Below are positions 1 through 64,000 of a stretch of 64,000 bases of DNA, one piece after another. Origin of the DNA: a virus (taxonomy: Duplodnaviria > Heunggongvirae > Uroviricota > Caudoviricetes); IMG/VR virus record IMGVR_UViG_2579779105_000001; one strand, written 5' to 3'. The notes beneath the pieces are model-generated. The model had not been told where the DNA came from and made no database searches. It was given only the letters and a program-made list of their open reading frames with translations. The translations under genes were made by a program, and so were the position numbers. Numbering within the stretch: the first letter of the stretch is position 1; every line of letters starts with the position of its first letter.

Positions 1-2556
1 GTCTTTAATGCCGCCGAAATGGGGCGTCTTGACCTGGCGTCAGGCAAGCACCGTGATGCGCAGAAGAAGAACAAGATTAAGGACCAGGCCGCGAATACCG
101 GTACAGCGAAGAAGCAGAATATCCCGTACTTTGAGGATATGAACTTCGATAGCGTAATTGCCGACGAAGGGCACAACTACCGCAACTCCTTTGGTGCCGG
201 GCGTGAAGCGGGGCAACTGGCATATTTACCTAATCCGGCGGTATCCAAAATGGCCCGTGACATGGCTGTAAAAGCTGCGTACATGATGAAACGTCACAAT
301 GGGCGCGGCGTCGTAATGCTGACAGCAACTCCGCTGGTTAATAGCCCTATTGACGCCTTCAACATGCTGTCAACGGTGATCCCTCAGCACGAGTGGATGC
401 ACATGGGGATTATTACCCCTGACGACTTTGTCCGAGTGTTCGGTAAAACAGCCACTGTTCAGGTCCAGAAAATTTCTGGCGAAGTGGAAGAGAAACAGGG
501 GCTGGTGGGCTTCCAGAACCTTGATGGTCTGCGTGGCATTTTCCACCGCTGGACAACGCTTAAAACGGCTTCCGATGTTGGTGCAACGGTAAAAATCCCG
601 GATATCGTCGAAAACACCTTGCAGATCCCAATGACTCCAGAGCAGCAAGCAGCTTATGAAGAGCTTCGTAAACGCGCGCAGGAGTTAAGTCGTGGTGATG
701 ACGTCACTGTCGATGATGAAGGCAATATCACTCGCGGGAAACCGGATGATTTCATTTTCTCTATCATTCGCGACATGGATAAGGTCGCTATCGACCCGGA
801 TCTTTACGCCAGCGCTATCACATTCCAGTTCCCTGTAGAACTTACTGAACAGGTGAAGTCTATAGCTAATAACCTACCAAAAGTGGCTGGTGGGAAAGCG
901 GCAGACGATGCAGAAGAAGCAGAGGAGGATGCGACCGGAGGCCTGGTCAGTACCCGTACCAGCAAGGTTGTAGCTACAACATTTAGTGAGCATCCAAATC
1001 ACGTCGAATTGCGTGCCAGCATTGACCTGGAGGCTGAAATACTCAAGGCAATTGCTGATGCAGGCATCGACATGAAACAGGTGTCACACCCGATCCCGCC
1101 TAAGTATGCCGCACTTATCGAGAACCTTCGTGAAGGGCTTAAGAACGGTAAGCAAATTATCTTTATCGACGAGAAAGCCCAGCACCAGAAACTACGTCGC
1201 ATCATTGCCAGTGCGTTGCAAATGCCAGAGCAGGAGATAGGCATTATCAATGCTACGACTGTTAGCCAGGCTGGTGGTGTTAAGCTGAAAAAGGTCAAAA
1301 AACCGACCGAACCGACGCCAAACAAAGACGGTGAATACAAAGAAGGCGCATGGGAAACCTACTACAGTAAACTGGCCCAATATGAGGATTATCTCTCTGC
1401 TAAAAATGATGCTGGCCTTGAGGGGATGGAAGGTATTGCTGCCGACTATAACGAAGGGCGCACGCAAATCATTATCTGTAACAAGAAAGCCGAAGTAGGT
1501 ATCAACCTGCATATTGGAACGACCGATATTCACCACCTGACACTACCCTGGACTCCTGCCAGTATCGACCAACGAAATGGGCGCGGTGCGCGCGTAGGTT
1601 CTCCGCAAGAGAAGGTTAATGTTCACTATTATTGTGGCAAAGGCACATTCGATGACTTCCGTCTGGATACGCTTAAACGTAAGAAAGACTGGATCAAGAT
1701 GGTGATGACCTCCGATATGTCAGAGATCGCCAATGGTGATGCGGATGACGCTGATGAACGCGCCATTATGCTGGCGGCAAATCCGGAAGAACGACGCGCA
1801 ATTATGGCTCGTCAGTCGAAAGAACGTGAGGAACGCCTGCGACTTAAAGCGCAACGCGAAGCCAATAATGCTCTCGATAACTACCTGAAAGCGGCGAATG
1901 CTGCCGGGAAGGATATCGGCATGATGGAGGCAGAACTGAAAAGCGCGATGGAGCAGGCGCAACGATACCAGAGTGATCTGGATGGACTGATTAAGAGCGG
2001 CATCAACAAAAACGGACAGAAATATACGCTTTCAGCACTAAGCAAAGCTAAAAAAAGAGTGCGTGAATTGCGATTTGCAATCACCAGGGCGAAGGACGCG
2101 GATACTGTTATGAAACGCTCTCGTGGTGATGTGGAGCGTGCTATTAAGTCTGGTGTGCTGGATATCAGTATCGATGTTATTCAGAACCCGCAGGAGTATA
2201 TGCGCACTGGCAAGAACATCCTGTTGCATAAAGGTAGTTACTACCGTGCAGTCATTGATGCTGAATACGAGACAACGGCGATTGTACGCGTGACACAAAT
2301 TGAGGGCGAAAAAGCGCAATACACCTGCCGCGTCGCCTGGCTGGATAGAGCAAGTCGCAACTCTCGTTCTCCTGGCTCAACCATGACATTACCGTTTGAC
2401 TCAGTGGTTGAAGCGGTAACATTTGAAGAGGGGGTGGCTGAATCACGAGAAATAGCGGCACGTGGTGTTCAAAGCCACCAGCTTTCAACCTCTCTTTCTC
2501 GCGATCAATTCTATGACGCTATTCGTAGCGGTGTTATGCGGGTAACCGCACGCTGA
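1..2556 (+). CDS. SNF2/DExH-family helicase-domain protein, DarB-like; 5' end lies outside the window
   Basis: Frame 1 is open from the window edge to the stop at 2554-2556. Translation contains DEGHNYRN (DExH box) and LTATPLVNSP (SNF2 motif III-like), followed by a long coiled-coil C-terminal region. Confidence 0.55.
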   Translation, partial: VFNAAEMGRLDLASGKHRDAQKKNKIKDQAANTGTAKKQNIPYFEDMNFDSVIADEGHNYRNSFGAGREAGQLAYLPNPAVSKMARDMAVKAAYMMKRHNGRGVVMLTATPLVNSPIDAFNMLSTVIPQHEWMHMGIITPDDFVRVFGKTATVQVQKISGEVEEKQGLVGFQNLDGLRGIFHRWTTLKTASDVGATVKIPDIVENTLQIPMTPEQQAAYEELRKRAQELSRGDDVTVDDEGNITRGKPDDFIFSIIRDMDKVAIDPDLYASAITFQFPVELTEQVKSIANNLPKVAGGKAADDAEEAEEDATGGLVSTRTSKVVATTFSEHPNHVELRASIDLEAEILKAIADAGIDMKQVSHPIPPKYAALIENLREGLKNGKQIIFIDEKAQHQKLRRIIASALQMPEQEIGIINATTVSQAGGVKLKKVKKPTEPTPNKDGEYKEGAWETYYSKLAQYEDYLSAKNDAGLEGMEGIAADYNEGRTQIIICNKKAEVGINLHIGTTDIHHLTLPWTPASIDQRNGRGARVGSPQEKVNVHYYCGKGTFDDFRLDTLKRKKDWIKMVMTSDMSEIANGDADDADERAIMLAANPEERRAIMARQSKEREERLRLKAQREANNALDNYLKAANAAGKDIGMMEAELKSAMEQAQRYQSDLDGLIKSGINKNGQKYTLSALSKAKKRVRELRFAITRAKDADTVMKRSRGDVERAIKSGVLDISIDVIQNPQEYMRTGKNILLHKGSYYRAVIDAEYETTAIVRVTQIEGEKAQYTCRVAWLDRASRNSRSPGSTMTLPFDSVVEAVTFEEGVAESREIAARGVQSHQLSTSLSRDQFYDAIRSGVMRVTAR

Positions 2557-2648
2557 AAAGAGAGCGCCGGGAACTAAAAGAGCGTTTAACCAGGCTCAAT
2601 CAGCAATGCATTGATTATCAAGGCGAAGGCGTCACACTGCGTAAAAAG

Positions 2649-3281
2649 TTGGCTACAGCGCAGAGCATTATCGAAACATTAAAGCGAGAGTGCTCACAGC
2701 TTGGTCACGATCTGAACCGTGCTTGTGGCATGGGACAAAGACCAGAGACATTTCCACTTATGTATGATGGGCGGGATGCCATTGCCTACATCCATGAGTA
2801 TCCGCACGGCCTGGTTGCGGAAACTGGGCAGCGTGGCGAAGCACTGCTGACGGCTAATTACCATCAACAAATCAGAACCAATCGCCTGTTAACGATGGAT
2901 GTGATCCCATCGGTGTGGGGAACGCCGCTTTACTATCGCCTGCCGGGCTTCGAAAAGGACTGGAATACCGACATAGACGAATGTCTCGCAGATAAAATTA
3001 TGGCGTACCTGGAGACGGATTTTCCGCGCTTATATCGCCGGATTATGGACTCTAAGGATGCGCCAATCGATGAATTAAAAATGCGTCCGGAGACGCTGGA
3101 GGCAATCAAGCAGACGGAGTTTGATACTGTATTCAGTGTGGCCTGCATTCCAAGCTGTTTCCATGAAAGCATTCCGTTCATGCAAGGAGATCGTCGTCAG
3201 GAAATCATTGACGCTTGCCGGGTATGGGCGAACGAATGGGATAAGAAGAATGGGGGTGTAGAAGATCTTTACGGGAAATAA
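2649..3281 (+). CDS. hypothetical protein
   Basis: 210-aa ORF with a TTG start in the track; the true start is uncertain (possible ATG near 2727). No recognisable motif. Confidence 0.35.
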   Translation: MATAQSIIETLKRECSQLGHDLNRACGMGQRPETFPLMYDGRDAIAYIHEYPHGLVAETGQRGEALLTANYHQQIRTNRLLTMDVIPSVWGTPLYYRLPGFEKDWNTDIDECLADKIMAYLETDFPRLYRRIMDSKDAPIDELKMRPETLEAIKQTEFDTVFSVACIPSCFHESIPFMQGDRRQEIIDACRVWANEWDKKNGGVEDLYGK

Positions 3282-3295
3282 TGTGTTAGAAATCT
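3281..3295 (-). promoter_or_regulatory. putative C1-type operator-like site (TTTCTAACA core)
   Basis: The reverse complement reads ATTTCTAACACAT, matching the motif that recurs at about ten intergenic positions in this window. Confidence 0.4.
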
Positions 3296-3350
3296 AAAAT
3301 TACGATTCGAATGTATTGATTGTGAAGGTAACTTAACATAGAATTTTCCT

Positions 3351-3424
3351 TGCTGGTGGGCGGCACCCACGTTTCGCTTGCTGGGCTTGATAGTCACTTA
3401 TTGGTTATTGTTCGCCCACCAGCA
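3351..3424. repeat. 12-bp perfect inverted repeat (TGCTGGTGGGCG / CGCCCACCAGCA) with a 50-nt loop
   Basis: Read directly from the sequence. Confidence 0.6.
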
Positions 3425-3652
3425 TTTAACAAATTAAAGCGTTAGAAAAGTATAGTAACGCAAGAGCACGCTTTGGCACCGTGCAGGCCAAAGTTCAGCA
3501 GGTTTAGTGCGGAAAGTGGTTTCAGAGAGAGCACTTTGCGGAGTAAACGACAGTACATGTTGAGCCACGGAAGGTCTTTTTAAGGTGTTCATTGATGATG
3601 GTCCGGCAGAGAGTAACGGTACATGCTGCATCTAATCATCAATGCACATCTT

Positions 3653-3717
3653 CAACATTAAGGAGGCATAGGGATTTTTGTGGCGGTTACCTTTTGCCCT
3701 GAGTCTCCTTAATGTTG
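3653..3717. repeat. 13-bp perfect inverted repeat (CAACATTAAGGAG / CTCCTTAATGTTG) enclosing an AAGGAGG Shine-Dalgarno-like element
   Basis: Read directly from the sequence. Confidence 0.6.
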
Positions 3718-3934
3718 CGGTAATGCACCTATGCGGATGTGGCCTTGCATTGTGTCTTGAAAGAATGGGGTAAGGCCGGGGACATCCCCAGGGGGAGGCA
3801 CCCCCGCTGCAACGAACAGCCACAGACGGCAGTCGAGTGATGGGAACGTGCAAAGACTTTAAACCTCGTTATGGCTGGCGTGGCAAACGCGACAACCGAG
3901 ACAGAGCGGTGACGGGCGGAGAGAGTGCCGCATC

Positions 3935-4011
3935 AAGAAAGAAGCCGACTTGTGATCCCTTTCAGCGGGCATTTGAAAGTGAATCCAGTTCAGGCAGTCG
4001 GCTTCTTTCTT
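3935..4011. repeat. 16-bp perfect inverted repeat (AAGAAAGAAGCCGACT / AGTCGGCTTCTTTCTT) with a 45-nt loop
   Basis: Read directly from the sequence. Confidence 0.6.
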
Positions 4012-4031
4012 GTGTGAGATGTAGCGTATTT

Positions 4032-4055
4032 GCCCATCTTCGGGTGGGCTTTTTT
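4032..4055 (+). terminator. rho-independent terminator-like hairpin
   Basis: GCCCATC-TTCG-GGTGGGC stem-loop followed by TTTTTT. Confidence 0.45.
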
Positions 4056-4222
4056 AGGGTTTTCGTCATGGTTAGCGACTTTGCGGCGGTTTAGAACCCG
4101 ACCATTAAAGTAAATGCAAACGATGATCTGATGATGGTAGCGGCCTAAGAAGCCTGACGCCACGGGGTATGAGTCGTCCCCCGTCAAAAAATCGACCGCA
4201 GAGTGTCCCCGTCTGTGTATTA

Positions 4223-4335
4223 GGGAACGGGGAGGCATAACAGGCAAGGGCGCTGGTGTGATTAACCAGATGAATGAGAAGGGTCAGGTCTTTCTGGTCA
4301 GCGCCCTTACCTGTTACGTCCCTCCCGCGTAACAG
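4223..4335. repeat. extended imperfect inverted repeat (17-bp core AACAGGCAAGGGCGCTG / CAGCGCCCTTACCTGTT, one mismatch)
   Basis: Read directly from the sequence; flanking GGGAACGGGGAGG / CCTCCCGCG segments extend the pairing. Confidence 0.5.
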
Positions 4336-4514
4336 CCATTGCTTGATGGTATATGGGAAAGTTTGTTGGTTACGGGTATATCCCGTCATGCTGAAGGCGC
4401 TAATCACGCTGGAAGCCAGGGTTATGCATCCCCTGTTACTGAATTGCAGCCAGGGCGCGGTGCGCCGAAAAGCATACGGAGGTGGAAGCCCTCGCCGGAG
4501 ACGTACCCGGCAAG

Positions 4515-4590
4515 TGATGGTGTAGCTCAGCGGTTAGAGCGGTTGACTGTTAATCAACGGGTCGATGGTTCAAATCCATCCACCATCGCC
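4515..4590 (+). tRNA. tRNA-Asn (anticodon GTT)
   Basis: Manual cloverleaf: acceptor GATGGTG/CACCATC, D-arm TAGCTCAGCGGTTAGAGC, anticodon loop CTGTTAA, T-loop GGTTCAAATCC, 3' CCA encoded. Confidence 0.85.
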
Positions 4591-4592
4591 AA

Positions 4593-4668
4593 TGCCGGTT
4601 TAGCTCAGTTGGTAGAGCGCCTGCCTTGTAAGCAGGATGTCAGCGGTTCGAGTCCGTTAACCGGCACC
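4593..4668 (+). tRNA. tRNA-Thr (anticodon TGT)
   Basis: Acceptor GCCGGTT/AACCGGC, anticodon stem-loop CCTGC-CTTGTAA-GCAGG, T-loop GGTTCGAGTCC, CCA encoded. Confidence 0.85.
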
Positions 4669-4677
4669 AACACAACA

Positions 4678-4750
4678 GGTAAGGGTATTTTGCGACGTCG
4701 GAGATCGCCGTGCTTGGCAGAGGGTTCGAATCCCTACGAAGTACCCTTAC
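4678..4750 (+). pseudogene. degenerate tRNA-like element
   Basis: 10-bp perfect outer stem (GGTAAGGGTA / TACCCTTACC) encloses a T-arm-like AGGGTTCGAATCCCT hairpin, but the T-arm is not adjacent to the acceptor stem and no D or anticodon arm fits. Confidence 0.3.
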
Positions 4751-4882
4751 CGTTGTGATGAAGTGCAGCTCTTTGAAGCAACCAGAAGATAAGCATCTGG
4801 CTTCACAACATAAACCGCAGGAACGACCAATAAACGGTAGTCCGTATGGAGAACACCCCGTTGAGGAAGAGGCCTGGCCGGA

Positions 4883-4993
4883 ACCGTAACCGGCACCACA
4901 ACGTTGAGAACATTGGCGTAACGGGATCATATCCCAATCTATGAATAAATGTCGCGAGGCAGCGTGACAACCAGTGTTCTCAACGTTGTGGTG
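4883..4993. repeat. 19-bp perfect inverted repeat (CACCACAACGTTGAGAACA and its reverse complement) around a 73-nt loop
   Basis: Read directly from the sequence; the loop contains a GGGATCATATCCC palindrome with a GATC site. Confidence 0.6.
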
Positions 4994-5133
4994 GATTCGC
5001 AGACTGATGCGATAGCTTTCTTGGATGTTAGGGAAATGCGGCCGCAAATCTTCCCTTTCGCGAGCGGTGATCGTCCGTAGTCCTAATTGGCTGCACCGTA
5101 TGCCGGAGATTCAGTACCGGCCACCACAACGGC

Positions 5134-5220
5134 CGGAGAGTAGGGAGCATGGTGCTCAAGCGGTCTTGAAAACCGTCCCATTGCGCAAGCGATGATGGTT
5201 CGATTCCATTACTCTCCGCC
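5134..5220 (+). tRNA. tRNA-Ser-like (anticodon TGA), class II with long variable arm; slightly non-canonical D-arm
   Basis: Acceptor GGAGAGT/ACTCTCC, anticodon arm GCGGT-CTTGAAA-ACCGT (near-identical to the E. coli tRNA-Ser(UGA) arm), T-arm GATGG-TTCGATT-CCATT, discriminator G, CCA encoded. Confidence 0.5.
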
Positions 5221-5484
5221 AGCGCAACGTTAAGAGTATTTGGCTAATTAAGCGAATGCCGGAAGCAGAACCGGATCACCAAATGCGTACAGGCGTCATC
5301 GCCGCCCAGCCAGCCAAGTGCTCTTACCATTGCGGTGAATGCGGCTAAGCGCACGCGGAACAGTTAAAACAATCCTTATTAGTGGTTAAATCAAACATCC
5401 CGGCGTTAATTGTTAACTGGTTAACGTCACCTGGAGGCACCAGGCACCGCAGCTTTTTTATTCGTTAAATAATGGAGTGAGAGG

Positions 5485-5703
5485 ATGCAGAACAATCCGA
5501 ACAAATGTCGAACGCTATGGGTGCGGCTATATATTTATGTCGTCCTCTGTTTGATTGTGTCACTGGTTCTGTATGTTTGGCTTTTGCCAAATATGATCTC
5601 ATCTGACAGCACAATACTTGTATTGTTGGGAGTCCTTCTCGCGCTCATTTACCCGGCTTTTGCAGTAGTCTTTTTTCGCAAAAAAATCCAGGAAATTGAT
5701 TAA
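5485..5703 (+). CDS. small hydrophobic membrane protein (two predicted TM helices)
   Basis: 72-aa ORF with hydrophobic segments; its stop overlaps the start of the next gene (ATTAATG). Confidence 0.45.
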   Translation: MQNNPNKCRTLWVRLYIYVVLCLIVSLVLYVWLLPNMISSDSTILVLLGVLLALIYPAFAVVFFRKKIQEID

Positions 5704-6530
5704 TGAAAAAAACGTTGATTAGTGCAGCGATTATTTTTGGTTCTTTATGTCTGACCGGATGCGACCGGGTAGAACCAGGCAATGTAGGGATCAAAGTAAA
5801 TAAGCTGGGGGATGATAAAGGTGTCGGCGAAGTAGTTGGCGTTGGTCGCTACTGGACAGGCTGGAACACAGAAGTTTATATCTTCCCGACCTTTAAGCAA
5901 ATGAAGACCTATGATGATCCGTTCAGCTTCCAAATGAGCGACGGGACAACAATTGGTTACCACATTGGTGTAGCTTACAAGGTTGATCCGGCAAAAGTCA
6001 CAACTGTATTTCAGACCTACCGCAAAGGCGTGGATGACATTACCGACACCGACCTGCGCCAGAAGATTGCCGACGCACTTAACCGACTGGCCAGCAAAAT
6101 GACCACCGACAAATTTATCGACGGTGGCAAGTCTGAACTGCTGGATGCAGCTCTTAAAGACATCCAGGAAGAAATGACGCCCATCGGTATTCAGGTAATG
6201 AGCCTCTCATATGTGGGCAAGCCGGAGTACCCGCCAACCGTTATCGACAGCATTAATGCCAAAGTCACGGCGAACCAGAAAACTCTGCAACGCGAGCAGG
6301 AAGTCAAGCAACGCGAAGCAGAAGCCAACATGCTGCGCGCAGAAGCTGCCGGACAGGCCGATGCCATTCGCACAAAAGCCCAGGCTGAAGCTGATGCCAT
6401 TCGTTTACGCGGTGAGGCTCTGCGCCAGAACCCCGGCGTTATGGAGTTGGAAGCGATCAACAAATGGAACGGAACGCTACCGCAGTATATGACCAGTAAT
6501 ACCGCTGTTCCGTTTGTTCCGGTGAAATAA
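5703..6530 (+). CDS. SPFH/band-7 (HflK/C-stomatin-like) domain lipoprotein
   Basis: Lipoprotein signal with LTGC lipobox; SPFH-like core and a C-terminal Ala/Glu/Arg-rich coiled coil (AEANMLRAEAAGQADAIRTKAQAEADAIRLRGEA). Confidence 0.6.
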   Translation: MKKTLISAAIIFGSLCLTGCDRVEPGNVGIKVNKLGDDKGVGEVVGVGRYWTGWNTEVYIFPTFKQMKTYDDPFSFQMSDGTTIGYHIGVAYKVDPAKVTTVFQTYRKGVDDITDTDLRQKIADALNRLASKMTTDKFIDGGKSELLDAALKDIQEEMTPIGIQVMSLSYVGKPEYPPTVIDSINAKVTANQKTLQREQEVKQREAEANMLRAEAAGQADAIRTKAQAEADAIRLRGEALRQNPGVMELEAINKWNGTLPQYMTSNTAVPFVPVK

Positions 6531-6543
6531 CCAAATAGAGAAC

Positions 6544-6675
6544 ATGATGGAATTTTGGACGTTTGCCGACAAGAACCCTTGGTGGACATTTTTATTTCTG
6601 CTGGTGGTTGCATATGGGGTCGAGCAAGCAGCAAAAGCCTTACGCGGTCCTGGCAAAAAGCGTAAGCGGAATTAA
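6544..6675 (+). CDS. small membrane protein (43 aa), below the ORF-track length cutoff
   Basis: Translation MMEFWTFADKNPWWTFLFLLVVAYGVEQAAKALRGPGKKRKRN: one TM segment and a basic tail, immediately downstream of the SPFH gene. Confidence 0.3.
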   Translation: MMEFWTFADKNPWWTFLFLLVVAYGVEQAAKALRGPGKKRKRN

Positions 6676-6684
6676 CAGTAATCT

Positions 6685-6760
6685 GGCCCTTTAGCTCAGT
6701 GGTTAGAGCTGGCGACTCATAATCGCACGGTCACCGGTTCAAGTCCGGTAGGGGCCACCA
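6685..6760 (+). tRNA. tRNA with CAT anticodon (Met, or Ile2 if lysidine-modified)
   Basis: Acceptor GGCCCTT/AGGGGCC with one G-U pair, D-arm TAGCTCAGTGGTTAGAGC, anticodon loop CTCATAA, T-loop GGTTCAAGTCC, CCA encoded. Confidence 0.8.
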
Positions 6761-7214
6761 TATTTGGTTGTAACACGGCGTATGGCACATGCGTCGTTAG
6801 CGGTCTGGTGACGTTAAAGGGGTTATCTTTTCCCCTAGCTCAGGCAACAAACCAGGTAGCCGGAATGTGCAAGCCCCGTTCATATCGTCGGACCGAGGAC
6901 TCACCATCCTGGCGATTCGGTGTGACAGCCGGAAGAGTACGGCGCACAACAGGAAAAGGCGTTTAATTAACGCGAGCGCCGTTTCCGTTGTGGTAATTGC
7001 GGCTATGCGCTCGTGGCGAAGCCATTTTCATTCATTGAGGTTCTGATAAGTGTCGTCGCCGGGCGTGGCTGACCTGGCAGGTGGAGGCACCACCGCCACA
7101 ACTCCTTTCAATTCATCATATAGCCGCTCAGGCTGTAACCCTTAATTAATACGAAGTTTCGACATCTCTATCGGTTTAACCGAGAGATGGTCGCGCGTGT
7201 AAAAAGGAGACGTT

Positions 7215-7790
7215 ATGTTAATGGCGAACGATAACGCATATGCAGAAGAAGATCTCATTTTGAGTGACTTCATAGGGAAGCAGGAACGCTGGACCCAAAA
7301 GCGAGAGGAACTTTACGCCTCATTAGTTCGCAAAGGCGTCAATATCGAAACCGCACAGAGCGGCGATATGACAGTGGTAAGCGTTGGATTGCACGGTGTA
7401 AGCGTGTCAGCAATCAATCATGAGCCATACGTTGCGTTATCCGAGTCAATGGTAAGGTTAGTTAAGTTCCTGAAGTACACAGAAGCGAATAATGTAATCA
7501 TTGGCAAAAAGAATATCCCTTTTTCCTCGGCTTTTTACTGGATGATGAAAGGGCTTGATGCCAGGCGGACATCATGGCCTAAAGGGAGCTATATATCGAT
7601 GTTCCGTGGCAGCATTGGCAGCAAAGAAAAGCTCTTCGAATTCTTGCCGGAAGAGGCATTCGATATTGTGGAAGGGTGCGATGTGATGGTGATGCCTCGC
7701 CTGGTAATGATGAATGGTGATTTACAGGCGCAGACAGACTGGTTTGCAACTGGTGTGGATATTATCGCGACTGACTGGGAGGCTTTCTGA
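7215..7790 (+). CDS. hypothetical phage protein with DUF2829-like C-terminal motif
   Basis: 191-aa ORF with an upstream AAAGGAGA RBS; the C-terminus (AFYWMMKGLDARRTSW ... ATDWEAF) resembles the motif in the 15441-16142 protein. Confidence 0.5.
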   Translation: MLMANDNAYAEEDLILSDFIGKQERWTQKREELYASLVRKGVNIETAQSGDMTVVSVGLHGVSVSAINHEPYVALSESMVRLVKFLKYTEANNVIIGKKNIPFSSAFYWMMKGLDARRTSWPKGSYISMFRGSIGSKEKLFEFLPEEAFDIVEGCDVMVMPRLVMMNGDLQAQTDWFATGVDIIATDWEAF

Positions 7791-8182
7791 TGTACGGGAC
7801 TACCAAATTAAGCACTCAACAGGCCACCAATATGGAGTGGTCTATCGCTAACTGTAAGATCGTGTCATGCAATGCCACGCGTACTGATGTGGGCCATAAA
7901 AGCACTATAACAGGCTATCTGGTAATGACCACCAGGGGGATGAGGGTTAGATTTCGCTGGAAAGCAGAGCAAGTAACGCCATTCAGAGAGCCATCAATGC
8001 CGCTGCAGGTTGAGCAGGATTATCTATGTTTACCAGAAATAGATGGCGGAATGCTGGTGGAGTCTGATGGTAGTAAGGCTGATTTTGAAGCCAATTTGAA
8101 GCTGGCACAGGCCGTAATCAATAGTTATCGCGGACAGTGGATCGCAAAAGTGAAACATGTTGTTCGTTTGTCTCGCTGGTAG
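7790..8182 (+). CDS. hypothetical protein
   Basis: 130-aa ORF; its start overlaps the stop of the upstream gene (translational coupling). Confidence 0.45.
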   Translation: MYGTTKLSTQQATNMEWSIANCKIVSCNATRTDVGHKSTITGYLVMTTRGMRVRFRWKAEQVTPFREPSMPLQVEQDYLCLPEIDGGMLVESDGSKADFEANLKLAQAVINSYRGQWIAKVKHVVRLSRW

Positions 8183-8200
8183 CATTAGATATTTAGTATT

Positions 8201-8215
8201 AATTTTCTAATACAA
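8201..8215 (+). promoter_or_regulatory. variant operator-like site (TTTTCTAATACA)
   Basis: Shares the TTTTCTAA core; lies upstream of the lpa-like gene. Confidence 0.3.
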
Positions 8216-8290
8216 TCATCTTTTTGCCAGTCTATACAGTTTTAACATTCTCATTATCATCCCCTCGGTCATTTCCTGCCCGGGGGATTA

Positions 8291-8683
8291 ATGGAACAAA
8301 TCAGCAGCGCAGAAATTGCGGATATCATGATTAGGGCTGACTGCTATCTGACAGTCACTGAAATTACCATTCTCGCCAAAGAAAAATACCCTCATCTCCA
8401 TGTTTCACGGGTAAGTGTAACTAACATCATTCGTCATTTTGTTCGTTCAAGCAGGGCAATCTGTGAGCTTGATGATCGCGTTTACCCACGAAAATACTGG
8501 TTGCATGGCCTGAACGGATATCAGTTCAAGGTGCGTGGGCGAACCCCTGAATACGGCAGTTTACTGGTTAAAAACTGTAGCAGGAAATCAGTCGAACAGG
8601 CGCGAAAAGAGCAACGAGAGCTGGTGGACATGGCGAATAAGCTGTGGAATGCCGCCGTTAAAAAGCGTGGTGTTGCTTTATGA
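8291..8683 (+). CDS. putative late promoter activator (Lpa-like), by position upstream of pacA
   Basis: 130-aa ORF overlapping the pacA start by 4 nt. P1 has lpa directly upstream of pacA; no sequence comparison was possible. Confidence 0.35.
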   Translation: MEQISSAEIADIMIRADCYLTVTEITILAKEKYPHLHVSRVSVTNIIRHFVRSSRAICELDDRVYPRKYWLHGLNGYQFKVRGRTPEYGSLLVKNCSRKSVEQARKEQRELVDMANKLWNAAVKKRGVAL

Positions 8684-10044
8684 GTCTGGTTAATTGGGAG
8701 GAGCACCGCGCCCGCTTTATAGCGTTGCGTGAAGAAAAAGGGATCACTGTAAAGGAATACTGTGAGGAGCATGGCCTTAGCTTCAATACAGCCAGAAAGC
8801 ATCTCAATATGAAAAAAAATGAGGTGCGGTCGCAGGTAAAGACAACAAAAAAAAGCACCAAATCACCTGAAAAAAAACGGGCAGGAAGAGCAACAAAAAA
8901 GCAGGAAGAGGGTGCAGGAAAAACAAAATTTACAGAAATTGACAATTCGCAGGGCGCAGGTTCTTTCCGAAGTATGCCGAGAAAGAAAACTTCGGATCAT
9001 GAAAATAATTCAAATAATAACAATGAGATAAAAGAATCCGTCAGGAGATCATTACGCGAAAAAATGGCGAAAATGATCCCCGAAGAAGATAAAAGCGCCC
9101 CAAAAATTGAGGGATCTTCTGCAATGATCCCTGACGGTGCTGTGCAGCGTGCCACATTGCCAACTACGAATGTAGCTCGCGATATGATGAAGAACGGCGC
9201 AGAAGAACACCTGCGGTTAGCAATTCAAATGGCGCAAGAGCGCGCACTTCAGTATCAAAGCATTGTTGATCAGGAGGCCGAACGTCTACAGGCGGAAATA
9301 GACACCCTGGGCGATAAAGAGCCAGAAGGAATGCACCCTGGGCAGCGCCTTCTCGGTCTAATCAGTGACGCGGCCTACTACATGAATGATTTTATCAGTA
9401 GGTTGGCAGCTATTTATCAGTCCGAACAAAAGCTGCGACAGGGGGATGAAAAGCTTCGTCAGAGCGCTCGCCAGCAAGCATTCAAAGAGGCTGAGGCCAG
9501 AGAAAAACTCGAATTAGCACGCCTACAGGCCGAACAGCGTGGCAAAGAGATTGAATATCGCATTGGCGCTGACGCACGCGCAGCCAGAGTTATCGCCGCC
9601 GCTATACGTATGCGTGAGCGCGAGGAACTGGATGATATCGGTGTTGCTGAATACATCGAGCGCCAGGGTGTCAGCGTCCCGGCTATCCTCGCGGCGCGCG
9701 CGGCGAAAGCTATCACTCTTCTCGAACCACCTGTTTCTGACGTCAATGATGTTGATGATGAACAGCTGGACAAAGAGGCAAGGGAGTTTGCAACGCTTCA
9801 GGCTAACCATCCGCAATGGCTGGCAGAGCGCCGGGCGGATGTGGCAACCATTGTTGAAGAATTGGGGTGCGGAGATTACGACCGCAATGGCGAGCGTAAA
9901 GCTGGAGAATTCGAGGCCAACGACGAAGAGCTGGATATTGACCCTTCGGCAACGGCTGAAATTTACGGTGATTATGATGCATCTGATGCAGGGTATGACG
10001 CCGGAGATGATGATATCGCGATAGAACCGCCGGAGGATGATTAA
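8680..10044 (+). CDS. pacA: terminase small subunit / pac-site recognition protein (PacA-like)
   Basis: 454-aa ORF with N-terminal HTH-like region, basic/acidic low-complexity linker and acidic C-terminus; lies directly upstream of the large terminase. Confidence 0.55.
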   Translation: MSLVNWEEHRARFIALREEKGITVKEYCEEHGLSFNTARKHLNMKKNEVRSQVKTTKKSTKSPEKKRAGRATKKQEEGAGKTKFTEIDNSQGAGSFRSMPRKKTSDHENNSNNNNEIKESVRRSLREKMAKMIPEEDKSAPKIEGSSAMIPDGAVQRATLPTTNVARDMMKNGAEEHLRLAIQMAQERALQYQSIVDQEAERLQAEIDTLGDKEPEGMHPGQRLLGLISDAAYYMNDFISRLAAIYQSEQKLRQGDEKLRQSARQQAFKEAEAREKLELARLQAEQRGKEIEYRIGADARAARVIAAAIRMREREELDDIGVAEYIERQGVSVPAILAARAAKAITLLEPPVSDVNDVDDEQLDKEAREFATLQANHPQWLAERRADVATIVEELGCGDYDRNGERKAGEFEANDEELDIDPSATAEIYGDYDASDAGYDAGDDDIAIEPPEDD

Positions 10045-11552
10045 TGGCTGGCAGGCGCAAGGTTAAATGCGTCACCAGAGATCCACGCTGGCGCGATATG
10101 GTAATCAAATACCGCTACAACTTTACCCAGGCTGTTGTCGATATTTTTGGGATGTTCCCCTCCCACCAGCAGCAGCAGATCATTCAGTCCGTACAGGAAA
10201 CGGGGAGTAGGACTACCGTCACGTCCGGACACGGAACGGGGAAGTCGTCCCTTACCGCGATGTTGCTGTTGATTTTTATGATCCTGTTCCCCGATGCCCG
10301 TGTCATCATTGTTGCTAACAAGATAGGCCAGGTAAAAACAGGCGTATTCAAATACGTTAAACAGTATTGGGCGAATGCAGTTAAGCGTCATGGGTGGTTG
10401 CAGACCTATTTTGTCCTCTCTGACACCATGTTTTATGAGCGCTCCCGTAAGGGGATTTGGGAAGTTCTCTGCAAAGGTTATCGACTCGGCAACGAAGAAG
10501 CGCTGGCGGGGGAACACGCGGCACATTTGCTTCTAATTCTGGATGAAGCATCTGGTATATCTGATAAGGCGATCGGCGTAATGACCGGTGCTCTTACTGA
10601 AGAAGATAACCGGATGTTGATGCTATCCCAGCCAACAAGGCCAAGTGGTTATTTCTACGATTCGCACCATTCTCGAGCAAAAACCCCAGACAACCCGAAA
10701 GGGATCTGGACAGCAATTGTTCTTAACTCGGAAGAATCACCGTTCGTCACACCACAATTCATCAAGGAGAAGCTTCTGGAATATGGCGGGCGCGATTCTA
10801 TTGAGTACATGGTCAAGGTGCTTGGTCAGTTCCCACGAGAAATTAACGGCTATTTGCTTGGTCGTGATGAATGCGATCGCGCTGCTCGCCGCAAGGTGTT
10901 GTTGGAGAAAAACTGGGGATGGGTGGCAACGGCTGACGTTGGTAATGGGCGAGATAAGTCGGTCCTCAACATCTGCAAGGTATCAGGTCACAGGGATAAG
11001 CGGCGCGTTGTTAACTTTAAGGTAATGGAGATGCCTGGCACTATGGACCCATTGGCCTTTGCTGACTTCATATATAACGAATGTACGCCGGAAAAATACC
11101 CGAATATAACAATCGCGGTTGATGCTGATGGTTTTGGTTCTGATACGTGTGCGCAGTTGGTGCGTCGTGGTGCGAACCCGGTACGTATTCGGTGGGGAAA
11201 ACCCATGTTTGCGAACAAAGACAGGGAGCGATTTGTTAATCAGCGAGCCTACGCAAATATTATGGCGCGTGATGCCATAAAGTCAGGGCGTATGCGGATA
11301 GACAGTGACTCTAAAACGGCAGAGCAAGCGTCAAAAATCCCCTTTTTACTGAATGAAGAAGGGAAAATGGCGATGATGCGCAAAGAGCACATGCGGCAAA
11401 AGCTAAACATCAAATCGCCTGACCGATGGGATACCTACTGCTTCACTATGCTGGTGGACTATGTGCCTGCTAATGAAGATATTGGTGCCGAAATGGCAAC
11501 TTTCCGAGATCAGGTTCTGGCGGATATCGAAATGCCGGATCTGGATATATAA
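10044..11552 (+). CDS. pacB: terminase large subunit (PacB-like)
   Basis: 502-aa ORF with Walker A-like GHGTGKSS and LILDEAS Walker B-like motifs; start overlaps the pacA stop. Confidence 0.6.
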   Translation: MAGRRKVKCVTRDPRWRDMVIKYRYNFTQAVVDIFGMFPSHQQQQIIQSVQETGSRTTVTSGHGTGKSSLTAMLLLIFMILFPDARVIIVANKIGQVKTGVFKYVKQYWANAVKRHGWLQTYFVLSDTMFYERSRKGIWEVLCKGYRLGNEEALAGEHAAHLLLILDEASGISDKAIGVMTGALTEEDNRMLMLSQPTRPSGYFYDSHHSRAKTPDNPKGIWTAIVLNSEESPFVTPQFIKEKLLEYGGRDSIEYMVKVLGQFPREINGYLLGRDECDRAARRKVLLEKNWGWVATADVGNGRDKSVLNICKVSGHRDKRRVVNFKVMEMPGTMDPLAFADFIYNECTPEKYPNITIAVDADGFGSDTCAQLVRRGANPVRIRWGKPMFANKDRERFVNQRAYANIMARDAIKSGRMRIDSDSKTAEQASKIPFLLNEEGKMAMMRKEHMRQKLNIKSPDRWDTYCFTMLVDYVPANEDIGAEMATFRDQVLADIEMPDLDI

Positions 11553-11555
11553 AAG

Positions 11556-11572
11556 CCCCGCAGTGCGGGGCC
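11556..11572 (-). terminator. hairpin GCCCCGCAGTGCGGGGC between convergent pacB and the 11581-12618 gene
   Basis: On the minus strand the hairpin is followed by TTTTAT. Confidence 0.4.
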
Positions 11573-11580
11573 GGTGGTGA

Positions 11581-12618
11581 TTACCAGAGCTTTGCGGCGC
11601 GCTGCGTTTGGGGGAATGTGTATCCGTAACGTTCTTCGATTGCTTTGCCGTATTTTTTACGCGCTTCATTCAGTTTGATGCCGGTCAGGTCGTCTCCAGA
11701 GGCCATCATTACGTCTAACAATTCCAGATCCATTTTATCCAGCCTTGCCATTGCTTCACGCGATGTACGAATCTTACGTTCAATGATATGGCGAATAGCC
11801 GGATCGGCATCCTCCAGCATCTTAGCTGATTTCTGCTTAAGGTTTTCGTTGCGGATATCGATGTTCCTTAAGATATACGACTTCGCAACGTAGCTTGGCT
11901 GATGTTTTTCCAGGTCACGAACACGATATAAGCTAAAGTCGCCGAGAAGGCTGCAAGGCACCGATTCGACGCCAGAATAAATTGTAATGCTACGGCGTTC
12001 ACCAACATTATTGACAACGGGGATCGTTGTCTTCGGTAGTTTTGCGAAAACGAATGCGCCATGTGCGCCAACTCTAAAGCGAGAAAGGGCATTGCTGCCT
12101 TCGATGTTTGTTGTCAGCACAACATCTGTATATGCCTCTTTACGCGCCCGGTAGACCTCGCCTTCAGGCTCAGCTTCAAAGAAGCGCTGTTCTTCTTCAA
12201 GAGCACCTACGATTTGAGAAAAAACCCTATTTTTCAGGCTTTTCTTTATGATTTTGTCGTATTTTTTGAGCAATTGTTCACGTGTAAATGTACGTGTTGT
12301 TGTAGCGCTTTGCACAACAACATGCGTGCTTTGATTGGTGTCCTCAATGATGAATGGGATCGGAGAATATACAGACTCAACAATGTTAGACGCTTTGCCG
12401 TCAGCATTACGGCACAAGTCAACAAAGGCTTTCCATTCTGCGAGGCACTTTTCAGCTTCTTCTAGTACATTTTGGTCGTGTGTTAGTGCAACGTGGCGGA
12501 ATTCCTCGCCAGCATAACTGGTATCATGGAAAACAGAGTTTGCGACCACCAGCTCTTTCCACCGTTCAGCGGTTTGCAGGAACCGTTTGTACTCTTTCTC
12601 GATCGACTTCTTACTCAT
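11581..12618 (-). CDS. hypothetical protein; candidate C1-like repressor by position and operator context
   Basis: 345-aa ORF convergent with pacB; an operator-like motif sits just upstream at 12637-12652. No sequence-level confirmation. Confidence 0.3.
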   Translation of the reverse strand: MSKKSIEKEYKRFLQTAERWKELVVANSVFHDTSYAGEEFRHVALTHDQNVLEEAEKCLAEWKAFVDLCRNADGKASNIVESVYSPIPFIIEDTNQSTHVVVQSATTTRTFTREQLLKKYDKIIKKSLKNRVFSQIVGALEEEQRFFEAEPEGEVYRARKEAYTDVVLTTNIEGSNALSRFRVGAHGAFVFAKLPKTTIPVVNNVGERRSITIYSGVESVPCSLLGDFSLYRVRDLEKHQPSYVAKSYILRNIDIRNENLKQKSAKMLEDADPAIRHIIERKIRTSREAMARLDKMDLELLDVMMASGDDLTGIKLNEARKKYGKAIEERYGYTFPQTQRAAKLW

Positions 12619-12636
12619 TATTCCTACTCGATTTAG

Positions 12637-12652
12637 TTTTCTAACATAAAAT
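12637..12652 (+). promoter_or_regulatory. operator-like site TTTTCTAACATAAAAT
   Basis: Motif instance 19 bp upstream of the start of the 11581-12618 gene. Confidence 0.45.
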
Positions 12653-12830
12653 CCCTATGACAAATCTATGTCGAATAACAGAGTGAGTAAAGGATCGAAC
12701 TATGATTTTTTTGTCATCAACTTTAGAAAACCAACCGTTGAAACCACACTTCGCAAATTAAAGACCATGAAGGCAACGTGTTACTGTCCATCATCAATCT
12801 ATGATGGATTACAAAAAAAATCGGCATTTT

Positions 12831-12864
12831 ATAACTTTAAATAATGGGGATTATTTAAAGTTAG
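12831..12864. other. lox-like recombination site (13-bp inverted arms, 8-bp spacer)
   Basis: ATAACTTTAAATA-ATGGGGAT-TATTTAAAGTTAG; arms match 12/13. Same architecture as loxP (ATAACTTCGTATA-ATGTATGC-TATACGAAGTTAT), sharing the outer ATAACTT and the spacer ATG start; 150 bp upstream of the Cre-like gene. Confidence 0.65.
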
Positions 12865-13015
12865 GCTATAATCATGTGTAGATGAACAGTATTGACATCA
12901 CTGAAAATACGTGCCTCGAATCAAAGGCTTGTATTTTGAAAATTAACTTATAGCTACCCTGTCATTTTTATATTTTTCGCGTAGCGTCATATGTATATAG
13001 AGGCGAAATAGTTTC

Positions 13016-14044
13016 ATGGGAGAATTAATTATCTCTGGCAGTTCCGGTGGTTTTCTGCGCAACATTGGCAAAGAGTACCAGGAAGCCGCAGAAAACTTTA
13101 TGCGGTTCATGAATGACCAGGGGGCTTATGCGCCGAATACTCTGCGCGACCTCCGGTTGGTGTTTCATTCCTGGGCGCGCTGGTGTCACGCTCGCCAGCT
13201 CGCCTGGTTCCCGATCTCACCAGAAATGGCCCGCGAGTATTTTCTTCAGCTGCATGATGCCGATCTGGCTTCGACCACCATTGATAAGCACTACGCCATG
13301 CTGAACATGCTGCTTTCGCATTGTGGCCTTCCGCCACTTTCGGATGATAAAAGTGTTTCTCTGGCTATGCGGCGCATCCGGCGCGAAGCGGCAACTGAAA
13401 AAGGCGAACGAACAGGCCAGGCTATACCGCTGCGGTGGGACGATCTGAAACTGCTCGACGTCCTGTTGTCCAGGTCAGAACGGCTGGTGGACCTGCGCAA
13501 CCGGGCTTTTCTCTTTGTTGCATACAATACGCTGATGCGTATGTCGGAAATCTCGCGTATTCGTGTAGGAGATCTGGACCAAACAGGTGACACTGTCACG
13601 CTACATATTTCACACACGAAGACAATAACGACCGCCGCCGGGCTTGATAAGGTGCTTTCCCGTCGCACTACCGCTGTGCTGAATGACTGGCTGGATGTTT
13701 CCGGGCTTCGCGAACATCGTGACGCAGTGCTGTTCCCGCCGATACACCGTAGCAATAAGGCCAGGATCACGACAACGCCCCTTACTGCACCTGCAATGGA
13801 GAAAATATTCAGCGACGCCTGGGTGTTGCTGAATAAAAGAGATGCTACGCCAAACAAAGGGAGATACCGGACGTGGACCGGGCATAGTGCACGCGTCGGG
13901 GCCGCTATTGATATGGCTGAAAAGCAGGTGTCTATGGTGGAGATCATGCAGGAAGGAACCTGGAAGAAACCGGAAACACTTATGCGGTATCTGCGCCGTG
14001 GCGGTGTGTCTGTGGGGGCTAATAGCCGCCTGATGGATTCGTAA
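13016..14044 (+). CDS. Cre-like tyrosine site-specific recombinase (divergent from P1 Cre)
   Basis: 342 aa. Conserved blocks shared with Cre: WFPxxPEDVRDYLL-like, SVSLAMRRIRREA, LAFxxIAYNTLLRIAEIARIRVxDI, WSGHSARVGAAxDMA, and the C-terminal Tyr region (MRYLRR). Confidence 0.85.
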   Translation: MGELIISGSSGGFLRNIGKEYQEAAENFMRFMNDQGAYAPNTLRDLRLVFHSWARWCHARQLAWFPISPEMAREYFLQLHDADLASTTIDKHYAMLNMLLSHCGLPPLSDDKSVSLAMRRIRREAATEKGERTGQAIPLRWDDLKLLDVLLSRSERLVDLRNRAFLFVAYNTLMRMSEISRIRVGDLDQTGDTVTLHISHTKTITTAAGLDKVLSRRTTAVLNDWLDVSGLREHRDAVLFPPIHRSNKARITTTPLTAPAMEKIFSDAWVLLNKRDATPNKGRYRTWTGHSARVGAAIDMAEKQVSMVEIMQEGTWKKPETLMRYLRRGGVSVGANSRLMDS

Positions 14045-14047
14045 ATT

Positions 14048-14062
14048 AAATTTCTAACACAT
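14048..14062 (+). promoter_or_regulatory. operator-like site AAATTTCTAACACAT
   Basis: Motif instance just after the cre-like stop and upstream of the 14118 ORF. Confidence 0.4.
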
Positions 14063-14117
14063 CTTTTTAGATTAACGCCTTTGATGTAAAGTACCCTCGC
14101 CTATTTAGGAGGGTGCT

Positions 14118-14462
14118 TTGCAGAGTCAAATCACGGAATCAAGACGCTTCAAGGTGGATGGTTACACCGTAACCTTCGCTGCTGGTGTTAAGAACAGTCA
14201 TGCTGTCGTTGTGTTCGGCATCATGACCGGGCTTGAGGCCGTCCCTGTGTTTACCCTCGAAAAAAACTGGCGAAATCTGGAGGAAGCAGAAAGCTACGTC
14301 CGGAAAGTAACCATCATTGCCGCCGAAAAACTCCTGGCCCACTATCAGGAAAATTATCGCACTATGGTCGAGAAGATTAATCTCGCTTTCACTCGCCCCA
14401 CTACCGGCTTTATTGCACCGGATACTAATGCAGGTCGCTATCCTGCAAGGGGGCGTCGGTGA
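14118..14462 (+). CDS. hypothetical protein (cra-like position)
   Basis: 114-aa ORF downstream of the cre-like gene; stop overlaps the next start. Confidence 0.4.
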   Translation: MQSQITESRRFKVDGYTVTFAAGVKNSHAVVVFGIMTGLEAVPVFTLEKNWRNLEEAESYVRKVTIIAAEKLLAHYQENYRTMVEKINLAFTRPTTGFIAPDTNAGRYPARGRR

Positions 14463-14935
14463 AAACTTATTACACATCTCTGAATTGTTACCCGTCTTCC
14501 TATCCAGAATTATCCGGGAAGCTGTTAGCTCTATTAGCTAAAGCACCTACGGAATGGTTTAAGCCAGTCGTTATCAATCCACACTTCCTGGATTACGGAT
14601 CTGTTCGCACTCGTAACGAACTCAAAAACCTACTGGCGCATGGATTCATTCGACACCGTGCCGCGAAAGGCTATCAGTTAGCGATTGCGCCAGAAGAGGC
14701 TGTGCGGCTATTCGCATATCGTGACAGCCAGACAAAAGCTCGGGTAATAGCTCAAATACTTCATAACGGCAGCACCTATGCCCGCCAGTTTGGCGGCGAC
14801 ACGTCGCAGTTCTTGCGGGCGGTGCGATCGCTGGAGGAGCAAGGAGTTATTGAAAGTTCCTGTCTTCCTGTTCCTACCGTTCCACATATCAAACGTCGGG
14901 TTTACACCTTCACGCAGAGAGCTAAAAAACAATGA
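14459..14935 (+). CDS. hypothetical protein
   Basis: 158-aa ORF, translationally coupled to its neighbours. Confidence 0.4.
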   Translation: MKTYYTSLNCYPSSYPELSGKLLALLAKAPTEWFKPVVINPHFLDYGSVRTRNELKNLLAHGFIRHRAAKGYQLAIAPEEAVRLFAYRDSQTKARVIAQILHNGSTYARQFGGDTSQFLRAVRSLEEQGVIESSCLPVPTVPHIKRRVYTFTQRAKKQ

Positions 14936-15426
14936 TTTACGTAAAAGTGAAACGCCTACATCCGGCAGCAAAACTTCCAGCTTATGCCACCTCCGGATCG
15001 GCGGCGATGGATTTTGAGGCTGTTGAAATAAAACCATGCGTCGATAGCAATGGTGCAATTTCCTCAAGCTGGTGGGTGTATACCGGACTGGCTATGGAGA
15101 TCCCGCCCGGCTGGTGTCTGAAACTCTATCCGCGATCCGGATTGGGCTGCAAAAAACATACTCGCCTGGCTAACTGCGTAGGAATTATCGACTCCGATTA
15201 TCGCGGCGAAATCATGGCAAAACTGATTACTGATCCCGGCGGGGAAGGCGTTTGTCTCAAGCCTGGAATGGCTGTCATGCAAGGAATTTTTGAACGTGTT
15301 GAACAAGTCTCACTAGTCGAGGTTGAGGAACTCAACGAAACGGAACGTGGTGCTGGTGGCTTTGGTAGCACATCGGAAGGCCACTTTGAAATTAAGCGTT
15401 CACCGCTTCAGTACGAAAAGTTATAA
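14932..15426 (+). CDS. dut: dUTP diphosphatase (dUTPase)
   Basis: Motifs PRSGLG (II), GIIDSDYRGE (III) and ERGAGGFGST (V); motif IV is divergent (GMAVMQGIF rather than GERIAQ). Confidence 0.75.
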   Translation: MIYVKVKRLHPAAKLPAYATSGSAAMDFEAVEIKPCVDSNGAISSSWWVYTGLAMEIPPGWCLKLYPRSGLGCKKHTRLANCVGIIDSDYRGEIMAKLITDPGGEGVCLKPGMAVMQGIFERVEQVSLVEVEELNETERGAGGFGSTSEGHFEIKRSPLQYEKL

Positions 15427-15440
15427 GCAGAGAAAAGACT

Positions 15441-16142
15441 ATGAATAACATGGCAACGAAAGAGCTTTTTAAGTTCCTTCCCAAATACAAAGCTCACAAA
15501 AACGTTAGTGCATCGAAAATCAAAAATGTTGTTATTTTCGGAGTAACTGATGCCCCACTTTGGGGCAGCATCGAACTCGTTGAACCAAAAGGGGCAACAG
15601 TTTGTGTTGACGCAATGTTTTTACAAAAACACCGACCAAAAACTGGCGGGTATCTGATCGTTTATGAAAACGGTTATCTGTTCTATGCCCCGGAGAAACC
15701 ATTTGAGGAACGCTATGGCCTGGTTAACGACGTCTCCAAAAATGGAACCACGGTCATCATTACGGATGACAACGGCGAGATGATTAATCTTACCGGGAGC
15801 GTAACTATTTCTGCTGGTGGCATCACCACCCAGCAAGAAGAAATCGACCTTGAAGCAGCCGACTTTTCTGACGCGCTGATGTGGCTGAAGGATGGCAAGA
15901 AAGTTGCCCGGCGCGGGTGGAACGGCGAAAACCAATTCTGCTGGCTGGTTCCAGACAAACACGGCGCTTCAAGACTAACCCCTATAAAACATGCCATCAA
16001 TGGAGAGCTTGAAATCAATTTCGACTCTCCTCTTGCTCCTTATGGTACGCATTTCGCTTTGAAAAATGCACAAGGTGTAGTTGTTCCGTGGGTGCCTTCT
16101 GTAGGCGACTTACTGGCATGTGACTGGTTTGTAGTGGAGTGA
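15441..16142 (+). CDS. phage protein with DUF2829-like C-terminal domain
   Basis: ALMWLKDGKKVARRGWNG ... VVPWVPSVGDLLACDWFVVE; family name recalled from memory, not verified. Confidence 0.45.
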   Translation: MNNMATKELFKFLPKYKAHKNVSASKIKNVVIFGVTDAPLWGSIELVEPKGATVCVDAMFLQKHRPKTGGYLIVYENGYLFYAPEKPFEERYGLVNDVSKNGTTVIITDDNGEMINLTGSVTISAGGITTQQEEIDLEAADFSDALMWLKDGKKVARRGWNGENQFCWLVPDKHGASRLTPIKHAINGELEINFDSPLAPYGTHFALKNAQGVVVPWVPSVGDLLACDWFVVE

Positions 16143-16148
16143 TTTAAC

Positions 16149-16949
16149 GTGGAAAATACTAAAGCAATTCAATACCGCTTGCGTAATGGCCTGCTGGTGG
16201 CTGTTAACGCCGACATGTCACTGCCGTTTGACACGATTGAACGTACTATCATGACGTATCTCGGCTTTAATGAAGAGCTGAATGAAGAGCATGGCGTAGC
16301 TATATGGAGTGATGCAGGAAGCGGCGTTCATCGTTACATCACCGCCAGGGGCAAAGACTACTCTCTGGAAGAACTGTTTACCCTTGCACAGTCTTTCGAA
16401 TGTGTAGCATTAGACATGTTTAATGATCCTGCTATAGCGCAACGACTTATACGCGAGCTTGGGCTATCCGTTACACCAATTATCTTTAAGAATGGCAGCC
16501 TGACTGGCACATGGCGCGTAGAACGCATCTCAAACTACCTTCCATATAACCGACAGTTAAATGGAGTAATCTCCGGCGTTAATCAGCCCGTAGCGTGTGA
16601 AAATGTAAACCTGGTTGCCGCTGTTTTGGCAACCGCATGTCGTGTTATCGGTTTGGCTAAACAGGCTTTTATTCATTTCCCAAATGGTGCAGAAGGTAGC
16701 GCAGAGATTATCGCGTGTGATTTCGAATTTACCTGGATGCTACGCGAATATCTGGACCAAACAGTGTTCCGCGCCGAAGAACTGGATATGTATATCACGT
16801 CAACGATTCCTGATGATGTACGTGCTGAAGCAATCGCCACAGCAAGGGCCAAATGCCGTGCGGCGATTGCAGAGCAGGCCAAAGAAGAACCGTCCGATGA
16901 AGCCGTGGCTGATGTTGAAGCAGAGGTAGCGGAGGATGCTGACGCCTAA
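16149..16949 (+). CDS. hypothetical protein with acidic C-terminus
   Basis: 266-aa ORF followed by a terminator hairpin. Confidence 0.45.
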   Translation: MENTKAIQYRLRNGLLVAVNADMSLPFDTIERTIMTYLGFNEELNEEHGVAIWSDAGSGVHRYITARGKDYSLEELFTLAQSFECVALDMFNDPAIAQRLIRELGLSVTPIIFKNGSLTGTWRVERISNYLPYNRQLNGVISGVNQPVACENVNLVAAVLATACRVIGLAKQAFIHFPNGAEGSAEIIACDFEFTWMLREYLDQTVFRAEELDMYITSTIPDDVRAEAIATARAKCRAAIAEQAKEEPSDEAVADVEAEVAEDADA

Positions 16950-17004
16950 AAACATCACCGAATTAGCTGGCTGACAGCAGAAAAAATCATTGAGTGATAG
17001 TAGG

Positions 17005-17034
17005 AAGCCCGCCTGGTTGAGCGGGCTTCTTTTC
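17005..17034. terminator. bidirectional terminator-like hairpin (GAAGCCCGC ... GCGGGCTTC)
   Basis: Sits between the convergent 16149-16949 gene and doc; flanked by A-rich and T-rich runs. Confidence 0.5.
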
Positions 17035-17413
17035 AAATATTGGGACCAAATAATTCACGTAGTTTTTCCGCTACTGAAGATACGGGGATTTCACCAGTTG
17101 CGGCCCCCACCGCTAGTTCCACCAGCACGGGAGAATCATATACCTGTATGCCGTTACGGCGTAGAAATAGCAGCGCACTGTTTAGCGCGGTACGCTTATT
17201 GGCATCATTGAATATATGCCCTCTCGCCGTAGCTACCAGGTAGGTGGCGGAGACTTCGAAAAGGTCGGTGATCTCTTCGTAGGCAACTCTGGCCTGAACT
17301 CTACCGATAATGGCCTCTGCCCTACCCGGATCTGACATTCCCGGCAGGCCGCCGTAGCGGCTTATATTCGCATCATGAAGCGCAATAAGTTCTTCCGGTG
17401 ATATATGCCTCAT
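17033..17413 (-). CDS. doc: Doc toxin (death on curing; Fic-fold kinase)
   Basis: 126 aa, [39 protein letters not shown]...; close to P1 Doc as recalled. Confidence 0.9.
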
Positions 17414-17634
17414 TATCGGTTAACCAGTTCCTTGTTGGTGGAGTCCAGGGTGTCAAACAGGGATGCAAATTCAGCATCCAGCGCCGCTTTTTTGTAGGCT
17501 TCAAAAGTAGCCTTGCTGACAATTACTGCTGGCTCTCGGCCTCTGCGGGTGATTTCAACCTCTTCCCCGGCTTCAACATTGTTGAGCACTTCAGAAAGGT
17601 TGCCGCGCGCGGTACGGAAGTTAATGGATTGCAT
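17413..17634 (-). CDS. phd: Phd antitoxin (prevent host death)
   Basis: 73 aa from [73 protein letters not shown]; matches P1 Phd as recalled. Overlaps the doc start. Confidence 0.9.
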
Positions 17635-17706
17635 AAACACCTCATGTACTCGTTATGTGTACACAACTATAAACTTCACAGGTATAAAGCACCAGCACTT
17701 TGCAGC

Positions 17707-18096
17707 TTAAATCACCGGACAATCGTCAAATTCCCCACTTCGGACATCATTGATGACATGAGTGATCACACCAAAAACAGCATTACTCCCCGTGCATCCA
17801 TCGTCATCCACTGGTAACGCCTCTTTCCTCCCGGTGCTTAAATCCTCCAGGTGCTGGCGCGGATACTTCCTGTATCTCTTTATGCGATATTCACCCTCCA
17901 TAGCGCACACAAGCAGAGAACCATCAACCGGAGTAAGCGAGGAATCAACCACCAGCAAAGCACCCTGCAATATTCCCTCACGGTGATGGCTATCAGCTGC
18001 CCGCATGAAGTAGGTTGCTGATGGATGCCTGATTAGTTGCTGATCAAGAGAAATTCGGCTTTCAACATAATCCGCCGCAGGAGAAGGGAAGCCCAT
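17707..18096 (-). CDS. humD: UmuD-like protein (HumD homolog)
   Basis: LIRHPSATYFMRA ... VVDSSLTPVDGSLLVCAMEGEYRIKRY ... VFGVITHVIN matches the UmuD' peptidase S24 fold. Confidence 0.8.
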   Translation of the reverse strand: MGFPSPAADYVESRISLDQQLIRHPSATYFMRAADSHHREGILQGALLVVDSSLTPVDGSLLVCAMEGEYRIKRYRKYPRQHLEDLSTGRKEALPVDDDGCTGSNAVFGVITHVINDVRSGEFDDCPVI

Positions 18097-18194
18097 AGCG
18101 TTTTACCTCAATGATACTGTTTATTCATACAGTATACATTAAAGATGCTTGAAGTGTGCAATAGCGCGATGCTTTGCGCTCGCCTGGTGGTGCG

Positions 18195-18446
18195 TTATTT
18201 TTTGGCTATATCTTCTTTCTGATACACCGGATCGCTCCCTTTTGGCAACTGGAGGCTTAACTGCCGGTAGTGCCGTAGCCGTTCCATGAAATAGGCGCGC
18301 AGGTTTTCCGGTTGCTCACGGGCCACCTGCTCTGCAATCACAGGTATATTCAGCCGTTCTTTGTAAGCAACGCCGCTGGCGGCAAGGTCTACGTTCACCT
18401 TGTCTCGCTCTTCCTGGCTTTTAGCTGCTATATTTCGATCTGACAC
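18195..18446 (-). CDS. hot: DNA polymerase III theta-subunit homolog (Hot)
   Basis: [43 protein letters not shown] aligns with E. coli HolE ([43 protein letters not shown]). Confidence 0.8.
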
Positions 18447-18478
18447 AAGAAACCTCCAGGAGTTAGTGGATCAGGCAC

Positions 18479-18829
18479 ATGCACAACAACGTTCTCAATG
18501 TTAGCCGTTCAATTCAGACAATCAGAGACTGCACCAGTGTGGTGGCATCAATCCCATTGCGAAACAGCATAGACGAACTGCAAATTCGTGTATTGAATCT
18601 GAATCAGGCTAATAAGCAATTGCGCTTTATTTTGACGCTGAAAAGTGAAACAGAGGGGATAAAGCACAGCGTAAAAGTATTTTCTGAGGCCATTCTGCTT
18701 AATGAGAAGCTCCGGCATCTGGTAAGGCCAGAACGTCAATATCCTGACGTCCTGGCGCGTGAAAAAGACCTTCTTTCTGAAGTTCAGGATAGGGTGATCG
18801 ATTTCGTCAAATGCTATCCCCTGCATTGA
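18479..18829 (+). CDS. hypothetical protein
   Basis: 116-aa ORF divergent from hot; preferred over the overlapping antisense ORF 18548-18826 on composition. Confidence 0.3.
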   Translation: MHNNVLNVSRSIQTIRDCTSVVASIPLRNSIDELQIRVLNLNQANKQLRFILTLKSETEGIKHSVKVFSEAILLNEKLRHLVRPERQYPDVLAREKDLLSEVQDRVIDFVKCYPLH

Positions 18830-19098
18830 GGGCAGGTGTTCCCTTCCGCAAAGTAGGGAAAACTGCTATCAAGTTCATCACACCATCTGCGATGGTCGTA
18901 GCACCAAAACGCCTCCCACGGTGCACGGAAATACTTCATCCACCAGGACACTCGATCAGGTATATCTGCTGGTGGCAGTTCTTCTGGCAATAATTTGCCT
19001 GATAATTCCCTTTCCGCCCGCGACAGCATTTTTTTGAGGCTCGCGTTCTCTTTTTCAAGCTCATCTACGCGCACCTGTAATTCAGCTTTCGTTGGCAT
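18814..19098 (-). CDS. hypothetical protein with C-terminal CPQC zinc-ribbon-like motif
   Basis: Start placed at internal Met (MPTKAEL); coiled-coil region. Confidence 0.35.
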   Translation of the reverse strand: MPTKAELQVRVDELEKENASLKKMLSRAERELSGKLLPEELPPADIPDRVSWWMKYFRAPWEAFWCYDHRRWCDELDSSFPYFAEGNTCPQCRG

Positions 19099-20020
19099 GG
19101 CCCGCCTCATGCTTTTCAGCCACCAGCGGCAATAAAGCCCTGGCCATCTTATGAACCAATAGTGCATCAATAATGCCAAGCGTATGCCCCGGCTTAATGT
19201 TTAATGCCGCCTCAAGGTGACACCTTTCCAGGCCACTTTTCTCGGCTTGTTTATGATGATCTGGTGTAATAACGTCGCCCAAAACACGGCTAATTCTTTC
19301 TCGTAATTGCTGGGTGCCAGCACACTTGATCGCTGTATCGTGGAGACGGTTAACCAGTTCGCGATAAACATGCGGCTTAATTCGGATACGTTCACCGGTG
19401 ACGCCCTTTCCTGGCGCTGGCACCGAACTATCCGGAATATCCGGATAGTTGCCAGCCTCGTAAGCTACCCGCAGCCAGTGCATGAATGTTTCAGTGGACA
19501 CACAACCACAGTCCACATCGATTTTCCCGCGTTGCTGTTCCAGCCATTGCCCAAAATCCAACCTGTAAGTCTTACTTTCAAGTTCATCACCATTGAACTC
19601 GACTTTCTGCGACGCTATGAGAGCTGATTCGTATTGTTCGCGAGTGACAACTGACTGGTATTCATCGCTATCAAGGTCACCAATTGGAAGCTCAATCTCA
19701 CAACAAAAATTGCGCCCAAAGAAAGTGTCTTTTTTGTGGTCTGAGCCAAAAGCAAAAGTCGCGCATGGTGCCATTAAATTGACACTGGGTAGGTAACAAT
19801 AACTCATTCCATCAGGCCACCCGCCGCACTTAGGCAGCTCCTTCACTAACAAGTCGATAAGCTTCATTTTTTTATCATCTTTGCAAGCCGCCAAAGCCAT
19901 TTGGGCAAGTGCCAATACTTCATCTGCCGTATATCCAGCACCGTGACCATACATTTCGATACGGGAAATAATCTCTGATATACGCTCTTCAGTGATTCTG
20001 GTCATTTCTTTTTGCGCCAT
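19082..20020 (-). CDS. hypothetical phage protein
   Basis: 312 aa; shares the segment HxYRELVNxLxD...GT(Q/E)QLRERL with the 29161-29772 protein. Confidence 0.5.
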   Translation of the reverse strand: MAQKEMTRITEERISEIISRIEMYGHGAGYTADEVLALAQMALAACKDDKKMKLIDLLVKELPKCGGWPDGMSYCYLPSVNLMAPCATFAFGSDHKKDTFFGRNFCCEIELPIGDLDSDEYQSVVTREQYESALIASQKVEFNGDELESKTYRLDFGQWLEQQRGKIDVDCGCVSTETFMHWLRVAYEAGNYPDIPDSSVPAPGKGVTGERIRIKPHVYRELVNRLHDTAIKCAGTQQLRERISRVLGDVITPDHHKQAEKSGLERCHLEAALNIKPGHTLGIIDALLVHKMARALLPLVAEKHEAGHANES

Positions 20021-20376
20021 TTCTTTTCACATTCCTTAGTCCATTTTTCAATGTTCATTTTGGCAATATCAGTCATTCCATCACCTAAGAAATACTTTCT
20101 CCGGTATGTCTTGCACTTAAACCACACTACAACAGCCACCAGCCAGAAAATAAAAGGCCATACAGCAATACCAACGACAGCCGCGATAAAGCCCAATATC
20201 CATAAATGAAGCTCTCCAACTTCTGTTTCCGGCAATATTCTTAAAGAATTAAACAGCAGGCTGAACGAATGGTCGTATGCATTGGCAGTATAAGACATGC
20301 AATCCATATAATTAAAGTCATAGCCTGCGGCTGCCGCCCCTAATGGGGGGGCAAGAAAAAGTTTTTGTGTCATCAT
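20002..20376 (-). CDS. small membrane protein
   Basis: 124 aa with two hydrophobic helices and a basic C-terminal tail. Confidence 0.4.
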   Translation of the reverse strand: MMTQKLFLAPPLGAAAAGYDFNYMDCMSYTANAYDHSFSLLFNSLRILPETEVGELHLWILGFIAAVVGIAVWPFIFWLVAVVVWFKCKTYRRKYFLGDGMTDIAKMNIEKWTKECEKKWRKKK

Positions 20377-20382
20377 ATTAAT

Positions 20383-20772
20383 TTAAGGTTCAGACCAGTT
20401 ATCTTCAATAGCAATGCTTAATCTTTGTAGCCATTCTGCTAATTTCAGCATTGCTTCTCTTTCGCTTAAACCACGAGGAAAATCATCAAGCGATATTGTT
20501 GGCTTGAAGCCCCCGTAATTATCCATTTCAACGGTCAGATTTTGCTCCAGTACGGTATTCCTTACGCGGCTATTGTGGCGAAGCAAATATACTGAACGTG
20601 ATTTATTGGTTTTGTGGTCGAGCTGATGTTCGGTAAGTATCATCTGGCTTTTGCCATGACTATTACCTCTCCACATACTTACCTCACTTAATAAAACAAC
20701 TCCATACGTAGTTGATGATTTTTTCCCACGTAATATAAATCTGCACTCCGGCAGTAAAACCAAAGCCAACAA
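20383..20772 (-). CDS. hypothetical protein
   Basis: 129-aa ORF; start uncertain. Confidence 0.35.
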   Translation of the reverse strand: MLALVLLPECRFILRGKKSSTTYGVVLLSEVSMWRGNSHGKSQMILTEHQLDHKTNKSRSVYLLRHNSRVRNTVLEQNLTVEMDNYGGFKPTISLDDFPRGLSEREAMLKLAEWLQRLSIAIEDNWSEP

Positions 20773-20854
20773 TTGCTGAAAAAATCAAAACATTTACTTT
20801 TGACATTATAAATTTTCTCTCGGTGTCGTAGGTGATAGCACCATAATTGATAAT

Positions 20855-21106
20855 TTAGTGAGTTAGCAGTTCCATTTTTTGGATGATTTCCGCATGAGCA
20901 TCATCGTTATCAACACTTAACTCGTTTAATGCCTCTCGCACCACATCAACTTCTTCTGGTTGGAAGAAATCATCTCGGTAGTCACCAAATAGAACCGAAA
21001 CAAGCCTGCCACCAGCAACATCAAGATTGGCGCTAACAGGTGGCTCTTTACCATCCTCAAATTCGACTACAAAAGTTATTTTTCCCATCGTTACCACCAG
21101 CGACAA
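20855..21106 (-). CDS. hypothetical protein
   Basis: 83-aa acidic ORF. Confidence 0.35.
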   Translation of the reverse strand: MSLVVTMGKITFVVEFEDGKEPPVSANLDVAGGRLVSVLFGDYRDDFFQPEEVDVVREALNELSVDNDDAHAEIIQKMELLTH

Positions 21107-21170
21107 ATTGAATACAAACCCAGTGCTGCCGCCATCACAATTCCTACCGTGGTGAATGCTTCAGGCCAGC

Positions 21171-22013
21171 TCATTGATTCACCTCCTGCGGCGGTTCTGG
21201 TAGCGGCATCCAGTGGGTTACCTCTTTGAGATGCAGGTCTTCGCCGTCGCCGTCATCCCACGTTGGATTGCCATCATCAAACCAGTCGCCATATACGCCA
21301 ACCTGAGTGTTTGGTATGTTGGGCCAATAGTTATTTTTGAAATCAGCAGCTAATACATAGCGCTGCTTTTCACCCATTTCCGGCATCCGCTCGCTTACCG
21401 GAATCCATTTACCCGGCACGGTAGCGGGTTCACTGCCGGGTAGTTGCGGCGCGGCTGCGAGCATGGCCTCGGTTTCCGCAATCAGGTTGTGAGGTAGTTG
21501 GCATCCTGCATTTTGCATGCCGTGGCCAAATGCCAGCCAGCGCCGAAGCATGTCCGCTGAACCATCCGGAATTACCGGAGAGTTGCCAGCCAGCGCGTTC
21601 AACTTGTAAGCCTGGCTTACAGGTTCGGCACTATGAAGCATGGCAGCTCGGCAGGCGTTCCAGCCAGATGTTCGCCCAAGCGCGTAAACTTCAGATGGCT
21701 CAAGATAATCAATGTCATGCCCGTCCTCATCGTCGTTCTCAGGTAATGCAGCAGGTACTACCGGTACTGGCGGGGCGGCATAAACAGGAATAACGTCCGA
21801 TTGCTCTTTATTGCTTTCATCCGTTAAAGCCCAGAATAATTTTCCAGCCGGATGTTTGAAAATATAAGCAACTGGTTCTGCTTCCAGCGATGCCAGAGCA
21901 ATTCGTGCCAGTTCTTCCGCTTCTTCTGCTGGCAGTACAACGTTGCTACCAGGTCCGTATGTTTCGCGCCACTGCTTGATTGTCAGCAGTCGCTCTTTGG
22001 TAATAGTGGTCAT
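21171..22013 (-). CDS. phage protein with DUF551-like C-terminus
   Basis: 280 aa ending ...VTHWMPLPEPPQ, typical of lambdoid prophage accessory proteins; family name from memory. Confidence 0.5.
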   Translation of the reverse strand: MTTITKERLLTIKQWRETYGPGSNVVLPAEEAEELARIALASLEAEPVAYIFKHPAGKLFWALTDESNKEQSDVIPVYAAPPVPVVPAALPENDDEDGHDIDYLEPSEVYALGRTSGWNACRAAMLHSAEPVSQAYKLNALAGNSPVIPDGSADMLRRWLAFGHGMQNAGCQLPHNLIAETEAMLAAAPQLPGSEPATVPGKWIPVSERMPEMGEKQRYVLAADFKNNYWPNIPNTQVGVYGDWFDDGNPTWDDGDGEDLHLKEVTHWMPLPEPPQEVNQ

Positions 22014-22351
22014 TTGTTAATCCTCAAAACTTTATGCCCGGGCGCAAAAGCACGCGTTTTGTCTTTGCTTATTCGCCAGCCATCCTTGCGCGCCTCTTTT
22101 GCACAGCCAGCCCATGACGTACCTATATACTCACCGAAGTCTGGCGACTTATATTTGCCATCTGTACACTGGAGGCAGTCACAATAGAGATGCATGGTGT
22201 AACTTGCGGCAATAGCCATATCACTCTCCTTTAGTGCGCAAATGGTTTTTTCCAGCGGTTTTGCGCCGCGCTGGGCTTTTTGCAAAAACCACAATCCATC
22301 ATCCCGTAATATTTCATCAACCCCATCCGTCGGTTGCTGAGTCTCACCCAC
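22010..22351 (-). CDS. hypothetical Cys-rich protein
   Basis: 113-aa ORF containing CDCLQC. Confidence 0.35.
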   Translation of the reverse strand: MGETQQPTDGVDEILRDDGLWFLQKAQRGAKPLEKTICALKESDMAIAASYTMHLYCDCLQCTDGKYKSPDFGEYIGTSWAGCAKEARKDGWRISKDKTRAFAPGHKVLRINK

Positions 22352-22582
22352 TGCCAGACGCCAGGAGCGTTTCTACGAACTAACAGAATCTTTGCTTTAC
22401 GGTTTTTCATCGCTTTGCTCTCCTGCGTCTCTTTGCTGCTCGTCGTGCCGCTGCAATACCGGTATGGCGGCGCTTTGGTGCCGGGATGATGTTGTCAGCC
22501 ATCAGGACATGTGGCTTTGCAATTAGCGCAGAAGCCCAAAAACGAGTCGGGTACGGTAACAAGCCGATACATGCCACACGCA

Positions 22583-22840
22583 TTACTCACCTCCTTTAAT
22601 GCGAATGCCAGCGGCGCGGATGGCGTCAGCGCAATAATCGATAGCGCAGTTGTGTCCTTTGCCGAAATCATCCTCAGCCATCACTTTGTCATCGAGTTTT
22701 ATCTCGATAGCTGCGCGAGATGCCTGCCATGCCCTCCATGCCATTTCCGTGGATGAATAAACATACCCGCAATCACCATATACAAGGCTTAAATTTTGCT
22801 TTTTCGCGAACTCCAAAAACTGCTTTCTTGATTCGTCCAT
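22583..22840 (-). CDS. hypothetical protein ending ...GIRIKGGE
   Basis: Start set at the ATG immediately after the upstream stop (AAAGGAGAGTGATATG junction). Confidence 0.4.
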   Translation of the reverse strand: MDESRKQFLEFAKKQNLSLVYGDCGYVYSSTEMAWRAWQASRAAIEIKLDDKVMAEDDFGKGHNCAIDYCADAIRAAGIRIKGGE

Positions 22841-22841
22841 A

Positions 22842-23744
22842 TCACTCTCCTTTGATGCGAATACCAGCAAGCCAGTTTCTTATGCCGATATATTCAGCAT
22901 TCCTGAAACCGCTTTTTACATATATAAATGGCAAGCGAAGATTGTGACCATTGGCTGCCAGGTAGTCTTTACAACCCTGTTCGGTGAAACAGCAGGTAAC
23001 GAATTCATCAATATCTTTCACAGCAACGCGCCGCCATTTTTCTGGTGGCTCTCGAAAGTTTTCGTGAAGTAGTTCGAGACGACGACTTTGGCGTTTATTG
23101 GCTTCATTGCCATCTTCATCAACCCAGACAATCCGGTCATAGTCATAATCAGCATCAACAACGATTTCGCGCTTTTGATACACACAAAACATAGGGTCTG
23201 ACGTTATTCGATTATCCTGTGTTCGAATATTTTCACCGATGATGCCAAACGAATCTGGTGCAGATTTTGTCTGCAACTCTTCGATACGTTCAGCCATCGC
23301 AGCACACTCTTCAAAGTTGCTTAATGCTTTTCGCTCCGATTCAGCGCATTGTTTTTCCAGTTCTGCTATGCGCTTACCTCCATCCGCGATTACTCCCTCG
23401 TAATGCTCGCGCTGCTCGTTGAGTTTTGATTTTGCCGACTCCAGTTGTTTTGTTAGTTCCACAATACGGCAAACATCGTTGATACGCGTTTCCTCTAATG
23501 CGTTGATCTCATCCAGTAGTGCCAGTGCAACTTTTGGTGGGATAGCCGCGATATAACGGGCATTGGCACTAGCGTTCCTCTGTCCATCAATGCCAGGCCA
23601 GTCAATAAAGTATCCGCAATGCCTACCCTCAGACGTGCGCGCAGGATAAATGCCGTTATGTCCCGGCAAAATATATGCTACCCATTCATCTTGCGTTGCC
23701 TGCTCCGCTGCCTCGCGCAACTCCTGATAGTTAGTTTCACTCAC
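22842..23744 (-). CDS. Ead/Ea22-like protein (lambdoid ea-region family)
   Basis: 300 aa; N-terminal MSETNYQELREAAEQATQDEW motif, central coiled coil, C-terminus ...GIRIKGE. Confidence 0.5.
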   Translation of the reverse strand: MSETNYQELREAAEQATQDEWVAYILPGHNGIYPARTSEGRHCGYFIDWPGIDGQRNASANARYIAAIPPKVALALLDEINALEETRINDVCRIVELTKQLESAKSKLNEQREHYEGVIADGGKRIAELEKQCAESERKALSNFEECAAMAERIEELQTKSAPDSFGIIGENIRTQDNRITSDPMFCVYQKREIVVDADYDYDRIVWVDEDGNEANKRQSRRLELLHENFREPPEKWRRVAVKDIDEFVTCCFTEQGCKDYLAANGHNLRLPFIYVKSGFRNAEYIGIRNWLAGIRIKGE

Positions 23745-23931
23745 TATCTGCTCCTTCCGCTTTCTCTGCTTTATCCGCCATGATTTCCAGCTTTTGTGCT
23801 GCTGATGCCGCTAACATTTGAAATTCTTCATCTGTTTCAACTGGAATTGGTACAAACCTGACTCCAATTTGAGCAAGGCTATGCGCCATCTCTAGACTTG
23901 CTCTTAACTCTGCTGGTGAGGCTTTATTCAT
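23737..23931 (-). CDS. hypothetical small protein
   Basis: 64-aa ORF overlapping the downstream start. Confidence 0.3.
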   Translation of the reverse strand: MNKASPAELRASLEMAHSLAQIGVRFVPIPVETDEEFQMLAASAAQKLEIMADKAEKAEGADSE

Positions 23932-24027
23932 TTGGCTTCCTCCTTCCGATACATCATGATTGCCAGACCTCCCTTTGTAGTAATGCGGATGGTGCTGCCT
24001 GGCTCCATGCTCATGCCTTTATCCCAA

Positions 24028-25023
24028 TCAGTTATTAAACGTGATTACTCCGCGCTCGATGGCGAAGTCAAAAAGCTGGTTAGCGGCTACGTAAAGGCGT
24101 ATGCCATGTGCTTTTTCCCATGCCCGGACATCGTTTTCTGCGCTTCTGGCGCAGTCATCGCAAAGAGGAACAGCCCAGCGGTCGTGTTCGTTTAACGAGC
24201 GGGCGCGGTACATGAACGGGTGGTTAACTTTGCCACCGCATCCGATGCACGGACGAGAAACCACAAACCGGAGATAAGCCGGGCTTTTACCGAGGACCGC
24301 TTTTGGTCGGCGCATATAAAGCAGGCCGGAATCCTCATCTACAGACAGGTTGACGATCTGCTCTGCGGTTATGTCCACCAGCTCGCGGGTACTGTGCTCC
24401 CAGGTGATATCTGATTCTTTCAGCGTACCGGTAGGGATTTCAGTTTTTGGCTGACAAAATGCAATGCGACCGGCTTCATCTGGCAGCTCATCTTTCAGAT
24501 TCCGGCGAATGGCCCAAAAAGTGAGTTCAACCATACTCAGATCGCGTTCTGGCGGTAGTTTTAACTCGCTCGCAGCCCAGTTCATAACCCAGTTGGCACG
24601 ATTCAGGGATAACTGGTCGTCCAGCTTGCTGTACCCCTTCATCATGTATTCCGCATCATGCTTCCAGCACAGGCGAACGGCAGAGCCGTTATAGAAATGA
24701 GTGGTTAGCTGGTGGCTGCAATCGCGCTTATCGTGCGCCTGGCAATCGTGGATATTGGAACTTACCCAATGAACAAGCGAATCTTCACCGCCCAACGCGT
24801 TAAATACGCGCTCGCTTTGAAAAAACGGTTTCAGAGACTGGTTGGCAACCAGCGAATAATTCAGATCCACTACGCCATCTGGAGTGTTTTCAGCCTGTTC
24901 ACGCGGAAGTGGGGAGATAATGAAACGGCGACCTGCGCCAATGTAGTTACTGGTGGGCTTGTCTACCGGAAAGACAGCCACACCAGCTCCGTTTACGAAA
25001 TGAGGTGTGATTATTGCACTCAT
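24028..25023 (-). CDS. hypothetical protein with C-terminal Cys-cluster (CIGCGG ... CDDC)
   Basis: 331-aa ORF; operator-like motifs sit in its upstream region. Confidence 0.45.
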   Translation of the reverse strand: MSAIITPHFVNGAGVAVFPVDKPTSNYIGAGRRFIISPLPREQAENTPDGVVDLNYSLVANQSLKPFFQSERVFNALGGEDSLVHWVSSNIHDCQAHDKRDCSHQLTTHFYNGSAVRLCWKHDAEYMMKGYSKLDDQLSLNRANWVMNWAASELKLPPERDLSMVELTFWAIRRNLKDELPDEAGRIAFCQPKTEIPTGTLKESDITWEHSTRELVDITAEQIVNLSVDEDSGLLYMRRPKAVLGKSPAYLRFVVSRPCIGCGGKVNHPFMYRARSLNEHDRWAVPLCDDCARSAENDVRAWEKAHGIRLYVAANQLFDFAIERGVITFNN

Positions 25024-25064
25024 AATGTATACCGACTCTGTTTTGTTCCGAGCGGTAAAATAAT

Positions 25065-25098
25065 ATGTTAGAAAACTAAAATCAACGTTCTAACGTAA
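25065..25098. promoter_or_regulatory. two operator-like sites (ATGTTAGAAAACT and GTTCTAACGTA)
   Basis: Motif instances between the phosphatase gene and the 24028-25023 gene. Confidence 0.4.
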
Positions 25099-25121
25099 TT
25101 TTGAGTGCGTAAATGATTTGA

Positions 25122-25814
25122 TCAGACTTTAAGCTGCCCTCCCTTCACCTGCATTAGCGTCAGATTTCCGCAAAAAACCGCGCCCGTGTCTATGTAGTGC
25201 TGATTCCAGTATGCTTTTGGTCTTCGTACCGGTGTGTGCCCAAAGATAAAGCGATCTGCGCCTGTGATTTCTCCACCAATGCCATCTATCGAATCACCGA
25301 CGCGACTGCGCGACCAGACAACATCAAAAAGCGACACATCCTTACCGAACTGGTACTCTCCACCTGGATAGTCGGCATGGGCTATAACGATAGTTTCATG
25401 CCCGGTGTTCAGCTCAATGATATAGGGCAGACGCTTTACCAGCTCCACCAGCGCCCAGGCTAATATTTCCTGATCAGTGTCCAGCATGAAGAACCATTGT
25501 CCGCCATTCATTAGCCAGTTATTCACGTTGCCATCAGGACTTAACGCATCAAGCATCAACCGCTCATGGTTCCCCATTACTGCCCTGAACCAGGGCATCT
25601 GCAATAGTTCCAGACATTCGACATTTTCAGTACCGCGATCGATAAGGTCGCCAACCGATATCAGTAAATCCTGCGCCGGGTCAAAATCCACACGATGGAG
25701 TTCGGACATCAGTCTGGTGTAGCAACCATGCAGATCACCAACAACCCATATGTTTCTATAGCCAGAACCATCAATACGGCTATATAAATTCACTTCATGC
25801 AGAGCCTGGGTCAT
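25122..25814 (-). CDS. ppp: Ser/Thr protein phosphatase (lambda PPase / P1 Ppp-like metallophosphatase)
   Basis: GDLHG, GDLIDRG and GNHE metallophosphoesterase motifs. Confidence 0.8.
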
Positions 25815-26122
25815 GCGGCAACCTTCTCACGCAGCCAGATACAAACCGGACCATCTTCAGTGTCATGAATAGAGCCAACAAACCAGCCTTCACCCTCTGG
25901 TCGCTCCGGTTCCCAGGCGGCAATATCGGGACCAGCTGCGTCCAGATCAAAATCATCTTCATCCATACTGCGAATAGTCCACTGAAGATTATTTTCCTTC
26001 ATCCAGGCGTCAAATTCCTCAGTGGAAATATATTCACGGCCTGCGCAAAACTTTTCATACTCCGGATGTGTCCAGCAGCCATATTCATCACGTTCTACCG
26101 GCATTTCTTTAATTGTGCTCAC
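25811..26122 (-). CDS. hypothetical protein
   Basis: 103-aa acidic ORF, translationally coupled. Confidence 0.4.
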
Positions 26123-26343
26123 TCTTCATCCTCCAAGTCGGCAACGGCCTCCATCACATCAGAACCGCGAATAAACTCAAAAGCACGGCAAGCCATTTCA
26201 AACACCTGTTGTTCTTGCGGATGCGGTGACTCCCAATACTTAAAACCAGGTCGATGCTCGTAACCCATCATGGAATAAAAATCGCCAGCAAGTTCAATCG
26301 CGGCATCAACAAGTTCGCGATTTGTCATCGTTTGTTCTGTCAT
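26119..26343 (-). CDS. hypothetical protein
   Basis: 74-aa ORF, coupled. Confidence 0.35.
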   Translation of the reverse strand: MTEQTMTNRELVDAAIELAGDFYSMMGYEHRPGFKYWESPHPQEQQVFEMACRAFEFIRGSDVMEAVADLEDEE

Positions 26344-26648
26344 TTTGTTTTCTCCTGTCTGAACATCACTATCATCAGGTCGCCTTTTGTCGCTATCCTC
26401 GCTGTTGTGCCTGGTTCAATGCTGCCAAGTTCAAATGCGTCATAGAACGCTTCTAATGCCTTCTGGCGTAGTTCCTGTTTGCGCCGTTTTTTCCACTGTT
26501 TCAGGAAAATGGAACCCAGCCATCGCCATGTACGGGACATGATGAAAAACCAACCGAGAAGTGCCAGACCGGTATTCAGGAGCGTATCGATCGTTATTGT
26601 CGTGTCGATATTCACTGGCTGCTTCCGTTGCGAATCTGTTCCGCCCAT
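26340..26648 (-). CDS. small membrane protein
   Basis: 102-aa ORF with a hydrophobic helix. Confidence 0.35.
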   Translation of the reverse strand: MGGTDSQRKQPVNIDTTITIDTLLNTGLALLGWFFIMSRTWRWLGSIFLKQWKKRRKQELRQKALEAFYDAFELGSIEPGTTARIATKGDLMIVMFRQEKTK

Positions 26649-27544
26649 TCTTCAAGGGATTTCTCCGCATATTCACCGGACAGGCCATCAAGCGGATGCG
26701 GTTCATTAGCCAACTCTTCTTTCGCTGACAAAATCATGCGTGTAACGTCGAAAACTTCACGCAAAGACTTATTGATAAATCCGTGATTGAACGCAGCAGC
26801 AAGACGGCTTGCGGTGTAGTTAATCCCCTCGTTGCGTGCCTCCGCACGTACTTCAGCCAGGAAAGCGTCGGTTGCTGGGGTGTCGATATTAGGCAGAAGC
26901 GCATAATCGCAAATCGTATCGATCGCAGGATCACAACAGTCATCCTCGTTGCGTGGTCGTTCGCCAACCTTCGTTGACGATTGCATGATGATTCCCCAGC
27001 AAATACTATCGACCTCTTCGCTCCATCCATCGCAAGCATCACCGCGATAGTCGTCGATTGCAGCCTCAGCCGATTCGATAGCTTCCTCAGCAGTTTTGTG
27101 CCATTCGAAATTATGCTCAGAGCCATATGAGAAATATGAATGTCCCGCCTTCAGCCCCGCATTCTCCGCCGCCAGCGCCGCGCAATTACCCTCCAGCTCT
27201 GCAATGCGCTGTTTTGCGGCATCAAGTTCAATCGATAATTTTTCCAACTGCTCTTTATGCTTCTTGTATTCCTGATATGCGTGCCAGGACTGACCTTTGC
27301 GCACACTATCAGTAATATCAGTAATCTGTTCTGGTGTTAGCGTGGTCAGTGGCTGTGCTGGGAAAATCAGCACTTTCCCGGAATCCCAATCAAAACCAGC
27401 GTGAATTGACTGAACCTCAACTGAAGGTGTTGAACCAATGCTGCCAGGCGAATGAACAACGATCGTTACATCCATATCGCGACGATGGCTGTGGTTGTTG
27501 GACAAAATACGATTCACCAACTCAGAAAATTTGGAAAATTTCAT
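26612..27544 (-). CDS. hypothetical coiled-coil protein, paralog of 28348-28857
   Basis: Start set at MKFSKF; shares [17 protein letters not shown] ... RMILSAKE and [11 protein letters not shown] segments with its paralog. Confidence 0.5.
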
Positions 27545-27864
27545 GCTGATTCCCTTTGATCTTCCTGGATAATGTTGTTGCAATCTTTCACGCACTCGTT
27601 GCAGATGAAAGCGTTGTCCCCAGCAATTAACTTTTTAACGGTGTGCTGGGATTTGTTGCAGAAGCTGCAATAAAGCGTTGGACTGGCTGATACGGATGGT
27701 GCGCCAGATGTCAGCCGCGCGATGTCGTTCTTGCGACGCAATATCACACGGCTGCACTCAACCAGCATCTCCGGGGATATACCCTCCTCCGTGGCGAGCG
27801 CCTCCAGACGTTCGAGCAAGCGAAATACTTTTTCCTGGGTGATTGCATAATGCGATGTGGTCAT
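27541..27864 (-). CDS. small protein with ClpX-type N-terminal zinc-binding domain (ZBD-like C4 zinc finger)
   Basis: C-terminus [38 protein letters not shown] aligns with E. coli ClpX residues about 13-50 ([38 protein letters not shown]). Confidence 0.6.
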
Positions 27865-27865
27865 C

Positions 27866-28351
27866 TCACTCTCCTTTGATGCGAATGCCTGTTGCAATGC
27901 TGTTTATGATGCTGTCAGTGCATGGGGTAGAAAGCTGGGCATCTCCAGCAATTTTCATGACATCAACATCTGCATATCGAATACCGAGGTGTATCAGACC
28001 GGCTATACCTGACTTAAGCCGAGCATTTTCCATAAACAGATCCTTTGCCCGCTGTTTTTCTGCCTCAAGCTCAACGCGCAACTTCCCTACCGTTAGCGCA
28101 ATATCCTCGTTCTCCTGGTCGCGGCGTTTGATGTACTGCTGGTTTCTTTCCCGTTCATCCAGTAGTGCCAGCACGGTTTCTGGTCCGGCCAGAAATTTGA
28201 AGGCGTTGAGCGCATCAATATCCACACCGTAATCTTTAAGTTCCTGTTCACTTAACAAATCATCATCAGCTGGCAACATTAACAGGCGTTCCATTGCTGG
28301 AATTGCACGTTCCGCCGCCTCACGCAGTGCCTGATAATCAATCTTGCTCAT
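27866..28351 (-). CDS. Ead/Ea22-like protein (paralog of 22842-23744)
   Basis: N-terminal [16 protein letters not shown] and C-terminus ...GIRIKGE. Confidence 0.5.
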
Positions 28352-28857
28352 TGGATGACTCCTTTACGAAGCTGTTCGGCGATATCTTCGAGAACGCCAT
28401 CAGAGAATGAGCGGTCAAAATCGCCTTCCGGCGCATTAGCCATAAACTCAGTAGAGGTAAGAATCATCCGGGCAATATCCGCGGCGTTCTTCGCAGTATC
28501 ATCAATAAAACCAGCTACCCAGGCAGCCAGCATTCTGTTCGCCACAAAGTAAGCGCCCTCCTTGCGTGCTTCAGTCTTCACTTCATCCAGGAAAGTGTCG
28601 GTCGCAGGAGTAGTTTTTTGTGGTGATAGGGCGATACGAATTGTTTCAAGAGCTGGATCTATTTCCACTGTTGGCACCTTGATAAAACCAAGCTGCACGC
28701 CATTCATAATGAACGTGCGGCGATCCTCACATATCGCCTTCAGTCTCGCATTCTCCGCAGCCAGCGCCGCGCGCTCTTTCTCAAGTCGGGAAATTTCCGT
28801 TACATACTCAGCGTTACGCTCTGCCAGTTGTGCGGGCGTTAAACCTTCAGACTTCAT
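28348..28857 (-). CDS. hypothetical coiled-coil protein, paralog of 26612-27544
   Basis: LAAENARLKAI and ATDTFLDEVKTEARKEG ... RMILTSTE segments. Confidence 0.5.
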   Translation of the reverse strand: MKSEGLTPAQLAERNAEYVTEISRLEKERAALAAENARLKAICEDRRTFIMNGVQLGFIKVPTVEIDPALETIRIALSPQKTTPATDTFLDEVKTEARKEGAYFVANRMLAAWVAGFIDDTAKNAADIARMILTSTEFMANAPEGDFDRSFSDGVLEDIAEQLRKGVIQ

Positions 28858-29164
28858 ACACTCTCCTTTCGAAATAAACGTACTGATTAATCATGCCCAG
28901 GGGCATTTCGAGTTTTTCTGCGATCTCACGGCGGGGAACACCACACCGATGAAGCTGCCGTGCCAGTTCTATATCGCCCTGCCGGTATTTGGCTGACGGG
29001 TGAAAGTCTCCTTTCAGAATCATGCAGATCCGCAGTTGCCGCGCTTTGGTTCTGACAGCACTACCGGTACGCCCGATCAGCCTCCCAATACTCTCGACTG
29101 TCATAGTCCCGGCGCACTGGCGGAGTATCATGATTTCTGCCCTTCCCCATCCCCGCCAGCTCAC
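28847..29164 (-). CDS. hypothetical protein (possible HTH)
   Basis: 105-aa ORF. Confidence 0.35.
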   Translation of the reverse strand: MSWRGWGRAEIMILRQCAGTMTVESIGRLIGRTGSAVRTKARQLRICMILKGDFHPSAKYRQGDIELARQLHRCGVPRREIAEKLEMPLGMINQYVYFERRVYEV

Positions 29165-29772
29165 ACAGAACTCCTTCTAACCAAAAGAACGCCATCTTCA
29201 GAAACAACGTTGCAGGACTTCAGGTAATTCATTGCCTCTTTCGGTAATGGATTCTTTGGATCGGCGTTTGCCAGGGATTTCGATAACCTCATGATAAATT
29301 TGATCATTACCTTCTGGCGGAGCTTGTGCTCATGAGATAAAGACAGGTAATAGGAAATGGTATGGGCTAAACGCTCACGAAGCTGTTCTGTGCCGTGATA
29401 TACAGCAGCGATATCACGCAGTGCATTGACCAGTTCCCGGTAAATATGCGGAGCAACCTGGCATTCAATGTTGGTTGGTGACTCATAAATTACATTCAGC
29501 CCCAGCTTTTTAGCCAGCTCGTGCTCTGCACGAGCGCCAACTGATTCCTCCCACCCCTTGAGCAAATAGACCGCATTAGCCGAACGCACCATTGCAAGGC
29601 AAATATCCATGTATTCGCTCTGGCAGAGGCCAGCAGGTAACAGCGCCGGATTCATAACAATATGCCCTACCTCCATCAGCTCTTTTGCTTTCGAAAAAAA
29701 CGCTGTGCGGTTGTAGTCGGGATAACCAGTCATCGGACCCGCGATGTAAATTTTCATAATGCGTTTTGACAT
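29161..29772 (-). CDS. DUF4406-like (nucleoside 2-deoxyribosyltransferase-like fold) phage protein
   Basis: KIYIAGPMTG motif; start set at MSKRIM with a GGGGA RBS. Confidence 0.5.
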   Translation of the reverse strand: MSKRIMKIYIAGPMTGYPDYNRTAFFSKAKELMEVGHIVMNPALLPAGLCQSEYMDICLAMVRSANAVYLLKGWEESVGARAEHELAKKLGLNVIYESPTNIECQVAPHIYRELVNALRDIAAVYHGTEQLRERLAHTISYYLSLSHEHKLRQKVMIKFIMRLSKSLANADPKNPLPKEAMNYLKSCNVVSEDGVLLVRRSSV

Positions 29773-29967
29773 CAAAGTTTCCCCAGGAACGTTACGCAAA
29801 AGTTGATGAGAGCAAAGAGTTCAATGCCCAGCTCAAACAACGCCAGGACAGTGAAAAACAGGACATATAGCAACCCAATTTCTGTATCGGATTGCTGGTG
29901 GATTGCACTAATTGCGACAAGCATCATGACCTCCTGATATAGCGTCTGAAAAAAGTATCTTCATTTT

Positions 29968-29997
29968 GTGTTAGAAAATCAATTTTGATTTTCTAAC
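29968..29997. promoter_or_regulatory. palindromic double operator (TGTTAGAAAATCAA / TTGATTTTCTAACA)
   Basis: Perfect 14-bp inverted repeat of the recurring motif, in the divergent promoter region between the 29161-29772 gene and the ref-like gene. Confidence 0.55.
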
Positions 29998-30043
29998 ATG
30001 TTTGATCAACCATAGCGGCTATGTAGACAAACCGGGTATTTCT

Positions 30044-30619
30044 ATGAAGCAAAGCTATTGGGAGAAACAGACACAAAAAGCCCTGCAAAAACTGGCTGAT
30101 CCGAAATGGCGGGAGGAACAAAGGGCAAAGCGTCTTCAGCAAGCTCAACGCCAGCAGCAGCGTGCGCGAGAAAAAGCCGCATCGCCTGAATATCGGCAAA
30201 AGAAAATTGAAAAAGCGAAGCAATATGAACAGCGAAGAAAAGAGAAGGCCGCTTCTGCTCCTGTCAAAAAAACTCGCGCGTCACGCGGCCTGAAAGGCAG
30301 AACACTCACAGCAGATGAGCGCCGGATACAAACTGCCATCGGTGCTCTCCCCTGCATTGCCTGCCATATGCACGGACAGCATAGCCCTGTGGTATCCCTG
30401 CACCACATCTTCGGAAGAACAGCAGAGAACGCGCATAAATACGTCCTCCCTTTGTGTAAATGGCACCATCAACACGCAGCGCCAGCAGAGATCCGCGAGC
30501 AATACCCCTGGTTGGTTCCTGTTCATGCTGATGGAAAAATAGGCGGTAAAGCAGATTTCAGGCGGCACAATGCTGATGAAATGACGTTGTATCAGATGGC
30601 GATTGAATTGACGAATTAG
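30044..30619 (+). CDS. ref: Ref-like HNH endonuclease (recombination enhancement function)
   Basis: Highly basic N-terminal region plus C-terminal HNH-like Cys/His cluster (CIACHMHG ... HHIFG ... CKWHHQH). In P1, ref is C1-controlled, consistent with the upstream operator palindrome. Confidence 0.55.
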   Translation: MKQSYWEKQTQKALQKLADPKWREEQRAKRLQQAQRQQQRAREKAASPEYRQKKIEKAKQYEQRRKEKAASAPVKKTRASRGLKGRTLTADERRIQTAIGALPCIACHMHGQHSPVVSLHHIFGRTAENAHKYVLPLCKWHHQHAAPAEIREQYPWLVPVHADGKIGGKADFRRHNADEMTLYQMAIELTN

Positions 30620-30634
30620 TTTTCTAACATTTTA
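30618..30634 (+). promoter_or_regulatory. operator-like site AGTTTTCTAACATTTTA
   Basis: Motif instance overlapping the ref stop codon. Confidence 0.4.
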
Positions 30635-30950
30635 AGTTGAATTATAAATTTCTCCGATGTACATTCACTACCGATTGGCACACCGGTCAACTTTTTGAGA
30701 CAAACTGTATAGTTTTTCGTATTATTGCCGCCGCCATACCTATGGCGGTGCAATATAGGTGGCTGAAAAGCCCCCGTTGACTCACGGTGTTCCAGCCTTT
30801 ATTGCGCCGCCACCAGACCGTGGAACAGTCGATGGCGGCTCCGAAAGCAAGGAGTCACTACACTATGAACAGCTACTGTCTTTTCCCGTCACTCGTTGTC
30901 CGCCACTCACGCGATAATCTGCATTCTTTACTCGCGCTGGGGGTGTCAAA

Positions 30951-31118
30951 ATGACCGTTCGCTACCTCAACTTTCAAATCCAGAACATCACTGGCGGTTG
31001 CTATGACTGGTTTGTCACTCTCGGAAAAGAAGTGATCACCGGGAAGCTGGATGAAGTGAAAGCTAAAGCAATGGCCTACGCCTGCAAGCAAGCCCGGAAG
31101 AAATCCGCCAAAGCATAA
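30951..31118 (+). CDS. small ORF (55 aa), below the ORF-track cutoff
   Basis: ATG preceded by a GGGGGTG RBS-like element; translation MTVRYLNFQIQNITGGCYDWFVTLGKEVITGKLDEVKAKAMAYACKQARKKSAKA. Confidence 0.25.
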   Translation: MTVRYLNFQIQNITGGCYDWFVTLGKEVITGKLDEVKAKAMAYACKQARKKSAKA

Positions 31119-31505
31119 AATACTGACTTTTGCGCCCTGGCATTATCGTGGGGTATATTTCTACGGCACCTTAGAAAAACGGGTGCCGGGATTGGAACCT
31201 CACGCGGTAGCTCCTTAACTTAGTCAAAGGAGGCTGCCAATATCGCTACTATCCCCACCCCAACTCATTCTGAATTTATCTGGCGTTTCTATTCCTGCCA
31301 AAAACACCTGTATATCTGCGTCATGGCTGCAACCGAAGCAGAAGCTCGTTCATACCTTCCCCTGGCGGAACGGGGCGTAATTGGTGATAAACAGATACTG
31401 GGAAACAGTGGAACTACATGAGGCGGGAGTAATTCGTGACCTGATGGAGAATTCCGTTCCCCGCCGCTATCGTGCAGGGAACGGCATCTCCGTGGTTAAA
31501 GGTGT

Positions 31506-31898
31506 TTAAAGCTCACCTGCGCGCTGTTTTTCAAGCACAGATTTAACATTTGGCGCTTTCCCTTTAAAAGAATGGAAAGTGCCACATTTTTCTGTTTTAA
31601 CCTCGCGCAGAGCTTCGCCGTCGGCGTTCTGCCATTGATGGGATAATGTCATATCACCGCGAGAAGGAACATCCAGCGAGTACAGCGTGTAAGTTCCCCC
31701 CATCTCCGCATACTCCTGGAACACATAGCTCATTACGTCAGATTCAGTTTTTCGGTGTGCGTTATCAACCTTATTCCCATTCAGAAATATGGCATCTGGA
31801 TAGATTTTTATATCAAACCGACCGCACTTAACTTGTAAATCTCCGGCGCTCGCGATCAAAGGGAAAGACGCCAGTAAAGCAATAGCCAATCTTTTCAA
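31506..31898 (-). CDS. secreted protein with signal peptide
   Basis: N-terminal MKRLAIALLASFPLIASA signal-peptide-like sequence; 130 aa. Confidence 0.5.
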   Translation of the reverse strand: MKRLAIALLASFPLIASAGDLQVKCGRFDIKIYPDAIFLNGNKVDNAHRKTESDVMSYVFQEYAEMGGTYTLYSLDVPSRGDMTLSHQWQNADGEALREVKTEKCGTFHSFKGKAPNVKSVLEKQRAGEL

Positions 31899-31918
31899 TT
31901 CTGCCTCCGCTGCGTAAC

Positions 31919-32542
31919 TTATTGCCCGTATTTTTTACACCATTGCTCTGCCATTTGTTTGGCTAAAGGCCCGGCTACTGCACTGTATTCTGCTGTTTTA
32001 CTTTGCACACATGAAGCAGATGGTTTTTTATTTCGCTGCTCGGTTAGTTTGCGCTCATAAGCCATCATGCTATCGAACCCGGCAATATCACTTTGGCGAA
32101 GCATTCCCTTTTTAACCAAAAATTGCTGCCCCTCTGGCACCAACGCAAGCATAAAAAGAGGTTGCAATAACTCACCTAATCCTTGCTGGCGATACACTTC
32201 GAATTGCTGCCATCCCTGACTTAATCTGGAAAGAGTATCTTTGGTTGAATAACCTGTTTTTGTTATAGCTTTGTCCGTCAGATATGCTGTATATGCAAAA
32301 ACGCAAAAGTCAGTTTTACCAATAAACTGAGTTCCAACAGGCCGTAATGGAATGCCCTCCCTCTTGCAAAAGTCCATAATGGCCGCTTGTGAATGAACTC
32401 CACCAGCGTTATTCATAACCTGCTGCCCTGCCCTGAATTGTGCAGGTAACGCAGTTGCATTGGCAGTATTAGCAGATACGCATCCCAACATAGCCGCGAG
32501 CGCGGCCCCTAAAGCCCTTAACTTCACTACACCATCCTTCAT
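31919..32542 (-). CDS. secreted or periplasmic protein with signal peptide
   Basis: Signal-like N-terminus ...ALGAALAAMLGCVSANTANA; 207 aa. Confidence 0.5.
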   Translation of the reverse strand: MKDGVVKLRALGAALAAMLGCVSANTANATALPAQFRAGQQVMNNAGGVHSQAAIMDFCKREGIPLRPVGTQFIGKTDFCVFAYTAYLTDKAITKTGYSTKDTLSRLSQGWQQFEVYRQQGLGELLQPLFMLALVPEGQQFLVKKGMLRQSDIAGFDSMMAYERKLTEQRNKKPSASCVQSKTAEYSAVAGPLAKQMAEQWCKKYGQ

Positions 32543-32758
32543 GCAAACAAAATGAAGTTTTATGTTATAAAAACAATTAACTACATAAACATGATTTAGG
32601 CCAAATTTCGGTTAAAAAATAAAATCCACCAAAAGTGGTTGACACTATTTTGGAAATCACAAACTGCACATAATCCATCGCGCTAACGGCTCCCGTTGAA
32701 GGTTCTTTTGACGATTAACTTTCAGCCGAAGCGCGGTAGGGAGTCATAACGCCAAAGC

Positions 32759-32783
32759 AGGCCGCCATGTGCGGCCTTTTTTT
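32759..32783 (+). terminator. terminator-like hairpin AGGCCGC-CATGT-GCGGCCT + T7
   Basis: Read directly from the sequence; lies 28 bp upstream of the 32811 start, so it could be a leader or attenuator. Confidence 0.4.
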
Positions 32784-32810
32784 GTATCCGTCATCCGTGG
32801 AGGAAGGACA

Positions 32811-33464
32811 ATGGAAAAGATCGCAATATTCAGCCTGACCACCAGCAAGCCTCAAATGCTCACTGCAATACTGAAAGACGGTGCTCTCATTATTAACGAA
32901 GTAAAACCCCTTCCCGCGTCAGCATTGGAGCAAAAGCAAAAAATTCCTCCAGCTATAGCAGCCCTGCGGAAAAGCAAATTTAAGGTACTGGTAGACGAAA
33001 TTACGCCAACGATCTCCGCTGGCACCGGAGCAAGCCAGGTGACTCTCAAGACCCGTCATGCCGATGGCAGAGCAGCAATCATCGTCGGGATGGAAAGATA
33101 CAGAGAGTTAAAACTCCAGAAGCTATTATCCCTGCCGCAAAATAACAAAGGTGCTTTCGAAATCCCTGACTCCATCGTTGACACCGAATACAACGGTAAC
33201 GGAGAAGAAGTCTACCGGGTGAACTGGCAGGATATCAGGCCGGAGCATATTTTGATGATCCTGTGTTGCTACGCGACCGTATACCACAATGTAGCCAGTG
33301 CGGATTACGTAGAGCAGATGACCGGTACAGTCGAGAAAGAGCAAAAAACAGGCATACTCGCTTCGTTCCTGTCCATTATTGGGCATGAAAAAGTTAAAGC
33401 AGGCACCTCCCAGCCAAAGGCACTGACTGGGAAAGAAGTTGATGAAGATACCGTGATACTTTGA
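32811..33464 (+). CDS. hypothetical protein
   Basis: Start set at MEKIAIF with a GGAGGAAGG RBS. Confidence 0.5.
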   Translation: MEKIAIFSLTTSKPQMLTAILKDGALIINEVKPLPASALEQKQKIPPAIAALRKSKFKVLVDEITPTISAGTGASQVTLKTRHADGRAAIIVGMERYRELKLQKLLSLPQNNKGAFEIPDSIVDTEYNGNGEEVYRVNWQDIRPEHILMILCCYATVYHNVASADYVEQMTGTVEKEQKTGILASFLSIIGHEKVKAGTSQPKALTGKEVDEDTVIL

Positions 33465-33792
33465 TCACATTAGTAGCTTTGTTAACTCCCTCAATACCAG
33501 GTAGAAGAGTAACAAAAATATTGACGCCAGTATTTGCGTGGTCAATGAAGCGTTCATAAACAGATCAATTAGCATTAATAATTCGAAGATAACATCCATG
33601 TCATTCACTCCGTTTAATTTTTAATCTAATGCCAGCAAATGAAGCTGGCCCCCGCATAAAGATTAATGAAAGTCACTTGTCACCAGTGAGGGGATTTATG
33701 AACCACATCCCCCTGAACTGGTGTCCTGTCTGTTTCTCGCATTTCACACCCTGCATACAGTTTCCCCCAGGTTATGACTGAGAGGCTTTGTT

Positions 33793-34122
33793 ATGGGCTA
33801 TAGCAGACTCGACGATAGGTACATTGAAGACGATATTTTTCGTGCGCTGTTTCACCAGGAAATGATTAAGCGGGTATCGGAGTATCACTCTGATAATTTC
33901 CAGTACACGATAAAGATTGATGAAGTATATCGTTCAGACCTTGCAGCCTACAGGGCGTATGGCAATGCAGATTTGCGCTGGGTATTCCGGGTGCTGGTGG
34001 GCCATGAGTCAGAAATGGAAGAAATGCCCGCCGGGACCACGTTAACTCTTCCTGATGTGGCATGGCTGAGGAACAAGATCCGTGATTACGCGAGCGCGGA
34101 ACCGGAGATAGAAAATGCCTGA
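33793..34122 (+). CDS. hypothetical protein
   Basis: 109-aa ORF overlapping the next start. Confidence 0.45.
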   Translation: MGYSRLDDRYIEDDIFRALFHQEMIKRVSEYHSDNFQYTIKIDEVYRSDLAAYRAYGNADLRWVFRVLVGHESEMEEMPAGTTLTLPDVAWLRNKIRDYASAEPEIENA

Positions 34123-35308
34123 TTTCCTGAAAAAACAGGACGGGCGCTATATCACTGACGGCCTGTCCTCTAAGGACTTCACGCGTTTATTCGAGATTAT
34201 CAGGAAAGAACAAACCCGTAAGCGCCGACAAGCTCACCGGACGCTGACGCCAGGTAGACTGAGGAACAAATCCGCCGAAGATATTCTCAAGTTAGGGAAG
34301 AAAAAAGGCGGCACGTTCTTCACGCGAGACGACCTGAAAGGTTTCGAAAAGCTACGGAGTAAAACGCGCGAAAAATATGACAGCAAGACGGCTGGCATCA
34401 CATACGCCCAGCTGGTGGCATCCAGCCAGGCAATCGATATTAAGCGTGCAAATAACGCCGTGGATGACGGATCTGGTATCAAAAGAGCTACCCCCGTATC
34501 TCTTCGCCACAATGTGATTAATATCCGCGTAGAAGCATCGGATATATCCGTCCACCAGCACCATATCGTCCGGATACGCTTTGAAGAATGGGATCAGATG
34601 GTTGATGACATCGCAGAAGACGATAAATCAGCTCTCAAAATCACTAAATCACTGTGCGCCGGGCGAGTGTCTTTCGATTGTGACTGTGGTCGTCATCAAT
34701 ACTGGTATCGTTACATCGCCACTGCGGGTAACTTTGCCCTGGCACCGCCAAAAGAATACGCCTATCCAAAAGTTCGCAACCCGAACCTGCAAGGCGTCGC
34801 CTGTAAACACGTGATCCACTCAATGACGCGGTTACAGTCCGCCAGTTGGCAAATGAGTATTGCTCGTGCGCTACAAAAGGCTGCAACGCAAATTGCATTT
34901 GGTGACGATCGCCGCCGTACAACCAAACACTTCTCAAAAGAAGACGAGAAGGAGTTTAATCGCAATCGTAGCAGTAAAACGAACGTTGAAGCCGCCAAAC
35001 GCGAATGGAGACTCTATCAGAAGCGCCAGGCAGCTTTAAGTTCAAAACTGGCAAAGGACAACGGCAAGATCGACAAGCTACGTGACCAATTGACCAGGGC
35101 CAGAAAGTTGTCAGACGCACAGAAAAAACGGGCGGCTGCAAAAGAAGCGGCCTTGCAACGAGAGAAGCAGAAAAACAAGGAGCTTCAGCAACGCCTTGCC
35201 GATCAGTTCGCACTGAAGAAGCAGGCGTTCATTGATGCGCTTGTCATGGCAGGAACGTCACCTGAGCAAGCTGAAAAAATGTTTATAGAGTACGTGAAAA
35301 AAGCATAA
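34115..35308 (+). CDS. hypothetical protein with Cys/His cluster (zinc-finger-like) and basic coiled-coil C-terminus
   Basis: FDCDCGRH ... CKHVIH cluster; Lys/Arg-rich C-terminal coiled coil. Confidence 0.5.
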   Translation: MPDFLKKQDGRYITDGLSSKDFTRLFEIIRKEQTRKRRQAHRTLTPGRLRNKSAEDILKLGKKKGGTFFTRDDLKGFEKLRSKTREKYDSKTAGITYAQLVASSQAIDIKRANNAVDDGSGIKRATPVSLRHNVINIRVEASDISVHQHHIVRIRFEEWDQMVDDIAEDDKSALKITKSLCAGRVSFDCDCGRHQYWYRYIATAGNFALAPPKEYAYPKVRNPNLQGVACKHVIHSMTRLQSASWQMSIARALQKAATQIAFGDDRRRTTKHFSKEDEKEFNRNRSSKTNVEAAKREWRLYQKRQAALSSKLAKDNGKIDKLRDQLTRARKLSDAQKKRAAAKEAALQREKQKNKELQQRLADQFALKKQAFIDALVMAGTSPEQAEKMFIEYVKKA

Positions 35309-35341
35309 ACCACACATAGCCTAGTAGTTTATGCTGGGCTT

Positions 35342-36070
35342 TCATTTTTTTGAAAGATCAATTCCAGTATTATCAAATAAACTGGAAATATCAGACACCA
35401 ATTTATTAAAATGCTTGTCATCATTATAGAATGATGTGCTTTTTATAGCGACTATAAAATCACATAAATCTTGCGGAGATTCAATGCTAACACCCTTATT
35501 TTTATATAGTTCAATAATACTGCCAACATCAGTATGCAATAGTTTTATCGCACCACAAATTTCTCGCTGTTTCGTAGCTAGGTCATTAAGTTTATTTTCA
35601 TTTTCATCTAATATTTGTTTTGAATATTTAGCGTCATTGGTTGCTTGATTTAACTTTGTTTTCTTTCTTTGCAATTCTATTCTTTTATCATAATCAGCAA
35701 CTTCATCTAAATATCTTATTTCAGTGTATAATTTACTTGTTAGCTTAGATATCGTCAGTGTGAGAATAGGAGCTAATACAGATGCAAATACTCCATAAAT
35801 AAATGGGATTACAACGTGACAAACCCACGGGGGTACAATCCAATTATCAAAGAACGGTACATTACCACCAACAAAAACAATAGATAATGTATATAGGATG
35901 TCGTCCTTTGACTTTAATATAATTAAAATATCCTTCCAGTTAAGGATTAGAAAAGAAATGACAACATATGCAAAAACCTTGTTAAATATTTTATCTTTTA
36001 TTATTTCAGAAAATGATTTTAGTTCTGTTTCATTTATAGACGGATTATCTTTAACTTTTTCTGACATCAT
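35342..36070 (-). CDS. AT-rich membrane protein (three predicted TM helices plus cytoplasmic coiled coil)
   Basis: 242-aa ORF with visibly lower GC than its neighbours; hydrophobic segments near the N-terminus; Asn/Lys-rich. Confidence 0.5.
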   Translation of the reverse strand: MMSEKVKDNPSINETELKSFSEIIKDKIFNKVFAYVVISFLILNWKDILIILKSKDDILYTLSIVFVGGNVPFFDNWIVPPWVCHVVIPFIYGVFASVLAPILTLTISKLTSKLYTEIRYLDEVADYDKRIELQRKKTKLNQATNDAKYSKQILDENENKLNDLATKQREICGAIKLLHTDVGSIIELYKNKGVSIESPQDLCDFIVAIKSTSFYNDDKHFNKLVSDISSLFDNTGIDLSKK

Positions 36071-36091
36071 AGCTTATCCTGATTACTTTTA

Positions 36092-36292
36092 TTATGGATA
36101 GTTAAAAGATTCAACAGGTGATGGTGGCTGAATTGGGTAATGTTTCTTCTCGTACTCCTCAATGAGAAGACTCATAACCTCAAAGAAATCACCTTCCGGA
36201 GTATTCATTTCCGGTTCGTTATCGAACATCGGTTCGACCGCACGCAGTGCGGCCTCATAATCTTGTTCTGTACGGATAGGTTTAATGTTCAT
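36092..36292 (-). CDS. small acidic protein resembling the N-terminal region of HigA-type antitoxins
   Basis: 66 aa; IRTEQDYEAALRAVEPMF resembles the HigA N-terminal segment, recalled from memory. Confidence 0.35.
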   Translation of the reverse strand: MNIKPIRTEQDYEAALRAVEPMFDNEPEMNTPEGDFFEVMSLLIEEYEKKHYPIQPPSPVESFNYP

Positions 36293-36348
36293 TAATTACA
36301 AAGGAAAGCCCACTTGCTAAGTGGGCTTTTTGTATGTGTTTTACTATA

Positions 36349-36687
36349 TCAGGCTGCTTTTTTATTCATGTTCCGCTGAGAAATAAATTTTTCAGCAGTA
36401 TTGATACGACTTAACTCTTCCTGAACGCGCATATCATTTTCGACTTCCCACAGATCTACTGCGGTCTGAAGATTAATCCAAAAATCTACAGAAGTATCGA
36501 ATGCTTTTGCCAGGCGATATGCCATATCCATCGTTAGCTTACGATTATTATTAACAAGAGCACTTACGGTGTTACGATGAACATGAAGTATTTCTGCTAA
36601 CTCGTTGATCTTCAGCTCTAACGGCTCCAGGTATTCGTACAGCAGGATATCACCTACGGTCGTCGGTTTTCTGGTTGCCTGTTTCAT
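36349..36687 (-). CDS. higA: HigA-family antitoxin (XRE-type HTH)
   Basis: HTH LKINELAEILHVHRNTVSALVNNNRKLTMDMAYRLAKAF; directly downstream of higB. Confidence 0.65.
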   Translation of the reverse strand: MKQATRKPTTVGDILLYEYLEPLELKINELAEILHVHRNTVSALVNNNRKLTMDMAYRLAKAFDTSVDFWINLQTAVDLWEVENDMRVQEELSRINTAEKFISQRNMNKKAA

Positions 36688-36758
36688 TTTTTTGCCCTTA
36701 CTAGCGTGCGTATTAAGTGGACTCTGGTCAGAACCCGGTCCGTAACCGGGTATCTGTT

Positions 36759-37061
36759 TTAGTATTTGTGAGGGTCGAGATACAAGTCCTCGGCCTTTCC
36801 GTTAACCCACTTAAAAATTAACCTATATTGCTTATTCACCCTTACTGATGAATAGCCATTTAGCTTCCCTGACAGTTCCTCATACCGATTACCTGGTGGT
36901 GATCTTAAATCCTTACAGGTAGTTGCGGCATTGATAATGTCCAACTTCCGTGACAATGTCATATGAATATCAGGAGGTATCTTTCTATGTGGTGTTGAAA
37001 ATTCAAAAAAATCATCAAGCCACGCATCCCTGAAATCCTTTATGTTAATTTTTTTGGTCAT
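36759..37061 (-). CDS. higB: HigB toxin (RelE/ParE superfamily, killer protein)
   Basis: 100 aa with ...LRSPPGNRYEELSGKLNGYSSVRVNKQYRLIFKW ... LDPHKY signature; toxin-upstream arrangement typical of higBA. Confidence 0.65.
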   Translation of the reverse strand: MTKKINIKDFRDAWLDDFFEFSTPHRKIPPDIHMTLSRKLDIINAATTCKDLRSPPGNRYEELSGKLNGYSSVRVNKQYRLIFKWVNGKAEDLYLDPHKY

Positions 37062-37211
37062 TAGTCATTTGATCCTCCGTGATGATTACCGAATGCCATA
37101 ACTATAGCGCACCGTTGCACTGTGCGCAAGTGCATTTTATGAATTCCCCCTCCTTCATCCAAAATCACAATCTCCCGAAAATCTTCCTTTCGATACCTGA
37201 CAGATCGACCT

Positions 37212-38015
37212 TTGAGGATGCTTATGGGCCGTTTTGACGAATGGTTTGCTGACGATGCAAACCTGGCAAGTAAGGAGTCAGAACATGACAGCACGCAGAG
37301 AGAAACGCCAGCGCCGATTGAAGCGAATGCAGGAGGCGCGCCGGAACATGGCAATACCGGTTCGGATTCATTCAGCATTCTGGAAGAGCAACCCGCCGCC
37401 AAAGCTGATAGCCATGATAATTTTGCTGATAGCAACGGTGGCCTTACTCCGGATGCTGGCGAATCAGATATAGCCATACTTCCACCTTCCCTGGCTGGCA
37501 GAGAACCAACTCCACAGCTAAAAGCACGCTATAACGGGCATAAAGCCTTTAACGACCAAATCCGCGCAGACTGGATGCTGATTATTGAATCCAGCCCAGA
37601 CGCGTTTCAGGCTCTCTTATATCGACCAGATGTTGGCACATATGGGGTAGTCAGCGACGAAACAGGAGAAGAGTCATTCACTGAACTGGATAACAACCAA
37701 CGCGAACTGACTTACCAGGAACCTGAAATCGTTTATGTGCTGGATAACCCTGACGGACGTGACTCTTTCCATGCGATTGACGCAGACGGTGAGCAGGATG
37801 GCTTAACCGATGATGTTCTGATTCTGCGTATTGCAGCAAATAACGTCCCCGTCGGCTCAATTCTTGAATGGAATGAAGAGATGGTAAACGGCGTAGCCCG
37901 CCGCTGGTGGTACGTGCACCGTATTTTTAGCTACGGCACACAGCATGTTGGTTCGCTTTACTACTGCATACCTGCCAGGAATTTTGATACGACTCAAAAC
38001 GGAGTGATCGAATGA
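37212..38015 (+). CDS. hypothetical acidic protein
   Basis: 267-aa ORF, first of four coupled plus-strand genes upstream of hrdC. Confidence 0.45.
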   Translation: MRMLMGRFDEWFADDANLASKESEHDSTQRETPAPIEANAGGAPEHGNTGSDSFSILEEQPAAKADSHDNFADSNGGLTPDAGESDIAILPPSLAGREPTPQLKARYNGHKAFNDQIRADWMLIIESSPDAFQALLYRPDVGTYGVVSDETGEESFTELDNNQRELTYQEPEIVYVLDNPDGRDSFHAIDADGEQDGLTDDVLILRIAANNVPVGSILEWNEEMVNGVARRWWYVHRIFSYGTQHVGSLYYCIPARNFDTTQNGVIE

Positions 38016-38779
38016 CTTCAAATAAAACCCTCCTGGCGCGAACAGGTGAATGGCAAACCTCACGCACAGGAAAATTCCAGACCACGGGCTTTGAAAACGT
38101 GGATAACGCGTTTGCGACGCTAATCAGCAACATTTTTTCTGATATCTTACTGGTGGCCCCCGCGCCGGAAGAAAAACGCTTTGCGTCATTCCTGAATCGT
38201 CCACCAGCAGAGCGTGTCTATGTGGCCCGTTTCGACAATGCGATCGAGTTTCTTAAAGCAGTTCGTCGCGCAAATGCCGGGCAAGGGAGAAAACCTGAAA
38301 ACCAGAACATTAACCGGGATGCTCTCCCCCTGGTCAATATCTCACGCACTATGGATATCAATTATATCAACGATGATCAGCAGATTGACCGCAAAAAAGT
38401 AGCCAGTTTTTGCGAACCAGATACCGGAATGCCTTTAGCAGAACTGGAATACACCCAGGCCATTCTGACGTATGACGTTACGTTAATGGCAACTGATAAA
38501 GCGACCATGAGTCTGATGTGTAATTCGCTGGGCGCACGGCTTCGCCTGATGACAGGTACACAATTTGAAGCAACCACTCACCTTGTTCGTGTCCCGGTCC
38601 CGCTGATTTGCTCGATACAGGATGCCAAAGAAGTCGGCTTTACGGATGTTTCAGCACCAATTGGAGAAGAGCGTATTTATGCCACACAAGCGCCGATAAG
38701 TGTGATTGCAGACGTGATCACAGCATGGGAGTTGGACGCAAAACGTATTATTACCGAAACCTCGATATCTATGGGGTGA
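38012..38779 (+). CDS. hypothetical protein
   Basis: 255-aa ORF, coupled. Confidence 0.45.
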   Translation: MTSNKTLLARTGEWQTSRTGKFQTTGFENVDNAFATLISNIFSDILLVAPAPEEKRFASFLNRPPAERVYVARFDNAIEFLKAVRRANAGQGRKPENQNINRDALPLVNISRTMDINYINDDQQIDRKKVASFCEPDTGMPLAELEYTQAILTYDVTLMATDKATMSLMCNSLGARLRLMTGTQFEATTHLVRVPVPLICSIQDAKEVGFTDVSAPIGEERIYATQAPISVIADVITAWELDAKRIITETSISMG

Positions 38780-38782
38780 TAA

Positions 38783-39763
38783 GTGGCCCAGGAGTTACAA
38801 CAATATTTTCTACAGTCAGTGCTCATTAACGATAACAAAGTGCCACGAGACTGGATTTTTACCGCAGTATATGTAGAAAAAACCAGCCTCAAAGCCCCTT
38901 TGCTAAAACTGGAAATTCATGACGCTACCGGCACCGTAATTGATGACTGGAAAGCCAAATACGGTGCATCGCTGGTGGCTGAAATGGGCGATCCAAACGG
39001 TAATGCAGGCACTTTTAAAACAGATTTCTTTGTTACGTCTGCAATGCTGGCTGGTGATGTTGTTACCGTTATTGCTGTCAGTGAAGACGTGCGCAGGTTT
39101 AAGATCCCCTCCCCGCGCACAAATTTACATACCAACAAAACACCAGACGCTATATTCAAGGCATATTCCGGCAAACTTAAAATTACCAGCAGCGTGCTAA
39201 AACGCGCAGTTACATATCATCTGAATGCTGGTGACAAACCGTCAAAAATGCTTTCGGAGATAGCGCGAGACAAAGGTGCATTGTGTTGGGTATGTCGGGG
39301 GGAATTTAACTTTTACACCCTGGCTGATCTGATGAAGCAAACGCCATCATTTACCTACGAGGGGAATAACCCTAAAGCAGAATACACTTTGTCCAAAATG
39401 CGCCTACTCCAACAGGAACATGCGACAACAGCAAAGAATCAATATCGTTTTGTTGGGTATTCCATGACCGATGGCTACGTCGAATATGGCGATAGCTCAC
39501 TCCCAGTGCGTTATATATCCGACTCTGATATGGAAACTCTTCGCAATATGCAGCTGTCTCTCGTCCCCAAAATGGATATAGAAGTCGCAGGCAATCCTGA
39601 TATAAAACCGGGGATGGTAATAGAGATTATCGTATACCGCTATGACCAGGAAAACCGCATTGATGAATCAATGCCCCGTAAGCTGATAGTAAAAAATGTT
39701 GCGCACTTTGAGGACCGCGTAGGCTACACAACACGAATGATATTGGGAGTGCCTAACAAATGA
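38783..39763 (+). CDS. hypothetical protein (possible baseplate or tail component)
   Basis: 326-aa ORF, coupled. Confidence 0.4.
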   Translation: MAQELQQYFLQSVLINDNKVPRDWIFTAVYVEKTSLKAPLLKLEIHDATGTVIDDWKAKYGASLVAEMGDPNGNAGTFKTDFFVTSAMLAGDVVTVIAVSEDVRRFKIPSPRTNLHTNKTPDAIFKAYSGKLKITSSVLKRAVTYHLNAGDKPSKMLSEIARDKGALCWVCRGEFNFYTLADLMKQTPSFTYEGNNPKAEYTLSKMRLLQQEHATTAKNQYRFVGYSMTDGYVEYGDSSLPVRYISDSDMETLRNMQLSLVPKMDIEVAGNPDIKPGMVIEIIVYRYDQENRIDESMPRKLIVKNVAHFEDRVGYTTRMILGVPNK

Positions 39764-40413
39764 AGCGTAGAGCGCAAATTGTTGGAACTGTGCACCCGGC
39801 AGGGCTTATGCGTGCTCAAGTCCGTGTTTTACCTGACTGGAATGGCGTTCCTGATGACGATCTACCCTGGGCGGAATACCAGTTACCCATCGGGAACGCT
39901 TTTGTACCTACAGTCAAAGGTGACCTGGTCTGGGTAGAGTTTCCTTATTTAGATGTTAACGGTCGAATAGACACCAGACGCCCAATGATAGTTGGTGCCG
40001 CTCAGGATGCGCCAGGCGGAGTTCCAAACGTCGCGCCGGAGGCGTCAGGCAATGGTAGCGGCTGGACGCCGCCTGAAGTAGACGGAGCGCCTCCCCGCCC
40101 GCAATTTTCGGCGACAAAAGATTTCGTTATTCACCGCAATAATGTGCTAGAAGTGCGAACGGCTGGCGGTGGATATGAAATAGCCAATACGGCAGCAGGT
40201 TCAAGGATTGGCATGAATGAGTCCGGGCAGATATATATCATTGGTCCGGCTGATGTAATCGTGAATGCAGGAGGGAGTGTTAACGTCAAATCAGCCAACA
40301 ACATCAATGTTAATGGGGAAAATATTGCTGTCACCGCTAACGGGGACATAGCTTTCAAGGCAGGGGGAACCTTTCAGGCCACTGCTGGCAACTTCGATTT
40401 CAAGAAAGGATAG
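39760..40413 (+). CDS. possible baseplate spike/hub-like protein
   Basis: 217 aa; N-terminal OB-fold-like region and Gly/Asn-rich beta-strand-like C-terminus. Inference only. Confidence 0.35.
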   Translation: MKRRAQIVGTVHPAGLMRAQVRVLPDWNGVPDDDLPWAEYQLPIGNAFVPTVKGDLVWVEFPYLDVNGRIDTRRPMIVGAAQDAPGGVPNVAPEASGNGSGWTPPEVDGAPPRPQFSATKDFVIHRNNVLEVRTAGGGYEIANTAAGSRIGMNESGQIYIIGPADVIVNAGGSVNVKSANNINVNGENIAVTANGDIAFKAGGTFQATAGNFDFKKG

Positions 40414-40447
40414 AAAATGCACCCATTTGTGTTAGATAATTAACGCG

Positions 40448-40464
40448 TATTTTCTAACATAAAT
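40448..40464 (+). promoter_or_regulatory. operator-like site TATTTTCTAACATAAAT
   Basis: Motif instance 9 bp upstream of hrdC. Confidence 0.45.
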
Positions 40465-40472
40465 GGTGAGAA

Positions 40473-41378
40473 ATGAGATCAGTCGCTTTCAAAAATATCT
40501 TCATCTATCGTCTTTCACGCGAAGTTAACTGGGATACCGCAGAAGTAAATGCAGCCCTTAGCAAGTTTGTGTTTACCCCATGCGGTTCTCAGGATATGGC
40601 TAAAGCTGGTTGGACCCCAATTCTTGGCGACAACCTCACCCATGAATACCAGGGTTTTCTTCTGATGCAGCATAAACGAGAGGAAAAAATCCTGCCTTCT
40701 CAAGTACTCAAAGAAGAGTTACAGAAAAAAATCCTGAAACTTGAAGAAGAGCAAGACAGAAAGCTGAAGAAGACCGAAAAAGATTCGCTGAAGGATGAAG
40801 TGCTTCACTCTCTTCTTCCTCGCGCTTTCACGAGAAAATCAGTCGCTAAAATCCTGATAGACCGAAGCAATCATCTGGTTTTTGTCGAGGCCAGCAGTGC
40901 TAAAAAAGCAGAGGATCAGCTGGCTTTGTTACGGAAATCGCTTGGCAGCTTGCCCGTTGTCCCCTTCTCTCCGAAAGACCCATTAGAACTGACCATCACT
41001 GGCTGGATTAAAGATGGCTTCCCGAACGGTTTCCGTGCTGGTGAGGAAGCGACTTTAAAAGCATTGCTTGATGATGGCGGCGCGGTCCGCTGCAAAAAAG
41101 TGGACCTGCTATCCGACGAGATCATGAGTCATATAGAAGCTGGTAAGGTTGCAACCACAGTTGCGGTTAACTGGCAAGACCGTGCATTTTTCAGACTGAA
41201 TGACGATATGAGTATCAAGGCTTTGTCGTTCAGCGACGAATTGTACGACCAAAACGACGATATTGATCGAGAGGATGTAGCGCAACGATTTGACGCTGAC
41301 TTTATCCTGTTTACTGCTGAATTATCAGCCATGTTCACTTCGCTAGTGGAGGCCGTTGGTGGTGAAGCAGAACGTTAA
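40473..41378 (+). CDS. hrdC: RdgC-like recombination-associated protein (HrdC)
   Basis: Extended similarity to E. coli RdgC ([76 protein letters not shown]). Confidence 0.85.
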
Positions 41379-43650
41379 CCTTAGATATGGTTCTGTTTGC
41401 AGTGGAATTGAAGCAGCGAGCATTGCCTGGGAACCGTTGGGTATGCGTCCGGCGTGGTTTGCTGAAATCGAGCCTTTTCCATCTGCCGTTCTTGCGCACC
41501 GCTGGCCCCATGTCGCCAACCTTGGCGATATGACAAAACTTGCCAAAAAAGTCCTGGCTGGGGAAATCGAATCCCCTGATGTGCTCGTCGGGGGAACACC
41601 TTGTCAGGCATTCAGTATCGCGGGATTACGTGGTGGGCTTGATGATGAGCGTGGCGCGCTAACTTTAAAGTATGTGGAGCTTGCAAATGCAATTGACGAC
41701 AAACGGGCTGAGTCATTTCTCAAACCAGCCGTTATCGTCTGGGAAAATGTCCCAGGAGTCTTGTCATCGGCAGATAACGCCTTCGGATGTTTCCTTGCCG
41801 GATTGGCTGGAGAAGATGCGCCATTCGAACCAGGTGCTCGACCTGAATCACGAAAAAGTAACGCGTTCTGGCGGTGGGATGTCAAAACCAGTTGCCATGC
41901 TCCAAAGTGGCCGCAGTGTGGTTGTATTTATGGACCGCAGCGAAAAGTGGCCTGGAGAATCCTTGATGCCCAATACTTCGGAGTGGCACAACGACGCCGA
42001 CGCGTGTTTGTTGTCGCAAGTGCTCGAACAGACCTCGATCCCGCAACGATACTTTTTGAGTTCGAAGGCGTGCGCCGGAATATTGCGCCGAGCCGAAAAA
42101 AGAAGGAAATCGCTTCCGCCATTATTGCAAATGGCGCTGCAATCAGTGGCGAAAGTCTAAATCCATGCCTACACGCTGACATGCCCCCCGGTATGAAATC
42201 GACGAAAGCCGTAAACGCTTTCAGGATGGCGGCATTTGGGGAATATATTGACGATGAAACCGCATCGACAGTAAAGGCAAGAGACTTTAAAGATGCCACT
42301 GACCTTGCCGTTTTTAGCAGCACAGGAGCAGGTTTTTGGTCAGAGGGGCATGGTACATTGCGGGCGCGTGAGCAAGAAAGCCATGAGCATCTTGTTACAT
42401 TAGCTTTTCCTGAGCATATGAGCGGTACACAACATGCTGCAACTAAGAATACTTCACCATCTCTAATGGCTCAAAATCCAACAGCCGTTTGCTATGAAGC
42501 AAGAAACGCAAAAGTAGCTGTTCGCCGTCTTACCCCTGTCGAATGTGAAAGGCTGCAAGGTTTTCCTGATGGGCATACGTTGATCCCTACGGAAAAGCGT
42601 AAAACAATTTCCTCAGATGAACTGGCATACCTTCGCAATCACTATCCAGATTTAAGCGAAGAAGAGGCCGCGATGCTCGCTGCTGACGGGCCGCGTTACA
42701 AAGCGATTGGCAACAGCATGGCAGTTCCTGTTATGCAATGGATTGGGTGTTGCATTCTTGCGACTGTGGAAGCTAAACAGCCAAAAACAATAAATACCAT
42801 TACCTACACAAGAATACTCCGGACTCCGGATGAATATGAGCGTCCGATCTTCAAATGGGTAGGAGGTAAATTCTCAGAGTTACCTACAGTGCTTGAGCAT
42901 CTACCACACGGCAAGCGGTTAATAGAACCATTCGTTGGTGGCGGTTCCGTATTTACGAATGCAGGATTTCGCCACAACCTGCTTAATGATATTAACGGTG
43001 ACCTGATTAACTTCTATCAGACATTGCAGCGAGAAGGACATTCGCTCGTCACGCTGTCATATAGTTTTTTCCAAAATTACAACAACGCTGACGCTTACCT
43101 CGAAGTGCGTGAGGCATTTAACAGAGGAAAGTATGACCAGCTACATCATGCTGCCGCCTTTTTGTACCTTAATCGGCACTGTTTTAATGGCGTAACGCGG
43201 TACAACCAAAATGGCGAGTTCAACGTGGGGTATGGCAAATACAAAGCGCCCTACTTCCCACATGCAGAGATGGAGGCATTTTTGGCTGATGACGTACTCA
43301 AAAACACGTCCTTTGTATCAGGTGACTTTGCTGGCGTCATCGAGGCGGCTGGTGAAGGCGATGTGATTTTTTGCGATCCGCCGTATGAACCGCTGCCGGA
43401 TACAGAAGGGTTTACCAGTTATTCAGGAAATAGCTTCCGTTTCGACGAACAGAAACGGCTGGTATCTCTATTGGTGGAAGCCCACCAGCGCGGCGCTAAG
43501 GTAGTGATTACAAATAGTGGTGCGCCAAACATCCGTGAACTATATGAAGGAAACGGGTTTAAAGTACATCATATGGCAGCCAGACGGTCGGTTTCCTGCA
43601 AGGCGTCAACACGTGTAGTTGCTAACGATATAATTGCAATAATGAAGTAA
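41356..43650 (+). CDS. dmt: bifunctional DNA methyltransferase (N-terminal C5-cytosine MTase fused to C-terminal Dam-like N6-adenine MTase; Dmt-like)
   Basis: [12 protein letters not shown] (C5-MTase PCQ motif) and ENVPGV in the N-terminal half; WVGGKF and FCDPPYEP (DPPY) in the C-terminal half. Overlaps the hrdC 3' end. Confidence 0.8.
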
Positions 43651-43652
43651 AA

Positions 43653-43681
43653 AACGCCGCAGTAGCGGCGTTTACTTTTTT
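43653..43681. terminator. bidirectional rho-independent terminator (AACGCCGC-AGTA-GCGGCGTT)
   Basis: Flanked by A-run and T-run, between convergent dmt and glnS. Confidence 0.6.
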
Positions 43682-43698
43682 ATGTGGCGAAATACCTA

Positions 43699-45360
43699 TT
43701 AACCTAACTTCGCCCAGGTATCACGCAGCCCAACGGTGCGGTTAAATACCGGTTTTTCCGCCGTAGAATGGCGGCTGTCGAGGCAGAAATAACCTTCACG
43801 CTCAAACTGGAATGCTTTACCAGCTACCGCTTCTTTCAGCGACGGTTCAGCAAAGCCCTGTTTGATCACCAGCGATTCCGGGTTAATCACCGACAGAAAA
43901 TCATCCGCAGCACCTGGGTTCGGTACACTGAACAGACGGTCGTACAGGCGAATTTCAACCGGCAGCGCATGGGCCGCGCTTACCCAGTGGATAACGCCTT
44001 TCACTTTACGACCATCTGCCGGATCTTTGCTTAAAGTATCGGCATCGTAGGTACAGAAGATGGTGGTGATATTGCCTTCGGCATCTTTCTCCACGCGTTC
44101 AGCCTTAATGACGTAAGCATTACGCAGACGCACTTCTTTACCCAGCACCAGACGTTTGTACTGCTTGTTAGCTTCTTCGCGGAAATCGGCGCGGTCGATC
44201 CAAATCTCACCGCTAAACGGCACCTGACGGCTACCCATTTCCGGTTTGTTCGGATGGTTCGGCATGGTGACCATTTCGCCTTCGCCCTGGTAGTTTTCGA
44301 TAACCAGTTTCACCGGATCGATAACCGCCATTGCGCGCGGCGCATTTTCGTTGAGATCTTCACGGATGCAGGATTCCAGCGACGCCATCTCAATGGTGTT
44401 GTCCTGCTTGGTCACGCCGATGCGTTTGCAGAACTCACGAATAGAAGCCGCAGTGTAACCACGACGACGCAGACCGGAAATGGTCGGCATACGCGGGTCA
44501 TCCCAGCCTTCAACGTGCTTGTCGGTCACCAGCAGGTTCAGCTTACGCTTGGACATCACAGTGTATTCCAGATTCAGGCGCGAGAATTCGTACTGGCGCG
44601 GGTGAACAGGAATGGTGATGTTGTCCAGCACCCAGTCGTACAGGCGACGGTTGTCCTGGAACTCAAGCGTACACAGAGAGTGCGTAATACCTTCCAGCGC
44701 ATCGCTGATGCAGTGGGTGAAGTCGTACATCGGGTAGATGCACCACTTGTTGCCAGTCTGGTGGTGTTCAGCAAACTTAATGCGGTACAGCACCGGATCG
44801 CGCATCACGATAAACGGCGACGCCATGTCGATTTTCGCACGCAGGCAGGCTTTACCTTCTTCAAAACCACCGGCACGCATTTTTTCGAACAGCGCCAGGT
44901 TCTCTTCAACGCTGCGATCGCGGTACGGGCTGTTTTTACCCGGCTGCGTCAGGGTGCCGCGGTATTCGCGGATCTGTTCCGGCGTCAGTTCGTCAACATA
45001 CGCCAGGCCTTTGTTGATCAGTTCAACAGCATAGGCGTGGAGCTGATCAAAATAATCGGAGGAGTAACGGACGTTACCAGACCAGTGAAAACCTAACCAT
45101 TCAACGTCGTTTTTAATCGACTCGACGTACTCGATATCTTCTTTTACCGGGTTAGTGTCGTCGAAACGCAGGTTGCACTGGCCTTTATAGTCCTGGGCGA
45201 TCCCGAAGTTCAGGCAGATAGATTTCGCATGACCAATATGCAGATAGCCATTCGGTTCCGGCGGGAAACGGGTATGTACTGTGGTGTGCTTACCACTTGC
45301 CAGATCTTCATCGATGATCTGACGAATAAAGTTAGTCGGGCGGGCTTCTGCCTCACTCAT
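43699..45360 (-). CDS. glnS: glutaminyl-tRNA synthetase (full length, host-like)
   Basis: 553 aa, essentially co-linear with E. coli GlnS from [20 protein letters not shown] through the C-terminal anticodon-binding domain; HIGH motif (HIGH) and VMSKR present. Confidence 0.95.
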
Positions 45361-45628
45361 TGTGGATTCCTCAAAGCGTAAAAAACGTATAACAGCGTAT
45401 GATCTTATAAGCCGAATAGGCTGACAACCACTAGTTGATTAGAAATTGCTTTCTATCGTTATTTCAATAATGAGCTTTTTCATGAAGCCCACTTTTGCGC
45501 ATAAGTAAATTAATGACAAATGGTACACAATTGGAACCAAAAAGGATGTAAAGGTGCACCAAATTAGTGGTGTATTGGTGCATCTTTGGTTCAAGATTTT
45601 TTAAGTTCTAAAACCACCCTGAAAGACT

Positions 45629-45916
45629 TTATTTTGCTTCCTCAGACTCCGCTAACATGAGGATAGCATGGCGGATCATATTCAATTTGCTGCGATTATG
45701 CTTTTTACTTAACGCATCAAGTACCTGGTACTCGTATTCATTGAAACCAACACGAATAGATTTAAAATCACGTGGAGCGTCCTTATCGAGCACTTTGTTG
45801 TCTTCTGGTTGCTCACCCGGCACCAAATCAGCCTTACTTGCAAAATCCTCAATTCGGCGTTCAAGATCGGGGTCTTTTACTTCGGGGGCTTTTACCGATT
45901 TACGAGGTTTAATCAC
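45629..45916 (-). CDS. small centromere-binding partition protein (ParG/ParB-like, type Ib)
   Basis: 95 aa immediately downstream of and overlapping the ParA-like ATPase gene. Confidence 0.5.
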   Translation of the reverse strand: MIKPRKSVKAPEVKDPDLERRIEDFASKADLVPGEQPEDNKVLDKDAPRDFKSIRVGFNEYEYQVLDALSKKHNRSKLNMIRHAILMLAESEEAK

Positions 45917-46550
45917 TTAATAACTCCTTAACCAACATCTGGATTTCACCTTTAGCTTTCCCGTTGTCCATCTCAACAACGCCCTTCCCTTCAGCCATGC
46001 AATCGCGGTAAACCTTACGATCACGAATGATGGTTTTCAGCAACTTCAGTTGCGGATATTCAGCCAGGTACTCTTTGGCCTCATTGGTTTCATTCACAAC
46101 CGGATTGGATGGGGCCATTGTTAAGACTGCGAACGCCTTAATGCTAGGATTAGGCATCAGGTCCAAAGCCTCTTCAAACACTTCAACAAAGTGTGCCAGC
46201 GTGTCTAAATCTGGTTGAGATGGTCTGAATGGGACCAACACAATATCTGCAGCGGTTATGCCTGTACGCATCTCTTTGCTATCGCGCCCGGCTGTATCAA
46301 CAACTACAAATTCATAACGCTTATCCAGATCGAGAAGTGTTTCTCGAATATTACCAAACTTCTGGACACAATGAATTACAGGAGAAACCTCTGCCGTGTT
46401 ACGGTCAGCGGCCCAGCGGGCAGCTGTTCCTTGCTTGTCTGCATCTAGTAACACTACATCCTTATTTTCGCGGGCAAGCTCCGCACAGATGTTTACGCTT
46501 GTGGTTGATTTTCCACAGCCACCTTTTTGGCTGACTACCAATATAATCAT
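45909..46550 (-). CDS. ParA/ParF-family partition ATPase (small, type Ib)
   Basis: Deviant Walker A KGGCGKST at the N-terminus; 213 aa. Confidence 0.75.
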   Translation of the reverse strand: MIILVVSQKGGCGKSTTSVNICAELARENKDVVLLDADKQGTAARWAADRNTAEVSPVIHCVQKFGNIRETLLDLDKRYEFVVVDTAGRDSKEMRTGITAADIVLVPFRPSQPDLDTLAHFVEVFEEALDLMPNPSIKAFAVLTMAPSNPVVNETNEAKEYLAEYPQLKLLKTIIRDRKVYRDCMAEGKGVVEMDNGKAKGEIQMLVKELLSD

Positions 46551-46569
46551 ATCCGTTCCTCGGTGTTAT

Positions 46570-46800
46570 TTTGGTATCAAACTGGTTCCAAACAGAAGCC
46601 TTATTGATGCAGTTTTGGCTCTATAGTGGAGTCATTATGCTTTGCAAAAGTATAACACTAATCATTCTAAATTTGCCCTCTGTTGCATCCTGTTTAACAC
46701 GAAATCAGCCCTAAATTGGAACCAGATACAAAACTGCACCATAACAGCACCTAACCGGTGCCAGATTAACACCAATTAGGCACCATTAAGGCATAAAAAA
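46570..46800. repeat. centromere/operator-like repeat region upstream of the ParA-like gene
   Basis: Repeated TGGAACCA and (T/G)GCACCA motifs; related repeats also occur downstream at about 45530-45600. Confidence 0.4.
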
Positions 46801-46837
46801 GGCTGCAATTTGCAGCCTTAAACCAGCACATCTTCTG

Positions 46838-47182
46838 TCAATCAGGTAGAGAGTCAGCCAGATTGCGCGCCGACGCGCTTTTGGCAACAACTTGCTCCTT
46901 CACTGGCTCAATGGAGGCAGGGCGCTCCTCAACCGCAGCTGGTAGTTCCAGGAAGGATGCCAGCATTTTTCGGATCAGCTCCGGATTATTATCTTCGGTC
47001 AGCAGGGAAGCCAGTAATCCTGGAAGCCTGCTATCGACTTCTCCCAGCGCAAGCCCTGCCAACAATGCGGTTCTTGCCATATCGCTATGTTTTTTTATCT
47101 TCTCGCTCGCCGCCTTTTCATTGGCATAAGCCTCTGGGCGAAGATAAATCATCACTTTCTTACGTTCCTGAGACATGGACAT
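46838..47182 (-). CDS. parR: ParR (StbB-like) centromere-binding protein
   Basis: 114 aa downstream of parM; ARTALLAGLALG region resembles R1 ParR. Confidence 0.6.
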   Translation of the reverse strand: MSMSQERKKVMIYLRPEAYANEKAASEKIKKHSDMARTALLAGLALGEVDSRLPGLLASLLTEDNNPELIRKMLASFLELPAAVEERPASIEPVKEQVVAKSASARNLADSLPD

Positions 47183-47189
47183 TACCTCG

Positions 47190-48146
47190 TTAACCGATTG
47201 CTTTCAGGCCATGAACAAGAGCAAGTTGCGGGTCATCCGCCACGAAGAAACGGTCATCACGAATATTAACTTGCTCGCGAATTGCATCTGCCACCAGCGG
47301 TGCGCCACCACCGATCACCATGACATGCGTATATCCTTTAAAGTCGCCAATCACATCAAGAACGCGGGTACGCAGACGGTCAATGCTTGCGGCAATGGCC
47401 TTTTTCACATCACCAATCGCTGATGGGTCATTGATATTGTCGTTCAGATAATCTTCATCGTGGCGGTTAATAATGAGCTGATCGACATTGTAATTTGACG
47501 TTTCGGTATTGGCCCTTGCAAGTGCTTGCCTTACTTCCCTGGTGACCAGTGATACACCAAGATTCGAATCGCCAAAAACACGGGAAACTGCCGTCATTTG
47601 CCCGGCGACCATTGAAACATCAAGGGTAGTTCCACCCAAATCGACGATAAGAACAGAATGGGCAGGGTTCAGATTGTCGCACAGGCCAATTCCTGCCGGA
47701 ATAGACTCCGGTCGTACCGTAACTTTCTTAATCGTGAACACATTGCCTTTATTCAGCGTGACGGGGCGCATAAGACTGGCTTTCTTGCGCTCGATGTTAT
47801 CGAGATTGTATTGCGCGTCGTCGTCGTAAAACTCCGCCAGAGGCAGCGTGACCACAATTTCTACTTCCTGCGGCTCAATGCCACTTGTCAGCAGGGCATG
47901 GTGAACAGCCAGGACGTTAAGCGGGCTGTATTGCCATTCCACGTTATTCGTCGGCAGAACATCTGGCGAGATCAAATCATACGAATACTTTTCGTCGTCA
48001 ATGACATAGTTAAACGGCTTGCCCGCACCAAATGTTGCTGACCATCCGCGCTTAAAGCTGTTAGGGCTGATGTGAGTGCGAGTTTCCCCGTCGTGCTCCC
48101 ACAGCATTTTGATATTGGTTGAACCATCATCGATAAAAATGCGCAT
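47190..48146 (-). CDS. parM: ParM (StbA) actin-like partition ATPase
   Basis: Start set at MRIFIDDGSTNIK; extensive similarity to R1 ParM (ISPNSFKR, NVLAVHHALLTSG, IERKKA, MPESIPAG, IVDLGGTTLDVS, GDSNLGVSLVT, GYTHVMVIGGGA, RDDRFF). Confidence 0.85.
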   Translation of the reverse strand: MRIFIDDGSTNIKMLWEHDGETRTHISPNSFKRGWSATFGAGKPFNYVIDDEKYSYDLISPDVLPTNNVEWQYSPLNVLAVHHALLTSGIEPQEVEIVVTLPLAEFYDDDAQYNLDNIERKKASLMRPVTLNKGNVFTIKKVTVRPESIPAGIGLCDNLNPAHSVLIVDLGGTTLDVSMVAGQMTAVSRVFGDSNLGVSLVTREVRQALARANTETSNYNVDQLIINRHDEDYLNDNINDPSAIGDVKKAIAASIDRLRTRVLDVIGDFKGYTHVMVIGGGAPLVADAIREQVNIRDDRFFVADDPQLALVHGLKAIG

Positions 48147-48170
48147 CTTCTTGCTCCACTTCTGAGACAC

Positions 48171-48345
48171 ATTTGAGAATCATAATGCAATTTTAAAAGA
48201 GAAGCCCCCAAAAATCCACACCAAAAGAGATAAAAAAAGAGTGATTATTGAGTTCATTTTGAGAATACCTTAATCACCCAATGAATTATGGTCTGACAGT
48301 GAGATTTATTTGAGAATGAAGTGAGAATACAGAAATATTCCGAAA
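48171..48345. repeat. parC-like iteron region (repeated TTTGAGAAT units) upstream of parM
   Basis: At least four TGAGAAT-containing repeats. Confidence 0.45.
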
Positions 48346-48413
48346 TTTAACTCTCAGTTTGAATGATGAAATAACAAAGTGATGACAATAGGAGGATAAC
48401 CCGGAGGTGAAGA

Positions 48414-48698
48414 ATGAGCGCAATAGCCACCAGCGACACCCTTTGTTCTGGTCACGGAGGATTTCCGCCGCGACTGGTAGCTGAAACTGTTCCCTGGTTC
48501 ACCGTTAACGGTAAGCCAATTGTTGTAGATGGTGCCATGTTTCCCAGTCACACTGACGGTAACAGTGCACATCCAGGGGCAGCTGTATCGACGCGAGTAT
48601 GGTTTTCGATAGGTGGAAAGGGAGTTGTCTGTGTAGGCGATCCGCTTTCTTGTGGTTCTGTTATCGCCAACGGCGAGGATATTTTTCAGGTTGCATAA
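48414..48698 (+). CDS. PAAR-like (spike-tip) domain protein
   Basis: 94 aa, Gly/Cys/His-rich (CSGHGG ... NGKPIVVDGAMFPSH ... CVGDPLSCGS), resembling PAAR-repeat proteins; from memory. Confidence 0.4.
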   Translation: MSAIATSDTLCSGHGGFPPRLVAETVPWFTVNGKPIVVDGAMFPSHTDGNSAHPGAAVSTRVWFSIGGKGVVCVGDPLSCGSVIANGEDIFQVA

Positions 48699-49501
48699 TG
48701 CTTGATTCAATAGGTGAAGTTAAAGCCTTCAAAATTCTGTCAGATGCCGGTATCTCTACACCAGAATCTATAACCATAAGCCGGGCAGCGTCTGTAAAAG
48801 CCTCATCACTCGCCAGCGCCATACAGGGAATAGTTCACGCCGATAAAACCTATCCTGATTCTGTTTCGGCCTGGACTACTCAATTGCTTGGCTTTTCTGA
48901 ACAGCTCAATGAGGCCAGCAAAGCGTCTTCATTACTGGCTGATTCTCTTTCCCCATACACCAAGCCATCAGAGCTGTTACAGATGAAGATTGGCTGGGAA
49001 TGCTACGTAAAAGGTAACGAGCTGACCCCCATACCTGCTTTCGCCCTTGTTGAGGGGATGGGGAATGTTTCCATTCCGCAATCTCTAACGGACGCATTGA
49101 CGGCGCTAAAACTTGATGCTCTGAAAACCGCCATGAACGCCATTAACGCAAAAATAGAAGCTGCTGGAAGTGCTGGTGGTGATAGCAATGGTGGACAGGG
49201 TGGTGCTGGGGGCGCTCAGGCTCCAGTCATTACTCAGGATGAAATTGATGCTCTACGGGAAGCAGTGACAGCCGCCGAAGTTTTACTCTCCGAAATTAAC
49301 TCAGCAAGTGAGAGTGTCGTAGCCCTTACAGGTCGCATTAAAACGTCAACCACTCAGGCAACCAAAGGTTTAGAGAACGCTGTCGCCATCACGTTAACTG
49401 GTTCTCTACTGGATGATGCAGTAATGAGTCCGGCAATCAGTTTAATCATGCCACAAGGCGTTATCGATGCGCTCCAAAAGAACACCAAAAAGGAACAATA
49501 G
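48698..49501 (+). CDS. hypothetical protein (Ala/Ser/Gly-rich)
   Basis: Start set at MLDSIGEV overlapping the upstream stop. Confidence 0.45.
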   Translation: MLDSIGEVKAFKILSDAGISTPESITISRAASVKASSLASAIQGIVHADKTYPDSVSAWTTQLLGFSEQLNEASKASSLLADSLSPYTKPSELLQMKIGWECYVKGNELTPIPAFALVEGMGNVSIPQSLTDALTALKLDALKTAMNAINAKIEAAGSAGGDSNGGQGGAGGAQAPVITQDEIDALREAVTAAEVLLSEINSASESVVALTGRIKTSTTQATKGLENAVAITLTGSLLDDAVMSPAISLIMPQGVIDALQKNTKKEQ

Positions 49502-49571
49502 CAACACCACTTAGGAACACAAAAGGATGTAAATTGGTACATGTTTAACACCAATAGTAAACCTGAAGAGG

Positions 49572-50030
49572 ATGGTTTTGAAAAAGATAATTTTGATTGT
49601 AATTGCTCTTTTAGCCATTTCTGGAATTTACCGAACAACGACGGCAGTTATCGAACACATCAGGTATGTCCGATCGCTTGAAGACTCAAAATCACAACTG
49701 GAAAGCACGAACAACACGCTTTCTACCGCATTACAGTTAAGTGAGAACGCTCGCTCAGCCATGCTGACCGAAAACGAAAGAATTAAAGCACTGGAAAAGG
49801 AGTACCAACGCAAAACAGCAGAACTGAATGCCAACCTAATCAAACAACGGGAGGAAAGCCAGAATGAAATCACTCGTCTTGAAAATGCGTTACGCCGTGC
49901 TGGGATTAACGATGTACGTGTGCCTGATGACGTTATCAGGATGCAGCGGGAACGGGCAAAAGCCATCAACCAGCGTGCCAGTGAAAATTACCGTAGAAGC
50001 CACCAGCAGGCCGCAGGCAAATCTGATTGA
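49572..50030 (+). CDS. putative i-spanin-like protein (N-terminal TM anchor plus coiled coil)
   Basis: MVLKKIILIVIALLAISGIY TM segment followed by coiled coil. Confidence 0.4.
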   Translation: MVLKKIILIVIALLAISGIYRTTTAVIEHIRYVRSLEDSKSQLESTNNTLSTALQLSENARSAMLTENERIKALEKEYQRKTAELNANLIKQREESQNEITRLENALRRAGINDVRVPDDVIRMQRERAKAINQRASENYRRSHQQAAGKSD

Positions 50031-50196
50031 CTACTCCCCTTGTTTAGTGCCAGAAGACACGCCAGTGCTGTTAAACAAGTATCCGACATACGCTGAACAG
50101 TTATTCAGCACGATCGACGAATGCAACCAACGAAACGCACTGAATAACCAAAAAAACAGGGAGATTTGGGAAGGGAAGGGGGATCAAGGCTCCTGA
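49864..50196 (+). CDS. putative o-spanin-like lipoprotein, partly embedded in the +1 frame of the preceding gene
   Basis: Lipoprotein signal with LSGC lipobox; overlaps the 3' end of 49572-50030 in another frame. Confidence 0.35.
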   Translation: MKSLVLKMRYAVLGLTMYVCLMTLSGCSGNGQKPSTSVPVKITVEATSRPQANLIDYSPCLVPEDTPVLLNKYPTYAEQLFSTIDECNQRNALNNQKNREIWEGKGDQGS

Positions 50197-50642
50197 AGCC
50201 AGATGTCCTGGCTGTCAGCTTCTTCGAAACCGTGACAGACGTTAAAGTCACTCAAACGATACTGACGCTGACGGCCCCTATTTCGCTCATGCCAATGCAT
50301 ATATCCACCAGCAAATGCCAGCGGACAATCGCTATAGTCTATGTAACCAATACCATTCCCCAAACGTGCTTCGCGCGCACCAGCTTTCCAGGACAGTAGA
50401 AAAGAGTCACGATCCGCCAGCATAACAACAAAATCGTCCGGTTCTCCGATACAGTGAAGAATACCTGCCTTACATAACTGCTTGAGCGCTTTTGACTGGC
50501 TCAGGATGTCTTCTCCGTAATACTGAAAACAATCATCAACAACAGCGGGATAGCCTGTCGGGGGATTCAGGCTGGTTGGTATAGCTGACGCGATCGCCAG
50601 CATTAAGCGATATTGTGTTTTTGAGGGGTTAACGTGACTCAT
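50184..50642 (-). CDS. hypothetical protein
   Basis: 152-aa ORF. Confidence 0.4.
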   Translation of the reverse strand: MSHVNPSKTQYRLMLAIASAIPTSLNPPTGYPAVVDDCFQYYGEDILSQSKALKQLCKAGILHCIGEPDDFVVMLADRDSFLLSWKAGAREARLGNGIGYIDYSDCPLAFAGGYMHWHERNRGRQRQYRLSDFNVCHGFEEADSQDIWLQEP

Positions 50643-50658
50643 TTTGTCCCTTGTTTAC

Positions 50659-51051
50659 TCATTGTCGCCATGCATTTTTTAACTCAGGAATATCTGCCAT
50701 TTCAATTAACTTGCGAAGTCCAGCACTGACTTTCCCATTGCCAACCATAGCAAGCCAATCTCTTACAGCTTTCGGCATGTAGAGCGTTGCAGTTACCGGC
50801 TCTTCAACCCTGGCAGGACATCCGCATACAGGCCATTTAATTGATTCCATAACTTCGGATGCCGGGGTGAGGGTGGGGACATTGAGTATATCTCTACCAG
50901 AAAACTGGATAACGATCCGTTCAGCGAGCGAGAGTATCTCACTTTCGGCAAGAATTGATGCCAACTGCGCCTCAACAAGAAAGCGACTTGTTGTGTTCAG
51001 AGAGTGGCTCTTAGCGCCATTTTTATATGAAACAAAGATTCGATACGCCAT
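50659..51051 (-). CDS. hypothetical protein
   Basis: Start set at MAYRIF; an operator-like motif sits immediately upstream. Confidence 0.4.
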   Translation of the reverse strand: MAYRIFVSYKNGAKSHSLNTTSRFLVEAQLASILAESEILSLAERIVIQFSGRDILNVPTLTPASEVMESIKWPVCGCPARVEEPVTATLYMPKAVRDWLAMVGNGKVSAGLRKLIEMADIPELKNAWRQ

Positions 51052-51064
51052 AACTCTAATGTTT

Positions 51065-51078
51065 TGTGTTAGAAAATT
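51065..51078 (-). promoter_or_regulatory. operator-like site (reverse complement AATTTTCTAACACA)
   Basis: Motif instance in the promoter region of the 50659-51051 gene. Confidence 0.4.
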
Positions 51079-51209
51079 AAAATTAAAACACATAACAACA
51101 TGACTGTTAATAGATTTTATTTTACTAAAACTATTGACTAAATCACAAAGTAGGTATTGTTAGCCCGTCAAAAGAACCTTCACGCCGCGCCCGAATTTAG
51201 GGCTTAACC

Positions 51210-52907
51210 GTGAATAAAAACATTCAGCCAGCTCGTGATCGCGAGCGCGAGATTATGAATCGGGCGGCAAGCGTCATGGCTATGACCGTCGATCCGACCA
51301 CCGATGCAGCAGGCAACATGATTGCTGACCAGGCAGTAATGATGGAAAACCTGGATAAAGCAATCCAGAAAGTGCCTATGTTTGAAGGCGTAAATCCAGA
51401 GGTCGCTCGTCAGATCACTGGTGGGTGGGCTATGTCTCTGCATGAGTATAAACGTCAACATGGTCATTACCCGGCAAGTGACATCCTGGCGAACGCACAC
51501 ATGGCTCTTGAACGCCTGATGACTGAATGTGCCAGTGATACCCATGAAGGCACGGGTAAGGCAATGTTTGAGTCTGTCGCGCAATCAATGCGTAGCTCTG
51601 ACGGCGTAATGAAAGTTGCTCAATATGCTGCTCTAATTCTGCCTGCTTCTCTGGGCGCTGCTACCAGTGATGCCTGTACTTTTGTTCCTTGTGATCGTGA
51701 CGAGTCAAATATTTATGAACTGGTCAACGTAGCAGGCACAAAATTCGGCACCTTCAACCAAGGTGACGAACTGAATATGCAGTCAGCTGGTGTTTATTCT
51801 CAAATGAAGCGCCTGTATACCCTTACCACTAAAGGGGATGGCAGCACCAAAACCTTCCAGTTCAACATCCAAAATTTTGAGGGGCAATCCTGCCCGCTTC
51901 GCGCTGGTTATAACAAACTGCTGATCAACCGCAAACCGTCCAAAGTTGACGACGGCGATGGCAACCTTTATTTCAATGCTAAAGACAGCAAAGGTAATGC
52001 TTTCTCAGCGACTGCCAAAGTTGCTTATGACACTGGTGTCATTGACATTACATTTACCCAGGCTCCGCCAGAAGGTACTGAAATTGCTGTTCAGGTCGAA
52101 ATTAACATCGAGCGCAATCCAAGCCTGATTCCGGTGATCAACCAGGCTATGCGTAAGTACGAAGTTCGTCCGTCCCAGTACGTACTTGCTTCCGAACACA
52201 CGGTAATGTCCGCATCCGATTTAAGCCGTGAGCACGGCCTTGAATTAGCGGCACTTCAGTTCTCCGCGATGCGTAACTGGATCTCCCATGAAACCGACAT
52301 CATGCGTCTGCGCACCCTGGTATTCCATACCGTTTATGGTCGTGAATTTGATGTGGCTCTGCCGGAAGCTCAAAACTATGAGTCCTGGGTCGGCCTCCTG
52401 CGTCACGTAGTAAACGCTCTGTCTCAAGAAATGGCAAATCGTACCCTGACAACGGGTATTCGTGGCGGCTTTGCTGGTAGTGACGCCGCGAACTTCCTGC
52501 GCTCTTTGCCTCCACAGCACTTCCAGATCGCACCAGGTTACGTTCAGTCGCCGTATGTACAGTACATCGGCACCCTGTTTGGCACGATTCGTATTTACGA
52601 AGTGCCGCAACCTGTCTGTGAGCAATTCAAGGCACAGGGATATGACTTCGGGCTGGATGACATCTTCTTCTATGGGCGTGGCGAAGGCATCGGTAAAGCC
52701 GGGCTGATTGCTGGTGATGCAGTCCCAGCAATCCCTTACGTTCACGAAACCAATCCGTCTCTCGTTAACCGTACCACTCTCTGGGGCAGTGCCATCAACG
52801 AAGTACATCCTCGCAACGGTGAAAACTACTTCCCCCGCCTGCGTCTGACTCGTGCCAAAGAAGGTGCTATCGACATGCTGACAGGCAAGGTTAACGAAAA
52901 AAAGTGA
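51210..52907 (+). CDS. virion structural protein, probably major head protein (P1 gp23-like by size and position)
   Basis: 565-aa ORF with GTG start, directly upstream of the Ig-like and sheath genes. Assignment is inference. Confidence 0.45.
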   Translation: MNKNIQPARDREREIMNRAASVMAMTVDPTTDAAGNMIADQAVMMENLDKAIQKVPMFEGVNPEVARQITGGWAMSLHEYKRQHGHYPASDILANAHMALERLMTECASDTHEGTGKAMFESVAQSMRSSDGVMKVAQYAALILPASLGAATSDACTFVPCDRDESNIYELVNVAGTKFGTFNQGDELNMQSAGVYSQMKRLYTLTTKGDGSTKTFQFNIQNFEGQSCPLRAGYNKLLINRKPSKVDDGDGNLYFNAKDSKGNAFSATAKVAYDTGVIDITFTQAPPEGTEIAVQVEINIERNPSLIPVINQAMRKYEVRPSQYVLASEHTVMSASDLSREHGLELAALQFSAMRNWISHETDIMRLRTLVFHTVYGREFDVALPEAQNYESWVGLLRHVVNALSQEMANRTLTTGIRGGFAGSDAANFLRSLPPQHFQIAPGYVQSPYVQYIGTLFGTIRIYEVPQPVCEQFKAQGYDFGLDDIFFYGRGEGIGKAGLIAGDAVPAIPYVHETNPSLVNRTTLWGSAINEVHPRNGENYFPRLRLTRAKEGAIDMLTGKVNEKK

Positions 52908-53054
52908 TGGTGGCGAACGTGTCGGTATCACCAACATCACTTGACGTAGATGAAGGTGAAACTATCGCCGCGAACACTTCAAAGGCACAGAAAAAAACAA
53001 AGCAGAAGTAAGGAAAAAACACGCCCCTGATTAAGGGGCGTTCAGGAGAAAAAA

Positions 53055-53333
53055 ATGGCAAACATTCAAGTAACTATCACGCCATCTGACGCAACAGACA
53101 AATCTTTCACTGTTGAGTCAGATCACCCTGATATTGTCCAGGTTGATGGCACTACATGTACCGCTCTTAAGGCCGGGCAGGCAGTGCTGACAATCAAAAC
53201 AAATGACGGCAATAAAACCGCACAGTGCACAGTCACTGTTAGGGAGGCACATAAAAGCGTAAGCGCCGTCAGTGTTGAACCAACTACGAAAGAAGTAACC
53301 GTAGGCGATAACTTCACGGTAAGCGAATCCTGA
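53055..53333 (+). CDS. Ig-like (Big_2-type) domain protein, possible decoration protein
   Basis: Beta-rich 92-aa ORF with a Big_2-like pattern (VTITPSDATDKSFTVES ... LKAGQAVLTIKTNDG). Confidence 0.4.
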   Translation: MANIQVTITPSDATDKSFTVESDHPDIVQVDGTTCTALKAGQAVLTIKTNDGNKTAQCTVTVREAHKSVSAVSVEPTTKEVTVGDNFTVSES

Positions 53334-53400
53334 TCAGAGGCTGCCCATTAACCGTGGGTAGCCTTGCCTCGTTCTCTCGCTTTAGAGGATAAGAACCAGC

Positions 53401-55059
53401 ATGAATAAGATTAGTTTTTCGGTAGGGCAGGCAGCTGGCGTTGCTGTAATGTCAGTAAATGCTGACGCTAACCTCACCAATACCAGCGGTGGCGCATCCG
53501 TCTTTGCTGGGCTTGTAATATCGCGTCGTGGCGCACCGGGTAAGGTACTGAAAGTTGACGATACGACTTATCAAAGCGTATTAGGTTCACCGATTCACCC
53601 TCGCCTGGGCGCGGCTTTTGAACCATATCGCCACGTGGAGCGTGCAGTAAAAGGCGGCTCTGGATATGTCGTTCGAGTTTGCGCTAAAGACATGAAGGTG
53701 CCGGGTATTTCTGTTTCCGTTGTGGGCAAAGTAAAAGCGGCAAAGGCGAGTAAAGAACTTTCCGTTGAACCAACTGAAACCACAGTAAATCCAGGTGTCA
53801 CATTAAGCGTTGGTGTTGCTTCAACTGCAACGACTCAATCAGTGACCTTCACACCCAAAGAGACGCCCCAGATTAAAGGTGAAGAGAAGGCATTATTCTT
53901 CATCAAAGATGGTGATGCATCTCAAAATCGCACGTTATCACTAACTCGCGATGATGAAGAAAGCGAACTCTTTACGCTGACGCTGAAAGAAAAACAAACC
54001 GATGGGTCCATTGAGGTGCTGGAAAGCCACCAGGTGTCTTTCAATCCAGAAGGCACTAACGACATGGGCCAACCAGCATGGATTCCGACACTGCTTGAAA
54101 GCCAGTCCACTCGCATTGGTGCCGTACTGGCAGATAATGCAGAAGCATCCGCTGCTCAACTCATTTTTGAGGATGTAGCTTTTGAAGGTGGTACTGATGG
54201 AAATCTGTCCGAAATTGGCGCTGCAGACTATCTGGAAGCATTAAAGGTTCTCGAAGCTTCAGAGGTTAATTACACCGCATTGCTGTCATTGGGTTGTTAT
54301 GACGCATCCGCCTTAGCCGCAATCAAAAAGCTGGCTGAAGATGTTCGCGTAGACATGTTCTATGACCTGAAGGGCAACCAGACACCTGAAAACGCTATTT
54401 CAGAAGCGAAAAGCCATAATTTTGGCGGCTCACATCAACCAAGCCGTTACTACTTCCCGCTCTCCTGCCGAGATACTTTCACTGGAATGAATGTCGTCTA
54501 TGGCATTAGCTGCGACGCATTCGTAGCGAAGGCAAAAGGAGTGGCGCTGGTACCGGATGTTGGTGGTTGGCATTACGCACCGGCAGGTATATCACGCGCG
54601 ATTATTGATCGACAGAACATTGCCCGAATTCCAAATATCGGTGCAGTTGATCGTGAAGCGTTCGTTCTTGCGCGCATTAATCCAGTTTCAGTTGCTGCTG
54701 ACGGGTCCGTTTACATTGACGACTCTTTAACAACTTACAGCAAAAACAACTATCTGCGATTCCAGCATGTGTCTTCCTTGATGAACGCCATCGCCAGAGA
54801 TTTCTATGAAGTAGCTCAGGCGATTAAGCACGAACCGGATGGCATTACCAAAGAAGCGCTAATGAAAGCAATGACTGAATTGCTTGACCGTTACGTTGCA
54901 GCCGGTGCGCTGGTTACTCCACGTGACAAGTCCCAGGGTGAAGATCCATATGTTGTTCAGGTTGCCCAAAAGGACATCGATCTGTGGGAAGTGGCCTGGT
55001 CTGTTTGTCCGACCGGTACAGCTCGCCGAATCGTCGGTAAGCCAATTCTGATGCGCTGA
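53401..55059 (+). CDS. tail sheath protein
   Basis: 552 aa; C-terminal region (GGWHYAPAGISRAIIDR ... IGAVDREAFVLARINPV) resembles the conserved sheath C-terminal domain. Confidence 0.55.
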   Translation: MNKISFSVGQAAGVAVMSVNADANLTNTSGGASVFAGLVISRRGAPGKVLKVDDTTYQSVLGSPIHPRLGAAFEPYRHVERAVKGGSGYVVRVCAKDMKVPGISVSVVGKVKAAKASKELSVEPTETTVNPGVTLSVGVASTATTQSVTFTPKETPQIKGEEKALFFIKDGDASQNRTLSLTRDDEESELFTLTLKEKQTDGSIEVLESHQVSFNPEGTNDMGQPAWIPTLLESQSTRIGAVLADNAEASAAQLIFEDVAFEGGTDGNLSEIGAADYLEALKVLEASEVNYTALLSLGCYDASALAAIKKLAEDVRVDMFYDLKGNQTPENAISEAKSHNFGGSHQPSRYYFPLSCRDTFTGMNVVYGISCDAFVAKAKGVALVPDVGGWHYAPAGISRAIIDRQNIARIPNIGAVDREAFVLARINPVSVAADGSVYIDDSLTTYSKNNYLRFQHVSSLMNAIARDFYEVAQAIKHEPDGITKEALMKAMTELLDRYVAAGALVTPRDKSQGEDPYVVQVAQKDIDLWEVAWSVCPTGTARRIVGKPILMR

Positions 55060-55096
55060 TTTATAACCCCCGCTAAATGATGCGGGGGAGAGAGGT

Positions 55097-55837
55097 TTGA
55101 ATATGAAAAATTATACTGCTGATCCTTTTATGCGTGCGATTTTCGGTTCTGGCTGCTTTGAAAGCGGTGATAAATCCACTCAGGACAATAATGATAACGC
55201 CATGCTGGAAAGCGCAGGACAGAAAGGAAAGGACACTCAACCAAAGCCCAAAGACGACATTGAAACCGCGATGATGGAAGCGGTTGAATCCCGTGCACAA
55301 GGTGATATGCGCAGCCTGGCAGCGTCCATGCTTGCTGGTTGGGTTGAAGATGGTGATCCGGAGGCTGACTCATTTGATGCATTAGCAATCACTATGGCTG
55401 GCCTGGCTGATATCGATGAAGGCACCGATTTCACCGATGAACAAATCGATGCTTATAACGATGCTCTCGCAGCTCTTGCTGATGCAGCTGTTGCGCTTGG
55501 CGCTGATCAGGACGATGTAACCGAAATGATCGACGATGAAGATGACTCAGCTGCCGAACGTGTTTTTGACGCTCTTTCCGAAAGCGACACCGACATGATG
55601 GAAACAGCTATTGCCATTTACACCGTTGCTGGTGGTGATAGCGCAATGCTGGAAGCGGTACGTAAAAAAGTGGTTCGTGATGGCAAGGTTACCATCATCC
55701 GTAAACGCCCGCGTCCTCGCCGCATGACGTCATTGCAAAAACAGGCGCTGAAAAAAGCACGCCGCAAAGCGCATACATCCGTAGCGAATATCAACCGCAA
55801 AAAATCAATGCGCATTCGCAAAAAACGCGGTTTGTAA
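55097..55837 (+). CDS. acidic virion-associated protein with basic C-terminal tail
   Basis: 246 aa; Asp/Glu-rich with C-terminal RKRPRPRRM ... RIRKKRGL. Confidence 0.45.
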   Translation: MNMKNYTADPFMRAIFGSGCFESGDKSTQDNNDNAMLESAGQKGKDTQPKPKDDIETAMMEAVESRAQGDMRSLAASMLAGWVEDGDPEADSFDALAITMAGLADIDEGTDFTDEQIDAYNDALAALADAAVALGADQDDVTEMIDDEDDSAAERVFDALSESDTDMMETAIAIYTVAGGDSAMLEAVRKKVVRDGKVTIIRKRPRPRRMTSLQKQALKKARRKAHTSVANINRKKSMRIRKKRGL

Positions 55838-55928
55838 GTGACATAGGCCGCCTGCAAAGGTGGCCTCTACCTGGGAGAAATAGCGTTTGATTTGCGGCGC
55901 GATAATGCCTGACGGAATAAGTCCGTTA

Positions 55929-56477
55929 ATGAAGGTTTATATCCTCTCTTCAGAGGATATGGTCGTCGGTTATATCGGTGAAGGATCTACCGCAGAGCTA
56001 TCATCAATGTGGCAATCACCATTTGAAAACCAGTCAGTAGGAGGTTTGCTTGGTGGTATTAGCGCTGCGGCTGGCTCTCTTGCAGATACGCTTCAGACCG
56101 CAACCGGCGTAACAACAAAAACCCTCTTCAACTCAATGCTTGTTTGGGAAGGTCAGCAACCGCCTGAATTTAATCTGGTAATTGATTTCATGGCGACAAC
56201 GAACGCGCAACTTGAAGTGAACGCAGCCATTACAGCATTGCTGAAGATGGAATCGCCGGAACTGAACAATGTAGCGCCATTCGGTCGTCGCCCGGAGACA
56301 GTAACGTTAAACATAGGTAGGAACATAGCCCTTACCGACGTTGTTATCAAAAGCGTGAGTTACCAACTGGACGCCCCGCGCACACCAGAAGGCTATTTCA
56401 CTCATAACACGGTAACCCTGCAATGCAGCGGTAATACATCGATCAACCGTAGCAATATCTCATCTGTTTTTGTGTAG
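55929..56477 (+). CDS. putative tail tube protein
   Basis: Start set at MKVYIL; about 180 aa, beta-rich, downstream of sheath. Inference. Confidence 0.4.
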   Translation: MKVYILSSEDMVVGYIGEGSTAELSSMWQSPFENQSVGGLLGGISAAAGSLADTLQTATGVTTKTLFNSMLVWEGQQPPEFNLVIDFMATTNAQLEVNAAITALLKMESPELNNVAPFGRRPETVTLNIGRNIALTDVVIKSVSYQLDAPRTPEGYFTHNTVTLQCSGNTSINRSNISSVFV

Positions 56478-56485
56478 GAGTATTT

Positions 56486-56977
56486 ATGTCCGGTTTTGCA
56501 AATACAAAAGCCGATATGGCCTTTCTAAAATCCCGGTTTAATAAAAACCTGGCTGCAGGCGAAAAACTTATTGGTTCTGAATATTGGATGACCATTAAGG
56601 GTTACGAACATCTGTCTGTACTTGTTCGTTCCACTCAGTTACCAGAAATGACACGCGAAGATGTGGAGGATTACGCCCCTGGCGGCATGAAATTCAACCA
56701 GCACGGACCATTACGCAACTCTGGTGAATTTCAGGTCACATGCGCGGAAACTATCGAAGGCGCAGTTCTCGCCGCTGTAAAACAGATGGTATACGGAAAA
56801 GAATATCTGGAAATTACCTTACAGGCGGCGGCGGAATCGAATAGCGGTAACCATAAAGGTCTGATCCGCACATATTCTCATTGCAAAGTGTATTCCGACG
56901 CCGTGGACTTCTCATCCGAAGACGTAACAGCGGTCGTTAAGCCTTCCCTGCGTATTGTTTACAACTGGGTAGAGTGA
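56486..56977 (+). CDS. tail-associated protein (tube or assembly)
   Basis: 163-aa ORF in the tail module. Confidence 0.4.
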   Translation: MSGFANTKADMAFLKSRFNKNLAAGEKLIGSEYWMTIKGYEHLSVLVRSTQLPEMTREDVEDYAPGGMKFNQHGPLRNSGEFQVTCAETIEGAVLAAVKQMVYGKEYLEITLQAAAESNSGNHKGLIRTYSHCKVYSDAVDFSSEDVTAVVKPSLRIVYNWVE

Positions 56978-57029
56978 TCTTTTTCCCGCCCTTGTGGCGG
57001 GAATTCCTTGTATTTGAGTTGTAGGTACG

Positions 57030-57581
57030 ATGACACCAACCGAATTATTAGAAAGCGTTAAAGCACGATTTAATCCACTGCTTGTGCGTGAAGAAGAAAC
57101 GCTGAAAGCCTTCCTGATCAAAGCTCTGACCACGTATCAGGACAGGGCAGGGGTAGTGAAAACGTTAAAACTTGAAAAAGCTGGTGGTACTGCAATCCCG
57201 TTGCCAGAAGATTATCTCTCTCTGGTTCATGTTACCGACAACAATGGCTTGTTGGTCTATTCGGATGAATTATCCGGATTTATTGAATTAGAGCTAACAG
57301 GTTCAGAACGCTGGCCTTTTCGAATGCTGTATCTGGTTAATCTACGCGACAGAAAGCTGGATGAATGGCAAGTGCCTCCTGCAATCATTGGAATGCTGGA
57401 GGAATATCTGGAGGCGCTTATCAATGTAAGAAATGTCGCCCGGCAGCGTAGAGCGTCCATCGACGGGAAATTTGACTACTCCGATCTGCCCGATGAAGCC
57501 ACGCTATATGCCCGCGTGCAGGAGATTGAGGAAAAAATGTCCTCAAACCGGGCCATTATTCCGGGGGCTACCATTTTTTAA
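57030..57581 (+). CDS. hypothetical structural protein
   Basis: 183-aa ORF. Confidence 0.4.
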   Translation: MTPTELLESVKARFNPLLVREEETLKAFLIKALTTYQDRAGVVKTLKLEKAGGTAIPLPEDYLSLVHVTDNNGLLVYSDELSGFIELELTGSERWPFRMLYLVNLRDRKLDEWQVPPAIIGMLEEYLEALINVRNVARQRRASIDGKFDYSDLPDEATLYARVQEIEEKMSSNRAIIPGATIF

Positions 57582-57596
57582 CGCTGGAGGCGCAGA

Positions 57597-58304
57597 GTGA
57601 GTATTTTCAGCAGCGTTGGTAGAACGTTGACCACCGCATTGTCATTTAACACGAAATCATTCACCAGCAACCTCATTAGCGACATTCTTGATAAAGCCAT
57701 ATCAGGCGGCGGGGTAAGCGGGAATTACAGTAGCGATATTGCCTACGGGAAAAATATTGTTGCTGCCGCTATGCGTATCCGTTACGCCCAGGGGTGGCAG
57801 TGGACCGTTGAAGTGGATGGTCTGAACGGCTTCGATATGTTCGTGAAGGATATCACCTACAGCAGTGGGAACATCGAGACAGAAAGCAAGGTGATCGGCA
57901 GCGTAGAATTCAGCAAGCCAACCTATGTTAGCGCCGGACCGGTCACTATGACCGTGAGGGATACCGAAGATGGCAAGATCATGGACTGGTTCAAAGAGCG
58001 TCGTTCTCGTGTAACAAATCCTGATGGAACAATAAACCTTCCTCCGGAATATCTGATGAAAATCCGTGTCTACCGGGTAACTCAGGACGGCGGAAAAGAA
58101 CTGGAAGAAGAAATGCGCGTATTTCCTACTCAACTTGGGGAAATCACTCGCTCACGTGATCAGGTGTCAGAGTTCTTGTCATACCCAATCACTTTCCAGA
58201 AATACACATCCGCAGGCTCAGGTGTTTCTGCTTTGGTCAACGGTGCCGCTGGCATGGCTACAAGTGCGTTAAAGGGGGCTGTGAGTGGAGTGATCAAATT
58301 CTGA
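57597..58304 (+). CDS. hypothetical structural protein
   Basis: 235-aa ORF. Confidence 0.4.
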   Translation: MSIFSSVGRTLTTALSFNTKSFTSNLISDILDKAISGGGVSGNYSSDIAYGKNIVAAAMRIRYAQGWQWTVEVDGLNGFDMFVKDITYSSGNIETESKVIGSVEFSKPTYVSAGPVTMTVRDTEDGKIMDWFKERRSRVTNPDGTINLPPEYLMKIRVYRVTQDGGKELEEEMRVFPTQLGEITRSRDQVSEFLSYPITFQKYTSAGSGVSALVNGAAGMATSALKGAVSGVIKF

Positions 58305-58394
58305 ATAGCTTTAATTATGTGTGCTGGAGGGTTGCTCATTTCCCGTCAGCACCCACGACCTCAACGATAGCGGGTAGGGAAGGTAGCGCAATGT

Positions 58395-58688
58395 TGAGGG
58401 CATTTTTTACATCATCAATCCATCAGCAATGAAGGCATTCTTTACATATTTCAATAATATCAATCAGTTAACACAGTGAATGATAATAAAAAAGCGCAAT
58501 AAGAATGCACGATACGCACGATATTGGTTGAGGGCGATTTTTACATAATCCTTACATATCAATATGTTATATAAAAACACAACTTGCTAATAACGAGATA
58601 CATGCAATTAAGATGTAAAAATTGCCCTCAATTGCCGATCGTTAAGGGCAAATTCTACACCTTGAGAGGGGTGTAAAAATTGCCCTTA
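58395..58688. repeat. incA-like iteron cluster downstream of repA (at least 5 iterons, both orientations)
   Basis: TGAGGGC(A/G)(T/A)TTTTTACA-type units at about 58395, 58529, 58612 (inverted), 58643 and 58669 (inverted). Confidence 0.6.
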
Positions 58689-59441
58689 AGACTGCTGATA
58701 GGTAAATTTTATCCTGGTAACTTTGCCGCCTTCCGTCACCTCTGAGAAGACTATTTTCATTTTTGTATTTTTTTCAATCTCTGCTACAGCCTTCGTTAAA
58801 AAACTTCTCTTAAATTCGGCATACCGCTGATAACTTTTTGGTAACCCATAACGCTCCCGCATCCATTCGACGCCAAGTATGGCAAAGCCGCTTCCATCAT
58901 CCTTCCTGTACTGGCATAAGGACTCATAAAGCCGCATAGAATAAGGATTTGTAAGGCGAGATACTTCGGTAAAATTCAGCCTTGTGAATCTCTTATCAAG
59001 CAGAGTAAAAAACGGCATGAGATATGGATTAAGATGAATAATGTAAGTCCCGCGCCGTGGTGAATAGGCATCCTTAATCATCCAGGGATAAGACTCATAA
59101 CTGTCTTCTGATTCGGTCGATTCATCAGGGTTATATATCGTAACTTTCTTCTCGCTAAGACCTGAAATGGCCTTACGAATATCCTTGCTGGCTTCAGCAG
59201 AGGGCAAATTATACATCTCTGCATATTCGTTGACCGTCAACTCACAGGCACCTGAACCAAGAACGCCATCCTTAGAAGCATAGCGAAGTCTTCCCACCAC
59301 AATAAACAACAGTCGCTTTTGGTCGCGAGTCAGGTGATAAGCAGCCTCCGTGATCTCATTGGCTTGTGCCAGACTACGACTAATAGGTGTCGCTGACTCA
59401 ATCAGGCTGACGGCTTTTGCTGTTAATTCCGCTCTGTTCAT
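58686..59441 (-). CDS. repA: iteron-binding replication initiator RepA
   Basis: Start set at MNRAEL; flanked by origin iterons upstream and control iterons downstream, as in P1/RepFIB-type replicons. Confidence 0.7.
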   Translation of the reverse strand: MNRAELTAKAVSLIESATPISRSLAQANEITEAAYHLTRDQKRLLFIVVGRLRYASKDGVLGSGACELTVNEYAEMYNLPSAEASKDIRKAISGLSEKKVTIYNPDESTESEDSYESYPWMIKDAYSPRRGTYIIHLNPYLMPFFTLLDKRFTRLNFTEVSRLTNPYSMRLYESLCQYRKDDGSGFAILGVEWMRERYGLPKSYQRYAEFKRSFLTKAVAEIEKNTKMKIVFSEVTEGGKVTRIKFTYQQS

Positions 59442-59465
59442 AACCCTGTGTGATCCTTCAAATGG

Positions 59466-59583
59466 TGAGGGCAATTTTTACACCACTTTGAGGGCAATTA
59501 CTACACCTTTTGAGGGCAAATCTTACACCTTCTGAGGGCAAATCTTACACCGATCGTATTTAATTGAGGGCAAATCTTACACC
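59466..59583 (+). repeat. origin iterons: five direct 19-bp repeats TGAGGGCAA(A/T)T(C/T)TTACACC
   Basis: Units at 59466, 59489, 59511, 59533 and 59565; an inverted copy at 59706-59724. Confidence 0.8.
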
Positions 59584-59679
59584 AGCCTCCTCTACAGCCC
59601 GCGCCACTACTGGCCCCAGCGACGCCTAAAAAGGATCTAAAAAGGATTAAAAATGGAAAAAGGTTTATAAAAATACTCT

Positions 59680-59688
59680 GTGGATATG
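59680..59688 (-). promoter_or_regulatory. DnaA-box-like site (ATATCCACA)
   Basis: 8/9 match to TTATCCACA, adjacent to an AT-rich stretch with AAAAAGGAT repeats and the iterons. Confidence 0.4.
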
Positions 59689-59829
59689 TGAGTAGCGTCA
59701 CTTAAGGTGTAAAAATCACCCTCAATAATCGCTTCTCGACCGGCAAAGATCTTCATTCAATCCCCATCGCAAATCACACACTCCCTATCCTCTGGAAAAT
59801 GAACAGATACCTGCTTTTCGGAGGAATAA

Positions 59830-60651
59830 TTGAACATTCCAAAATTCCCATTGCCTTCCCGTCCTGAGACAGAAATTCAGTTCCACGCCCCTACCGTGAA
59901 GGATGCGCTGAAATATTCTGACCTGAACCCGGCAGAAGATGAGGCAACGACTACAGAGTACCTTAACTCTATGCAGGATGGTGAAATTAACGACAGTGCT
60001 AACTGGACAGTTCAGGATCGCAGAACTGCTCTTTGGTGGATATTTGTTAATTCGCGCCCCGATGCTGTAATGACCTACTCCTATGAGTGCAGTCACTGCG
60101 GTAATACGCATCATGCCGATATTAACCTGAGCGACCTGGCCCAAACAGTAGAAATACTCACTGTACCTCCTTACGTGAAAACCAACGTACCAGTAAATGG
60201 AGTACCAACTGACTGGATACTTAAACCATTAACCGGGAAAGGCGCGGAACTCCTTGAACGAATGCGAGCGTCACTTCCTGATATGAAAAGTCCCGAATAC
60301 AGTGCTGGCGTAGCACGGATGCGAATTGCTGAACTCGCTTTATGCACGGCGCTTAAAGACGATCCGGAGGACTTCACGCAGGCCGCTAACCGACGCTTTG
60401 ACATCATTGAAAGCATGGCGCTTGAAACCGAATTTACCCCGCTTGTGGCTCGCATACAGCTTATGCAAAAAGACCTACGCCACGGCCTGAAAATGTCTAT
60501 TGAGAGAGGCTCAAGCCGACTGATCCTGCCTCCGCAACATTGCAAAAACGCTAAGGAGGGTGCAGATGTGACAACCACACTGTACGTCCCCTTTCTCAAT
60601 AGAGAGTTTATCCCATCAATTAGATCTGAATGGATGGCTAACCATTATTAA
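59830..60651 (+). CDS. hypothetical protein
   Basis: 273-aa ORF downstream of the origin. Confidence 0.45.
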   Translation: MNIPKFPLPSRPETEIQFHAPTVKDALKYSDLNPAEDEATTTEYLNSMQDGEINDSANWTVQDRRTALWWIFVNSRPDAVMTYSYECSHCGNTHHADINLSDLAQTVEILTVPPYVKTNVPVNGVPTDWILKPLTGKGAELLERMRASLPDMKSPEYSAGVARMRIAELALCTALKDDPEDFTQAANRRFDIIESMALETEFTPLVARIQLMQKDLRHGLKMSIERGSSRLILPPQHCKNAKEGADVTTTLYVPFLNREFIPSIRSEWMANHY

Positions 60652-60705
60652 CAACCTGACTCTGTATGGATATCAGCCCGTTAGTGACGTTGAACAATTG
60701 CCACA

Positions 60706-63700
60706 ATGGCGAGCACTCCATATGTCAAAAGCCCTGGAAGAAAAATACAAAGCTCAAGCCGGGAAACGTTGATCGCCGCTGGCAAAAGAGAGGTTATTTT
60801 GAAAGAGAATAAAGACCGTATCGCAATAATTGACGCTATTCAGGGGGCGAGCACAAACGAACTTAACGCTCTTGCTGAGATCAAAGACGCCATTCTCTCT
60901 GGTAGAGGGTCTATAACTCAACTTGGTGAAAATCAAGGTAAAGTAAGTCAAAGACTATCCCGTAGACTCATAGCAAGCGAACCCTATGTCTCTGATGATG
61001 CCAAGAATACCCAAGCTAACCCATATATAAAACGCCTTCCGATGAAAAAAGGGAGGACGCAGATCAACAACGGAGAAGAACGTCTCATTGTTGCAACCAA
61101 CACATCAGAGCGCGTTCATTTTTCGTCATCACGCCAATCCGCCCAAAAGTTGAAAGGTTCTGTGCCAGTAGCCGCTAATTCTGCTCCTCTTGAACCACAA
61201 TCCCCCCAAAGCCAAAAAGGACCGCTTCGGGATAGTAACGGACGCTTTGTATCCCAGAAAAACAACGAAGATATAGCCAGAAAAAAAGAATGGCAGAAAG
61301 CACGTAAGGCTGACGCCAAACTACAAGAAGGCTTCCTCCGAAAATTAGGCTCCATTATAGGGGTAGATGGCAATCAGTCTTCCAGTGAAGAGTCTTTAAC
61401 AGATGCCGCAGGTGTTGGCGCTGGTGGTCCGTTGTGGATGGCTGCTCGCGGCATGTACGACATTACTAAAGAGATCACAGGTAAAGCAGTATCTCTTAAA
61501 GAATGGGTAGAAAAGGGGAAAGGTGAGGCTTCACCTTCGAAAGCGACATCTCCAGCTATCGCTTATCCGGCGGTGGTGAACACTCAAAAAGCAACCTCTG
61601 CAACAGCATTTAATAATGCTGTTGAGACAAAATCAGCACAAGCAGTAGAAGAGCAAACAAAAATTCTTCAGACCAATGACAACAAAATCATTGATGGTCT
61701 GGAAAATGTCTCCGACGAAGTAGTTAAGCTACGCAAATCAGTATCTTCTGGGAATAAGTTCGGCTTAAGTGATCTCTGGAAAAATCGAGCAAGCAGAAGA
61801 AATAAAATCAATATTGGCGATCAGGCTGGTAAAAATAAACGGAACAAACCGAAAAGGAAAGGTCGCAATCTGGGGAAAAAAGCCCTTTCTGTTGGTGAAA
61901 AAGCCGCTGCCGGAACCGCTGCTGCTGGAGCTGGTGCCGTAGCTGCAAAGACTGTTAAAACAAAGGTTAGTAAAGCCAAAGACATCAGCACCACAAGCGA
62001 CGCATCTAAGGGTATTGCTAAAGAAACAAAAAACACAACAAAGGCAGTTAAGTCAGCAGGTGTTGTTGCCGAAGAGGCCACAATTAAAACAGGTGAAACT
62101 GTTGCAAAGAAAAAAACCGAATCCTTAGCACTCAAAAGTGCTGCAAAAATAGGTGTTAAATCAGCTGCTTCTACAGCTGCAAGAGCTATCCCGATCATCG
62201 GCTCAGTGGCTATGGCGGGATATGACGCTATAGATGGTTACACTGATACAGATGCGCAAAAGGCAGCCTTTGGATTAAGTGACGATGATGCTGTATCCGA
62301 ACAGCAAAAAACGGCTTACGCAACAGCTAATGTGCTCGATATGGGGGGCTTGGTGTCGGGCGCAACTAACTTGATAGGGAAAGGAATTTCTGCGCTAGGA
62401 TTTGAAAGAGCAGGTGAAAAACTTCAGGATTTTGATACCGGAGATATTGCTCGTGGTGTTAACGGCGCGGTAGATATCACCAAATCTGTTTTTGGTAGCC
62501 TTAAGGATACATTTTTATCCACTGACGAAAACACGAAACAAGTAAAAAAAGCTGTTGAAGACGGCACCAAAAAAACTGTCGATGCGATTCATTCTCTAGG
62601 TGAACAATTACAAGGTGGGCGTAATGGCGAGGATGGAGTTGGTGAGCACGGGTATACTTCTCCAACTGAATTTAGTGCACCTGCCAACAACACCATTGCA
62701 GCGGATCTGAATATTGGCGGCAGCAACGCTAAAAACCGCAATTACCGAAATAATAATCTCGGCAATCTTGTTTTTGCCAACCAGGAAGGGGCGACACTGG
62801 AATCGCCAAATGCAAAAGGTGAACAACGTTTTGCGCGATTTAACACACCTGAAGAAGGGATCAGGGCACTGGCAAACCAGGTTTCCAGCTATTACAACGG
62901 CACCAGTGCCGCAGCGGGATATCAGAAGTTGCAGACGGTATCCAGCATCATTTCAAAATGGGCACCGCCAAATGAAAACAATACTAACCAATATATTGAT
63001 AACGTCAGTAAATATCTTGGTGTATCGCCTAATGAAAAAATAGATGTCAGCAAACCAGAGGTTATGACGCAATTAGTTCGTGCAATTGCGACGAAAGAAG
63101 GCGGAAATCCGGCAGTTAATAATGAGTTCATTAAGAACGCACTTGGAGCATTTAACACAAACACTGGTCGATGGGAGGGACAATTCTCTGACGAAACATT
63201 GGCGCGGATTAATAAAATTCAGAAAGAAAATGGTGGTCAGCTAATTGCCCGCGATTCGCAATATAGTGTTGGTCGCAAGGTAAAATATGCTAATGGAAAA
63301 TCTCCAGCTCAACCAGTTTTGAATGCCGTTCCGACAGCAACACAACAGCCAATTGAGGTTGCACAACATGCCCAGGCAGTCAAAAAGCCACAAAAAACAG
63401 GTAACCAACCACAACCGATTAATCCAGAGAACGCTGATGTTAATACCGGCTCTCCATCGAGTTTGCTTGAGCGGTTAATCGCAATAAATGAAAGCGGAAT
63501 CAGTGGTGCAAGTAATTTATTTGGCGGCGCGGCTACCAGCCTTGCTGGAACAAGTCTGGATCTGGTAAAGGATTTTGCGTTGGCTACTTCGTTTGGTTCT
63601 ATATCTTCGCTTTCCGAAAAAGCGAAAGGAATGGATCAGGCTCTTACTGAAAAGATATCCGGCTTAACCGGTAAATCTTTTGGATTTAAAAAAGCTTCTC

Positions 63701-64000
63701 AAGTGGCTGATATCGCAACAGCCATACAACAAAAACGCACTGTTAATCACGATACAGAAATCATTGATCTACTTCCGGGAGATCAAGTATCCCCTTTTAC
63801 TCCGAAAACCCCACAGCAGGAGCAGGCTCTAGCAATCAACCAGGCTATGGCGGGCTTTTCGTCTGCAGCGCCAGCACCGAAAACCCCACAGCAGGAGCAG
63901 GCTATAGCAATCAGCCAGGCTATGGAGGGCTTTTCGTCTGTAGCGCCAGCACCGAAAACCCCACAGCAGGAGCTGGCTCTAGCAATCAACCAGGCTATGG
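60706..64000 (+). CDS. large virion protein, tape-measure/Sit-like; 3' end lies outside the window
   Basis: Frame 1 is open from ATG 60706 to the window end (at least 1098 codons) and is absent from the ORF track because it has no stop. Gly/Ala-rich hydrophobic segments and C-terminal tandem repeats. Confidence 0.6.
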   Translation, partial: MASTPYVKSPGRKIQSSSRETLIAAGKREVILKENKDRIAIIDAIQGASTNELNALAEIKDAILSGRGSITQLGENQGKVSQRLSRRLIASEPYVSDDAKNTQANPYIKRLPMKKGRTQINNGEERLIVATNTSERVHFSSSRQSAQKLKGSVPVAANSAPLEPQSPQSQKGPLRDSNGRFVSQKNNEDIARKKEWQKARKADAKLQEGFLRKLGSIIGVDGNQSSSEESLTDAAGVGAGGPLWMAARGMYDITKEITGKAVSLKEWVEKGKGEASPSKATSPAIAYPAVVNTQKATSATAFNNAVETKSAQAVEEQTKILQTNDNKIIDGLENVSDEVVKLRKSVSSGNKFGLSDLWKNRASRRNKINIGDQAGKNKRNKPKRKGRNLGKKALSVGEKAAAGTAAAGAGAVAAKTVKTKVSKAKDISTTSDASKGIAKETKNTTKAVKSAGVVAEEATIKTGETVAKKKTESLALKSAAKIGVKSAASTAARAIPIIGSVAMAGYDAIDGYTDTDAQKAAFGLSDDDAVSEQQKTAYATANVLDMGGLVSGATNLIGKGISALGFERAGEKLQDFDTGDIARGVNGAVDITKSVFGSLKDTFLSTDENTKQVKKAVEDGTKKTVDAIHSLGEQLQGGRNGEDGVGEHGYTSPTEFSAPANNTIAADLNIGGSNAKNRNYRNNNLGNLVFANQEGATLESPNAKGEQRFARFNTPEEGIRALANQVSSYYNGTSAAAGYQKLQTVSSIISKWAPPNENNTNQYIDNVSKYLGVSPNEKIDVSKPEVMTQLVRAIATKEGGNPAVNNEFIKNALGAFNTNTGRWEGQFSDETLARINKIQKENGGQLIARDSQYSVGRKVKYANGKSPAQPVLNAVPTATQQPIEVAQHAQAVKKPQKTGNQPQPINPENADVNTGSPSSLLERLIAINESGISGASNLFGGAATSLAGTSLDLVKDFALATSFGSISSLSEKAKGMDQALTEKISGLTGKSFGFKKASQVADIATAIQQKRTVNHDTEIIDLLPGDQVSPFTPKTPQQEQALAINQAMAGFSSAAPAPKTPQQEQAIAISQAMEGFSSVAPAPKTPQQELALAINQAM
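63802..64000 (+). repeat. 75-bp tandem repeat (at least 2.6 copies) encoding a 25-aa unit PKTPQQEQALAINQAMAGFSSAAPA
   Basis: Copies begin at 63802, 63877 and 63952, with a few substitutions between copies. Confidence 0.85.

Follow-up and report, generated by a model that had tools for sequence, protein, structure and literature searches.

We analysed a 64,000-nucleotide stretch of DNA from a member of the Caudoviricetes (IMG/VR record IMGVR_UViG_2579779105_000001), referred to here as the window, at and around positions 5,485 to 6,675. All three open reading frames and four tRNA genes reported for this region in a preliminary description were recovered at the positions claimed, the ORFs on the + strand and the tRNAs with ARAGORN. 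The features of the locus are as follows:

4516-4591, + strand: tRNA-Asn(GTT) (ARAGORN, Rfam)
4594-4669, + strand: tRNA-Thr(TGT) (ARAGORN, Rfam)
5135-5221, + strand: tRNA-Ser (TGA anticodon, UGA) (ARAGORN, Rfam)
5331-5451, + strand: STnc100-like structured RNA (match to Rfam RF02076)
5452-6542, + strand: exchangeable cassette of hairpin gene and SPFH gene (BLASTN against D6)
5485-5703, + strand: ORF 1, 72-aa protein with a two-TM hairpin (ORF list)
5703-6530, + strand: ORF 2, 275-aa SPFH/Band-7 lipoprotein, by prediction (Pfam PF01145, phrog_200)
6544-6675, + strand: ORF 3, 43-aa TciC homolog (BLASTP to P1 TciC, D6 collinearity)
6685-6760, + strand: CAT-anticodon tRNA (ARAGORN)

The protein-coding genes thus lie within a tRNA array, as originally described, flanked by tRNAs at 4516-5221 and 6685-6760. 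The upstream cluster is 98% identical to that of D6 (BLASTN), and the downstream tRNA is 100% identical to P1 trnI, annotated in P1 as tRNA-Ile2, and to the RCS47 copy. Antisense ORFs within the SPFH gene (e.g. 6191-6634, 147 aa) were discarded as spurious, since the sense frame has a Pfam match and is under purifying selection.

The 275-aa protein matches Pfam PF01145 (Band_7) over residues 22-208 with 107.9 bits (cut-off 23.6; E=7.8e-31), in agreement with the SPFH domain first assigned to it, and matches phrog_200, annotated as a lipoprotein, with E=1.4e-114. Its N-terminus reads MKKTLISAAIIFGSLCLTGC followed by DR, and residues 1-20 (MKK, then TLISAAIIFGSLC, then LTGC) make up the basic n-region, hydrophobic h-region and lipobox of a signal peptide (pattern tested, [LVI][ASTVI][GAS]C); the lipoprotein signal proposed earlier is therefore present. 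Residues 20 to 22 are Cys-Asp-Arg. All enterobacterial alleles contain GCDRVEPG, the lipobox with its following aspartate (LTGC-D) is retained in all three divergent enterobacterial signal-peptide alleles, and 76 of 128 unfused representatives of the family have an N-terminal lipobox. Asp at position +2 is an inner-membrane retention signal in Enterobacterales, and the protein is predicted to be an Lgt/Lsp-type lipoprotein held at the inner membrane. The residue at +3 is Arg, whose effect on the +2 rule is uncertain.

An AlphaFold2 monomer model built from a 46-sequence alignment reached a pLDDT of 89.2 (a single-sequence prediction reached only 48). In the model, SPFH1/2 leads into a helix of 65 residues and then a tail at the C-terminus, with strands at 20-94, helices at 96-158, a strand at 163-175 and a helix at 178-242. 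Foldseek returned HflK (7vhq_E) as the top match (E=2.4e-14), and HflK, prohibitin, erlin, stomatin and flotillin were all matched at probability 1.00; E-values for these and QmcA ranged from 1e-14 to 1e-8. The model thus combines an SPFH core with a long helix after it, the layout of the superfamily's cage-forming members. Despite these matches, we rejected assignment as an HflK/C ortholog, since the scores fall far below equivalog cut-offs (25.3 bits against 134.4 for TIGR01932, 23.5 against 159.4 for TIGR01933, and 19.9 against 660 for PRK10930) and there is neither an N-terminal TM anchor nor a K/C paralog. The gene evolves with a dN/dS of 0.007-0.03 at dS 0.5-0.7. Very strong purifying selection maintains its function.

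The 72-aa protein encoded immediately upstream matches phrog_1130 (membrane protein, moron; E=1.1e-14). It has basic termini and, in line with the two TM segments noted previously, two hydrophobic segments, joined by a conserved Px(L/M)(I/V)S turn that is predicted to be periplasmic and in which P35 and S39 are invariant. An RBS (GGAG/GAGAGG) precedes its ATG, and its stop codon overlaps the SPFH ATG by 1 nt (TAATG). In 78 of 80 viral loci, the SPFH gene has a homologous hairpin ORF directly upstream, and P88, phiP27 and N4 (gp19) show the same arrangement. The pair recurs in Seu621 and metagenomic phages, being conserved down to about 40% identity, and in 14 of 142 distant representatives the two are fused as hairpin, third TM segment and SPFH domain. 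Some distant homologs, in U47 and phiEa104, have no hairpin. On the evidence of this linkage, the hairpin is a dedicated, sometimes fused, putative partner of the SPFH lipoprotein. An NfeD-like partner had been suggested as something to look for; neither the 72-aa nor the 43-aa protein matches NfeD (PF01957) in Pfam at E<=0.1, nor do any of 13 hairpin homologs at E<=1. We also rejected homology of the hairpin to TciB (DUF3927), which would have made the two cassettes described below architecturally equivalent: BLASTP gave no alignment, hhalign a probability of 0.1%, and Pfam no DUF3927 match.

The third gene does not belong with the first two. The 43-aa ORF begins 13 nt past the SPFH stop codon, ends 9 nt before the CAT-anticodon tRNA and matches P1 TciC (BLASTP, E=2e-8, 39% identity) and phrog_23152 (E=0.0021). 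Its DNA is collinear with D6 directly after tciB, where D6 has an unannotated ORF (MMDFWTYIDKNP...), and its dN/dS against D6 is 0.08. In RCS47 and Ro157c2YLVW it is missing, and the hairpin-SPFH pair abuts the tRNA. Hence, there is no three-gene operon: the coupling claimed for all three genes holds for the first two, by virtue of the TAATG overlap, and the hairpin and SPFH genes alone form the unit, whereas the third ORF is the retained last gene of the tciABC cassette and part of the backbone. Its description as a TM peptide stands only in so far as the ORF exists and has a short hydrophobic stretch.

D6 matches the window at 4400-5451 (98.2%) and 6543-7300 (89.2%) by BLASTN, so that the junctions fall at 5451/5452 and 6542/6543, and between them D6 tciA and tciB are replaced. 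The backbone, originally called P1-like, is D6-like rather than that of P1 proper. P1, P7 and D6 all carry tciA-tciB in this slot, between the STnc100-like RNA and tciC/tRNA-Ile2, and the segment found in the window instead recurs in RCS47 and Ro157c2YLVW at 89-90% identity (BLASTN). There is thus variation in presence and absence among P1-like elements, as anticipated. Judged by these alignments, the phage-plasmid is D6-like, and 5452-6542, in its variable tci slot, is a mobile accessory cassette of two phage genes. According to PMC9603915, tciABC is a hypervariable region that about half of the phage-plasmids of the P1 subgroup have lost; the slot is non-essential in P1 (PMC10695390). We conclude that the apparent loss is replacement by the hairpin-SPFH cassette, which we did not find stated in the literature.

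The module had been considered unusual, a view that its distribution contradicts. At least 80% of the cassette (5452-6542) is held by 189 plasmids in PLSDB, compared with 118 that carry tciAB. The module is present in 511 of 5,426 complete E. coli genomes (~9%), the cassette in at least 550 IMG/VR contigs, and a homolog in 385 GenBank phage records, including that of the virulent phage N4 (gp19/gp20). A search for related loci with a narrower alignment yielded only relatives of at least 93% identity. The exact SPFH protein occurs on at least 1,000 database contigs as 'SPFH domain-containing protein'; across the family, annotations read 'lipoprotein', 'membrane protein' or, in a widespread error, 'serine protease'. 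The module moves between prophages of the P1-like, P2-like and lambdoid kinds, and homologs occur in virulent phages (N4, Vequintavirinae, a T4-like context), among them environmental phages of Caulobacter, Myxococcus and Ruegeria. Neighbouring genes in several phages are associated with counter-defence or tRNA repair, the latter being RtcB in CcrRogue and one metagenomic phage and a CCA-adding enzyme in phiEa104. Thus, the SPFH cassette is a common, already annotated phage accessory cassette in a swap-prone slot. We found no functional study of this SPFH subfamily or of N4 gp19/gp20 in the literature, nor any statement that the lipoprotein has a two-TM partner to which it is sometimes fused, or that the pair, subject to purifying selection of unusual strength, is found in temperate coliphages as well as in N4, Vequintavirinae and further phages. 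Because N4 and the P1-like and lambdoid phages that carry the module are tractable models, a role could be assigned to a very common phage gene.

The STnc100-like RNA upstream of the cassette scores 40.4 bits against RF02076 (E=2e-6), below the gathering score of 47; the same element occurs in D6, RCS47 and P1, and the alignment contains compensatory changes. Its 3' end, at 5451, is the left cassette junction. Only in carriers of the SPFH cassette is its closing stem followed by a U-run, at 5454-5459 in the window, which gives it a terminator-like appearance just upstream of the cassette. A crude scan of the + strand from 3400 to 7400 found no sigma-70-like promoter, and the window has no match to the P1 C1 operator (ATTGCTCTAATAAATTT, up to 3 mismatches), so that P1-type regulation cannot be read off. 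The corresponding P1 operon is annotated as C1-controlled. Elsewhere, the module lies in the middle-gene region (N4), in a P2-like early operon (P88) or in the int-proximal early-left region (phiP27). Given how crude the promoter scan is, the cassette may be expressed from the prophage.

We give about an even chance to the reading in which, during lytic growth, the pair forms an SPFH cage that sits on the inner membrane and faces the periplasm. The cassette would be transcribed with the tRNAs within a lytic-phase operon, as suggested by the scan that found no sigma-70-like promoter, by the C1 annotation of the P1 operon and by the module's positions in N4, P88 and phiP27. We infer lipidation, localisation and oligomerisation of the SPFH protein: after Lsp processing it would remain attached to the inner membrane on its periplasmic side, a placement suggested by Asp at +2 and by the topology forced on the three-TM fused homologs, and its long helix would allow it to assemble into a cage, like HflK/C, prohibitin and stomatin. 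Both the lipid anchor and the hairpin, with its conserved turn facing the periplasm, would tie this cage to the bilayer. By enclosing part of the inner membrane, the cage would then condition or protect the membrane of the infected cell. We can only guess at the threat (membrane-potential collapse, pore-forming toxins or incoming phage), a guess prompted by the exchange with the TerB-type TciAB cassette, which is equally uncharacterised. Against this model stand the terminator-like U-run just upstream, the distant homologs in U47 and phiEa104 that have no hairpin, and the presence of a possibly related Pasteurella protein in outer-membrane vesicles (PMC9872710).

Other functions can be proposed for the pair. 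It is possible, though doubtful, that an inner-membrane complex expressed from the prophage serves lysogen exclusion or defence by blocking DNA injection by other phages or the import of colicin or CDI toxins. The behaviour of the module is that of a moron, moving among P1-like, P2-like and lambdoid prophages, and in several phages its neighbours have counter-defence or tRNA-repair functions. A small TM protein encoded with a periplasm-facing protein resembles the layout of T4 Imm/Sp. The cassette is allelic with one annotated for tellurite and colicin resistance (PMC6799933). However, none of the three proteins matches a PADLOC-DB v2 defence model at E<=0.01, no promoter of its own was detected on the + strand between 3400 and 7400, and the operons that carry the module are under repressor control or belong to the lytic phase; it also occurs in virulent phages, for which a benefit to the lysogen is irrelevant. 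We consider it unlikely that the protein modulates FtsH, as originally suggested, that is, that a cage mimicking HflK/C encloses or sequesters the host protease, alters turnover of regulators or substrates and thereby tunes the lysis-lysogeny decision or host physiology. HflK/HflC are the top matches by sequence and fold, membrane proteases recur as partners of SPFH cages, and the very low dN/dS would suit a highly conserved host partner. HflKC was reportedly found by Chiba and co-workers in 2006 to face the periplasm, the orientation predicted here. Yet the scores are of a generic SPFH level (23-25 bits against equivalog values of 134-159, at 17-19% identity), the phage protein is without the N-terminal TM helix of HflK/C, and the module is carried by virulent phages that make no lysogeny decision (N4, Vequintavirinae, the T4-like context). 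We know of no dependence of P1-type immunity on CII/FtsH.

Distinctly improbable, in our judgement, is a wider reading in which the pair, as in N4 gp19/gp20, is an unrecognised cage system of multiple phage groups that controls a conserved host gateway, for example by caging FtsH. If true, FtsH or another complex of that kind in the inner membrane would be caged against tRNase colicins, CDI toxins or membrane-depolarising abortive-infection effectors, and such a gateway cage would explain the repeated adjacency to phage tRNA and tRNA-repair genes. A role in lysogenic conversion, as a vesicle-released TLR1/2 agonist that affects serum resistance, has been reported for PM0222 of a Pasteurella multocida prophage, which is found in OMVs and whose mutant is attenuated (PMC9872710). 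For the protein studied here we regard such a role as very unlikely, because PM0222 is only a candidate relative, lipoproteins in general stimulate TLR2, Asp at +2 predicts inner-membrane retention, and the homologs in virulent phages of Caulobacter, Myxococcus and Ruegeria argue against a target in animal hosts. That the cassette is decaying or functionless DNA hitch-hiking in a recombination hot spot would fit a slot that is hypervariable and non-essential in P1 (PMC9603915, PMC10695390). Nevertheless, hundreds of records contain undamaged ORFs and the pair is conserved to about 40% identity; with dN/dS at 0.007-0.03 for dS of 0.5-0.7, the selection analysis effectively refutes this explanation.

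Among known systems, HflK/HflC-FtsH of E. coli shares with the phage protein the SPFH1/2 core, a long coiled-coil helix, a C-terminal cap segment and, by prediction, the periplasm-facing orientation; HflK/HflC is its top PDB match by sequence (E=2.4e-4) as well as by fold (E=2.4e-14). In contrast to HflK/HflC, with only 17-19% identity, the phage has a single SPFH gene rather than a K/C pair, a predicted lipid anchor with a cleavable signal in place of the N-terminal TM helix, and a separate two-TM hairpin partner. SPFH-NfeD operons (QmcA-YbbJ, YqiK-YqiJ and the archaeal stomatin-NfeD protease) likewise pair an SPFH gene with a gene for a small membrane protein, and QmcA is matched in fold (8z5g, E=8e-8, Foldseek). 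The phage partner differs in having no NfeD or OB-fold domain, in its length of only 72 aa and in being encoded upstream, and QmcA faces the cytoplasm, whereas the phage SPFH protein is predicted to be periplasmic.

The one candidate relative with experimental data that we found is PM0222, which resembles HflK/C, is about 300 aa long and has its Band_7 domain at residues 23-221 (PMC9872710, Table S1). It too is prophage-borne and has a short N-terminal leader; the published work treats it solely as a stimulant of immunity and a factor in virulence, and, compared by domain description, it is possibly related. The tciA-tciB-tciC genes of P1, P7 and D6 (TerB-family) occupy exactly the same slot, from the STnc100-like RNA to tRNA-Ile2, and are likewise small, membrane-associated accessory genes, with TciC shared between the two arrangements; TciA, a TerB-domain protein, and TciB, a DUF3927 protein, have no homology to the pair. 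The N4 proteins are true homologs: gp20, at 61% identity, has a lipobox, and the hairpin protein gp19 carries a PSMVS turn and is encoded by a gene that overlaps that of gp20. N4 gp19/gp20 (PHROG 1130/200) do not differ in kind from the pair described here.

An ORF scan of the locus identified three plus-strand ORFs, preceded by Asn, Thr and Ser tRNAs and followed by a CAT-anticodon tRNA. The tRNA assignments agree with Rfam.

4516-4591, tRNA-Asn
4594-4669, tRNA-Thr
5135-5221, plus strand, tRNA-Ser(UGA)
5331-5451, plus strand, STnc100-like structured RNA (Rfam RF02076)
5485-5703, plus strand, 72-aa ORF with two transmembrane segments (the hairpin gene)
5703-6530, plus strand, 275-aa SPFH ORF
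6544-6675, plus strand, 43-aa ORF
6685-6760, CAT-anticodon tRNA

The 275-aa protein matches Pfam Band_7 (E = 7.8e-31; 107.9 bits, gathering score 23.6), and its N-terminus, MKKTLISAAIIFGSLCLTGC|DR, is a signal peptide and lipobox with Asp at +2. Since the ORFs, the flanking tRNAs, the Band_7 match, the lipobox and the two hydrophobic segments are all present, the locus is as the preliminary description portrayed it, an SPFH lipoprotein gene within a tRNA array. That description also treated the three genes as a coupled operon.

The backbone of the window is D6-like, with 98.2% identity to D6 over 4400-5451 and 89.2% over 6543-7300, and the CAT-anticodon tRNA is 100% identical to P1 trnI, labelled tRNA-Ile2 in the P1 record. 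The D6 genes tciA and tciB are replaced in the window by 5452-6542, which holds the hairpin and SPFH genes. Among P1-like elements, the same cassette fills this slot in RCS47, vB_EcoM-Ro157c2YLVW and some records named 'P1' (89-90% nucleotide identity), whereas P1, P7, D6 and SJ46 carry tciA-tciB(-tciC). The 43-aa ORF is collinear with D6 DNA immediately after tciB, where an unannotated D6 ORF reads MMDFWTYIDKNP...; it matches P1 TciC (BLASTP E = 2e-8) and, weakly, phrog_23152, and it is missing from RCS47 and Ro157c2YLVW, in which the tRNA directly follows the SPFH stop codon. Hence, the supposed three-gene operon is a two-gene cassette with a TciC left over behind it. In a review of P1-like phage-plasmids, tciABC is one of eight hypervariable regions, and nearly half of subgroup-1 elements are said to have 'lost' it, with no mention of SPFH (PMC9603915). 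In PLSDB, at least 80% of the SPFH cassette occurs in 189 plasmids and tciAB in 118, with at least 80% of window 1-12000 covered in 97; these counts suggest that the 'loss' is replacement. The slot is non-essential in P1 (PMC10695390).

Several other features of the neighbourhood were observed. The tRNA-Ser(UGA) has a long variable arm and reaches 46.6 bits with the tRNA-Sec model of Rfam, whose gathering score is 47; it is found in D6-like elements and absent from P1 and RCS47, and a remark in the D6 record says that tRNAscan-SE left the amino acid of its counterpart uncalled. Upstream of the tRNAs, about 1.2 kb (3281-4515) lacks a convincing ORF, and within it a strong hairpin at 4032-4049, GCCCATCTTCGGGTGGGC with T6 after it, resembles a terminator; the equivalent place in P1 is annotated as a dicF-like region, and a scan of 2500-7400 found no Rfam family at E ≤ 0.01 within 3281-4515. 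On the 3' side of the tRNA, a 191-aa plus-strand ORF (7215-7790), corresponding to D6 orf6, has a Tad2-like (Thoeris anti-defence 2) domain (PF11195, E = 1.7e-9, 38.5 bits, cut-off 25), which suggests a putative counter-defence or accessory island. In the closest plasmids, e.g. NZ_CP058619.1, the 12-kb query (window 1-12000) is spread over ~15.8-15.9 kb in 2-5 pieces, so relative to the window they have ~3.9 kb of additional DNA at some point along it; in some, a DivIVA-domain protein is annotated there.

Both termini of the 72-aa protein are basic, and two of its segments are hydrophobic. Its gene has a good RBS, its stop codon overlaps the SPFH start codon (TAATG), and its product falls in phrog_1130 ('membrane protein, moron'). 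In 78 of the best 80 IMG/VR loci a two-TM ORF ends a few bases at most from the SPFH start codon, the exceptions being L039 and L016, a locus with just 210 bases available 5' of the SPFH gene. Hairpin ORFs also precede SPFH homologues at 40-53% identity and the homologue in Klebsiella phage Seu621; in coliphage N4, gp19 (…LLPSMVS…) overlaps gp20, which is 61% identical to the SPFH protein and has the lipobox LTSC. No hairpin lies beside some more distant homologues (U47, phiEa104). Fusions of the hairpin, a third hydrophobic segment and the SPFH domain make up 14 of 142 full-length top representatives; a lipobox-like Cys is kept in 11 of the 14, and an N-terminal lipobox occurs in 76 of the 128 unfused proteins. 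Across separate and fused hairpins, Pro35 and Ser39 are invariant, forming a Px(L/M)(I/V)S turn, and Gly49 is nearly so. An NfeD-like partner, which the preliminary description had proposed looking for, did not emerge from a Pfam search with the hairpin, and sequence and profile comparison rejected kinship with TciB/DUF3927. A closely related element, on a 94-kb contig, joins the two frames in one 347-aa ORF (P0001), in which the SPFH portion matches the window protein at 100% identity; the arrangement resembles the natural fusions of distant homologues and may reflect either a frameshift in sequencing or a genuine variant.

Hairpin and signal peptide together form three allelic types, P1-like, P2-like (P88 gp11/gp12) and lambdoid (phiP27, Stx2 phages), and in all three the mature SPFH part keeps 92% identity or more with the window protein. 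Constraint on the mature protein is very strong (dN/dS 0.012 against RCS47, 0.031 against phiP27 and 0.007 against P88; dS 0.5-0.7), and this selection analysis excludes junk DNA. The cassette is itself mosaic, since dS against RCS47 is just 0.066 for the hairpin gene and 0.51-0.57 for the adjoining mature SPFH coding region. This contrast, with nucleotide similarity to phiP27 and P88 starting at 5756, just past the signal peptide, implies putative recombination breakpoints where the signal peptide meets the mature protein.

The STnc100-like RNA (40.4 bits, just below the gathering score of 47; E = 2e-6; fold z-score only -1.55) is conserved directly 5' of the slot in D6 (L003, 3432-3552), RCS47 (L002, 3545-3665) and P1 (L001, 3349-3468), with compensatory stem changes. 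A U6 run after its closing stem, found only in SPFH-cassette carriers, creates a 3' end resembling a terminator, 26 nt short of the hairpin start codon. The STnc100 family comprises prophage sRNAs and is related to PasD (bioRxiv 10.64898/2026.05.13.724894). We found no sigma-70-like promoter on the plus strand of 3400-7400, and no P1 C1 operator in the window. We infer lytic-phase expression of the cassette, because it has no promoter of its own that we could find, the P1 record annotates C1 control for the tRNA-tci-ban operon, P88 has the pair in its early operon before the replication gene, phiP27 has it between early-left genes and xis/int and N4 just past the RNAPII genes, and P1vir infection induces tci genes (bioRxiv 10.64898/2025.12.28.696737).

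The preliminary description called a phage-encoded SPFH module unusual. This view is unsupported, because SPFH genes are frequent: relatives are encoded on at least 550 IMG/VR contigs, at least 1,000 contigs encode the exact 275-aa sequence (named 'MULTISPECIES: SPFH domain-containing protein [Enterobacteriaceae]'), and among 5,426 complete E. coli genomes 511 have the gene, in 394 places on chromosomes and 199 on plasmids. When cluster representatives at 50% identity were searched exhaustively, 2,872 relatives passed E ≤ 1e-3 and 220 passed E ≤ 1e-30. By tblastn, 385 GenBank phage records have a homologue, spanning N4-like, Vequintavirinae, jumbo, Bruynoghevirus, Ounavirinae, phiCbK-like, crAss-like, Lak and Myxococcus phages; SPFH ORFs of T4-like phages were tabulated already in 2006 (PMC1524935). 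The 'serine protease' label that Stx-phage records often give it looks like a misannotation. We conclude that the cassette is real, intact and strongly selected, yet a common, already-annotated phage accessory element. In individual loci, tRNA, tRNA-repair or counter-defence genes repeatedly adjoin its homologues: the tRNA array here (4516-6760), an RtcB-like ligase in CcrRogue (L098) and a metagenomic phage (L088), a tRNA nucleotidyltransferase in phiEa104 (L097) and an Acb2/Tad1-hairpin protein in locus L087.

An AlphaFold model of the SPFH protein, built from a 46-sequence alignment (pLDDT 89.2), opens with a signal helix; SPFH1, rich in beta structure, and the alpha/beta SPFH2 come next, followed by a helix of 65 residues (178-242), a short one, and a tail of lower confidence. 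Its top Foldseek match in the PDB is HflK (7vhq_E, E = 2.4e-14), followed by prohibitin, erlin, HflC, stomatin, flotillin, QmcA and vault shoulder, each at 14-19% identity; by sequence, the best PDB match is HflK at only E = 2.4e-4. The HflK/HflC equivalog models reach only 20-25 bits against cut-offs of 134-660. The protein is thus an SPFH-superfamily member, with the full predicted architecture of a cage-former protomer, and not an HflK/C orthologue.

Asp at +2 suggests inner-membrane retention of a lipoprotein, and Tyr, found at +2 in N4 gp20, is compatible with it. The topology forced on three-TM fusions would place the SPFH domain at the inner membrane's periplasmic face; the hairpin's conserved turn would likewise be periplasmic and could touch SPFH1, the domain nearest the membrane. 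If it behaves like all full-length SPFH assemblies solved so far, the protein should build a ring or cage around a membrane patch. We favour a role in which it would condition or protect the membrane during lytic growth, because the module is in both virulent and temperate phages and is interchangeable with a TerB-family cassette, ter operons being associated with resistance to phages and colicins (PMC9603915, PMC6799933). Two alternatives are live: modulation of FtsH, as the preliminary description suggested, and an exclusion or defence function; PADLOC returned no defence-model match. A virulence lipoprotein, by analogy with Pasteurella PM0222 (PMC9872710), is also possible.

What the first reader, a model, noticed from the sequence alone, without database searches (positions are those of the whole stretch)
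12831..14044. New lox-like site paired with a divergent Cre-like recombinase
ATAACTTTAAATA-ATGGGGAT-TATTTAAAGTTAG has the 13/8/13 architecture of loxP and shares the outer ATAACTT and the spacer ATG start, but differs at the inner arm positions and the rest of the spacer. The adjacent recombinase keeps Cre's conserved blocks but is clearly divergent. This could be an orthogonal Cre/lox pair. A second palindrome (TCCATCAT-CAATCT-ATGATGGA, 12787-12808) lies just upstream.
Basis: partly seen in the sequence, partly recalled or inferred. Interest (0 to 1): 0.6.

Follow-up and report, generated by a model that had tools for sequence, protein, structure and literature searches.

The report
Dre recombinase and its rox site
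The lox-like site and the Cre-like gene are real, but they are the already known Dre/rox recombination system of phage D6, sitting here in a D6-like E. coli phage-plasmid with a rare two-base variant in the centre of the site.

Summary
A perfect 14-4-14 inverted repeat lies at 12832-12863, none is expected by chance, and an intact 342-aa tyrosine recombinase gene lies 152 bp downstream (13016-14044).

It is not new. The protein is 340/342 identical to Dre of phage D6 (differences S2G and P235R). Both 14-bp arms match the annotated rox site of D6, and the gene order c1 - rox - dre - orf - orf - dut is the same. 84% of the window aligns to the D6 genome.

All Cre catalytic residues are present (R175, E178, K202, H290, R293, W316, Y325). 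Identity to Cre is 40%.

The only departure is the central 4 bp: GGGG here against TGGC in D6. In the published orientation the 8-bp core is ATCCCCAT against ATGCCAAT, so positions 3 and 6 differ. This allele is rare but recurs in independent E. coli assemblies.

Published mutagenesis found that randomising these central 4 bp barely reduces recombination with wild-type rox. Positions 2 and 7, unchanged here, decide heterospecificity. The site is therefore most likely an ordinary working rox.

Low interest.

One side observation: the rox core doubles as the -35 of a dre-ward promoter in D6, and this allele destroys that match.

The parts
12832..12863 (+). rox site: 32-bp Dre target, 14-bp arm, 4-bp asymmetric centre, 14-bp arm.
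   Evidence: Perfect 14/14 inverted repeat (I2). Arms identical to the annotated rox of D6, AY753669 4909-4940. One match in the window and none in 100 shuffles. Arms invariant in 28 related loci.
12832..12845 (+). left (c1-side) rox arm, TAACTTTAAATAAT
12846..12849 (+). central 4 bp of the crossover core. GGGG here, TGGC in D6 on this strand (CCCC against GCCA in the published orientation). These are core positions 3-6, and positions 3 and 6 are the ones changed.
   Evidence: Position numbering from PMC4777119.
12850..12863 (+). right (dre-side) rox arm, ATTATTTAAAGTTA
13016..14044 (+). dre gene: 342-aa Cre-type tyrosine recombinase, Dre allele with G2 and R235
   Evidence: 340/342 identical to D6 Dre AAV84949. 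Pfam PF00589, E 5.5e-17. Cre chains in the PDB, E about 1e-67. R175, E178, K202, H290, R293, W316 and Y325 align with Cre R173, E176, K201, H289, R292, W315 and Y324. The exact protein is in NCBI, for example EZJ98326.1.
12845..12872 (+). position of the rox-embedded sigma-70-like promoter of D6 (TTGGCA-16-TATAAT, reading toward dre). Here the -35 is TGGGGA (12845-12850, 3/6) and the -10 TATAAT (12867-12872) is intact.
   Evidence: The scan finds the 11/12 site in D6 and no site in the window. A site of at least 11/12 arose in 3.3% of shuffles of the D6 region. TATAAT follows rox in all related loci, including the 69%-identity Enterobacter lineage. Function is inferred, not shown.
12787..12808 (.). 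second palindrome, TCCATCAT-CAATCT-ATGATGGA, 23 bp to the c1 side of rox. Lineage-specific and of unknown role.
   Evidence: I13. Arms are 6 bp in D6, degenerate in L006, L021 and L029, and the element is absent in L005, L008, L012, L014, L017, L020 and L025. The only other match in the window is a weak one with 3 mismatches. No T-run follows it, so it is not terminator-like.
11581..12618 (-). c1 prophage repressor gene, transcribed away from dre (context)
   Evidence: Corresponds to c1 of AY753669 3661-4698. PF27008 Phage_P7_repressor_C1 on the identical gene. Weak NCBIfam phage_rep_C1 hit.

Best explanation
This is the Dre/rox site-specific recombination module of a D6-like plasmid prophage (phage-plasmid) of E. 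coli. It is the D6 counterpart of Cre/loxP in phage P1.

Inferred mechanism. Two Dre monomers bind the two rox arms. Two occupied rox sites synapse into a tetramer. Tyr325, assisted by R175, K202, H290, R293 and W316, cleaves at the edges of the asymmetric core, and strands are exchanged in two steps through a Holliday junction.

Inferred biological role, by analogy with P1. The system resolves plasmid-prophage multimers into monomers so that they can be partitioned. It can also circularise terminally redundant virion DNA after injection.

The copy in this window is a rare natural allele. Its core centre is GGGG instead of TGGC, and its Dre carries S2G and P235R. It most likely behaves as ordinary rox.
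For: Shown here:
- The protein is 340/342 identical to D6 Dre.
- The DNA is 96.7% identical over 1.5 kb to the D6 immC record, where rox and dre are annotated.
- The arms are identical and only 2 core bases differ.
- The gene order is the same: pacA-pacB-c1-rox-dre-orf-orf-dut.
- 53.5 of 64 kb aligns to the D6 genome at 81-98% identity.
- In complete E. coli genomes the locus is found only on plasmids of about 90 kb: 31 places on plasmids and none on chromosomes.
- The catalytic residues are intact.
- The arms are invariant across 28 loci, including a 69%-identity Dre homologue. That indicates selection on the site.

From the literature:
- Canonical rox is TAACTTTAAATAATGCCAATTATTTAAAGTTA. Dre is reported as not cross-reacting with Cre or Flp (PMC4777119).
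- A library randomised at the central 4 bp recombined with wild-type rox at about 0.9, close to the wild-type control. Positions 2 and 7 control compatibility.
- Dre also recombines pox, whose core differs from rox at 4 of 8 positions (PMC4957104).

The GGGG allele recurs with intact arms and an intact ORF in independent assemblies, so it is not a sequencing error or a decayed site.
Against: P235 aligns with Cre P234 and is Pro in every other Dre allele examined. The effect of Arg at this position is unknown.

The biological roles (dimer resolution, cyclisation) are carried over from P1 Cre/lox on the basis of established knowledge. I could not retrieve the primary D6 or P1 papers.

No P1-type cluster of pac hexamers was found in pacA, so the cyclisation role is the weaker inference.
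Confidence: 0.96

Rival explanations
1. The GGGG core is a naturally heterospecific rox allele. It recombines with itself but not with canonical rox, so related phage-plasmids in one cell do not form cointegrates. That would make it a new orthogonal site for Dre.
For: Two of the six bases in the presumed overlap region differ from wild type. In Cre/lox, core mismatches block exchange between unlike sites (PMC4777119). rox x pox cointegration failed, 'likely because of incompatible spacer' (PMC4957104). The allele is carried by a distinct sub-lineage.
Against: The changed positions are 3 and 6. In Chuang et al. the pooled library randomised at positions 3-6 still recombined with wild-type rox at about 0.9. 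Selection for incompatibility left the nucleotide distributions at positions 3 and 6 essentially unchanged. Positions 2 and 7, unchanged here, were decisive.
Confidence: 0.15
2. The module is decaying. The core change and Dre P235R have inactivated recombination, and the site is a relic.
For: P235 is otherwise invariant and matches Cre P234. The core change also removes the -35 match of the only consensus-grade promoter upstream of dre.
Against: The ORF is full length with all catalytic residues. Both arms are perfect. The same allele pair is on at least 10 contigs from different samples. The GGGG core also occurs with a P235 Dre allele (L026). None of this is the pattern of a pseudogene.
Confidence: 0.04
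3. It is an integrase/attP pair used for chromosomal integration rather than a plasmid resolution and cyclisation system.
For: The protein hits the Pfam 'Phage integrase family', and NCBI annotates it generically as tyrosine-type recombinase/integrase.
Against: All 31 matches in complete E. coli genomes are on plasmids and none is on a chromosome. The element carries plasmid replication, partition and addiction genes in D6. The site is a simple symmetric 32-bp Cre-type target with no arm-type sites. The protein is a full-length Cre homologue.
Confidence: 0.01

Closest known systems
Dre/rox of Escherichia phage D6 (AY753669, MF356679; Sauer & McDermott 2004, as cited in PMC4777119 and PMC4957104)
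   Same: The protein is 99.4% identical (340/342). Both 14-bp arms are identical. The spacing, the position between c1 and dre, and the flanking genes are the same. The DNA is 96.7% identical over the locus.
   Different: The core centre is GGGG against TGGC (published orientation ATCCCCAT against ATGCCAAT, positions 3 and 6). Dre carries S2G and P235R. The upstream palindrome has 8-bp arms instead of 6-bp arms, and there is a 2-bp insertion in the A-run next to it. The -35 match of the rox-embedded promoter is lost.
Cre/loxP of phage P1
   Same: Same enzyme family and fold. The catalytic R-E-K-H-R-W-Y set is conserved. The target is of similar size (32 bp here, 34 bp for loxP), with inverted arms around an asymmetric core. 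The left arm is 10/13 identical and the core starts with ATG. The site lies next to the c1 immunity region of a plasmid prophage.
   Different: Protein identity is only 40%. Arm positions 8-10 and most of the core differ. The specificity residues differ: Cre K43, R259 and G263 correspond to Dre R44, P259 and K263 (residues named in PMC4957104). The two systems are described as not cross-reacting.
Panto/pox (Pantoea sp. aB)
   Same: A Cre-type pair whose arms differ from rox by one nucleotide. Dre recombines pox and Panto recombines rox (PMC4957104).
   Different: Panto is only 52% identical to Dre, and the pox core differs from rox at 4 of 8 positions. The window's enzyme is Dre itself.
Engineered heterotypic rox sites: rox7, rox8, rox12, rox61, rox85 (Chuang et al. 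2016, PMC4777119)
   Same: Core variants of rox with unchanged outer arms that Dre still recombines with themselves.
   Different: Those carry G or C at core positions 2 and 7, and that is what makes them incompatible with wild-type rox. The window's natural allele keeps T2 and A7 and changes only positions 3 and 6.

Membership tests
Tyrosine site-specific recombinases (Pfam PF00589) | Catalytic domain with the conserved Arg...His-x-x-Arg...Tyr set (plus Lys and His/Trp) | tested here: met
   PF00589 at E 5.5e-17, 62.5 bits against a cut-off of 27.1. R175, K202, H290, R293, W316 and Y325 align with Cre R173, K201, H289, R292, W315 and Y324.
Cre-type recombinases | Full-length homology to Cre, covering both the N-terminal and the catalytic domain | tested here: met
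   phmmer E 9.6e-68 to Cre chain 1nzb_A, query residues 22-341 against Cre 21-340. 39.9% identity in a global alignment.
Cre-type recombinases | A simple target next to the gene: two inverted arms of about 13-14 bp around an asymmetric core, with no accessory arm sites | tested here: met
   14-4-14 perfect inverted repeat, 152 bp upstream of the start codon.
Dre/rox (phage D6) | Protein identity with Dre | tested here: met
   340/342 identical to AAV84949.
Dre/rox (phage D6) | rox arms TAACTTTAAATAAT / ATTATTTAAAGTTA | tested here: met
   Both arms are identical to D6 and to the published rox (PMC4777119).
Dre/rox (phage D6) | Canonical core centre GCCA (TGGC on the dre-ward strand) | tested here: not met
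   GGGG here, with 2 of 4 bases different. The literature indicates the central 4 bp are not specificity-defining for Dre, so this is an allelic difference and does not exclude membership.
Dre/rox (phage D6) | Genomic context: between c1 and the dut block of a P1/D6-type plasmid prophage | tested here: met
   Same gene order as AY753669. 84% of the window aligns to D6. Found on plasmids only.
Dre/rox (phage D6) | Dre-dependent recombination between two copies of the site, and none by Cre | not testable with these tools
   Needs an in vivo or in vitro recombination assay.

The most novel reading that the evidence does not exclude
The GGGG core, possibly together with Dre P235R, is a naturally evolved rox variant with functional consequences. 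Either it is heterospecific toward canonical rox, which would isolate this phage-plasmid sub-lineage from cointegration with co-resident D6-like plasmids. Or, because the rox core is also the -35 of a dre-ward promoter that Dre binding would occlude, it rewires dre expression and autoregulation.
Probability: 0.15. Interest if true: 0.3.

Novelty: already known. Interest (0 to 1): 0.1.

Why it matters
It matters little. Dre/rox has been a standard companion to Cre/lox in mouse, zebrafish and bacterial genetics for about twenty years, and D6-like plasmid prophages are common in E. coli and Salmonella.

The small residual value is the natural variation in the rox core. At least four alleles exist, and one of them changes the position that governs heterospecificity. 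The core also overlaps a promoter-like element. These could offer pre-tested natural heterotypic rox sites, or a route into how dre is regulated.

Tried and rejected
1. Primary papers. I tried to retrieve Sauer & McDermott 2004 and the P1 genome paper. Neither is held. The origin and properties of Dre/rox are therefore cited through PMC4777119 and PMC4957104.

2. Literature search for the exact variant site, in either orientation. Nothing was found in the searchable library.

3. Second palindrome as a C1 operator. The P1 operator consensus has no match in the window with up to 3 mismatches. The palindrome has no good second copy in the window. It is missing from several rox/dre lineages. I rejected it as a required part of the system. 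Its role stays unknown.

4. Palindrome as a terminator. There is no T-run on either strand, and the scan does not list it.

5. P1-type pac hexamer cluster in pacA, looked for to support the cyclisation role. None was found.

6. The only match in the genome collection, in a Clostridia MAG (L002). It is an AT-rich hairpin between two convergent ORFs of 190 and 198 aa, with an A-run before it and a T-run after it. It looks like a terminator and is unrelated to Dre.

7. Rfam scan of the window. It found only three tRNAs and nothing near the site.

8. Structure prediction and the large homology searches were not run. The answer did not depend on them.

Full report
**Observation**

- The lox-like site ATAACTTTAAATA-ATGGGGAT-TATTTAAAGTTAG lies at 12831-12864.
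- The palindrome TCCATCAT-CAATCT-ATGATGGA lies at 12787-12808.
- A 342-aa ORF lies at 13016-14044.

The repeat finder gives the exact symmetry as 14-4-14: TAACTTTAAATAAT / GGGG / ATTATTTAAAGTTA at 12832-12863, with 100% complementary arms. With up to three mismatches the arm pattern occurs once in the 64 kb, and never in 100 dinucleotide-preserving shuffles. So the site is real and is not a chance feature.

**Identity**

A megablast of 12600-14100 against phage records hits the immC region of Escherichia phage D6 (AY753669) at 96.7% over the full length. The features annotated under the match are 'dre: tyrosine recombinase', 'region of crossover (rox) site for Dre recombinase' and 'c1: phage repressor protein'.

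The ORF product is 340/342 identical to D6 Dre. The only differences are S2G and P235R.

In the DNA alignment both 14-bp arms are identical to D6 rox. Only two bases of the central four differ: GGGG here against TGGC in D6 on this strand. The published rox, TAACTTTAAATAATGCCAATTATTTAAAGTTA (PMC4777119), is the reverse complement of the D6 strand shown here.

The neighbourhood matches D6:
- pacA 8680-10044
- pacB 10044-11552
- c1 11581-12618 (-)
- rox
- dre
- two small ORFs
- dut 14932-15426

In total 53.5 of the 64 kb aligns to the complete D6 genome at 81-98% identity. The alignment breaks at rox only because the D6 record is linearised there.

The locus is on 116 PLSDB plasmids of about 90 kb from E. 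coli, Salmonella and Shigella. In complete E. coli genomes it is found only on plasmids. The exact protein is in NCBI on E. coli contigs. One of these, GCA_000627855.1 JJMD01000056.1, is identical to the window over the 4 kb compared.

**Enzyme**

The protein hits Pfam PF00589, E 5.5e-17. It matches Cre chains in the PDB over its full length, E about 1e-67. It is 39.9% identical to Cre in a global alignment.

Cre R173, E176, K201, H289, R292, W315 and Y324 align with Dre R175, E178, K202, H290, R293, W316 and Y325.

The Cre residues that Karimova et al. singled out for arm specificity are K43, R259 and G263. In Dre they are R44, P259 and K263 (PMC4957104). None of these residues differs between this allele and canonical Dre.

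No Dre chain is in the PDB copy searched. Cre is the closest solved relative.

**How it most likely works**

The sequence shows an intact Cre-type enzyme next to a perfect, conserved Cre-type target. What follows is inferred from the Cre paradigm and from the Dre literature.
- One Dre monomer binds each arm.
- Two occupied sites synapse.
- Tyr325 cleaves at the edges of the asymmetric core.
- Strands are exchanged through a Holliday junction.

The GGGG/CCCC centre is still asymmetric, so the site keeps its direction.

By analogy with P1, the biological roles are resolution of plasmid-prophage multimers and, less certainly, circularisation of infecting DNA. I found no P1-style pac hexamer cluster to strengthen the second role.

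**The one difference**

In the 8-bp numbering of Chuang et al., wild-type rox is A1 T2 G3 C4 C5 A6 A7 T8. The window reads A T C C C C A T, so positions 3 and 6 are changed.

That study reports three relevant results.
- A library randomised at positions 3-6 recombined with wild-type rox almost as well as the wild-type control, at about 0.9.
- Selection for incompatibility skewed positions 2 and 7, not positions 3 and 6.
- All the validated heterotypic sites carry G or C at positions 2 and 7.

Dre also recombines pox, whose core differs from rox at four of eight positions. The most likely reading is that this is a working rox that still cross-reacts with canonical rox, and not a new specificity. 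I give the heterospecific alternative about 0.15.

**Frequency of the allele**

The allele is rare but real. It occurs in:
- 1 of 23 IMG/VR loci;
- 1 of 31 complete E. coli genomes with the locus;
- none of about 49 PLSDB plasmids that cover the site;
- all three contigs examined, standing for ten read, that encode the exact Dre(G2,R235) protein.

It also occurs on the E. coli strain 205 plasmid, with a different Dre allele that has P235. R235 replaces a proline that is present in every other Dre allele examined and in Cre (P234). Its effect is unknown.

**Second palindrome**

The palindrome is real, but it is specific to one type of c1-side flank.
- The arms are 8 bp in this sub-lineage.
- They are 6 bp in D6.
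- They are degenerate in L006, L021 and L029.
- The element is absent in seven loci that keep identical rox arms and a dre gene.

It has no good second copy in the window. It does not resemble the P1 C1 operator, which itself has no match in the window. It is not terminator-like. It is not a necessary part of Dre/rox, and I cannot assign it a function.

**Side observations**

- In D6 the rox core supplies the -35 of an 11/12 sigma-70-like promoter, TTGGCA-16-TATAAT, that reads toward dre. A site that good arose in 3.3% of shuffles of the D6 region.
- The TATAAT directly after the right arm is kept in every lineage, including one where the surrounding sequence has diverged.
- In the window the -35 becomes TGGGGA, and the scan finds no promoter between c1 and dre.
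- If that promoter is real, Dre bound to rox would sit on it. That arrangement would give autoregulation, and this allele would weaken expression. This is inference only.

**Verdict**

Novelty: already known. Interest: low.

Noticed in passing
window 12845-12872; L001 (AY753669) 4922-4949: In D6 the rox core forms the -35 of an 11/12 sigma-70-like promoter, TTGGCA-16-TATAAT, that reads toward dre. The GGGG allele in the window turns the -35 into TGGGGA, and no promoter-like site is then found between c1 and dre. The TATAAT after rox is conserved in all lineages. This suggests a Dre-occluded, self-regulated promoter.
   Followed up: partly
L027 (NZ_CP058619.1) 1525-1556; L008 (IMGVR_UViG_3300009011_000012), rox at 3706-3737: At least four natural rox core alleles exist. 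On the dre-ward strand they are ATTGGCAT (common), ATGGGGAT (window), ATTGGAGT (CP058619) and ATTAGCAT (L008). The CP058619 allele changes published core position 2 from T to C. That is the kind of change Chuang et al. found to make rox incompatible with wild type. It is therefore a candidate natural heterotypic rox.
   Followed up: partly
L008 2524-3552 (- strand): A Dre homologue that is only 69% identical (105 of 342 residues differ) sits next to a site with exactly the same 14-bp rox arms. Its closest plasmid match, at 98.2%, is the 88-kb plasmid NZ_CP074151.1 of Enterobacter sp. JBIWA008. The arms are far more conserved than the enzyme.
   Followed up: partly
L025 (IMGVR_UViG_2585427777_000008) around 2148-2179: The c1-side flank switches to unrelated sequence from about 100 bp upstream right up to the left edge of rox. 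The dre-side flank stays D6-like. This looks like a mosaic junction at the recombination site, as expected if rox x rox exchange shuffles lineages.
   Followed up: no
window 15441-16142 (+): The 233-aa ORF downstream of dut carries a precomputed Pfam PF11195 Tad2-like hit on the identical gene in L033-L035. The corresponding region of the strain 205 plasmid is annotated 'Thoeris anti-defense Tad2 family protein'. D6 has a different, shorter ORF at this position.
   Followed up: no
window 5452-6542, 19458-22009, 22440-24009, 26627-27559, 28184-28738, 31362-32484, 41379-42819: These segments have no blastn match to the D6 genome. They are accessory or replaced cargo relative to D6 and were not examined.
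   Followed up: no
window 4516-4588, 4594-4666, 6685-6757 (+): Three tRNA genes (Rfam RF00005), in the region where D6 and the strain 205 plasmid carry tRNA-Asn, -Thr, -Ser and -Ile.
   Followed up: no
window 11581-12618 (-): The C1 repressor is very distant from the P1-type C1 model: NCBIfam phage_rep_C1 scores 25 bits against a cut-off of 500. The P1 C1 operator consensus has no match in the window with up to 3 mismatches. The operators of this immunity type are therefore different and were not identified here.
   Followed up: partly
L002 (OZ007016.1, Clostridia MAG) 6381-6412: An exact match to the rox arm pattern with a TAAT centre. It lies inside a longer AT-rich palindrome between two convergent ORFs, with an A-run before it and a T-run after it. 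It looks like a bidirectional terminator hairpin, and no Cre-size ORF is adjacent. I take it to be a coincidence of AT-rich sequence.
   Followed up: yes

What the first reader, a model, noticed from the sequence alone, without database searches (positions are those of the whole stretch)
14118..16949. Accessory island between cre and phd-doc (where P1 carries res-mod) holds dUTPase and DUF2829-like proteins
In P1 the region downstream of cre/ref is the restriction-modification hotspot. Here the equivalent position carries five coupled genes including a dUTPase with a divergent motif IV (GMAVMQGIF instead of the usual GERIAQ) and a DUF2829-like protein, with a second DUF2829-like protein at 7215-7790. 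Phage dUTPases are known to moonlight as signalling proteins. The island is a plausible defence or counter-defence cargo slot.
Basis: partly seen in the sequence, partly recalled or inferred. Interest (0 to 1): 0.45.

Follow-up and report, generated by a model that had tools for sequence, protein, structure and literature searches.

The report
D6-type phage-plasmid dUTPase/Tad2 operon
The five genes are a real, tightly coupled operon that is a conserved part of D6-like phage-plasmids (not a variable island), and it carries a dUTPase with an unusual active-site change plus a predicted "sponge" protein of the Tad2 family that phages use to mop up bacterial immune signals – already annotated and largely already reported.

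Summary
The window is a D6-like (P1-family) phage-plasmid of E. coli. The "cre" is Dre: 340/342 identical to D6 Dre, 41% to P1 Cre.

The five + strand ORFs at 14118-16949 are real and translationally coupled. A strong hairpin terminator follows them.

- ORF3 is a trimeric dUTPase. The motif IV oddity is confirmed and sharpened: Ala114 replaces an Arg present in 101/101 other homologues, and the change is fixed in a small enterobacterial phage-plasmid clade.
- ORF4 carries a C-terminal Tad2-like domain (PF11195, formerly DUF2829). Its best solved relative is ModTad2, the His-ADPR sponge. The core pocket residues are kept, and the domain is fused to a Dec-like OB-fold.
- ORF5 is a homologue of P1 IsaA, function unknown. 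ORF1 and ORF2 are orphans.

The "variable cargo slot" reading is mostly wrong. The block is present in about 110 of 116 dre-positive plasmids and is syntenic in Klebsiella and Raoultella relatives. What varies is the Tad2-like gene (three pocket/insert alleles, truncations, absences) and the DNA beyond ORF5.

A 16-bp motif, probably the D6-type C1 operator, sits just upstream of ORF1 in all relatives. This suggests repression in the prophage and early lytic expression.

Tad2 in D6-like elements has already been reported. Interest is modest.

The parts
12832..12863 (.). rox-like recombination site for Dre: TAACTTTAAATAAT-GGGG-ATTATTTAAAGTTA. Context only, not part of the operon.
   Evidence: Read from the sequence. 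The D6 rox at L003 4909-4940 has the same arms but spacer TGGC.
   Evidence: 340/342 identical to D6 Dre and 41% to P1 Cre. Pfam Phage_integrase.
14044..14059 (+). Operator-like 16-mer AATTAAATTTCTAACA, a putative D6-type C1 repressor binding site about 60 nt upstream of ORF1
   Evidence: The core TTTCTAACA occurs 9 times in the window against 0.69 expected. The 16-mer is a perfect match here, upstream of c1 (12631) and at 30614. It is conserved upstream of ORF1 and of c1 in all nine D6-like loci, including Klebsiella and Raoultella, and is absent from the P1 loci. The assignment to C1 is inferred.
14118..14462 (+). ORF1, 114 aa, basic (pI 9.8), function unknown
   Evidence: phrog_1968 E=4e-48. 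No Pfam, NCBIfam, PADLOC or PDB match. Only a weak resemblance to P1 C8, 24% identity, E=0.06.
14459..14935 (+). ORF2, 158 aa, basic (pI 10.0), an orphan of unknown function
   Evidence: phrog_6669 E=2e-97. Only 4 clusters among 1.84 billion representative proteins. No PDB match.
14932..15426 (+). dut, a homotrimer-type dUTPase with motifs I, II, III and V intact and motif IV GMAVMQ (Arg replaced by Ala114)
15441..16142 (+). ORF4, 233 aa: an N-terminal Dec-like OB-fold (about aa 15-120) plus a C-terminal Tad2-like domain (aa 137-233) carrying a long 'type A' insertion (aa ~171-200)
   Evidence: Pfam PF11195. PDB hits to ModTad2, SptTad2, SPO1 Tad2 and HgmTad2. Model and Foldseek search. Pocket residues W160, N161, W217, S220 and D223. 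Allele typing.
16149..16949 (+). ORF5, 266 aa, acidic (pI 4.5): a homologue of P1 IsaA, function unknown
   Evidence: 47% identity to P1 IsaA over about 225 aa. 14 clusters, most on 87-110 kb contigs and named only from Enterobacterales. Model pLDDT 82 with only weak fold matches.
17004..17033 (+). Intrinsic terminator: GAAGCCCGC-loop-GCGGGCTTC followed by TTTT. It ends the operon and abuts the doc stop codon.
17033..17634 (-). doc-phd addiction module, the right-hand boundary of the block
   Evidence: 95-97% nucleotide identity to P1, P7 and SJ46 phd-doc.
7215..7790 (+). Second, very divergent Tad2-like protein, 191 aa, with the domain at aa 103-190. It lies upstream of lpa-pacA-pacB.
   Evidence: PF11195 E=1.7e-9, 38.5 bits. 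phrog_7362. No PDB match with a single sequence. Not detectably similar to ORF4 by BLASTP. A homologue is labelled 'MW1434 family type I TA system toxin' in RefSeq.

Best explanation
The region is the conserved dre-distal operon of a D6-like phage-plasmid, not an accessory island. Five translationally coupled genes end at an intrinsic terminator. They are preceded by a conserved operator-like site.

Inferred regulation: this site lets the D6-type C1 repressor silence the operon in the plasmid-prophage state, with expression early after infection or induction.

The products:
- Two small basic orphan proteins.
- A trimeric dUTPase. Presumably it keeps dUTP low during phage DNA synthesis. Its clade-specific loss of the motif IV arginine may change its kinetics.
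- A two-domain protein whose C-terminal Tad2 domain most likely acts as a sponge. It would sequester TIR-derived ADPR-type signals (Thoeris), and possibly cyclic-nucleotide signals, so that host abortive-infection effectors are not triggered.
- An IsaA homologue of unknown role. It travels with the Tad2-like gene as a two-gene cassette in P1-like phages too.

Status of each step. Shown: gene identities, coupling, conservation, pocket residues and fold. Inferred: C1 control, timing of expression, ligand binding and anti-defence activity.
For: Element identity: 97% nucleotide identity to phage D6, and the same gene order is annotated there.

Coupling and terminator.

Backbone status:
- dre in 116 plasmids, island at 80% coverage or more in 110, dut in 127.
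- Synteny holds in Klebsiella variicola and Raoultella elements.

dUTPase: passes the NCBIfam equivalog cut-off. Motifs II, III and V are invariant in the clade.

Tad2-like domain:
- Pfam 77 bits.
- ModTad2 E=3.6e-13 and SPO1 Tad2 E=2e-7.
- Foldseek probability 1.0, target-normalised TM-score 0.73-0.88.
- The equivalents of SPO1 W25, N26, W73, S76 and D79 are W160, N161, W217, S220 and D223. W160, W217, S220 and D223 are invariant in 45 homologues.
- Variation concentrates in the insertion and pocket region that forms the second ligand site in HgmTad2 and MoTad2.
- Repeated N-domain deletions leave the Tad2 domain intact.

Prior report: a 2025 preprint found 'Tad2 AcrIIA7 (anti-Thoeris)' in 93% of D6-like and 56% of P1-like phage-plasmids.

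Operator:
- Motif statistics and conservation next to ORF1, even where a 289-aa ORF separates it from the recombinase.
- In P1, the ssb-isaA operon that carries the Tad2-like gene in relatives is C1-controlled through Ossb.
Against: - No member of this two-domain, 211-233-aa P1/D6 subgroup has been tested experimentally. Characterised Tad2 proteins are single-domain tetramers of about 90 aa.
- The adenine-contacting and water-coordinating residues of SPO1 Tad2 (I63, T65, D67, H71, T78) are not conserved. Ligand specificity in this family cannot be read from sequence.
- The insertion is modelled with low confidence, pLDDT about 43.
- No sigma-70 promoter-like site was found in 12600-17700. The promoter that the putative operator would control is therefore unidentified.
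- The motif has not been shown to bind C1.
- The Arg-to-Ala change in motif IV, and a natural dut-tad2 deletion fusion that removes motif V, leave open whether catalysis matters.
- Three of the five products have no assignable function.
Confidence: 0.6

Rival explanations
1. One reading: the interval is a hypervariable accessory slot, equivalent to the P1 res-mod hotspot, into which defence or counter-defence cargo is swapped.
For: - P1 carries unrelated genes downstream of cre: c8, ref, mat, res and mod.
- The Tad2-like gene is present, absent or allelic among relatives.
- Extra genes appear just beyond ORF5: a 366-aa ORF, an ars operon, and HicAB in place of Phd-Doc.
Against: - Four of the five genes are essentially invariant in content across about 110 of 116 dre-positive plasmids and across genera.
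- There is no compositional discontinuity.
- No PADLOC defence match.
Confidence: 0.12
2. The dUTPase is mainly a regulatory or moonlighting protein, like the staphylococcal phage Duts that derepress SaPIs. On this reading the loss of the motif IV Arg reflects relaxed or altered catalysis.
For: - R114A replaces a residue present in 101/101 other homologues and is fixed over a clade spanning 65-99% identity.
- The segment between motifs I and II varies greatly in length and sequence within the clade, while motifs II-V are invariant.
- A natural deletion variant fuses Dut to Tad2 and removes FGSTS of motif V.
- Motif IV takes part in Stl recognition in the staphylococcal system.
Against: - All other catalytic motifs, including the motif III Asp and the motif V Arg/Phe, are strictly conserved. 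That argues for retained catalysis.
- The protein passes an equivalog model.
- No partner repressor or PICI target is known for these elements.
- The variable insert is not at the position of staphylococcal motif VI.
Confidence: 0.15
3. The DUF2829 proteins are not sponges. They would be type I toxin-antitoxin toxins (the RefSeq label 'MW1434 family') or anti-CRISPR AcrIIA7-type proteins.
For: - RefSeq names homologues of the 7215-7790 protein 'MW1434 family type I TA system toxin'.
- AcrIIA7 is a DUF2829 protein.
Against: - The MW1434 label comes from a purely bioinformatic list of S. aureus prophage genes.
- ORF4 and the second protein are acidic, soluble-looking proteins of 191-233 aa.
- AcrIIA7 activity against SpyCas9 could not be reproduced, and that protein binds gcADPR and cGG.
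Confidence: 0.04
4. ORF4 is a virion-associated or structural protein: a Dec-like capsid-binding OB-fold carrying a Tad2 domain. Either the Tad2 domain is delivered with the particle, or it has a non-immune ligand.
For: - The N-domain matches the phage L decoration protein Dec by sequence (E=0.0085) and by fold (Foldseek E=1.4e-3, probability 1.0, 29% identity over 82 columns).
- One homologue carries an N-terminal phage tail-fibre repeat.
- P1-family phages are known to package anti-restriction Dar proteins (general knowledge; mentions Dar).
Against: - The gene lies in a non-structural operon next to dut, or next to ssb in P1-like phages.
- The N-domain is repeatedly deleted in natural variants, including D6 itself.
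- Dec's trimerising C-terminal spike is absent.
Confidence: 0.08

Closest known systems
Phage D6 dre-orf2-orf3-dut region (GenBank AY753669) and D6 genome orf117-orf113 (MF356679 / NC_050154)
   Same: Same element type, gene order and about 97% nucleotide identity. Dre is 340/342 identical. dut and the DUF2829 gene are already annotated there.
   Different: - D6's DUF2829 protein is a 146-aa in-frame deletion derivative lacking the OB-fold. It carries the 'type B' insertion; the window has the full 233-aa 'type A' allele.
- D6 has pdcA-like and orf109 genes that the window lacks.
- The rox spacer differs.
Tad2 sponges: SPO1 Tad2, ModTad2/MoTad2, HgmTad2 (AcrIIA7), SptTad2, Tad2_71
   Same: PF11195 domain, the same predicted fold, and the conserved W-N...W-x-x-S-x-x-D pocket. 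Closest to ModTad2, which binds His-ADPR in the canonical pocket and cUMP in a second pocket.
   Different: - Two-domain architecture with a Dec-like OB-fold, and a longer, unrelated insertion between beta2 and beta5.
- The adenine-side contacts differ.
- No binding or anti-defence data exist for this subgroup.
Bacterial and phage homotrimeric dUTPases (E. coli Dut 1dud, 8y1q, Brucella 3mbq)
   Same: Full-length alignment at E=1e-21 to 1e-25, with motifs I, II, III and V present.
   Different: Motif IV Arg is replaced by Ala, with Ile to Val and Ala to Met alongside. There is a variable insert between motifs I and II, and a 16-aa C-terminal tail.
P1 ssb-(DUF2829)-isaA operon
   Same: The Tad2-like/IsaA gene pair occurs in the same order in the P1-like phage Ro157c2YLVW and in SJ46. 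IsaA is 47% identical to ORF5. The P1 operon is C1-controlled through Ossb.
   Different: The position in the genome differs: after ssb rather than after dre-dut. Reference P1 has lost the DUF2829 gene through a deletion of about 684 bp.
Staphylococcal phage signalling Duts (80alpha, phi11)
   Same: A phage trimeric Dut with a lineage-variable insert. Motif IV is implicated in partner binding there.
   Different: The insert is at a different position. No Stl-like partner is known, and the staphylococcal Duts keep canonical motif IV.

Membership tests
Tad2 / PF11195 (Thoeris anti-defence 2-like) | Profile match above the curated threshold | tested here: met
   ORF4 scores 77.4 bits and the 7215-7790 protein 38.5 bits, against a cut-off of 25.
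Tad2 / PF11195 | Sequence and fold similarity to experimentally characterised Tad2 structures | tested here: met
   For ORF4: ModTad2 E=3.6e-13, SptTad2 E=1e-8, SPO1 Tad2 E=2e-7, HgmTad2 E=9e-7; Foldseek probability 1.0, target-normalised TM-score 0.73-0.88. Not met for the 7215-7790 protein with a single-sequence search.
Tad2 / PF11195 | Canonical ligand-pocket residues (SPO1 W25, N26, W73, S76, D79) | tested here: met
   The equivalents in ORF4 are W160, N161, W217, S220 and D223. The type C allele in relatives has N changed to K, and the 7215-7790 protein has N changed to P.
Tad2 / PF11195 | Small (about 90 aa) single-domain homotetramer | tested here: not met
   ORF4 is 233 aa with an extra N-terminal OB-fold domain. 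Oligomeric state could not be tested.
Tad2 / PF11195 | Binds an immune signalling nucleotide and relieves Thoeris, CBASS or Pycsar defence | not testable with these tools
   Needs binding and plaque assays.
Homotrimeric dUTPase (PF00692, NF001862) | Profile match above the curated threshold | tested here: met
   PF00692 54.2 bits against a cut-off of 22. NF001862 121.5 bits against 103.
Homotrimeric dUTPase | Five conserved motifs, including the motif IV G-x-R-I/V-A-Q | tested here: inconclusive
   Motifs I (AAMD), II (PRSGLG), III (GIIDSDYRGE) and V (RGAGGFGSTS) are present. Motif IV keeps Gly and Gln, but Arg is replaced by Ala114, whereas 101/101 other homologues have Arg.
Homotrimeric dUTPase | dUTP to dUMP + PPi activity | not testable with these tools
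   Needs an enzyme assay.
Variable defence/anti-defence cargo hotspot | Gene content differs among close relatives while the flanks are conserved | tested here: not met
   For the block as a whole: at least 80% of the island is present in 110 of 116 dre-positive plasmids, and it is syntenic across genera. The feature is met only for the Tad2-like gene and for the segment distal to ORF5.
P1 IsaA family | Full-length sequence homology to P1 IsaA | tested here: met
   47% identity over about 225-262 aa, E=2e-86. The family has no known function.
C1-controlled operon (P1-type immunity regulon) | Repressor operator overlapping the operon's promoter | tested here: inconclusive
   No P1-type operator is present. 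A different 16-mer is enriched in the window, lies upstream of c1, lpa and ORF1, and is conserved in relatives. No promoter was detected, and binding was not tested.

The most novel reading that the evidence does not exclude
The P1/D6-group proteins may be a distinct two-domain class of Tad2 sponge, a Dec-like OB-fold plus a Tad2 domain. Their three recombining insertion/pocket alleles (types A, B and C) would confer different signal specificities, for example His-ADPR, N7-cADPR or cyclic nucleotides. On this reading they act together with the always-adjacent IsaA protein, and perhaps with an Arg-less, kinetically altered dUTPase, as an early anti-signalling module under C1 control.
Probability: 0.12. 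Interest if true: 0.6.

Novelty: new member of a known kind. Interest (0 to 1): 0.3.

Why it matters
D6- and P1-like phage-plasmids are common in clinical E. coli, Shigella and Salmonella. Knowing that they carry a conserved, probably early-expressed Tad2-type sponge helps explain how they establish themselves in hosts that have TIR-based immunity.

The practical value here is a correction. The block is backbone, not cargo. The arms-race signal sits in one gene: its alleles, truncations and losses. The dUTPase clade lacking the otherwise universal motif IV arginine is a clean natural test of what that residue does.

None of this overturns current understanding. The gene families are known, and Tad2 carriage by D6-like elements has already been reported.

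Tried and rejected
- PADLOC scan of all ORFs, plus the optional 366-aa ORF6 found in relatives: no defence-system match.
- Function of ORF1, ORF2 and ORF5:
  - Pfam, NCBIfam and single-sequence PDB searches gave nothing.
  - A profile-versus-PDB search for ORF5 gave only noise, E>0.1.
  - BFVD returned only a P1 IsaA fragment.
- ORF2 against 1.84 billion representative proteins: 4 clusters, so no profile could be built.
- ORF1 as a P1 C8 homologue: 24% identity, E=0.06, not convincing.
- P1 C1 operator consensus: 0 matches with up to 3 mismatches.
- Sigma-70 promoter scan: 0 sites.
- Rfam and tandem-repeat scans of 12000-18500: nothing relevant.
- The AFDB50 fold library was unavailable.
- The role of the motif IV Arg could not be pinned down from the papers held. 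They state only that motif IV contributes to Mg/water coordination and triphosphate selectivity.
Full report
WHAT THE ELEMENT IS

Megablast of 13000-18100 finds phage D6 at 97% identity. It also finds more than 100 non-mobilizable plasmids of about 90 kb from E. coli, Salmonella and Shigella at 95-99%.

The recombinase at 13016-14044 is 340/342 identical to D6 Dre and 41% identical to P1 Cre. A rox-like site lies upstream at 12832-12863.

GenBank AY753669 already annotates dre-orf2-orf3-dut. The D6 genome record annotates the five genes as orf117-orf113, including 'dUTP diphosphatase', 'DUF2829 domain-containing protein' and 'similar to P1 gene isaA'.

CHECK OF THE OBSERVATION

- ORF1 has an AGGAGG Shine-Dalgarno sequence before its TTG start.
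- ORF1/ORF2 and ORF2/dut overlap by 4 nt (GTGA, ATGA). The other two junctions are 14 and 6 nt.
- A 9-bp GC-rich hairpin followed by TTTT at 17004-17033 ends the unit, directly against the doc stop codon.
- GC content (0.43-0.52) does not differ from the flanks.
- Each ORF belongs to a PHROG family, with E-values from 4e-48 to 5e-135.
- The same genes in the same order occur in Klebsiella variicola and Raoultella elements whose dUTPase is only 65-67% identical.

These are real genes, not chance ORFs.

THE dUTPase

ORF3 matches PF00692. It passes the NCBIfam equivalog NF001862 (121.5 bits against 103). It aligns end to end with solved bacterial trimeric dUTPases at E=1e-21 to 1e-25.

I aligned it with 119 database homologues.
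- The D6-type clade, 65-99% identical and from Escherichia, Klebsiella and Raoultella phage-plasmid-sized contigs, has G-M-A-V-[MIV]-Q.
- All 101 full-length homologues outside the clade have Arg at the third position.
- Two further sequences excluded from that set lack it: P0136 (GMVIAQ) and P0225 (GKAIAQ).
- Three other clade-fixed replacements of conserved residues are F26M, V96A and I115V.
- Motifs II (PRSGLG), III (GIIDSDYRGE) and V (RGxGGFGST) are invariant.
- The stretch between motifs I and II is highly variable in length within the clade.

It can be sharpened to a clade-specific loss of an otherwise universal arginine.

The held literature says only that motif IV residues help coordinate the Mg-water network and select the triphosphate. 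It also says that motif IV is one of the surfaces used by staphylococcal phage Duts to bind Stl.

Whether activity is retained cannot be decided here. The strict conservation of the other catalytic motifs argues for an active enzyme.

A natural variant, P0059 (15 sequences, on contigs of up to 88.6 kb), fuses Dut residues 1-143 to the Tad2 domain. The deletion occurs at a shared AGG/GAGG microhomology and removes FGSTS of motif V. So catalysis is at least dispensable in some lineages.

THE DUF2829 PROTEINS

PF11195 has been renamed 'Tad2-like, Thoeris anti-defense 2-like domain'.

What is known about the family:
- Tad2 of phage SPO1 is an 89-aa tetramer. It sequesters 1''-3' gcADPR, using W25, N26, W73 and D79 plus water-mediated contacts.
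- ModTad2 sequesters His-ADPR from type II Thoeris and cUMP in a second pocket.
- HgmTad2 (AcrIIA7) and SptTad2 bind cyclic dinucleotides in a pocket built from the beta2-beta5 insertion.
- A 2025 screen found family members that block Thoeris I, II and IV, CBASS and Pycsar.

What ORF4 shows:
- Residues 137-233 hit ModTad2 (E=3.6e-13), SptTad2, SPO1 Tad2 and HgmTad2.
- An AlphaFold model built on 45 homologues superposes on these structures: Foldseek probability 1.0, target-normalised TM-score 0.73-0.88, with the ModTad2-hisADPR complex as top hit.
- The pocket core is kept as W160, N161, W217, S220 and D223. Four of these five are invariant across the alignment.
- The adenine-side and water-coordinating residues differ.

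ORF4 is not a canonical Tad2, however.
- It is 233 aa long.
- Its confidently modelled N-terminal domain resembles the OB-fold of the phage L decoration protein Dec (phmmer E=0.0085; Foldseek E=1.4e-3 with 29% identity over 82 columns).
- That domain is dispensable in nature. D6 itself carries an in-frame deletion of about aa 21-107, and several other truncated forms exist.

Within the P1/D6 group the Tad2 domain comes in at least three alleles. They differ exactly in the insertion and pocket:
- Type A is the window's allele, with the long insert PDKHGASRLTPIKHAINGELEINFDSPLA.
- Type B is found in D6 and most relatives.
- Type C has a short insert and EWKG in place of GWNG.

Type A DNA is found in only 13 PLSDB plasmids. 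These include D6-like elements and the 96-103 kb E. albertii plasmids. This indicates exchange of alleles between plasmid lineages.

The second protein, at 7215-7790, is a much more distant member. It scores 38.5 bits, has no PDB hit with a single-sequence search, and is not similar to ORF4 by BLASTP. Its pocket Asn is replaced by Pro.

RefSeq labels homologues of this protein 'MW1434 family type I TA system toxin'. That name traces to a bioinformatic list of S. aureus prophage genes and has no experimental basis that I could find.

THE OTHER THREE GENES

ORF5:
- It is 47% identical to P1 IsaA.
- Its family comprises only 14 clusters, most of them on 87-110 kb contigs and the named ones all from Enterobacterales.
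- The model is good (pLDDT 82, pTM 0.76).

ORF2 has four clusters among 1.84 billion representative proteins.

ORF1 resembles P1 C8 only marginally. Both ORF1 and ORF2 are basic, with pI of about 9.8-10.

I cannot assign functions to these three.

IS IT A VARIABLE CARGO SLOT?

Counts in PLSDB:

| Query | Plasmids matched |
|---|---|
| dre | 116 (115 near full length) |
| island 14100-16960 at 80% coverage or more | 110 |
| dut | 127 |

Divergent relatives keep orf1-orf2-dut-[Tad2-like]-isaA. These include elements with dre at 80-89% nucleotide identity, S. Typhi pK91, and the Klebsiella and Raoultella elements.

What varies:
(i) The Tad2-like gene. It is 233, 225, 216 or 146 aa long, is absent in pK91 and Raoultella, and is fused to dut in P0059.
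(ii) The DNA distal to ORF5. Variants include an extra 366-aa ORF, a pdcA-like gene in D6, an ars operon in Raoultella, and HicAB instead of Phd-Doc in Klebsiella.
(iii) A 289-aa ORF between the recombinase and ORF1 in Klebsiella.

So the block is lineage backbone. The second half of that criterion is not met, because the ORFs are not structural or housekeeping genes.

About 130 further P1-like plasmids carry only the Tad2-like gene, at 83% nucleotide identity, elsewhere in the genome.
- In the P1-like phage Ro157c2YLVW the order is ssb-DUF2829-isaA.
- Reference P1 has a clean deletion of about 684 bp that removes the DUF2829 gene between ssb and isaA.

The Tad2-like/IsaA pair is thus a conserved two-gene cassette found at two different positions in the P1/D6 group.

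REGULATION (INFERRED)

No P1-type C1 operator occurs in the window. A different motif is strongly enriched.
- TTTCTAACA occurs 9 times against 0.69 expected. None of 100 shuffles reached that count.
- Its extended form is AWTTWRNTTTCTAAYA.
- Perfect copies lie just upstream of c1 (12631), at 30614, and at 14044-14059, which is about 60 nt before ORF1.
- Inverted pairs lie in the divergent intergenic region at 29969/29990 and, with 40451, just upstream of the 40473 ORF. An imperfect pair lies upstream of lpa.
- In all nine D6-like loci fetched, the motif is present both next to c1 and immediately upstream of ORF1.
- In Klebsiella an extra gene separates the recombinase from ORF1, and the motif stays with ORF1.
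- The three P1 loci have none.

This distribution mirrors that of the P1 C1 operators (Oc1, Olpa, Oref, Omat, Ossb). I therefore infer that it is the D6-type C1 operator, and that the operon is repressed in the prophage and expressed early in lytic growth. That timing suits a sponge that must be present before immune signals build up.

Caveats: no sigma-70-like promoter was detected in 12600-17700, and binding has not been tested.

COMPARISON WITH WHAT IS KNOWN, AND NOVELTY

- The genes and their names are already in GenBank and RefSeq.
- DUF2829 was equated with Tad2 in 2023.
- A 2025 preprint reports 'Tad2 AcrIIA7 (anti-Thoeris)' in 93% of D6-like and 56% of P1-like phage-plasmids.

The headline is therefore already known. 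What I add is modest:
- the block is backbone rather than cargo;
- the Arg-less dUTPase clade;
- the OB-fold/Tad2 architecture with three recombining alleles;
- the Tad2-like/IsaA cassette and its deletion in reference P1;
- a candidate D6-type operator in front of the operon.

I rate this as a new, uncharacterised member of known kinds, with interest of about 0.3.

The most novel reading still open is that the alleles are specificity variants of a distinct two-domain sponge class working with IsaA. I give that about 12%.

Noticed in passing
window 12832-12863: The rox-like site has the same 14-bp arms as D6 rox but spacer GGGG instead of TGGC. Dre itself is 340/342 identical to D6 Dre. A changed spacer could make the site heterospecific with D6 rox.
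   Followed up: partly
window 3284, 8197, 12631, 14044, 25066, 29969/29983, 30614, 40451, 51067: A 16-mer, AWTTWRNTTTCTAAYA, is strongly over-represented (core 9 occurrences against 0.69 expected). Most copies lie between ORFs, and some occur as inverted pairs. It is absent from the P1 loci. It is probably the operator set of the D6-type C1 repressor.
   Followed up: partly
protein P0059 (E. coli contigs of up to 88.6 kb); corresponds to window ~15360-15830: A natural in-frame deletion fuses dUTPase residues 1-143 to the Tad2 domain of ORF4. It removes FGSTS of dUTPase motif V and the whole OB-fold domain.
   Followed up: partly
L009 (P1 NC_005856 21.5-22.5 kb) versus L008 (Ro157c2YLVW): Reference P1 lacks the DUF2829/Tad2-like gene between ssb and isaA because of a clean deletion of about 684 bp. 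The annotated 320-aa P1 IsaA has an N-terminal extension created by this junction.
   Followed up: yes
L002 6943-8043, L005 6304-7404: Some D6-like plasmids carry an extra 366-aa ORF overlapping the end of the isaA-like gene. It has no Pfam, NCBIfam or PADLOC match. The real insertion point for cargo seems to be here, distal to ORF5. Raoultella has an ars operon at this position and Klebsiella has HicAB.
   Followed up: partly
window 7215-7790 and homologues (L006 222-797): RefSeq annotation is inconsistent. This Tad2-like (PF11195) protein is named 'MW1434 family type I TA system toxin' in some records. That label traces to a purely bioinformatic S. aureus list.
   Followed up: yes
window 12600-17700: The sigma-70 promoter consensus scan found 0 sites where 6.1 +/- 2.5 were expected from shuffles. 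This depletion is unexplained.
   Followed up: no
window 58394-59583: Seven copies of a 20-nt repeat, TTGAGGGCAAATCTTACACC, five of them at spacings of 22-32 bp. They look like plasmid-replication iterons.
   Followed up: no
window 63802-64000: Three or more tandem 75-nt repeats, 95-98% identical, run off the end of the window. They are presumably a repetitive coding segment.
   Followed up: no
proteins P0067, P0088, P0100 and P0010: Tad2-like domains occur in other multidomain contexts. Klebsiella and metagenomic proteins carry a C-terminal crAss001_48-related domain (PF21825). One E. coli protein carries an N-terminal phage tail-fibre repeat.
   Followed up: no
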